DNA of 63,086 nt, filler included, from Reclinomonas americana ATCC 50394 (lineage: Eukaryota), in assembly GCA_048213135.1 (NCBI GenBank). It is 7 parts of 6 records of this genome, joined end to end, with 100 filler letters (N's around TTAATTAATTAA, not from the genome) between each part and the next. Parts side by side here need not be neighbours in the genome. Positions count along the whole stretch, not along the records: positions 19,406 to 31,259 come from PS015668.1; 6 more parts are not named here. One strand, 5' to 3'. The notes below the pieces were generated by a model that had not been told where the DNA came from, made no database searches, and saw nothing but the letters and a program-made list of their open reading frames with translations. Below are positions 1 through 63,086 of this stretch, piece by piece. Within the stretch, counting starts at the first letter, position 1, and each line of letters opens with the position of its first letter. A program made the translations under genes and the position numbers.

Positions 1-14287: not shown

Positions 14288-14701
14288 CCATGCGGATCTG
14301 ACTGCCTTCGAACTTGTTATGTCGTGCCACGCACGTTACGTGCATCTCGACGCCATCGCGCGGCAGGCAGACAAACTCGGCCTCCTCCGTCGCTGTCTGC
14401 AGAGAGCACACGGAGGCCGAGTGATTCGTAAACGGCGATGGAGCACGGCGGAAGGGAAGAGAGAGAGTGTGTGTGTAGGACACTTTTGATTCCTGTCTCT
14501 CAAGTTCAGCATGTAAGCGGTGATTGGCTTCATCGGCATCGGCGAGATGGTGTGTGTGTGCGTGGTGCTGTGGTGGGAGCGTATGCATGTGGCTCACGTT
14601 GTGGTGGTGAATAGGGGTGCCAATGGCGGGGCATTTGCAGGAGTTCCTCGCGGAGAAATGGGAGAGGTTGTTGTTTTGGAGTTGGGCGAAGGAGAAGCCG
14701 G
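14288..14701 (-). CDS. Possible exons (perhaps the N-terminus of the beta-helix gene or of a separate gene)
   Basis: AG/GT-bounded in-frame segments inside ORF 14181-14780 (GFSFAQLQNNN...HHHN; ...ELERQESK; TATEEAEFVCLPRDG...QIRM). Flanked by gaps, so linkage is unproven. Confidence 0.3.
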
Positions 14702-15102
14702 CTGTGAGGGGGGATGAAGGGGAAGGGCGGGGAGGAGAAGGAGGGGGGGAAAGGGGAGAACGGAGAGAGAGAGAACGCACGCATGTTGTGTGTGTGAGAG
14801 AGAGAGAGTGTGAGTGTGTGGAAGCAGGTTTGTGTGAAGAGCAACGACCTCTCTCTCGCTTTGCGTGTGGGGAGAGCAGATGTATACGTTGCCTTGCCTC
14901 TCAGCTTGCTTGTGGCGATGAGAAAAGAAAGAGTGATTATCGTGATTTTCCGACGAAGAAGCTCATGCGATGATAGCAAGAGAGCGCAGTGTGCAAGTCC
15001 ACGCAGGAGAGAAGAGAATGCCGTGATTGCGTCAAGAATGCGAGTAGAGATACCCTTGGTCTGCAAGAGAGAAGACCAATAAAGAGAGCAAGGGAGAGAG
15101 TC

Positions 15103-15103
15103 G

Positions 15104-15178
<75 letters not shown>

Positions 15179-15179
15179 A
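15103..15179 (+). repeat. (TGAGGG)n hexamer tract, telomere-variant-like, running into a gap
   Basis: About 12 perfect copies read directly. Confidence 0.9.
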
Positions 15180-16444
15180 NNNNNNNNNNNNNNNNNNNNN
15201 NNNNNNNNNNNNNNNNNNNNNNNNNNNNNNNNNNNNNNNNNNNNNNNNNNNNNNNNNNNNNNNNNNNNNNNNNNNNNNNNNNNNNNNNNNNNNNNNNNNN
15301 NNNNNNNNNNNNNNNNNNNNNNNNNNNNNNNNNNNNNNNNNNNNNNNNNNNNNNNNNNNNNNNNNNNNNNNNNNNNNNNNNNNNNNNNNNNNNNNNNNNN
15401 NNNNNNNNNNNNNNNNNNNNNNNNNNNNNNNNNNNNNNNNNNNNNNNNNNNNNNNNNNNNNNNNNNNNNNNNNNNNNNNNNNNNNNNNNNNNNNNNNNNN
15501 NNNNNNNNNNNNNNNNNNNNNNNNNNNNNNNNNNNNNNNNNNNNNNNNNNNNNNNNNNNNNNNNNNNNNNNNNNNNNNNNNNNNNNNNNNNNNNNNNNNN
15601 NNNNNNNNNNNNNNNNNNNNNNNNNNNNNNNNNNNNNNNNNNNNNNNNNNNNNNNNNNNNNNNNNNNNNNNNNNNNNNNNNNNNNNNNNNNNNNNNNNNN
15701 NNNNNNNNNNNNNNNNNNNNNNNNNNNNNNNNNNNNNNNNNNNNNNNNNNNNNNNNNNNNNNNNNNNNNNNNNNNNNNNNNNNNNNNNNNNNNNNNNNNN
15801 NNNNNNNNNNNNNNNNNNNNNNNNNNNNNNNNNNNNNNNNNNNNNNNNNNNNNNNNNNNNNNNNNNNNNNNNNNNNNNNNNNNNNNNNNNNNNNNNNNNN
15901 NNNNNNNNNNNNNNNNNNNNNNNNNNNNNNNNNNNNNNNNNNNNNNNNNNNNNNNNNNNNNNNNNNNNNNNNNNNNNNNNNNNNNNNNNNNNNNNNNNNN
16001 NNNNNNNNNNNNNNNNNNNNNNNNNNNNNNNNNNNNNNNNNNNNNNNNNNNNNNNNNNNNNNNNNNNNNNNNNNNNNNTGCGAGTAGAATTTTGATGAGT
16101 GCGTGTTTTTAGGGGGAGAGGGAGAGGGAGAGACAATGCATTGTAGACTTGTTTTTTCTTTCATACTTACTTTCTTCTCTTCTTCTCATGCAGAACGCGG
16201 TGCTGAGCTTGTTGATTCTTCACGTGAACTTGCCTCCGTTGTGATGTTGTCATTACTTTGGTCACTCCCGATGTCGCGCTCTCTGATGGTGTGCTTGGCG
16301 AAAATGTTGCGTGCTGATTGTGATTTCAGACCAGCGAGTGGCTCACCTCTTTGTTTTTTTTGCAGAGCTTGCTTGCTTCATGGAGCACTTGCGAACTTTA
16401 TTCATGTTGACATGAGCACTGGTGTGTTAATGCGAGTTAATGAC

Positions 16445-17135
16445 CTCTCTTTGTGTGTGTGTCTTTCTCTCTCTCAGTCTCTCTCAGTCTTTCTCTCAGT
16501 CTCTCTCTCAGTCTCTCTCTCTCAGTTTCTCTCGCAGTCTCTCAGTCTCTCTCTCAGTCTCTCTCTCACTCTCTCTCTCTCTCAGTCTCTCTCTCAGTCT
16601 CTCTCTCTCTTTCAGTCTCTCTCAGTCTCTCTCTCTCTCAGTCTCTTTCAGTCTCTCTTTCTCTCAGTCTCATTCTCTCAGTCTCTCTCTCAGTCTCTCT
16701 CTCAATCTCTCTCTCTCTCACTCTCTCTCTCTCTCAGTCTCTCTCTCAGTCTCTCTCTCTCTTTCAGTCTCTCTCAGTCTCTCTCTTTCTCAGTCTCTCT
16801 CTCAGTCTCTCTCTCAGTCTCTCTCTCAGTCTCTCTCTCTGTCTCTCTTTTTCTTTCTTTCTTTTTCTCTCTCAGTCTCTCTTTGTCCCTCTCTGCCTTT
16901 CTCTCTCTTCCGCTCTCTCTCTCTCTCTCAGTCTCTCTTCCGCTCTCTCTTAGTCTCTCTCAGTCTCTCTCTCTGTCTCTCTCTGAGTCTCTTTCTCTCT
17001 CTCAGTCTCTCAGTCTCTCTCTCTCTCTCTTTTCTCTCAGTGTCTCTTTCTCTCTCTCTCAGTCTCTCTCAGTCTTTCTCTCAGTCTCTCTAGCAATCTC
17101 TCTCTCTCAGTCTCTCTCTCAGTCTCTCTCAGTCT
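16445..17135 (+). repeat. CT-rich degenerate microsatellite (CTCTCAGT-type)
   Basis: Seen directly; the SLSLSL ORFs over it are spurious. Confidence 0.9.
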
Positions 17136-17451
17136 TTTGCTTGACTGTTCCCTCCCTCCGTACTTGCTTTTTTCTTTGCAGAGCAAGCATCGCTGAATGT
17201 GTTTCCATGTATCAGATCTTCGTCTGCAGTCACTGCCGTCATTGGCATCCCACGCGCGTGTTGCACTCTGCTTCTCTCATCTCCTTGTTCCATGTTCCTC
17301 CTCTGTCTCTCTCTTTCAATCTTCCTTGCCTCACCATCTCTCACGTTCAGATTCCACACACACTCTCTCTCAGTCTCTCAGTCTCTCTCCCTCTTGTCTC
17401 CTTCTTCTCCCTTCCTTTCCCCTCGTTCTGCGCTGACTCCGAGCTCCTCAG

Positions 17452-18289
17452 TATCGCCGACCACTTCCAAGTCCATGGCGGGCTCGTACAACGCACTGGG
17501 TATGAGTGTGCGATACTTGGCCTCGCCCGTTGTTGGCAGGCCAGAGGCCGCCGCCTCCAAGAAGCTGGCCACCTTCACCTCGGTACGTGCATGCTCAAGT
17601 GTTCGCTGCTGATGTGTTGATTTCTGACGAGGCGTGCAGGGTCCACTCGAGGCGTTTGAGCCGGAGAAGCCAATTCTGGCTGCATTTACGCGTGTGGCAC
17701 CATGTGGGCGAGGTGAGTGGGTGAGAAATTGTTGTGGTTGATGGAAGGTTCATGGCGTGGGCACGAGCTTGGCCAACGTTGTCAAGCTGATTGGCACCTA
17801 CGCGATCATTGGATCCACGCAAGTGAATTCGGAAGGTGAGACTGTCAATCGAACCCTTTGCCTTTGCTGTCACCTTTTTCTCCTACTCTTGCTTCGCTCT
17901 TCATGTGCCTTGCCCTTGCCATCGCGCTCACATGTTGACGTCGCACACATCCGTGACAATGATCTGTCGCCTTTTCTCTTTCTGCTCACCATCACACTCC
18001 CTTGTCGCGCCCACATCCACCATCTTGGTCGGTTCCTTTTGCTTTTATGTTCCAGATCCCGCTCTGCCCTTGCCGTCACACTCTTCACACCTGTCGCCCT
18101 TTCTCTCTCTGCTCCCATGTATACTGTCCATTCCATCCCACATGTCGCCTTTCCTCTTGATCCGCTCGTGTCATCGCACTTTCTTCCTCCCTTCACACAG
18201 CCATGACCATGGCCGACGCCAATGGCCTCCATCGCGCTTCGATCATTGACACGGTGTTCACGTGCACTGCGCCGGTGTTCCAGGGCTAG
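17452..18289 (+). CDS. Spliced hypothetical protein, 3' exons
   Basis: Several short AG/GT-bounded coding-like segments (IADHFQVHGGLVQRTG / PEAAASKKLATFTS / ... / VHGVGTSLANVVKLIGTYAIIGSTQVNSE / AMTMADANGLHRASIIDTVFTCTAPVFQG*), with TAG at 18287-18289. One junction is ambiguous. Confidence 0.4.
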
Positions 18290-18844
18290 GCGGGGCGCAT
18301 GGCGCGGGATCAGTTCAAGCCGTGAGTGGAGTGGTGATGGACGAGGAGCGCTGATTTCCCGTTGTGCAGTGCGGGGTTTGCGGCGCCGTTGGGGTTGAAG
18401 GATGCGCGGTTGGTGAAGGAGTTGGAGGAGAAAGGGCGTGAAATGAGGAGAAGGTGGTACATGTGAGGATGGAGGGGAAGAGTGGGGAATGGAGAAGTCC
18501 TGTTTGTTGCGCAGGCGGATCCTGAGTTGGATTGGTCGGCAATAATCATGCAAGTGCGCGACTCGGTTGGTATTCCGTCGATGGCTGAGGAGCTGCATCA
18601 GCGTTAGGGGGAGTGGGATGAGAAGGAAGTGAAGATCGCTCGTTGCGATGAAGTGAACGGCTGAGGAAACAGTTTACTTTGCCATGAGACGGGGTATGAA
18701 GCAAGGAAGGAACATAAAGTTGCACTATGCGCGTGAAACCAAGGCAATCACAGTGCAATGAGGGCAACATATGGGAAGTGGGGTGATGCTGGTATTCACA
18801 ATCCAGACCACCCGGTCCCGGTGCAATGGAAATTATTTATGAGA

Positions 18845-18931
18845 GAAACTAAGAGAGACTGAGAGAGACAGAGACTGAGAGAGAAGGAGAGATACTGAGA
18901 GAGATAGAGATTGAGAGAGACTGAGAGAGAC

Positions 18932-18968
<37 letters not shown>

Positions 18969-19305
18969 AGAGATACTGAGAGATACTGAGAGACAGAGAC
19001 TGAGAGTGAGACTGAGAAAGAGACTGAGGGAGAGACTAAGAGTGAGACTGAGAGATAGACTGAGAGAGAGGGAGACTGAGAGAGAGGCAGAGAGAGAGAG
19101 AGAGACTGAGAGAGAGACTGAGAGAGAGACTGAGAGAGAGACTGAGAGAGACTGAGAGAGAGACTGAGAGAGACTGAGAGAGAGACTGAGAGAGAGAGAG
19201 ACTGAGAGAGAGACTGAGAGAGAGACTGAGAGAGAGACTGAGAGTGAGACTGAGAGAGAGACTGAGAGAGAGACTGAGAGTGAGACTGAGAGTGAGACTG
19301 AGAGT
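18845..19305 (+). repeat. GA-rich microsatellite (GAGAGACT-type), reverse complement of the 16445-17135 motif
   Basis: Seen directly. Confidence 0.9.
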
Positions 19306-19405
19306 NNNNNNNNNNNNNNNNNNNNNNNNNNNNNNNNNNNNNNNNNNNNTTAATTAATTAANNNNNNNNNNNNNNNNNNNNNNNNNNNNNNNNNNNNNNN
19401 NNNNN

Positions 19406-19716
19406 GTGTGTCCCTCCAATCGTCGCACTTCCTCACCACTTTCCAACGACCACACACGCACTGTGTTGTCGTAACTGCCACTCACAACGTGTTTACCATC
19501 GGGGGTGACAGCGACAGACGTCACCCATGCGGTGTGTCCCTCCAAGCGTCGCACTTCCTCGCCACTTGCCAGTGACCAAACACGCAATGTGCCATCAAAA
19601 CTGCCACTGACGATGTGCTGACCATCGGGAGTGACGGCGACAGACATCACCGTACCAGTGTGCCCAAGCAGAGATTTGAAAGGGAGGAGAGAGTGGCGAG
19701 AAGGAGCGAGAGACAT
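19406..19716 (-). CDS. WD40-repeat protein, array copy 1 (5' part; the rest is in a gap)
   Basis: MSLAPSRHSLLPFKSLLGHTGTVMSVAVTPDGQHIVSGSFDGTLRVWSLASGEEVRR...; ATG at 19716. Confidence 0.85.
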
Positions 19717-19947
19717 GGCGAACGGAGTGTGCGTGCGCACTGAGAGAGGGAGGGAATTGATACGGGACACTGACGCTTAGATACTGTAGTGTCGACGCTG
19801 TGAGCAGGCGTCTTTGTGGCAAAGCACGCTGCATGGTGCCAGGAGGGACCACATACAGCCTGCCAGATTGCTTCACTGGTGCACTTTTGCACGAAAAGTC
19901 ACGACGGGAGAACGCAAAGAAAATAACAACACGTTCAAAGATGCGAC

Positions 19948-21723
19948 TCAGGGTCCGCCTCGGCGATACTCGACGACCGCTGCCTCCTCGACAATGAAGC
20001 AACGCAGCACCATCTCTGGCAGGCACCGAGAGTCACCTTCGTCACCCGCAACCCTCTGCATCTCTTGCACAGCGCGCATCGCCTCTCGCGCTGCGCGGAG
20101 CTCTTTTCGCGCAAGGCCGCACGGAGTGGACCACACGTGCACGGCATGGTCCTTGCCGCCGCTCAAAACGTGCTCACCATCCGCGGTGACGGCGACAGAT
20201 AGCATCACGCGGTCGTCGGCACGTCTCTCGATCCGCCAGACTTCTTCTCCGCTCGCCAGTGACCACTCTCGCACTGTGCCGTCCCAACTCGCACTCACAA
20301 CGTGCCGCCCATCGGGAGCGATGGCGCGCGATGTCACCCAGTCGCCGTGTCCTTTTAGCTCTCGCACCTCCTCACCGCTCGCCAGTGACCACATTTGCAC
20401 GATTCCCTTACCGCCACCTAGAATGTGCTCACCATCGGGAGTGACAACAACCGCCAGCACTGCTGCGTTGCGTCCATGTAGCCGTCGCACCTCCTTGCCA
20501 CTCACAAGTGACCACACTCGTACAGTGCCATCATTCCCACCACTAACTACAAACTCGCCANNNNNNNNNNNNNNNNNNNNNNNNNNNNNNNNNNNNNNNN
20601 NNNNNNNNNNNNNNNNNNNNNNNNNNNNNNNNNNNNNNNNNNNNNNNNNNNNNNNNNNNNNNNNNNNNNNNNNNNNNNNNNNNNNNNNNNNNNNNNNNNN
20701 NNNNNNNNNNNNNNNNNNNNNNNNNNNNNNNNNNNNNNNNNNNNNNNNNNNNNNNNNNNNNNNNNNNNNNNNNNNNNNNNNNNNNNNNNNNNNNNNNNNN
20801 NNNNNNNNNNNNNNNNNNNNNNNNNNNNNNNNNNNNNNNNNNNNNNNNNNNNNNNNNNNNNNNNNNNNNNNNNNNNNNNNNNNNNNNNNNNNNNNNNNNN
20901 NNNNNNNNNNNNNNNNNNNNNNNNNNNNNNNNNNNNNNNNNNNNNNNNNNNNNNNNNNNNNNNNNNNNNNNNNNNNNNNNNNNNNNNNNNNNNNNNNNNN
21001 NNNNNNNNNNNNNNNNNNNNNNNNNNNNNNNNNNNNNNNNNNNNNNNNNNNNNNNNNNNNNNNNNNNNNNNNNNNNNNNNNNNNNNNNNNNNNNNNNNNN
21101 NNNNNNNNNNNNNNNNNNNNNNNNNNNNNNNNNNNNNNNNNNNNNNNNNNNNNNNNNNNNNNNNNNNNNNNNNNNNNNNNNNNNNNNNNNNNNNNNNNNN
21201 NNNNNNNNNNNNNNNNNNNNNNNNNNNNNNNNNGTGGTCACTGGCAAGTGGCGAGGAAGTGCGACGCTTGGAGGGACACACTGGATGGGTATGCTCAGTA
21301 GCTGTCGTTCCTGATGGGAAGCACATTATCAGCGGGAGTGCAGATAACACAGTGCGTGTGTGGTTGCTGGAGAGTGGAGAAGAGGTGCGACGGATTGAGG
21401 GAGGTGCTGGTTGGGTGCACTCCATCGCTGTCACCCCAAACGGTCAGCACATAATGAGCTGCAGCATAGAGAAGACAGTGCGAGTGTGGTCTCTGGCAAG
21501 TGGAGACGAAGTGCGACGACTGGAGGGACACACTGATTGGGTGCGATCGGTGACCGTCACTCCCAANNNNNNNNNNNNNNNNNNNNACACGCACGGTGTT
21601 GTCATAGCTGCCACTGATGATGTGTCGGCCATCGGGAGTGACGGCGACACACGACACCGTATTGGTGTGACCCACGAGGCACTTGGTGGCGAAGAGAGAG
21701 GGCCGTGAAGGAGCGAGAGACAT
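19948..21723 (-). CDS. WD40-repeat protein, array copy 2 (middle contig 21234-21565 placed in reverse orientation)
   Basis: The N-terminus (21723-21587), the + strand contig 21234-21565 and 20560-19948 join base-perfectly into a 7-WD ORF ending ...RCLPEMVLRCFIVEEAAVVEYRRGGP*. Confidence 0.8.
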
Positions 21724-21923
21724 GGCGAAAGGAGTGAAGGCGTGCAAATAACGAAATGGAAATATCATGCGTGACACGGAAGCATTGTGTGACGCTTGTG
21801 AAGTGTTGCCAGAAGGGAGCGTGCAATCCTGCCAGACTCCTTCACATCTGCATTTTTTTACTTGACAAACCGCGGGAGAGAGAGAGAGAGAGAGAGAACG
21901 CAAAGAAAGAATCAAGACGCTCA

Positions 21924-22500
21924 TCATAAGTGCATGTCGGGGTCGACGGTGTACCGATACACGATGGCCTCGGCCTCCTCGACAATGAAGCAGCGCAGCA
22001 CCATCTCTGGCAGCAGCACCTCCATCATAACTCGCGCTGCGCGGAGCTCTTCACGCGCAACGCCGCACGGAGTGGACCACACTCGAACGGTCTTGTCTGC
22101 ACCCGCACTCACTACGTGTTGACCGTCAGGAGTGACACTGACACACCAAACCCTGCCGGTGTGCCCCTCCATCCATTGCACTTCTTCTCCACTCGCCAGT
22201 GACCACACTCGCACTGTGGTGTCCCAACTCGCGCTGACAACGTGCCGCTCACTCGCGGGTGGCGAGGAGGTACGCCGATTGGAGATGCACAATGCAGTGG
22301 TGACGGTTGTTGTCACTCCCGACGGTGAGCACATTCTGGGTGGCGGTAAGGGAATCGTGCAAATGTGGTCGCTGGCGAGCGGCGAGAAGGTGCGACAGCT
22401 GAAAGGACACACTGCGTGGGTGACATCACTCGCCATCGCTCCCGACTGACCACATTCGCACGGTGTGATCATCGCCGCCACTCACAATGAATTCGCCGTT
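21924..22500 (-). pseudogene. WD40 array copy 3: 5'-truncated, with an internal inversion (22251-22447)
   Basis: Begins mid-repeat (NGEFIVSGGDDHTVRMWS); the next ~65 codons read on the + strand; it then resumes with ERHVVSASWD... to DPDMHL*. Confidence 0.8.
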
Positions 22501-23517
22501 GATACACGATGGCCTCGGCCTCCTCGACAATGAAGCAGCGCAGCACCATCTCTGGCAGGCATCGTGGGTACTCCAACTCCTGCACAGCGCACATTGCTGC
22601 TCTCGCTGTTTGGAGCTCTTCTCGCGCGAGGCCACACGAAGTGGACAACACTCGCACGGCCTTGTCCATTCCGCCGCTCACAACGTGCTCACCATTGGGA
22701 GTGACAGCGACGCACCACACCCTACCCGTGTGACCCTCCATCCGTCGCGCTTCATATACAAATCCATTCACCAGCGACCACACTCGCACAGTGCCGTCCG
22801 AATTCGCACTCATAACATGCCGCGCGTCGGGAACAATGGCGAGTGACGTCACCCATTCGCCTCCTTTCAGCTGTCGCGTGCACACCTCCTCGCCGCTCGC
22901 CAGCGACCATATTTGCACTTGTCCGCCGCCACCACCACTCAAAATGTGCTGGCCGTCGTGAGTTACAACCGTAACAGCTGAAGCGTATATCCGTCGCACT
23001 TCCTCGCCACTCGCGAGGGACCACATTCGTACAGTGTGATCGTTGCCGCCACTCACTACGAACTCGTCGTTGGGAGTGACGGTGACTGATTGCACATTTA
23101 AAATGTGACCCACCAAGCGTCGCACTTCTTCTCCACTTGCCAGCGACCACACACGCACAGTCCTGTCGTAGCTTCCACTCACAATGAACTCGCCATTGGG
23201 CGTGACGGCCACAGTTCTCACCCAATTAGTGTGTCCCACCAACCGACGCACCTCTTCTCCGCTCTCCAACGACCACACTCGCACTGTGTGACCCGCACCC
23301 CCACTCACAACATGCCGACCATCGGGAGTGACAGCGACAGATTCCACCATCCCTTTATGTCCCTCCAAGCGTCGTACTTCCTCGCCATTTGCCAGTGACC
23401 ACACACGCACGGTCTTGTCGCTGCTGCCACTGACGATGCGACAGACATCACCGTACCAGTGTGCCCAAGCAGAGATTTGAAAGGGAGGAGTGAGGGACGA
23501 GAAGGAGCGAGAAACAT
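22501..23517 (-). pseudogene. WD40 array copy 4: 22-nt frameshifting deletion in WD1, 3' end fused to copy 3
   Basis: At ~23438 the paralogue segment tgctgaccatcgggagtgacgg is missing; the tail EAIVY joins directly to internal copy 3 sequence at 22500/22501. Confidence 0.8.
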
Positions 23518-23735
23518 GGTGAACGGAGTGCGCGTGCGCGAAAGTGATCGAAAGTGGGATCGAAAGTGGAAAGGATTAAACGTGGGACGCGGACGCCTTG
23601 TGTCGACGCTGTGAGGAATGGCTCGAGTGTTGTCAGAGGGGAGTATGCTTCCTGCCGCACTACTTCACAACTGCATTTTTACTTGACAAACCGCGGAGGG
23701 AGAACGCAAAGAAAGAGAACAAGGTCTCACATGAA

Positions 23736-24821
23736 TCACAGATGCGACTCCGGGTCCACTCTTCGGCGATAAACGACGGCCTCGGCCTCCTCGACAATGA
23801 AGCAGCGCAGTACCATCTCTGGCAGGCATCGAGAATCATCTATACCAAAGGCCAGCTGCATCTCCTGCACAGCGCACATCGCCTCTCGCGCAGCGACGAG
23901 CTCTTCGCGCGCGAGGCCGCACGGAGACGACCACACATGCACGGCCTTGTCCTCGCCGACGCTCACAACGCGCTCGCCATCCGCGGTGACGGCGACAGAG
24001 TACACATGGCCGGAGTGCCCCTCTATCCGCCACACTTCTTCGCCACTAGCCAGTGACCACACTCGCACTGTGCTGTCCCAACTCGCACTCACAACATGCC
24101 GCCCATCGGGAGCGATGGCGAGCGATGTCACCCAGTCGCCGTGTCCTTTTAGCTCTCGCACCTCCTCACCGCTCGCCAGCGACCACATGTGCACTCTACC
24201 ATTGCCGCCGCCACTCACAATATGTTCGCCGTCAGGAGTGACAACAACCGTCAGCACAGCTACAGTGGGTAGCCGTCGCACCTCCTTGCCACTCACAAGT
24301 GACCACACTCGTACAGTTCGATCATTGCCGCCACTCACAATAAACTCGCCACTGGGAGTGACGGTGACTGACCTCACCCAGAAAGTGTGACCCTCCAGTC
24401 GTCGTACCTCCTCTCCACTTGCCAGTGACCACACTCGCACTGTCTTATCGTCACTCCCACTCACAATGAACTCGCCATTGGGCGTGACGGCAACAGTTCT
24501 CACCCCTTGAGTGTGTCCCTCCAACCGCCGCACCTCTTCTCCGCTCTCCAACGACCACACACGCACTGTGTGACCCGCACCCCCACTCACAACATGCCGA
24601 CCATCGGGAGTGACAGCAACAGATTCCACCAGCCCTGTGTGGCCCTCCAAGAGTTGCACTTCCTCGCCACTTGCCAGTGACCACATGCGCACAGTCTCAT
24701 CGTGACTGCCACTTACGATGTGCTGACCATCGGGAGCGACGGCGACAGACATCACCGGACCAGTATGCCCCACGAGGCACTTGGTGGCGAGGAGAGAGGG
24801 CCGTGAAGGAGCGAGAGACAT
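23736..24821 (-). CDS. WD40-repeat protein, array copy 5 (intact, 361 aa, 7 WD repeats + C-terminal helical tail)
   Basis: Uninterrupted ORF MSLAPSRPSLLATKCLVGH...DSRCLPEMVLRCFIVEEAEAVVYRRRVDPESHL*. Confidence 0.92.
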   Translation of the reverse strand: MSLAPSRPSLLATKCLVGHTGPVMSVAVAPDGQHIVSGSHDETVRMWSLASGEEVQLLEGHTGLVESVAVTPDGRHVVSGGAGHTVRVWSLESGEEVRRLEGHTQGVRTVAVTPNGEFIVSGSDDKTVRVWSLASGEEVRRLEGHTFWVRSVTVTPSGEFIVSGGNDRTVRVWSLVSGKEVRRLPTVAVLTVVVTPDGEHIVSGGGNGRVHMWSLASGEEVRELKGHGDWVTSLAIAPDGRHVVSASWDSTVRVWSLASGEEVWRIEGHSGHVYSVAVTADGERVVSVGEDKAVHVWSSPCGLAREELVAAREAMCAVQEMQLAFGIDDSRCLPEMVLRCFIVEEAEAVVYRRRVDPESHL

Positions 24822-25002
24822 GGCGAACGGAGGGAAGGCGAAAGTGGAAGTACGTGCGGGACACGGACGCATTGTGTCGAAGCTGCACTTTATTGCGAAG
24901 CACACCGCATGCTGCCAGAAGAGAACTGCCAGACTCCTTCACAACTGCATTTTACTTCACAAGCCACAACGAGAGAACAAAAAGAAAGAATCAAGACACA
25001 AA

Positions 25003-26402
25003 TCACATATGCGAGTCTGGCCATGGGTCTACGCTGCGCCGATACACGATGACCGCTGCCTCCTCGACAATGAAGCAGCGCAGTACCATCTCTGGCAGGC
25101 ACCGAGAGTCACCTTCGCCACCCGCAACCCGCTNNNNNNNNNNNNNNNNNNNNNNNNNNNNNNNNNNNNNNNNNNNNNNNNNNNNNNNNNNNNNNNNNNN
25201 NNNNNNNNNNNNNNNNNNNNNNNNNNNNNNNNNNNNNNNNNNNNNNNNNNNNNNNNNNNNNNNNNNNNNNNNNNNNNNNNNNNNNNNNNNNNNNNNNNNN
25301 NNNNNNNNNNNNNNNNNNNNNNNNNNNNNNNNNNNNNNNNNNNNNNNNNNNNNNNNNNNNNNNNNNNNNNNNNNNNNNNNNNNNNNNNNNNNNNNNNNNN
25401 NNNNNNNNNNNNNNNNNNNNNNNNNNNNNNNNNNNNNNNNNNNNNNNNNNNNNNNNNNNNNNNNNNNNNNNNNNNNNNNNNNNNNNNNNNNNNNNNNNNN
25501 NNNNNNNNNNNNNNNNNNNNNNNNNNNNNNNNNNNNNNNNNNNNNNNNNNNNNNNNNNNNNNNNNNNNNNNNNNNNNNNNNNNNNNNNNNNNNNNNNNNN
25601 NNNNNNNNNNNNNNNNNNNNNNNNNNNNNNNNNNNNNNNNNNNNNNNNNNNNNNNNNNNNNNNNNNNNNNNNNNNNNNNNNNNNNNNNNNNNNNNNNNNN
25701 NNNNNNNNNNNNNNNNNNNNNNNNNNNNNNNNNNNNNNNNNNNNNNNNNNNNNNNNNNNNNNNNNNNNNNNNNNNNNNNNNNNNNNNNNNNNNNNNNNNN
25801 NNNNNNNNNNNNNNNNNNNNNNNNNNNNNNNNNNNNNNNNNNNNNNNNNNNNNNNNNNNNNNNNNNNNNNNNNNNNNNNNNNNNNNNNNNNNNNNNNNNN
25901 NNNNNNNNNNNNNNNNNNNNNNNNNNNNNNNNNNNNNNNNNNNNNNNNNNNNNNNNNNNNNNNNNNNNNNNNNNNNNNNNNNNNNNNNNNNNNNNNNNNN
26001 NNNNNNNNNNNNNNNNNNNNNNNNNNNNNNNNNNNNNNNNNNNNNNNNNNNNNNNNNNNNNNNNNNNNCAGCGACAGTACAAACCTCTTGAGTGTGTCCC
26101 TCCAATCGTCGCACTTCCTCACCACTTTCCAACGACCACACACGCACTGTGTTGTCGTAACTGCCACTCACAACATGCCGACCATCGGGAGTGACAGCGA
26201 CAGATTCCACCAGCCCTGTGTGGCCCTCCAAGAGTTGCACTTCCTCGCCACTTGCCAGTGACCACATGCGCACAGTCTCATCGTGACTGCCACTGACGAT
26301 GTGCTGACCATCGGGAGTGATGGCGACAGACATCACCGGACCAGTATGCCCCACGAGGCACTTGGTGGCGAGGAGAGAGGGCTGTGAAGGAGCGAGAGAC
26401 AT
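25003..26402 (-). CDS. WD40-repeat protein, array copy 6 (middle in gap 25134-26068)
   Basis: Family N-terminus at 26402 and family tail ...SVDPWPDSHM* at 25003. Confidence 0.8.
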
Positions 26403-26633
26403 GGCGAAAGGAGTGTGCGTGCGCACTGAGAGAGGGAGGGAATTGATGCGGGACACTGACGCTTAGATACTGTAGTGTCGACGCTGTGAGCAGGCGTCTT
26501 TGTGGCAAAGCACGCTGCATGGTGCCAGAAGGGACCACATACAGCCTGCCAGATTGCTTCACTGGTGCACTTTTGCACGAAAAGTCACGACGGGAGAACG
26601 CAAAGAAAATAACAACACGTTCAAAGATGCGAC

Positions 26634-27707
26634 TCAGGGTCCGCTTCGGCGATACTCGACGACCGCTGCCTCCTCGACAATGAAGCAACGCAACACCATC
26701 TCTGGCAGGCACCGAGAGTCACCCGCAACCCTCTGCATCTCTCGCACAGCGAACATTGCCTCCCGGGCTGCGCGGAGTTCTTTTCGCGCAAGGCCGCACG
26801 GAGTGGACCACACGTGCACGGCATGGTCCTTGCCGCCGCTCACAACGTGCTCACCATCCGCGGTGACGGCGACAGATAGCATCACGCGGTCGTCGGCGCG
26901 TCTCTCCATCCGTACCACTTCTTCACCGCTCGCCAGTGACCACACTCGCACTGTTCCGTCCAAACTTCCACTGACAACGTGCTGCTCGTCGGAAGTAACG
27001 GCGAGAGAGGTAACCCATGCAGTGTGTCCTTTCAGCTGTCGCACCTCCTCGCCGCTCGCCAGTGACCACATCTGCACAATTCCGTCACCGCCACCGAGAA
27101 TGTGTTCGCCGTCGGGAGTGACAACGACCGTCACCACTGCTGCGTTGCGTCCATGTAGCCGTCGCACCTCCTCGCCACTCACAAGTGACCACACTCGTAC
27201 AGTGCTATCATTCCCACCACTCACAACAAACTCGCCATTGGGAGTGACGGTCACCGATCGCACCCAATCAGTGTGTCCCTCCAGTCGTCGCACTTCGTCT
27301 CCACTTGCCAGAGACCACACTCGCACTGTCTTCTCTATGCTGCAACTCATTATGTGCAGACCGTTTGGGGTGACAGCGATGAAGTGCACCCACCCAGCAC
27401 CTCCCTCAATCCGTCGCACCTCTTCTCCACTCTCCAGCAACCACACAAGCACTGTGTTATCTGCACTCCCGCTGATAATGTGCTTCCCATCAGGAACGAC
27501 AGCAACTGAGCATACCCATGCGGTGTGTCCCTCCAAACGCCGTACTTCTTCGCCACTTGCCAGTGACCACACACGCACGGTCTTGTCATAGCTGCCACTG
27601 ACGACGTGTCGGCCGTCGGGAGTGACGGCGACAGACATCACAGTACCAGTGTGCCCAAGCAGAGATTTGAAAGGGAGGAGAGAGGGACGGGAGGGAGCGA
27701 GAGACAT
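26634..27707 (-). CDS. WD40-repeat protein, array copy 7 (intact, 357 aa)
   Basis: Uninterrupted 7-WD ORF plus tail ...RCLPEMVLRCFIVEEAAVVEYRRSGP*. Confidence 0.92.
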   Translation of the reverse strand: MSLAPSRPSLLPFKSLLGHTGTVMSVAVTPDGRHVVSGSYDKTVRVWSLASGEEVRRLEGHTAWVCSVAVVPDGKHIISGSADNTVLVWLLESGEEVRRIEGGAGWVHFIAVTPNGLHIMSCSIEKTVRVWSLASGDEVRRLEGHTDWVRSVTVTPNGEFVVSGGNDSTVRVWSLVSGEEVRRLHGRNAAVVTVVVTPDGEHILGGGDGIVQMWSLASGEEVRQLKGHTAWVTSLAVTSDEQHVVSGSLDGTVRVWSLASGEEVVRMERRADDRVMLSVAVTADGEHVVSGGKDHAVHVWSTPCGLARKELRAAREAMFAVREMQRVAGDSRCLPEMVLRCFIVEEAAVVEYRRSGP

Positions 27708-27898
27708 GGTGAACGGAGTGTGTGCGTGCAAGTGGAAAGGACATAACGTGGGACACTGACGCATAGAGTCGACGCTGTGAGCAACTGCTCAAGTGTTGCC
27801 AGAAGGGAACATGCACGCCGCCAGACTCTGTCACAGCTGCAATTTTCACTTGACAATCCACGAGGGAGAACGCAAAGAAGAGAATCAAGACATTCACG

Positions 27899-28560
27899 TC
27901 ACAAATGCATGTCGGGGTCCACGCTGTACCGATACACGATGGCCTCGGCCTCCTCAACTATGAAGCAGCGCAGCACCATCTCTGGCAAGCATCGTGAGTC
28001 GCCATCTTCGAAGGTCAGTTGCATCTCCTGCACAGCGCGCTTCGCCACTCGCGCTGCGCGGAGCTCTTCGCGCGCGAGGCCGCACCGAGTGGACCAAACT
28101 CGAACGATCTTGTCTGCACCCGCACTCACTACGTGTTGACCGTCAGGAGTGACACTGACGCACCAAACCCTGCCGGTGTGCCCCTCCATCCGTCGCACTT
28201 CTTCTCCACTCGCTAGTGACCACACTCGCACTGTGCCGTCCCAACTCGCGCTGACAACGTGCCGCTCGTCGGGAGTGACGGCGAGTGATGTCACCCATTC
28301 GCTGTGCCCTTTCAGCTCTCGCACGTCCTCGCCGCTCGCCAGCGACCACATGTTCACTCTTCCATTGCCGCCACCACTCAGAATGTGCTCACCGTCGGGA
28401 GTGACAACAACCGTCAGTACTGCAATGCGCATCTCCAATCGGCGTATCTCCTCGCCACTCGCGAGTGACCACACTCGCACACTGCCATCATTGCTACCAC
28501 TGACAATGAACTCACCAGTGGGAGAGACAGCCACAGACCGCACCCAGAAAGTGTGCCCTT
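27899..28560 (-). CDS. WD40-repeat protein, array copy 8 (5' part in gap)
   Basis: WD repeats 4-7 plus tail ...YRYSVDPDMHL*; the family upstream spacer is present at 28694-28860. Confidence 0.82.
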
Positions 28561-28869
28561 NNNNNNNNNNNNNNNNNNNNNNNNNNNNNNNNNNNNNNNN
28601 NNNNNNNNNNNNNNNNNNNNNNNNNNNNNNNNNNNNNNNNNNNNNNNNNNNNNNNNNNNNNNNNNNNNNNNNNNNNNNNNNNNNNNNNNNNNNAATAGAA
28701 ACGAAGGTGATTTTATGGGACACGGACGCATTGTGTCGACGCTGTGAGCAATTGCTCGAGTGTTGCCAGAAGGGAGCATGCATCCTGCCAGACTCCGTCA
28801 CAACTGCATTTTACTTCACAAGCCACCACAAGAGAACAAAAAGAAAGAATCAAGACACTCACTTATTGT

Positions 28870-29949
28870 TCATGGGTCTACGCTGCGCATGCGCCGATAC
28901 ACGATGACCTCGGCATCCTCGACAATGAAGCAGCGCAGCACCATCTCTGACAGGCATCGAGAGTCGCCATCTTCGAAGGCCAGCTGCATCTCCTGCACAG
29001 CGCACATCGCCGCTCTCGCTGTGTGGAGCTCTTCTCGCGCGAGGCCGTACGGAGTGGACCACACTCGCACGGCGTTGTCCTTGCCGCAGCTCACGACGTG
29101 CTCACCATCGGGAGTGACAGCCACACACCACACCTGGCTGGTGTGCCCCTCCATCCGCCAGACTTCTTCACCGCTCGACAGTGACCACACTCGCACTGTG
29201 GTGTCCCAACTCGCACTCACCACGTGCCGCTCGTCGGGAGTGATGGCGAGTGATGTCACCCACGTAGTGTGTCCTTTCAGCTGTTGAACCTCCTCGCCGG
29301 TCGCCAGCGACCACATTTGCACGATTCCGTCACCTCCTCCACTCAGAATATGTTGACCGTCAGGAGTGACTACAACCGTCAGCACAGCTACAGTGGGTAG
29401 CCGTCGCACCTCCTCCCCACTCGCGAGTGACCACACTCGTACAGTGCGATCATTGCCGCCACTCACTACGAACTCACCAGTGGGAGTGACGGCGACAGAC
29501 CTCACCCATTCAGTGTGCCCCTCCAGTCGTCGCACCTCCTCTCCACTTGCCAAAGACCACACACGCACAGTCTTGTCACTGCCTCCACTTACAACGTGTT
29601 GACCGTCGGGAGCGAAGGCAACGGACCACGCCGAACCAGTGTGTCCCTCCAATCGTCGCACTTCTACTCCACTCATCTCCAGCAACCACACAATGGCTGA
29701 GTCGCGGCAGCAGATCACGATGTGCTTCCCGTCAGGAGCGACGGCGACAGATTCCACCCAGGAAGTGTGGCCCTCGAAGCGTCGCACTTCCTCGCCACTT
29801 GCCAGCGACCACACACGCACGGTGTTGTCATAGCTGCCACTGACGACGTGTCGGTCATCAGGAGTGACGGCGACAGACATCACCGTACCAGTGTGCCCAA
29901 GCAGAGATTTGAAAGGGAGGAGAGAGGAACGAGAAGGAGCGAGAGACAT
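28870..29949 (-). CDS. WD40-repeat protein, array copy 9 (intact, 359 aa)
   Basis: Uninterrupted 7-WD ORF; tail variant RCLSEMVLRCFIVEDAEVIVYRRMRSVDP*. Confidence 0.9.
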   Translation of the reverse strand: MSLAPSRSSLLPFKSLLGHTGTVMSVAVTPDDRHVVSGSYDNTVRVWSLASGEEVRRFEGHTSWVESVAVAPDGKHIVICCRDSAIVWLLEMSGVEVRRLEGHTGSAWSVAFAPDGQHVVSGGSDKTVRVWSLASGEEVRRLEGHTEWVRSVAVTPTGEFVVSGGNDRTVRVWSLASGEEVRRLPTVAVLTVVVTPDGQHILSGGGDGIVQMWSLATGEEVQQLKGHTTWVTSLAITPDERHVVSASWDTTVRVWSLSSGEEVWRMEGHTSQVWCVAVTPDGEHVVSCGKDNAVRVWSTPYGLAREELHTARAAMCAVQEMQLAFEDGDSRCLSEMVLRCFIVEDAEVIVYRRMRSVDP

Positions 29950-30142
29950 GGTGAACGGAGTGGCGGCAAGTGGAAAGGCCTTTTCACGCGGGACGCGGAC
30001 GCCTTGTCGACGCTGTGAGAGGTGATCCTGGTGTAGCCAGAAGGGAGCACGTACACCCTGCCAGACTCCATCCCAACTGCAATTTACCTTCACAATCCAC
30101 GAGGGAGAACGCGAAAAAAAGAGAAAAAGGTCTCACATATCA

Positions 30143-30262
30143 TTAAATCGACTCCGGGTGCACGGTGCGCCGATGCACGATGGCCTCAGCCTCCTCGCCG
30201 ACGAAGCGGGCATCGAGGGTCTCCTTCCCCCAGTGATTGCACCCATCGCCTCTCTGCGCTCG
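30143..30262 (-). pseudogene. Degenerate remnant of the WD40-family C-terminal tail
   Basis: Frameshifted matches REAMGA... and RFVGEEAEAIVHRRTVHPESI*, located where the previous array unit's tail is expected. Confidence 0.6.
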
Positions 30263-30303
30263 CACACTGTCTGTCTGTTCGTGATACAGCCACTGCGGGA
30301 TGA

Positions 30304-30600
30304 TCATCTCATCATGGACATGCGCCTTTTCGCTCCCACTACTCCATGCAACGATCTCCCATCATACGCAAACGGATTGTCGCTGGCCTGGCGAATCTTG
30401 GCTCGCCACAAAGCCACGAGACCAACCGTCACCGCCACGGTCAGTGCCATTGTCGACCACAGTGAGGCGGTGTCACTTTTGGCCAGCGCCGCAAATCGCT
30501 CGCGTAGCCACTCCCACGGACGCAGCACGAGTTCGTGCAGTCGATCGACCACCAACCACGAGGTGGTGGAGGGCAAGTGGCGAGCGATGGCGTGCATCAC
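30304..30600 (-). CDS. Small hypothetical protein or exon with one hydrophobic (TM-like) segment
   Basis: 98-aa ORF containing LWSTMALTVAVTVGLVALW; protein-like composition only. Confidence 0.35.
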   Translation of the reverse strand: MMHAIARHLPSTTSWLVVDRLHELVLRPWEWLRERFAALAKSDTASLWSTMALTVAVTVGLVALWRAKIRQASDNPFAYDGRSLHGVVGAKRRMSMMR

Positions 30601-31372
30601 GTCGACGAGAGAGGAGAGCAGGCCTGTGCGTATGACGGGAAGTGAGAGGTGGAAAGACGCACGAGGGTGGGGAGAAAGAGGACGAGCGAAGAGAAAAGTG
30701 ACGGGTCAAGGGCGTGACGAACACAGGTAGATCTCTTAAACTTGCTGACAGATAAAAACACAGAGGCAGACACGGGAAAAGAAGAGAAAAGAAGAAGAAA
30801 AGCGCCTCCCTCTCTGGTTGCGCTGCAAGAGGGAACAAAGAATGGCAGTGCTCATCTTTCCCAACAGCCGACTGCAAGGCAGTGTCGTGCAGATGAGAAG
30901 CGCTGCCTTTTTCCTCTTCTCCTTCTCTCCCTTTCTCGTTGCGTTTGTGTGAGCTTCAACATGTCACAGCAACTCTAGAGAAATCGTTCTTCCTCGCTTC
31001 CTCTCTCAGTGATACGCAGGGAGGCAGTATGGAGAGACGAAGAGGCAAAGCTTCTCTCTCTAGTTCCTCTCTCTCTCTCTCTCTCTGTGCACGGGTACAG
31101 GAAGGAACAAAAAAACGAGAAAGCTCTTACGGTGAAGAAGCTCTTCTTTCTCTCTCGCTTCCTCTCCAAGTGATGCACAGAGAGAAGGATCGATAATGCT
31201 CCTCTCTCGCTTCCACAAGGAAACAAAGAACAGCATCGCTCTTCTTTCTCTCACTGATGNNNNNNNNNNNNNNNNNNNNNNNNNNNNNNNNNNNNNNNNN
31301 NNNTTAATTAATTAANNNNNNNNNNNNNNNNNNNNNNNNNNNNNNNNNNNNNNNNNNNNAACGGACGTCCTC

Positions 31373-31423
<51 letters not shown>

Positions 31424-31611
31424 TCTCCGTAAGCACCATCACTGATTCCTCGTTCAATCACTCTCACCCATCACTTCCTCTCACTGCACTGCCTCACTCT
31501 GCCTCTCACACATTCTCTCTCACTCTTTCTCTCTCCCTCCCTCCCTCTCTTTGAAAAACAGGTGACGCGCTCTTTCCTTTTCCCTCTCCCCTCGCATTCC
31601 CTCCTCCTCAC

Positions 31612-31845
31612 TCAACGATACCCCACCGCCCGCACGCGCTCCACCACCAGTTGCACACGTCGCACCACACGCGTCACTGCCCTCTCACGCGCCTCCACCA
31701 ACTGCACGAAATCACTGTTGCCACTGCTGCGCACTCTCTGCTCCTGTTCTTGTTGTTGTTGTTGTTGCCTTTGAGCAGGCTGTGCATCGGTAAACGCACG
31801 AACAGAGTCGGCGGTGCGCGCTGCTGCAATGATCAACGCGTCCAT
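31612..31845 (-). CDS. Possible short coding exon (poly-Q, helical)
   Basis: 77-aa ORF MDALIIAAARTADSVRAF...; no recognisable homology. Confidence 0.25.
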   Translation of the reverse strand: MDALIIAAARTADSVRAFTDAQPAQRQQQQQQEQEQRVRSSGNSDFVQLVEARERAVTRVVRRVQLVVERVRAVGYR

Positions 31846-32537
31846 AATGAAGACAAGGAATGAGTTGTCCTCTGACTTCCCTAACTTCTACGTAGTTCTA
31901 TGCACCATGTGGACTCAACACTTGCACTCATGAGCACGAGCGTTGCTCCTTGGTATCTGCATCTCTCTCGACGCTGCACGTGCGAAGCATGGCCAAAAAC
32001 AAGAACCGAGCAGGCGAGGCAACAAAAAAACATCGATATCGATATCCCTTGCCGATCGCGACAATGCCCTTGACACACCAACCATGTACAAGACACACAG
32101 TTACTCTTCTCCAACAGTCATCTTCCCTTTCATGAGGCAAATCGCTAGTTACCGATTGGTATACTTAGGTTTCCAGAGTGAGAAACGACCAGGAACCACC
32201 AATGCCTTTCAGTTGTCCTGTTCGTTTTCACTCTTCTATGGCTCTTGGAGCCACCCTGCCCACCCAGACTAGTGTTGGCCTCATGATCAAAAGAATTTCG
32301 TAGCGCAAATAATGTGCTCAAAAGCAGTACCGCACGGTTGTGTGAGTACAACATGCACTGGGATCGTCGCAAAGTCTCGCAACAGATTCCATTCATTCAC
32401 CAACAAGCGCGCAGCGCAACAATTCTGTTGATGACAATACATGAACACAGAACATACAATTGCAACATCTGTTGCAGCATGATCAGCACCGTACGCTTGT
32501 CTCTCAAAGAAGCAATTCACATGCGCTCCTCACCACC

Positions 32538-35500
32538 TCAGAACCAGTTGCGCCGATGCGGATTCAGTTGGCGCTGCATCTGTCGCAAGTAGCGATTGGA
32601 TTGCATCATGATGCCAAGGAATACGTCCAAGTCCACCACTTCCAGAATCCTCAGCTGATGATGGTGGTGGTGATGGTGAGGATGCGGCGGTATCAGCGGC
32701 GGCATCGGCGGCAGCTGTAGCCGCTGCTCTTCCTCCTCCTCTTCCTCGTCGTCATCTGCGCGCACACACACACAACGACAATGACGCACTGCAAGCACAA
32801 CAACCATGTACATCGAAACGAGTGTCCGCCACGCACCACCAAAGTCGCTGACAAACCACGCGTTAACGTCCCACTCATCGCTGTATTCCGGCGGGGTGTT
32901 GATTGCACGAACAACCAAATTGGGGTTCTCAATCTGCATCGTCCTGGCGAGCTTCGCCAACTGCCGAGCTGTACCCAAACAAATGCGTTCAGCACGCTCT
33001 GCAGTCACAGCGGATCGGACCAAAGACGACATGAATACCGTTGCTGCCTTGCAGACTGGCGACATCCGACGACGCCACGAGCTCCAACGGTCCACCGCGA
33101 TACCTGTCCTTCATGCCCTGCAGGAACTTGGTGGTGGCCGGCACAGATCCGACCGGCGTCAACTGCAGGCGGCGCAGACTGTGTTGCCCGCAGCAGATCA
33201 TCTGCGCCATATAATCCGCCTCCGGCTTCTCCAGCGCTACGACGTTGAACATCACGAGCTCTTCCAGCGTCAAGTTGCCATCGAGTTTCTCAAAGAATTC
33301 TGTTACATGGACGAGCGCGCGGTATGTGAACGGAGATGGAGGGGGGAGATGTGGACAGTTGGCGCACAAAGCACACTCACCAAGCACGCGGCGATCAGGT
33401 ACCTCGGTACCAATGCGAGCTGTGAACAGCAACGCCCCAGTTTGTTTGCTTAAGCGGGAGCGAGGAAAGGTGACAGAAAGAGACAAAACAAGTGCACCTG
33501 CAAACGCAAAGCGTCGAAGAGCATTCGACCTGACGACGGCCATGAACAGCGCGTACAGGTCATCGAGGTTCGATCCGCGCTCCCAGTCTGGATTCGCCGA
33601 GTGGGTAAGCAGGTGCATCGGCAGACGAATGCAGCAATTGTTGCACTCACCAAGGACTTCGAAATCCTTCAGCACCACCCCGCTCTTCGAGCCGCGGCGA
33701 AGTGCATTCGGGAGCAAAAATTGACGACTGCCGTAATCACACACCCATATATGAGAATATATGATCAAGAGAAACAAAACGAGTGCAGTACACACACAAC
33801 TTTCGATCCCGCGCGGAAAACGCATCGTGAGCTAGGTGAGGGGGGTGGGATCGGCGAATGAGTATCAGCAAGCACACGTTGTTCACGCTGCGCTCGCAAC
33901 TGTCAACAGAGGCCAAGGTGAGCTTCTCCAGTCGAGGGGCGGTCAGCAGGCGCTTCAGGACATCGAACGAGATCTCGCCGCCCTCCACGGTGAACTTGGT
34001 GATGCTTGGGTGCGTGGCCACCACATTGGCCAGCGACTGCGGCCACGAGGTGTCCAAGTCGACGGCGACGTAGAGCGAGCGGAGTGTNNNNNNNNNNNNN
34101 NNNNNNNNNNNNNNNNNNNNNNNNNNNNNNNNNNNNNNNNNNNNNNNNNNNNNNNNNNNNNNNNNNNNNNNNNNNNNNNNNNNNNNNNNNNNNNNNNNNN
34201 NNNNNNNNNNNNNNNNNNNNNNNNNNNNNNNNNNNNNNNNNNNNNNNNNNNNNNNNNNNNNNNNNNNNNNNNNNNNNNNNNNNNNNNNNNNNNNNNNNNN
34301 NNNNNNNNNNNNNNNNNNNNNNNNNNNNNNNNNNNNNNNNNNNNNNNNNNNNNNNNNNNNNNNNNNNNNNNNNNNNNNNNNNNNNNNNNNNNNNNNNNNN
34401 NNNNNNNNNNNNNNNNNNNNNNNNNNNNNNNNNNNNNNNNNNNNNNNNNNNNNNNNNNNNNNNNNNNNNNNNNNNNNNNNNNNNNNNNNNNNNNNNNNNN
34501 NNNNNNNNNNNNNNNNNNNNNNNNNNNNNNNNNNNNNNNNNNNNNNNNNNNNNNNNNNNNNNNNNNNNNNNNNNNNNNNNNNNNNNNNNNNNNNNNNNNN
34601 NNNNNNNNNNNNNNNNNNNNNNNNNNNNNNNNNNNNNNNNNNNNNNNNNNNNNNNNNNNNNNNNNNNNNNNNNNNNNNNNNNNNNNNNNNNNNNNNNNNN
34701 NNNNNNNNNNNNNNNNNNNNNATCGCAGTGGTGAATGGCGTCGACAAGGAGCTCGGCGCCGTCAACCGGGAATGGCTGCAAAGAGGGGAAGGGGGAAGTG
34801 GGGAAGGGGGGGAGGGGGGAAAGGGGAAAGGGGGGAAAGGGGGATAGACGGAATGGAAAGACGGAATGGGGGTAAGACAGAAGTGGAAGACAGAAGGCGA
34901 GAAGACAGAAGGGGAGAAGACAAAAGGGGAGGACGGAAGGAAGAAGTCACAAGGGGACAGGACGGAAAGGCTGAAGGGAAGCGGGGAAGGGGGAGAAGCG
35001 GAAAAGAGGGAAGGGGAGAAAAGAGGGAAGGGGAGAAGGGGGAAGGGAGAAGGAAGAAGGGAGAAGGGGGAAGGGGGAAGACAGAAGGAGAAGACAGAAG
35101 GGGGAAAGACAGAAGGGGGAGACGGAAGGAGGAGGACGGAAGAGGAGAAGACGGAAGGGGAGAAGACGGAAGGGGGAAGACGAAGGGGGAAGTGGGAAGA
35201 GGAGAAAGGGGGAAGGGGAGAAGGGGGAAGGGAGAAGACAGAAGGGGGAAGACAGAAGGGGGGAAGACAGAAGGGGGAAGACAGAAGGGGGAAGACGGAA
35301 GGGGAAGAGGGAAAGGGGAAGGGGAAAGGGGGAAGGGGGCAAGACGGAAGGGTGGGAAGACGGAAGGGAGAAGGTGGAAAGGGGGAAGCGGGAATGGGGG
35401 GAAAGGGGGAAGGGGGAAGGGACGGTGAGGAGAAAGGGGGGAGACGGGAAGTGAGAAGATAGAAGGGAGGGAAGACGGAAGGGAAGACGGAAGGGAAGAC

Positions 35501-37098
35501 GGAAGGGAAGACGGAAGGAGGGAAGACGAAAGGAGAGAAGACGTAAAGAGGGAAGACGGAAGGAGGGAAGACGTAAAGGGAGGAAGATGGACAGCGGTAA
35601 GACGGAAAGGGAAGACGGAAAAGAAAAGTGAGAGTGACCAAGCAAGACTGCAGCATGGGTCAGGAGGAAGGTGAGATAGGGAAATACCAGGAACGCAATA
35701 TCTGCATCGCTGTACTAATCAATCCCCCACCATCCCCTCCCTGCACCATCGACCACATCACGCACCGCGATCGAAAGCGTCGTCAGCTTGCAGCCTACTG
35801 AGAGGTAATCGCACAAATCGTCAACCATTTCCGATGACAAATCCCAGCCTGCGACAAAACATCAATTATTACGAGACAGCCCCCCACATTTTTCCCTCCT
35901 ATGGCACGACCACCAGCACTCACGTGTCAAGTGCAGCTCCTCCAGATTCGGCAGTGACAGCGTGGTCGACAACATCGACGAGTACAACCCTTCTTCATCA
36001 TCCTCGGCACCTCCGGGCACATTCTGGTCACACAGCGCATCGGTGGATGTCACAACACAGCGAGTGCCGTGGGCATCATGATGGGCAGAGAAACGCACCG
36101 CAACACGCAATGAACGCAGGTGTGGCACAGCGCGGAGGAACTCGATCCAAGGCGCACATTCGCGACGCTCGCCAAATGCCTCAGGAGGCTCCAAGAGCGA
36201 GAATGTCTCCAGTTTGCCGAGCAGGCTCGCTCGAATCGTCAAGTACCGCAGCACGTCGTTTGTGTCCACGGAAGAGATTCCTGGATGGGGAGAGGCGGTT
36301 GAGGGAGTCGGTCACAATGTACGGTGATACGAAGACACGAAGACGCGAACCCCACAGCCGGAGCTCGCGCAGTCGCCGCCAGAAGGCATCATCAGTTTGC
36401 GACGTGAGCGCGTCAAGCAGCTCAGATCCATCCAACACTCCCTGTGGAGGAGACGTGAGTCTCAAAGTGATAAAAAAAAAAAAGAGTTGTGGATTGATAG
36501 CACGGAACAAGATCGAGACGCTCGAGTCGAGGCAAACGAGCGGCCACTGTCACCAGTTCCACTCCCTCGCCAGTCGGCATGTCTCGCACTGCAATCGCAC
36601 TTCGTGAGCGCTCAGGTCGCAAGTCGCTAATGCTCACACGGTGCACGCACTTCGCAGGCAGTGCAGATTCGGCAGCGTGTCGAGGATCCGGGCCATGACT
36701 TCGGTCGGGCAGTTCTCGGCTGGAATAACAAACTCGTACATGGCCTCCTCGAAAAGGTAGCAGATCTGCTGCGAGGTGCGCCACAGACGCTGGAACTCGT
36801 ACTGGTCCAGGAACGACAGGCACTCCTGGACCATTTCTGGCGGGAGCTGTGGGGCGAATGAGGTGGGCGAGAGATCGAGAAGCGCGAGAAACTGGACACG
36901 CTGACCTTGTCCAGCAGACTGAGACGCTGACCACGCGCGGCTGTAGACGACGATGACGACGATGGCTGTAGGATATGTGAGGGACGATGACGAAGAAGAG
37001 ATCCACGTGCTTCGGTCGGCATTCACCCGCGACGATGGCCCAGCTGAAGAAGCCAATCCGGGAACATTGCGCAGCCACGAACGCTGCGACTCGGTCAT
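32538..37098 (-). CDS. F-box / leucine-rich-repeat (RNI-like) protein, multi-exon, gap 34088-34721
   Basis: F-box QLPPEMVQECLSFLDQYEFQRLWRTSQQI at ~36760-36850; repeated LxxLxL motifs (LPRLERLDL, LRELRL, LRSLRV, LEELHL, LRSLYV, LEKLTL, LEELVM, LRRLQL); acidic and His-rich tail ending ...NWF* at 32538. Confidence 0.8.
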
Positions 37099-37449
37099 GC
37101 GTGGCGATGGGTCCTGGATGATCTTAACAATGAGACGCAAAATGCACAGCCTCGCGTGGGATGACAAATGAACACGCACAATGGGTGGGCGGCTGACTGG
37201 ACGCAGCACCGTCTTGGACTGCAATGTACGCGCACAATCAGTGGGTTGACGACTGAACAAGGGTGCAACGCGAAAGCATGCAAACCTGCGTGGATGGCGG
37301 CGCACTCGGCTGTGAAGCGAAGAAATCGTGAGTGTACCAGCCACCTCACAAATGCACACGCAAGGAGTAAATACCGCGGCTGCAGTGGACACCGGTTGCT
37401 GCCAGCAGCGAGAAAAAGTGTGAGCCAAAGAATGTGTGAACTTGCAACA

Positions 37450-50640: not shown

Positions 50641-50732
50641 GTATTTTGGGAGAAGTCTGCTTCAGGTATTATGATGGCGGTCGGGTAAACACGCAAGCTT
50701 TTGCTGTCTGGATGACCATATTCAGTCGGTAG

Positions 50733-50738
<6 letters not shown>

Positions 50739-50817
<79 letters not shown>

Positions 50818-51040
50818 GTGTCGTACGTAACGTACGTACGTCGGTCTCGTCGTCGCGACGACCGTGTAGGTCGGTACGTACGTAACGTAACGGTGGTCGT
50901 ACGTTCGTAAGGTACGTNNNNNNNNNNNNNNNNNNNNNNNNNNNTTAGTAGTAGGTCGGTACCGGTAACGGTAACGACGTACGTACGTTACGTTCGTGTC
51001 GTGTGTACGTACGTACTATTACTAGTCGTAGTAGTGGTTG

Positions 51041-51118
<78 letters not shown>
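50739..51118 (+). repeat. (GT)n microsatellite flanking a small gap, with low-quality sequence inside
   Basis: Two long GT runs seen directly. Confidence 0.9.
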
Positions 51119-51119
<1 letters not shown>

Positions 51120-51602
51120 TGCTGAGAACTGCGGTACCGGTCTGCACCGCATGCGTGGCTAAACAGTGGTCGTCTGGAATTGCGACGCAACCTGTGGACA
51201 AGACGCACTTGCACTGGGGTTGGACTTTTTCAACGAGGCAGATGTTGCTTGTTTGTTGCAGCTGCCGCAGTGTTGAAATCACTGCAGCGAAACAGCTCCT
51301 CCTACCATCTGCTCATCCGACCACCGATTTTACCTTTGTACAAGACGCCCTGCAGCAATGACGAAGACAACAGTGACCGAGCGCAATCCCTGCTCAATTG
51401 CAAGTCTGTTTCAGCCACGCCACCAACTACGACGCCACCACGGCATTTGCTTTGCCTGCTTCTCGGATCCGGACCCGGCTTGGCTTCGTTTGCCTGGCTC
51501 TGGCCTTTTCCCGATATTGGATGTGCCGTGTACGATCGCAGAAAACGCTATGCGTCTATGCAAGTGCGTCAAATCCACTGGTCAACCACGCTTATGCGGT
51601 GA

Positions 51603-51748
51603 AGATCGCAGTTCTCGACTTGTTCGGAGCTCCGAGAGCGAACACACACACACACATGGAACCTGCTGCTGCCTCAAGATTGGTGTCTGTGTTGATGTTT
51701 TGGATATGGTTGAACTTGGTCACCAAGACAGCTGTTGCTTGTTTGTTG
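51603..51748 (-). repeat. Dispersed repeat, copy B (with a ~30-bp CA-containing insertion)
   Basis: Reverse-complement match to 39551-39668. Confidence 0.85.
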
Positions 51749-52111
51749 GTGTCAGGAAAAGCCGTATACGTACGCAGCGCCCGTCCGAATTCATCGACTT
51801 CGCGATCGCCGTTTCCGTGATAGCTCAGTTTCAGATGCTCACTCAAGATCATGCAGGTGTGTTGCTGTTACGAAGCTGATGATGTTGTCATGATCAGCTT
51901 TTTCTGCTGCATGATCACTTTCTCAGACTTCGCGACTTCCCTATCATCATCAACTCTGCAGCCGCACCTCGCCCTTCCGACCCTCGAAACGACTTCCTTC
52001 TCCTTCCACCCCTTTACCAAAGTGCTGCTCTGCATGCCACCGCAAGAGCGTCGCGCAAGAGAGTTTTTCCGTCCTGCTCCTTTCACTCTTTCTTCTCTCT
52101 CTCACTCGCAC

Positions 52112-53197
52112 ATGTCATTCCCTCCCCTCCTCCTCACCAACCGCCTTGTCGGGCACGGCGACTACGTGCGCTCTGTGGTCGTCACAGAAGACGGCCAGCA
52201 CATTATCAGTGGCAGCTCAGACAAGACTGTGTGCGTGTGGTCTCTGCTGACAGGTCAGGAGGTGCGACGACTGGAGGGACACACTGCGTGGGTGCAGTGC
52301 GTCGCCGTCACTCCCACTGGCGAGTTTATCGTGAGCGGAGGTGGCGACAAGGCACTGCGAGTGTGGGCGCTGGCCAGTGGTGAGGAGGTGCGACAACTGG
52401 AGGGTCACTGTGACTCGGTGTGGACAGTGGCCACCACGCGCGACAGTCGGTACGCGCTGAGTGGCGCCAGTGACAACACCATCCGCCTGTGGGCACTGGC
52501 GAGTGGCGAGGAGGTGCGTCGGCTGGAGGGCCACACTGCCCCGGTCATGTCGGTCACCACGACGCACGATGGACAGCGGATTGTGAGCGGGAGTCGAGAC
52601 CGCACGGTGCGCGTGTGGTCACTGGCGAGTGGGGAGGAGGTGCAGCGATTCGAGGGGCACAGCAACTGGGTGCGCTCTGTGGCCGTTGCCCGCGACGATG
52701 TGCACATTGCCAGTGGGAGCTGGGAGGCCAACACACGAGTGTGGTCAATGGCGACGGGCAAGGAAGCGCAGCGATTCGTGGGACCCATGCGCGATGTGTG
52801 GTCCGTGGCCTTCACTCCCGACTGCCAGTTCGTGGTCACGGGAAACGGCGACACCACTGTGCGTGTGTGGTCCATGGCGAGTGGCTTGGAGGTGCGTCAG
52901 GTGGCGGACCACTTTTCACAAGTGTACTCGGTCGCCGTCACGCTCGACGGGCAGCGCGTGGTGAGTGGCTGCATGGACTACAGAGTGCGTGTGTGGTCCA
53001 CACCGTGCGGCCTGGCGCTGCGAGAGCTCGACTGGGCGCGTGCGGCCATGGCGGCAGTGCAGGAGGAGATGCAGCGGCGACAGGAGGGCGGGGAGGATTC
53101 GCGGTGCCTGCCGGAGATGGTGCTGCGCTGCTTTGTCGTCGAGGATGCGGCGGCCATTGTGCATAGGTGTAGCGTGGATCCCGAGATGCATATGTGA
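52112..53197 (+). CDS. WD40-repeat protein, diverged stand-alone paralogue of the array (361 aa, 7 WD + same tail)
   Basis: MSFPPLLLTNRLVGHGDYVRSV...STPCGLALRELDWARAAMAAVQEEMQ...DSRCLPEMVLRCFVVEDAAAIVHRCSVDPEMHM*; intronless. Confidence 0.92.
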   Translation: MSFPPLLLTNRLVGHGDYVRSVVVTEDGQHIISGSSDKTVCVWSLLTGQEVRRLEGHTAWVQCVAVTPTGEFIVSGGGDKALRVWALASGEEVRQLEGHCDSVWTVATTRDSRYALSGASDNTIRLWALASGEEVRRLEGHTAPVMSVTTTHDGQRIVSGSRDRTVRVWSLASGEEVQRFEGHSNWVRSVAVARDDVHIASGSWEANTRVWSMATGKEAQRFVGPMRDVWSVAFTPDCQFVVTGNGDTTVRVWSMASGLEVRQVADHFSQVYSVAVTLDGQRVVSGCMDYRVRVWSTPCGLALRELDWARAAMAAVQEEMQRRQEGGEDSRCLPEMVLRCFVVEDAAAIVHRCSVDPEMHM

Positions 53198-53299
53198 TGG
53201 GGAAGGAGGGAAGGGAGGGGGTAGGAGGGGAAGGAGGAGAGGGAGAAGGGGGAAGGAGGAGAAGGGAGAAGGAGGAGAAGGGCAAAGGAGGGACAGGAG

Positions 53300-53620
53300 T
53301 GAAGGAGATGGTGCGCTGTTTTATTGTCGAGGATGTCGTGGTCATTATGCGTCGACGAAGAGTGCGGCGTGTATTTTGTGTAAGAAGGAGGAGAAGAAGA
53401 TAAGAAGAAGAAGAGGAATAGGAACCCGGTTTGTGCTGCTGTGGTCACTGTGTCGGCGAGGGGTGCAGCATGTGGTGTACGTGTAAGAAGAAGGAGGAGG
53501 AGAAGAAGAGGAGGAACTTGGTTCCTGCCAGAGATGATGCTGCGCTGTTTGTCGTCATAGGTGCATCGTGGATCCCGAGATTCAAATGTGCAGGGAGGGG
53601 GGTAGGAGGGGAAGGAGAAG
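53300..53620 (+). pseudogene. Two degenerate duplicates of the WD40-gene 3' end
   Basis: ~53303-53370 EMVRCFIVEDVVVIMRRR; ~53525-53615 cctgccagagatgatgctgcgctgtttgtcgtc..gtggatcccgagattcaaatgtg followed by the same G-rich 3' flank. Confidence 0.7.
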
Positions 53621-53730
53621 CGCGGACCTCGTGGTGTTTTTGTGAGAGAAACCGCGTGTTTTTCGCTATTGAACTGTTCGAATGCAGTCGAGGAAGCGGT
53701 GTGGCGGACTGCAACAAGCATCTTGTGTCG

Positions 53731-53806
<76 letters not shown>

Positions 53807-55331
53807 NNNNNNNNNNNNNNNNNNNNACCAGGCAGCAAAGTCGAGGAGGGCGCGGAGGGCGGGGACGCTGGTGGCGTGCACGAAGGGTGGAGCGCTGAAG
53901 AGGGAAAAGAGGGAAAGGGTGAGGGGGGTGGAAGGGGAAAGGGGGGAAGGGGGGAAAGGGGGAAAGGGGGTAAGGGGGAAAGGGGGGAAGGGGGAAAGGG
54001 GGAAAGGGGGTAAGGGGGAGAGGGGGACGGAGAAGGGAGAAAGGAAAGGAGCACAGATCGAGGGAGAAACGAACAAGGGAAACGGAGACCAGTGGACAGA
54101 GAAGAACTGGAGATGGATGATGGGGGGCGACAGAATGGCAGAAGGAAAAGGACAACTGAAGAAAGAGACAAAGTGATCATAAAGCACCAACATGCCGGCG
54201 ATCATTGATTCACGAAGAGATACGTGAGGATGGATGTTGGGCGAGACGGACGAGAAAGTGGGATAAAGACGAACTGCAGTTGAAGATGAGAAGGTAAAGG
54301 GAACGACAGACAAAAGTGGCAAGGAAAGGACGAGTGAATGCTGAGACAATAATGAAGAGAGCATGAGAAAACAACGCAAGGATGAGGTGGGTGAGGGAGG
54401 AAAGGGAAAGGGGGGACGGGGAGACTTNNNNNNNNNNNNNNNNNNNNNNNNNNNNNNNNNNNNNNNNNNNNNNNNNNNNNNNNNNNNNNNNNNNNNNNNN
54501 NNNNNNNNNNNNNNNNNNNNNNNNNNNNNNNNNNNNNNNNNNNNNNNNNNNNNNNNNNNNNNNNNNNNNNNNNNNNNNNNNNNNNNNNNNNNNNNNNNNN
54601 NNNNNNNNNNNNNNNNNNNNNNNNNNNNNNNNNNNNNNNNNNNNNNNNNNNNNNNNNNNNNNNNNNNNNNNNNNNNNNNNNNNNNNNNNNNNNNNNNNNN
54701 NNNNNNNNNNNNNNNNNNNNNNNNNNNNNNNNNNNNNNNNNNAAAAGTGAAAGATGAGAGAGAATGGCTGAAGAAATGGACGACTGGCGAAAGAGACAAA
54801 GTGGTCAAAAAGCGCAAGCACGCTAATTTGTGTCGAATCAAGAATAATTACGTGAGAATATGTTGAGGGGCGAGAGGAGAGGGAAAGAGAGACAGAGAAG
54901 AGTTGGAGGTGGAGGATGGAAAGGTGGTAGAATGTGAGAAACGCGACTGCTGTCAAGGTAACGAGAAAGAACTTGCACACCGAGGACATGAAGATGAGGT
55001 GAGGTGTTGGGAAACGGGCAAGGGGGAAATTGGAGGAGGTGGATGGTGACATGGTGAGAGAATGGACAAGGAAAGAAAGAAAGATTGAACACGAACATGG
55101 AGGAAAGCGAGTCAAGAGAATCGTTGTGCAAGAAAACCGGCCTCGAGCGGCATCGGGGCGAGTCACTCGTACACCACCGCCAACGCAACGTCTGCTTGTG
55201 CATGACTCCGCACTGCAGGAGTAGCTGCACGGTCGGCCACTGCAGCACCTCCCTCCCAATGTCACCCGAGTGATTGAAAATGAATCTGCAACCGTGACGA
55301 TAACGTGTTGGCTGACCACAACGCAGTCACT

Positions 55332-56418
55332 CTAGTGCGCGCGGGTACGCAACTTGATCTGCGCGAGACGGGTTACCGTGTCGGCAAAGTCGAGGGGAGT
55401 GAGGCGCGCGAGAGGTGTGAGTCCGTACTGCGGGCCGGCTTTGGGGGCGGTGCGCTGGGCGACGTGCGACCAGAGATCCTTGAGGTGGAGCAGGTGTTCC
55501 TCCTGCATGGAGTCGGCAAGGGCCAGGAGGTCGCCGTGCGAGGAGTGCGTCCTGGTGGCGAATGGAAAGGAGAAGAATTAGAAGGAGGCCCCTCAGGGGC
55601 GGGGGAAGGCAAAGTGTGAGGGTATCGGAAGAGGAGGAGATGATGGAGAAGGAGGAGGAGGAAAGAAGGACAGACAGACAGACAGACAGAGGAGAGAGAG
55701 AGAAAGAAAGAGAAAAAGAGGAGAGAAAGAAAGAAAGAATGAATGAATGAAAGGGGAACGGAAGTACAGGTTATAGGTGAGAGAGAAAGAGAGTGACAGA
55801 GAGAGAGAAAGAGAAAGAGGAGAAAGCAGGAAAGAACAAGAGAAAGAGAGAAAGAAAGAAAGAAAGAGGGCAAGAAAGAGAGAAAGAGAGAAAGAGTGAG
55901 AAAGAGAGCAAGAAAGAGAGAGAGAAAGAAAGTGAGAGAGCAAGAATGAGAAAGAAAGAGAGAAAGAAAGAATGAGAGAGATAGAAAGACAGAAAGAAAG
56001 ACAGACAGACAGACAGACAGACAGGGAAGAGAGAGAGCGAGAATGAAAGAGAGAAAGAGAGAAAGAGAAAAAGAAAGAGAGAGAAAGAGAAAAGGAAGGA
56101 GAAAGAAAGAAAAAGGAAGAAAAAAAGAGAGAGAAAGAAAGTGAGAGAGCAAGAATGAGAAAGAAAGAGAAGAAAGAGAAAGAGAGAAAGAAAGAGAGAG
56201 AGATAGACAGACAGGGAAGAGAGAGAGCGAGAATGAAAGAGAGAAAGAGAGAAAGAGAAAAAGAAAGAGAGAGAAAGAGAAAAGGAAGGAGAAAGAAAGA
56301 AAAAGGAAGAAAAAGAGAGAGAGAAAGAAAGTGAGAGAGCAAGAATGAGAAAGCAAGAGAAGAAAGAGAAAGAGAGAAAGAAAGAGAGAGAGATAGAAAG
56401 ACAAAGAGAAAGACAGAA

Positions 56419-56450
<32 letters not shown>

Positions 56451-57352
56451 CAAGAAAGAGAAAGAAGAGAAGTGAGAAAGAAAGAGGAAAACAGAAAGAA
56501 AGAAGGAAAGACAGAAAGAAAGTCCGAAAAAGAAAGAAAGAGAGAGGAGAAAGAAGGAAAGAGAGAATGAAAGAGAAAGAGTGAAAGAGAGAGAGAAAGA
56601 GAGAAAGAGAGAAAGAAGAAAGAAAGAGAAAGGAAAGGAACGAAGAATGAACAAATGGACAGATATGACAATCAGTGCGCGGGTGTGTGAGCACGCAACT
56701 CATAGGCCTTTGTCAGGAGACCCAGCAGGCCACCGAATCGCATCACATGCTCGAGAGGCACCTCCTTAAAGGCCGTGGAGAAGACGCCGTCCATGCGCAG
56801 CTGTTCGAGAGGCAGGGCATTGATTTCGAGGAGCCTGGCGAACAGGACAGAGTGAGCGACGGCTACGTCACCAAACACAAACTCGTTGACGCACCATTCC
56901 ATCGCTGGCGTATGCCACTCCTCCAGCTGCGTGACGTCGGTGTCGATGATGACGGCGAGCGCATCGTCGAGGTAATCAAAGCCGCGCGCACCAAAGGCCA
57001 GGAGGAAGAGGCTGTCGTGAATGTCGAGGAGGTGGCGGGCGGCGGCGGTGAGTGGGTCGCGGGCGAAGCGGTACTCGCCGCGGATGGGGGAGAGGTCTTC
57101 GCGGGGCTGGTGGGCTGGGGAGATGGACGACATCAGAGAGAAGGAGGGTGGGGGAATATCGATGGGTGGATGGTGGATTTTACCGTAGTCGGTGGGGAGC
57201 AGGGCTTCGGGGTGGGAGAAGGCGAGGCGGATTTGGAGGTGGGAGTGGGTGGCGGTGGAGTGGAGGACGCGGGACCAGAGGAGGAGGGTGGTGGGGCGGT
57301 GGGGGTTACTGGCAAAGGAGAAGGGAAATAAGGGGAGGGATGAGGGAAGGAG

Positions 57353-57388
<36 letters not shown>

Positions 57389-60188
57389 GAGGAGGCAGAG
57401 AGGGTGGCATGGAGACGATGCAACAAAGAACTAACACAGTGAGAAGAGGCAGGGCAGCGAACGTCATGTCCAAATGGGCGAATAAACCAGAGCAAAGGAA
57501 CCGTGCGCAACTTTGCAGCCCACACTCGCTGCGCCAACAGCAACGCAGATTCCACCGGCGATGAGTCTCTGCGACAACAAATGAGCGTCCCCCCACCGCC
57601 TTTCCCTTACAAGGAGCACTCACTCCGACAACAGCTTGTCGCACGCTCGCAGCCACAGATCCGTCACATCGGCATCCTGCACACGAGACAATGAGCCACT
57701 CGTGAGACACGTGTGAGCGCAGGCAGGTCGGCACGCAACGGCCTCTCTCCTGCCCGCCTCCTCGGCAATGTCCGCCCACTGCTGCAACTCGGCGAAGCGG
57801 TGGAGGGCGCGACGGCCGACAGAGTAGCGGGCGATGGTCGATTGCCAGACGTGGGTGGGGGAGGTGAAGGCGAGGGGGGAGGAGGCGAGCATGCGGCACC
57901 AGTGTTGTTCGATGTGGTCGGCGAGGGTGGAGGGGGAGGGGGTGGAGGAGGCAAAGGGGGAGAGGTCGAGGTGGCAGGTGAGGTGGTGGGTGGGGTTGGA
58001 GGAGTGGAAGTGGGAGAGGGATCTGTGGGGATGAAGGGGAAAGGGCGGGTAAGGGGCAAATGAGGGTGAGGAAAGGCATGGTCGGGAAGTGAGAGGCACT
58101 CTGAGAGAGTGAGAGCGACTGAAAGGCGGACTGTTTGAGAGAGAGAAAGAGGAGCAGAGGTCCCTCCGCTTGCCTTCTTCCCGCTCGCTTCCCTCTCACT
58201 GGCATGCAGGCCTCACTCAATGTCTGGATGCCTGTCTAACCCACTTGCATACATTGCTGCTCCCTCCCTNNNNNNNNNNNNNNNNNNNNNNNNNNNNNNN
58301 NNNNNNNNNNNNNTTAATTAATTAANNNNNNNNNNNNNNNNNNNNNNNNNNNNNNNNNNNNNNNNNNNNGTGTTCCCCCCACCCACTCCGTGTGTTCCCC
58401 CCACCCACTCCGTGTGTTCCCCCCCACCCACTCCGTGTGTTCCCCCCCACCCACTCCGTGTGTTCCCATCACCCACACCCTTTCAGCCTCCATCGGTCAC
58501 AACGCACCTCCTCTGCCATCTCCTGGAACACTGCATCCACCACGCCCTCCACCATAAGCACGCGCACTCCGAGTGCTTGCACATGCGCCGTAATAGCCAC
58601 TGCTTCTCTGCACACCGAGAGGTCAGCATGCTGTCATGCAATCCTGTGATCATTCAACATCGCCTCACCTCCTCGCTTCCTCGTCTCGCGTCCGCCCGCT
58701 GGCCGCCGCCAGAAACTCATCGACATCGTAATACTCCTCCACAACCCGGTGAGTGACGAGTGCAAACGGAACACTCGCCGACACCACCAACGTTCGACGT
58801 GCCGTTGTGGTCTCCGTCGCCGTCGCCGACAGATACCGACGTAATCGCGAAGCATTCAGCGGACTCAGCTCCAGTGCCAGCCCGCCACACACCACCGACG
58901 CCTCTGGTGCGCGCCCGACTTGAACAGTGATCGCCACATGCGCGGCCGGCACGTTTAACTGTCAGCGGAAGGAGGACGACGTGAGCCACACGTCGCTTCG
59001 AATACTCCTCTCACGCCAACTCAACTGATTCCAGCAAGCGCAGCACTGCCTCCACCAATTGCACAGTCAGCTCATCGGCACCGTGCGCCAGTCCCACCAC
59101 CAATCGATGCGCCACTTCCGGCGCGTACAACTGCGGCGCCGGCACAGCCATCCGATCAATGCCGTCACGAATGCACACCGCCATCACGCGCTTCACCGCT
59201 CCCAACACCGCAAGTCTGCGCAAGCAAGTGAGTCCAACGAACTGCTGCGTCGAGAAAACGCTCGCTTCTTCACCTAGGATACCCCTCGCGAAACAGGCGA
59301 TCCGTGGCCTCCATGAGCAGATCGGTCAATACGGAGGCGGTGGCCACTCCCTGCGTGGCGGAAGGATCATGAGAGGGATTGTGTGCATTGACTCGCTGCA
59401 CACATGCTCGTCGAATCGTTGCACATGCTTGTTGCCTCACTCTGCACACATGCTCGTTGCCTCGCTGCTCGTTGCCTCGCTGCTCGTTGCCTCGCTGCTC
59501 GTTGCCTCGCTGCTCGTTGCCTCGCTGCTCGTTGCCTCGCTGCTCGTTGCCTCGCTGCTCGTTGCCTCGCTGCTCGTTGCCTCGCTGCTCGTTGCCTCGC
59601 TGCATGCTCGTTGCCTTGCTGCATGCTCGTTGCCTCGCTGCACATGCTTGTTTCGTTGCACACATACTCGTTGCCTCGCTGCACATGCTCGTTGCCTCGC
59701 AGCACACATGCTCGTTGCCTCGCTGCACATGCTCGTTGCCTCACTCTGCACATGCTCGTTGCCTCGCTGCACTGCTCGTTTCTTTACAGCACAAATGCTT
59801 GCTGCCTCACTCTGCCCTGCTCTTCCCACCCCCCTCTCTCCCTCTCCTCCCAGGCACGCAACAGAAGCACTCGCTCCACACGCTCCCACAATCACTTTGC
59901 GCATCATATGATCAGCAAACGCATGCTGCGGAAGCCGCACAGACTGCAACAGTGTCAGTGCATCGTCAGTGATGAGCACATCGCTCTGATACTCGTCATC
60001 ACTGCATCACACAATGCGTGTAAGAGAGGAGAGTGTGTGTCATTCTGGTTGCACACTCGCAACTCTGTGGCCGCAGAGCAAATGTACTTGCGAGACTTGA
60101 GAGGGCCGAGCAGAGAGCGCACTCGTCGGAGCATTTTCTCCAATGTGATCAGAGGACAACCTAAGAGTGTCGACGTGCCCATGGCCAT
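55332..60188 (-). CDS. BBS12: BBS12-like (CCT/TCP-1-related) chaperonin-like protein with an apparent C-terminal extension; gap at 58270-58369
   Basis: RSLLGPLKSRKYI (cf. BBS12 FLGPLKSSKFI as recalled), DVLITDDALTLLQSV, GVATASVLTDLL, RLVVGLAHG (cf. LAVGLSHG), VRVLMVEGVV. Phase-consistent exons 58022-57740, 57676-57624, 57568-57488, 57308-57184, 57114-56700, 55551-55332. Confidence 0.7.
55680..56650 (+). repeat. GA-rich low-complexity intron with an internal ~180-bp duplication
   Basis: Seen directly; ~56020-56200 is repeated at ~56205-56385. Confidence 0.8.
58370..58468 (+). repeat. ~22-bp minisatellite (ccccccacccactccgtgtgtt), about 4 copies
   Basis: Seen directly. Confidence 0.9.
59451..59780 (+). 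repeat. 15-bp minisatellite TGCTCGTTGCCTCGC, 10 perfect copies (59451-59600) then degenerate; intronic
   Basis: Seen directly. Confidence 0.92.
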
Positions 60189-60245
60189 AACAATGCTCTC
60201 ACATCATTCACTCTTTGCAATCATCTCCACTTGTCTCAATTCCTC

Positions 60246-60601
60246 TCACGATGTCACCATCTGGCTCGGCAGCGTCGGATACACCTTTTGTGCGAATGTC
60301 ATCAGTCGCTTGACGGCCTGGATGTACTTGCGCGAGGTTTCGTCGTTCAGGATGTCTGTGGCGTGGCAGCAGCGCAAGTCAGGAGGGCACGGAGACTCGC
60401 TGATATCAGGCGACACATCTCCGCACAGAGACACGCAAGCGCCTTGCTCAACTATCAGATCTCCTCTGAGACAACAACCTGCTCATCCACTCATTCCCTT
60501 CTTCTCAGCGCTAAGAGACACGCCGGCGCCTCGCACATCCACCTATTCTCTCTATTCCGTCTCGTTTCTGCCACACAGTTTGAAGACACGCAAGCATCTT
60601 C

Positions 60602-60633
<32 letters not shown>

Positions 60634-62816
60634 CTCCCCCTCTCTCACGCACATACACACGCACTCTCTCTCACACTGCTGCCGCAAACTTCGCAGCTAC
60701 TCAAGCGCTCTGTTCTTTTCCTCACTCTCTTACCATCTCTCAATTATCTCTCTCACAACAATCAGTTTTCTTGACTGTTCCCGCAGGCCAGGAGCAACAG
60801 CGAGGAACTCGATCTTCCCCCATCTCTCTCTCTCTCTCTCTCNNNNNNNNNNNNNNNNNNNNNNNNNNNNNNNNNNNNNNNNNNNNNNNNNNNNNNNNNN
60901 NNNNNNNNNNNNNNNNNNNNNNNNNNNNNNNNNNNNNNNNNNNNNNNNNNNNNNNNNNNNNNNNNNNNNNNNNNNNNNNNNNNNNNNNNNNNNNNNNNNN
61001 NNNNNNNNNNNNNNNNNNNNNNNNNNNNNNNNNNNNNNNNNNNNNNNNNNNNNNNNNNNNNNNNNNNNNNNNNNNNNNNNNNNNNNNNNNNNNNNNNNNN
61101 NNNNNNNNNNNNNNNNNNNNNNNNNNNNNNNNNNNNNNNNNNNNNNNNNNNNNNNNNNNNNNNNNNNNNNNNNNNNNNNNNNNNNNNNNNNNNNNNNNNN
61201 NNNNNNNNNNNNNNNNNNNNNNNNNNNNNNNNNNNNNNNNNNNNNNNNNNNNNNNNNNNNNNNNNNNNNNNNNNNNNNNNNNNNNNNNNNNNNNNNNNNN
61301 NNNNNNNNNNNNNNNNNNNNNNNNNNNNNNNNNNNNNNNNNNNNNNNNNNNNNNNNNNNNNNNNNNNNNNNNNNNNNNNNNNNNNNNNNNNNNNNNNNNN
61401 NNNNNNNNNNNNNNNNNNNNNNNNNNNNNNNNNNNNNNNNNNNNNNNNNNNNNNNNNNNNNNNNNNNNNNNNNNNNNNNNNNNNNNNNNNNNNNNNNNNN
61501 NNNNNNNNNNNNNNNNNNNNNNNNNNNNNNNNNNNNNNNNNNNNNNNNNNNNNNNNNNNNNNNNNNNNNNNNNNNNNNNNNNNNNNNNNNNNNNNNNNNN
61601 NNNNNNNNNNNNNNNNNNNNNNNNNNNNNNNNNNNNNNNNNNNNNNNNNNNNNNNNNNNNNNNNNNNNNNNNNNNNNNNNNNNNNNNNNNNNNNNNNNNN
61701 NNNNNNNNNNNNNNNNNNNNNNNNNNNNNNNNNNNNNNNNNNNNNNNNNNNNNNNNNNNNNNNNNNCGCTTCTTCTTCTTCTTCTGCTTCCGCTTCTTCT
61801 TCTTCTTGTTCTTCTTCTTCTTCTTCTCTCTCTCCCTCTCCCTCTTCTTCCCTTTCCTGCAATGTGAACGTGGTGCTCTCCTCGGCATCTAGCCATGGAG
61901 ATAAATAAAAGGAGAGGGACGGAGTGACAAGCACGCGATTGAAGAAGGAGAGTCCTCCCAAACGCTTTGAGAGTTTAAACGGAAACCCTGCTGTTGCTTC
62001 CCTTCCTCTTCTTCTCTCTTCTCGGCATCTCAGCCATGGAGATAAGTAAAAGGAGAGGGCCAGGGTGACAAGCATGCGATGGAAGAAGGAGAGTCCTCCC
62101 AAGTGCTTTGAGAGTTAAGACGGAAACCCTGCTGTTGTTTCCCTTCCTCTACTTCTCTCTCCTCGGCATGGAGATAAGCGCAAAGGAGAGGGGCGGAGTG
62201 AACAAGCATGCGATGGAAGAAAGGAGTGACCAGGCAGAAACTCTGTTCTTGCTTCCCTCTCTCTCTGCTTCTCCCTCCCCGTCCCTCCACCCTCCCCTTC
62301 TCTCCCTCTCCGAACCTTCAAGAAAAAGCGAATAAACTGATACTGATCCGTGGCATACCGCTCATGAATCCGATCCATCGTAATCACTCCATCGTCCTTC
62401 TCCACCGATTCCTCCCGCTTACTCTCCTCCGGTGCATCCTCCACAATCATCTCCTCCGGCGCCAACATACCATGCAAAAACACATTGCTTTGGCGATCGG
62501 GAAGAGAGAAGTGAGCATTTCTTCCTTGTCCAATATCCACACATGTTTTTCGCCACGCGCACTCACCGCTGTCCCTCCAGCAACTCGCCCTTCTCCTCCT
62601 CCACCTTCATCAAACGGAGGGCGCGCTGCTCGTCCGTCTCACCAAAGAACGTGGCCACCTGCCCGTACCGTCGCAACTTGCGCACCACCTCATCACGTGA
62701 CTGCCGAATGTAGTGCTCGCGATTGGCGAGGTCGTCATCGCCACCGCCCGTCGGCGACTGCACCGACGCACCGGCAGCAGCGGATGACGAGGAGCCGCCG
62801 GTCGAGGATGAAGAGC
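60246..62816 (-). CDS. PRP18: Pre-mRNA splicing factor 18 (5' end beyond the window, middle in gap 60843-61766)
   Basis: SFM/PRP4-like motif [30 protein letters not shown] and C-terminal [30 protein letters not shown] (last exon 60355-60246). Confidence 0.9.
61875..62230 (+). repeat. ~140-bp tandem repeat (about 2.5 units) in a PRP18 intron
   Basis: The unit ctcggcatct..ccatggagataa...gagtcctcccaa...cggaaaccctgctgttg starts at ~61881, 62022 and 62162. Confidence 0.85.
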
Positions 62817-63086
62817 CTGTGCAGAAAAAAGGGAAATGTGTGAGAGAAGAAGGTGGATGCGCGCAGAGGTGGTGTGCAACAAACCGACGCTGATCTGCGT
62901 GGGGGTGATGAAGGGCGGTGAGATTCGACGCAGAGAGGGGGGGACATGGATGAGCGAAGAGGTTAGCATACCTCCAGTTTCCTTCGCTTGAGCTGCGTTG
63001 ATTGGGGGGGAAGGCGATGAGCATGACAATAAGCGACGATGAGTGGACCAGTCTCTGTCCCTATCTTTCTCAAGAAAGGACCAATC

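What the first reader, a model, noticed from the sequence alone, without database searches (positions are those of the whole stretch)
19406..30262. Tandem family of 7-bladed WD40 proteins with variable binding-face residues: candidate protist recognition/immunity repertoire
Seen: nine head-to-tail ~1.3-kb units. The repeat scaffold (VRVWSLASGEEVRRLEGH) is nearly invariant within and between genes. Variation clusters at GHT-xx-V-x-S (GT/M, AW/C, GL/E, QG/R, FW/R, DW/R, NW/R, SW/E, GS/W, TW/T, SQ/W, GR/W, GH/Y) and at SG-x-x-D (H, Y, F, D, N, W, A, K, E, M). Established: these positions form the top face of WD propellers, and similar positions are under diversifying selection in the high-internal-identity WD40 repeats of the fungal HNWD/HET-E non-self receptors. 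Inference: a birth-and-death family of ligand-recognition modules, here with no NACHT domain and a short adaptor tail instead.
Basis: partly seen in the sequence, partly recalled or inferred. Interest (0 to 1): 0.8.

Follow-up and report, generated by a model that had tools for sequence, protein, structure and literature searches.

The report
Tandem WD40 propeller genes, orphan tail
A protist scaffold carries a row of about nine old gene copies, each encoding a ring-shaped WD40 binding protein with a conserved tail of no known family; the copies differ mostly on one half of the binding face, but nothing shows the fast, immune-type diversification that was first suspected.

Summary
The array is real. 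Nine units of an intronless gene lie at 19406-30262, mainly on the minus strand. Each encodes a seven-blade WD40 propeller plus a 62-68 aa helical tail. A tenth, diverged copy lies at 52112-53194. Three units are intact. A fourth is intact once a misoriented 333-bp contig is turned. Three are cut only by N gaps and two carry real lesions.

Copies differ most at top-face positions, the same ones as in fungal HET-E. The rest of the analogy fails:
- Blades within a gene are old (60-64% nt identity, dS 1.2-1.5).
- 45 of 46 blades are closest to the same-numbered blade of another copy, so there is no concerted evolution.
- Copies are old (dS about 0.5) and constrained (omega about 0.3).
- Top-face omega is 0.4-0.7, or about 1 against the gene-wide synonymous rate. 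It never significantly exceeds 1.
- Contact residues of blades 4-6 are conserved; those of blades 1-3 and 7 vary.

The tail matches no Pfam or PDB sequence. It recurs in a Reclinomonas americana EST product and in three database proteins, two of them with propellers only about 25% identical.

Best reading: a lineage-restricted adaptor family. An immune role is unsupported.

The scan had already noted this family on at least eight other pieces of this genome.

The parts
28870..29949 (-). U1: intact gene, 359 codons plus stop. Seven WD40 blades plus tail.
   Evidence: ORF. Pfam WD40 E 4.6e-75 with 7 stretches.
27899..28560 (-). U2: 3' part of a gene (blade 4 to stop, 219 codons). The 5' part is lost in N gap 28561-28693.
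26634..27707 (-). U3: intact gene, 357 codons plus stop.
   Evidence: Pfam WD40 E 4.6e-64.
25003..26402 (-). U4: open N-terminal part (26070-26402) and tail end (25003-25131), separated by N gap 25134-26068.
23736..24821 (-). U5: intact gene, 361 codons plus stop. This copy was the one modelled.
   Evidence: WD40 E 2.3e-74. AF2 pLDDT 89, 7 blades, N-terminal strand 11-17, helices 300-325 and 333-353.
22469..23517 (-). U6: lesioned copy. It has a 22-nt deletion at CDS nt 79-100 (frameshift), two 2-codon insertions, and a tail end that runs into a blade of U7.
21924..22500 (-). U7: rearranged fragment. Blades 1-3 and most of blade 4 are missing, segment 22258-22446 is inverted (reads on +), and the tail has an internal deletion.
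21587..21723 (-). U8, 5' piece (start codon to blade 1).
   Evidence: collinear with 27571 onward, 78%.
21234..21566 (+). U8, middle piece. A 333-bp contig lying between two N runs and placed in the wrong orientation.
   Evidence: It is the reverse complement of 27238-27570 at 96.4%. Turned and joined with zero-length gaps, U8 reads as 360 codons plus stop.
19948..20560 (-). U8, 3' piece (blade 4 to stop).
   Evidence: 19406-20560 matches 26092-27237 at 90.3%.
19406..19716 (-). U9: start codon to the start of blade 3. It is cut by the N44-TTAATTAATTAA-N44 join at 19306-19405.
26403..26633 (-). Example of the conserved inter-unit spacer (181-231 nt). It contains a pyrimidine-rich block followed by TGCAG, and conserved blocks up to the ATG.
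   Evidence: Alignment of 7 spacers: 58% mean column identity, 67 invariant columns.
52112..53194 (+). X11: intact diverged paralogue (360 codons plus stop) with the same tail, on another piece of the window.
   Evidence: dS about 1.2 to U1, U3 and U5, the three array copies compared with it.

Best explanation
This is a lineage-restricted multigene family of small cytosolic adaptor proteins.

Each gene is intronless. It encodes a short N-terminal strand that closes the ring, a seven-blade WD40 propeller, and a C-terminal pair of helices. The second helix carries the family signature L-P-E-M-V-L-R-C-F-I-V-E-E-A.

The family grew by tandem duplication of the whole unit, gene plus its own roughly 200-nt spacer. 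A later three-unit segmental duplication and occasional short gene-conversion tracts between copies followed.

The copies are old and under purifying selection. They keep the contact residues of blades 4-6 and the tail, and differ in the contact residues of blades 1-3 and 7.

Inferred mechanism: the tail, and perhaps the conserved half of the face, docks every copy onto one shared partner. The variable half of the face gives each copy its own target.

Shown here: anatomy, age, selection regime and tail conservation. Inferred: docking, adaptor function, and any target.
For: Anatomy:
- Pfam finds WD40 families (the best 25 of 49-52 matched families are shown, all WD40 or beta-propeller).
- The AF2 model has seven blades, pLDDT 89.
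- Closest solved folds are consensus-like propellers 5yzv and 2ymu, then LIS1 and WDR5.

Age and constraint:
- Units are 73-81% identical in DNA.
- Pooled dS is 0.52 and omega 0.30.
- ML omega: all 0.335, scaffold 0.28, tail 0.27.

Blade orthology:
- 45 of 46 array blades have their nearest neighbour in the same-numbered blade of another copy, and 0 in their own gene.
- 5 of 7 blade classes are monophyletic, support 0.86-1.0.

Half-conserved face:
- Core contact positions r5, r7, r23 differ between copies in 0.17-0.22 of comparisons in blades 4-6.
- In blades 1, 2, 3 and 7 the figure is 0.52-0.85.
- Omega is 0.27 at those positions in blades 4-6, P(<1) = 0.0016 (the subset was chosen post hoc).

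Tail as family signature:
- A profile of six window tails against 1.84 billion proteins gave 6 hits. Four keep the tail at the C-terminus behind WD-like sequence.
- One is a Reclinomonas americana EST product, 62% identical.
- P0124 and P0126 have propellers only 21-31% identical, yet keep L..[MV][VI]LRCF..E.

Other points:
- Mosaic tracts: 6 of 10 copy pairs have concordant runs with permutation P <= 0.002.
- Each unit, including the first, has a conserved spacer.
Against: - No partner, target or expression of these particular copies is known.
- The tail is modelled only at moderate to low confidence: pLDDT 36-78 in the full model and 74 alone.
- The tail gives no informative fold match.
- As assembled, only 3 of 9 units are intact. 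Two carry lesions that, if real, make them pseudogenes.
- The conserved half and variable half of the face were noticed post hoc, on at most 7 copies per blade.
- Near-neutral rates at r4 and r25 (omega 1.1-1.7, not significant) leave room for some adaptive change.
Confidence: 0.6

Rival explanations
1. Diversifying recognition or immune-like repertoire. The copies would be a panel of sensors whose top-face residues are driven apart by positive selection, as in the WD40 domains of fungal HET-E/HNWD receptors. Here the sensor would be separate from any effector domain and coupled to it through the tail.
For: - Copy-to-copy variation peaks at the HET-E positions plus r4 (Paoletti 2007, passages).
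- dN at six top-face positions is 4.4 times that of the scaffold: 0.486 against 0.111.
- Against the gene-wide synonymous rate, top-face omega is 0.94-1.01 and r4 is 1.5-1.7.
- There are 33 distinct r5/r7/r23/r25 combinations in 46 blades.
- Gene-conversion-like tracts occur between copies.
- Earlier notes of this scan report many arrays in the genome (unverified here).
Against: - No class of sites has omega significantly above 1 by NG86, parsimony counts or ML.
- The four HET-E positions have omega 0.42-0.58, significantly below 1 (P = 0.007; LRT 2dlnL 8.9).
- Copies are old (dS about 0.5).
- Blades do not homogenise.
- Half of the face is conserved.
- The three youngest pairs give top-face omega 0.41, 0.57 and 2.6, the last on only 16 codons.
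Confidence: 0.12
2. Substrate receptors of a ubiquitin ligase. The tail would be a degenerate F-box-, BC/SOCS-box- or similar helical docking motif that plugs the propeller into a cullin-type ligase. This would be like WD40 proteins with an F-box or a C-terminal SOCS box (architecture recalled, not tested here).
For: - The architecture is a variable propeller plus a short, highly conserved helical motif.
- The motif begins L-P-x-x-[VI]-L, which resembles the first helix of an F-box. This resemblance is recalled from memory and is only a lead.
- Tail omega is 0.27, as constrained as the scaffold.
Against: - Pfam scans of six tails at E up to 10 gave no F-box or SOCS box, only two chance-level families with one member each.
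- A profile search of PDB sequences gave nothing below E 0.3.
- Only about 25 residues follow the L-P, too few for a three-helix F-box.
- The cullin gene in the window lies on other pieces, and its proximity means nothing.
Confidence: 0.15
3. Largely an assembly artefact or a decaying array. The apparent copy number and variety would come from collapsed, chimeric or allelic contigs and pseudogenes, not from a working family.
For: - There are four N gaps inside the array, and their stated sizes are wrong. Two behave as zero length. The 133-N gap must hide at least about 400 nt.
- One contig is misoriented.
- U6 and U7 have a frameshift, an inversion and a fusion that could be chimeric assembly.
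- 19406-22250 is collinear with 26092-28267.
Against: - Units differ by 19-27% in DNA, and the duplicated block by 4-22%. That is far too much for alleles or read errors.
- Omega of about 0.3 across copies shows long purifying selection on separate genes.
- Four copies plus X11 have full ORFs.
- Relatives exist in independent data.
Confidence: 0.08

Closest known systems
WD40 domains of the Podospora anserina HNWD/NWD receptors (HET-E, HET-D), Paoletti et al. 2007, PMC1805685 (passages read)
   Same: 42-residue WD repeats with a very consensus-like scaffold. The most variable positions coincide with the four selected codons: theirs 7, 9, 25, 27 equal r5, 7, 23, 25 here. These lie in the D-A loop and B-C turn of the top face. 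Sequence is exchanged between family members.
   Different: - No NACHT or other effector domain.
- Repeats are 52-57% identical (aa), not up to 100%.
- Blades keep their individual identity across copies instead of evolving in concert.
- Omega at the four codons is 0.42-0.58, not above 1.
- Every intact copy has seven blades.
- An orphan C-terminal tail is present.
Consensus-like prokaryotic and designer WD40 propellers (PDB 5yzv Thermomonospora, 2ymu 'highly repetitive propeller', 7big/7bie WRAP-T)
   Same: Best structural matches: Foldseek E 1e-35 to 1e-31, target TM 0.95-0.97 for the seven-blade entries (5yzv, 7big) and 0.47 for the 577-residue 2ymu, 36-39% identity. The best sequence hits are also bacterial or metagenomic WD40 proteins, 27-54% identity over 62-89% of the query.
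   Different: Those matches cover the propeller only and none has the tail. The likeness may reflect closeness to the WD40 consensus rather than descent.
Reclinomonas americana EST-derived ORF (EukProt EP00694 P005839, from EST EC795383; P0121) and Logan proteins P0122, P0124, P0126
   Same: Same tail at the C-terminus behind WD-like sequence. P0121 has tail-profile E 7e-28 and is 62% identical to window copies. P0124 (381 aa) and P0126 (394 aa) are of similar length to the window proteins and keep the LRCF..E core.
   Different: None is a copy of a window gene. P0124 and P0126 propellers are only 21-31% identical. The genomic arrangement of these relatives is unknown.
Gcp1-3, Pex7-like WD40 proteins of jakobids, heteroloboseans and malawimonads (Horvathova et al. 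2021, PMC8134430; passages read)
   Same: WD40 proteins restricted to a few protist lineages that include Reclinomonas.
   Different: They are described as Pex7 relatives, some with PTS1. No tandem arrays or shared tail are mentioned in the passages read.

Membership tests
WD40 repeat beta-propeller (Pfam PF00400) | Repeated WD40 units that fold into a closed propeller | tested here: met
   PF00400 E 2e-74, 5e-64 and 5e-75 with 7, 6 and 7 stretches. The AF2 model has 28 blade strands plus an N-terminal closing strand, pLDDT 89. Foldseek E 1e-35 to 5yzv.
HNWD/NWD fungal NLR family | N-terminal effector plus NACHT NTPase domain in front of the WD repeats | tested here: not met
   The conserved start MSLAPS lies 17 residues before blade 1. 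The previous unit's stop lies 181-231 nt upstream. The 25 Pfam families shown per protein are all WD40 or beta-propeller families.
HNWD/NWD fungal NLR family | Very high identity between repeat units within and between genes (up to 100%) | tested here: not met
   Between blades within a gene: 52-57% aa, 60-64% nt, dS 1.2-1.5. Synonymous difference in the conserved motif is 0.60, the same as elsewhere at 0.62.
HNWD/NWD fungal NLR family | Concerted evolution: repeats group by genome or gene, not by position | tested here: not met
   45 of 46 blades are nearest to the same-numbered blade of another copy, 0 to a blade of their own gene, and 1 to a different-numbered blade of another copy. Blade classes b1, b4, b5, b6 and b7 are monophyletic. 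Exchange between copies at homologous positions does occur.
HNWD/NWD fungal NLR family | Positive selection (dN/dS > 1) at four top-face codons | tested here: not met
   r5, 7, 23, 25: omega 0.58 with P(<1) = 0.007 by parsimony counts. ML omega 0.42, with 2dlnL 8.9 against omega = 1. Against the gene-wide synonymous rate it is 0.94. Only the copies of this window were used.
HNWD/NWD fungal NLR family | Variation concentrated at the D-A loop and B-C turn of the top face | tested here: met
   r4, r25, r23, r7, r3 and r5 are six of the seven most variable positions. Their place on the face follows from Paoletti 2007 and from general WD40 knowledge. Model coordinates could not be inspected here.
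F-box or SOCS/BC-box substrate receptors | Recognisable F-box or SOCS-box sequence | tested here: not met
   hmmscan of six tails against Pfam at E up to 10 returned only ANAPC5 (E 0.14) and GM130_C (E 0.24), one member each. The best PDB sequence profile hit is E 0.34, to eL34.
F-box or SOCS/BC-box substrate receptors | Fold and binding to Skp1 or Elongin C | tested here: inconclusive
   The tail-only model is a two-helix hairpin (pLDDT 74). The VIA-align wide search gives a flat list with best Z 6.8. Binding cannot be tested with these tools.

The most novel reading that the evidence does not exclude
The family could be a split intracellular recognition system. Dozens of stand-alone propeller sensors, spread over many arrays, would dock through the conserved tail onto one shared signalling or degradation hub. 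They would diversify by exchanging short tracts between copies and by near-neutral to adaptive change at r4, r25 and the contact residues of blades 1-3 and 7. That would be a receptor repertoire built without an NLR-type engine, in a deep-branching protist lineage.
Probability: 0.1. Interest if true: 0.75.

Novelty: new variant of a known kind. Interest (0 to 1): 0.35.

Why it matters
WD40 propellers are among the commonest binding platforms. Large tandem families of stand-alone propellers with a private, strongly conserved tail are not a described kind. Here the tail is better kept than the propeller in distant members, which points to an unknown docking partner that a simple pull-down could find.

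The window also serves as a caution. A hypervariable binding face can be largely the ordinary difference between blades, plus relaxed constraint on old paralogues. The HET-E analogy fails on three of its four defining evolutionary features.

Tried and rejected
- Whole genome: none is held for this window, so paralogues could not be counted genome-wide. Copy numbers elsewhere come only from earlier notes of this scan.
- Sequencing runs for 21587-25133: none was listed and no RNA holder was listed. Read support for the U6/U7 lesions and for expression could therefore not be checked, and read laying was not used.
- Tail word search in the 5.8-billion protein set, region 296-361, length window 198-632 aa: 12 candidates, none scored.
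- ESM Atlas with the tail: no usable hit.
- Tail loci in metagenome contigs: 2 loci, both only the word DSRCLPEM in unrelated context. Prokaryote genome contigs: 0 of 4 pattern matches confirmed. Viral contigs: 0 of 16 confirmed.
- Complex prediction with two copies of the tail: no verdict (score 0.00, controls not run). This is no evidence either way.
- Tail-only fold search (VIA-align wide): a flat list of generic helical hairpins, best Z 6.8. Uninformative.
- Of the six tail-profile hits, P0123 (repeats of a short word) and P0125 (1565 aa, six short stretches) were not treated as relatives. P0125 was not fetched.
- Gcp1-3 WD40 proteins of jakobids: considered, but no sequences were to hand. 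They are described as Pex7-like and were not pursued.
- Literature: two full-text searches ('WD40 / tandem array / diversifying selection / propeller', 29 papers with 12 listed; 'Reclinomonas / WD40', 6 papers with 5 listed). Judged from the titles and abstract openings of the papers listed, none describes a family like this. Only PMC1805685 and PMC8134430 were opened, and only as passages.
- The third homologous-protein search (longer or fused forms) was not spent. The tail profile search had no length limit.

Full report
**What is there**

The window is a draft scaffold with 27 N runs totalling 7,594 N. Six of these are joins of the form N44-TTAATTAATTAA-N44, at 14137, 19306, 31260, 39043, 43559 and 58270. 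The array lies on the piece 19406-31259.

The joins are not arbitrary. Cullin-family matches lie in the right order and strand on both sides of the join at 43559.

Six-frame scans find WD repeats with the motif VRVWSLASGEEVRRLEGH mainly on the minus strand. Inside the region there are seven conserved starts (M[SF]LAPS) and eight conserved tail motifs (EMVLRC). One more tail lies at 53114 on the plus strand.

I read nine units:
- Intact: U1 (28870-29949), U3 (26634-27707) and U5 (23736-24821).
- Open but cut by N gaps or the piece end: U2, U4 and U9.
- U6 has a 22-nt deletion at CDS nt 79-100, and its tail end runs into a blade of U7.
- U7 is a fragment with an inverted segment (22258-22446) and a deletion in the tail.
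- U8 is in three pieces. Its middle 333 bp (21234-21566) is the reverse complement of 27238-27570 at 96.4%. It abuts its neighbours to the base, 20560 with 27237 and 21587 with 27571. Turned, and with both N runs taken as zero length, U8 reads as 360 codons plus stop.

So 3 of 9 units are intact as assembled, probably 4. An intact diverged copy, X11, lies at 52112-53194.

N-run lengths are unreliable. The 133-N run must hide at least about 400 nt of U2.

**Higher-order structure**

Units are 73-81% identical in DNA. The block 19406-22250 is collinear with 26092-28267 at 90%, 96% and 78% in successive parts. This is a three-unit segmental duplication, later patched by exchange. It is not allelic or collapsed sequence.

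Spacers between units are 181-231 nt and conserved: 58% mean column identity and 67 invariant columns over seven spacers, including the one upstream of U1.

**The protein**

Pfam finds WD40-type families (E 2e-74 to 5e-64). It shows the best 25 of 49-52 matched families per protein, and all of those are WD40 or beta-propeller families.

AlphaFold2 on U5, with 24 aligned sequences, gives:
- a seven-blade propeller, pLDDT 89, pTM 0.83;
- an N-terminal strand at residues 11-17;
- helices at 300-325 (pLDDT about 75) and 333-353 (pLDDT 36-53).

The nearest solved folds are consensus-like propellers (5yzv, 2ymu, designer WRAP-T), then LIS1 and WDR5.

The best sequence relatives among 5.8 billion proteins are generic bacterial or metagenomic WD40 proteins. 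They show 27-54% identity over 62-89% of the query, which is the propeller only.

**The tail**

Six window tails align at 76% mean column identity. No known family or structure matches them:
- The tail has no Pfam family at E up to 10, apart from two chance-level rows.
- It has no PDB sequence match below E 0.3.
- It has no Atlas hit.
- It has no word-sharing protein of 198-632 aa.

A profile search of 1.84 billion representatives gave six hits. Four are real:
- P0121 is a 116-aa product of a Reclinomonas americana EST in EukProt. It scores E 7e-28 and is 55-63% identical to window copies.
- P0122 is a fragment.
- P0124 (381 aa) and P0126 (394 aa) have propellers only 21-31% identical. They still keep L..[MV][VI]LRCF..E at the C-terminus.

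So the tail is the family signature, and it is better kept than the propeller.

Scans of metagenome, prokaryote and viral contigs for the tail found no true relative.

**Is the variation on the top face?**

I numbered repeat positions from the G of GH (r1). I compared only the same blade between array copies.

Amino-acid differences peak at r4 (0.69), r25 (0.59), r23 (0.52) and r7 (0.49), then r16 (0.44) and r3/r5 (0.43). Most other positions lie at 0.05-0.3.

Paoletti et al. 2007 report positive selection at their codons 7, 9, 25 and 27. These form two pairs flanking conserved residues, in the D-A loop and the B-C turn (passages). They correspond to r5, 7, 23 and 25 here. The positional claim therefore holds.

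Per blade class there are only 3-6 distinct r5/r7/r23/r25 combinations among 5-7 copies.

The face is also split. Core contact positions r5, 7 and 23 differ in 0.17-0.22 of comparisons in blades 4-6, which is scaffold level. In blades 1, 2, 3 and 7 they differ in 0.52-0.85.

**Selection**

NG86, pooled over all pairs of U1-U9:

| Class | omega | Detail |
|---|---|---|
| whole gene | 0.30 | dS 0.52 |
| other blade positions | 0.23 | |
| tail | 0.33 | |
| six top-face positions (r3, 4, 5, 7, 23, 25) | 0.58 | dN 0.49, own dS 0.83 |

Parsimony counts on per-blade trees:

| Class | omega (own S) | Test | N rate / gene-wide S rate |
|---|---|---|---|
| HET-E four | 0.58 | P(<1) = 0.007 | 0.94 |
| six top-face positions | 0.69 | P(<1) = 0.017 | 1.01 |
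| r4 | 1.09 | not significant | 1.69 |
| r25 | 1.23 | not significant | not computed |
| other 36 positions | 0.29 | | 0.28 |

ML (IQ-TREE, GY+F1X4, fixed tree, 8 sequences; U4 and U9 left out as too short):

| Class | omega | 2dlnL against omega = 1 |
|---|---|---|
| all | 0.335 | |
| six top | 0.70 | 2.9 |
| HET-E four | 0.42 | 8.9 |
| rest | 0.28 | |
| tail | 0.27 | |

Post-hoc subsets are also never significantly above 1. Core positions of blades 4-6 have omega 0.27, P(<1) = 0.0016.

The three youngest pairs give top-face omega of 0.41, 0.57 and 2.6, the last from only 16 codons.

Limits of these tests:
- There are few and partial sequences.
- Some pairs are saturated.
- Ancestral states come from parsimony.
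- Recombination is present, which tends to inflate signals of selection rather than hide them.

**No concerted evolution of blades**

Within a gene, blades are 52-57% identical in protein and 60-64% in DNA, with dS 1.2-1.5.

The conserved motif is as saturated at synonymous sites (pS 0.60) as the rest (0.62). It is therefore kept by selection on the protein, not by DNA homogenisation.

Of 46 array blades, 45 are nearest to the same-numbered blade of another copy and none to a blade of their own gene. Five of seven blade classes are monophyletic; b2 and b3 are not (blades with more than 30 gap characters were dropped).

Between copies, 6 of 10 pairs of the five near-full-length copies show concordant tracts with permutation P <= 0.002. 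One further pair has P = 0.0135, and three are not significant. Homologous exchange between paralogues does occur.

**Verdict**

The array is real and the position of the variation is as described. Three of the four evolutionary hallmarks of the HNWD model are absent: near-identical repeats, concerted evolution, and omega > 1. There is also no NACHT.

The simplest reading is an old, constrained, lineage-restricted family of adaptors. It has a shared docking tail, a shared half-face and a copy-specific half-face. Docking and targets are inferred, not shown.

An E3-receptor role for the tail is a reasonable lead without sequence support. The homodimer test of the tail gave no verdict and the tail fold search was uninformative.

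**Earlier notes of this scan**

The same family was noted on at least eight other pieces of this genome:
- Two follow-ups concluded that the copies are old, stable paralogues. My results agree.
- One spoke of unusually fast swapping of contact residues. In this window I do not find that.
- One named a Reclinomonas transcript as the closest relative. I recovered it independently.

Noticed in passing
window 14137-14236, 19306-19405, 31260-31359, 39043-39142, 43559-43658, 58270-58369: Six identical joins of 44 N, TTAATTAATTAA (stops in all six frames), then 44 N. These are contig joins put in by the assemblers. Cullin matches continue in order across the one at 43559, so the joined pieces are ordered.
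   Followed up: partly
window 20561-21233, 21567-21586 and 21234-21566: A 333-bp contig between two N runs is placed in reverse orientation. Both N runs (673 and 20 N) behave as zero-length gaps. N-run lengths of 673 and 20 also recur elsewhere in the window (47085-47757, 53807-53826), so the lengths look formulaic.
   Followed up: yes
window 40546-47082, minus strand: A cullin-family gene broken by many introns. Pfam Cullin scores E 4e-43 at 42580-43557 and E 3e-17 at 45715-47082. It contrasts with the intronless WD40 genes.
   Followed up: partly
window 49211-50428, plus strand: Dual-specificity phosphatase catalytic motif (Pfam DSPc E 1.5e-09) at the end of an open frame. This is probably one exon.
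   Followed up: no
window 5600-8011, minus strand: An 804-codon open frame rich in repeated Gly-rich and FxxN-like units (GGGxxxxx...N..A). It has no Pfam family at E 0.001. It looks like a parallel beta-helix or adhesin-type repeat protein, but that is only an impression.
   Followed up: partly
window spacers, e.g. 26403-26633, 23518-23735, 29950-30180: Every inter-unit spacer keeps a pyrimidine-rich block followed by AAA(A)TGCAG about 130 nt upstream of the ATG, plus further invariant blocks. This could be a promoter or UTR, or a 3' splice or processing site for transcripts of the array.
   Followed up: no
window 18841-19304, 16400-17130, 55376-56712: Long (GAGAGAGACTGA)n and TC/GA-type microsatellites give long spurious Leu/Ser open frames. 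They flank several contig ends and probably caused the assembly breaks.
   Followed up: no
window 24398-24524 (U5 blade 3) and the matching blade of U6: Blade 3 of U5 and U6 groups with blade 4 sequences rather than with blade 3 of U1, U3 and U8. This hints at one old blade replacement within the family.
   Followed up: partly
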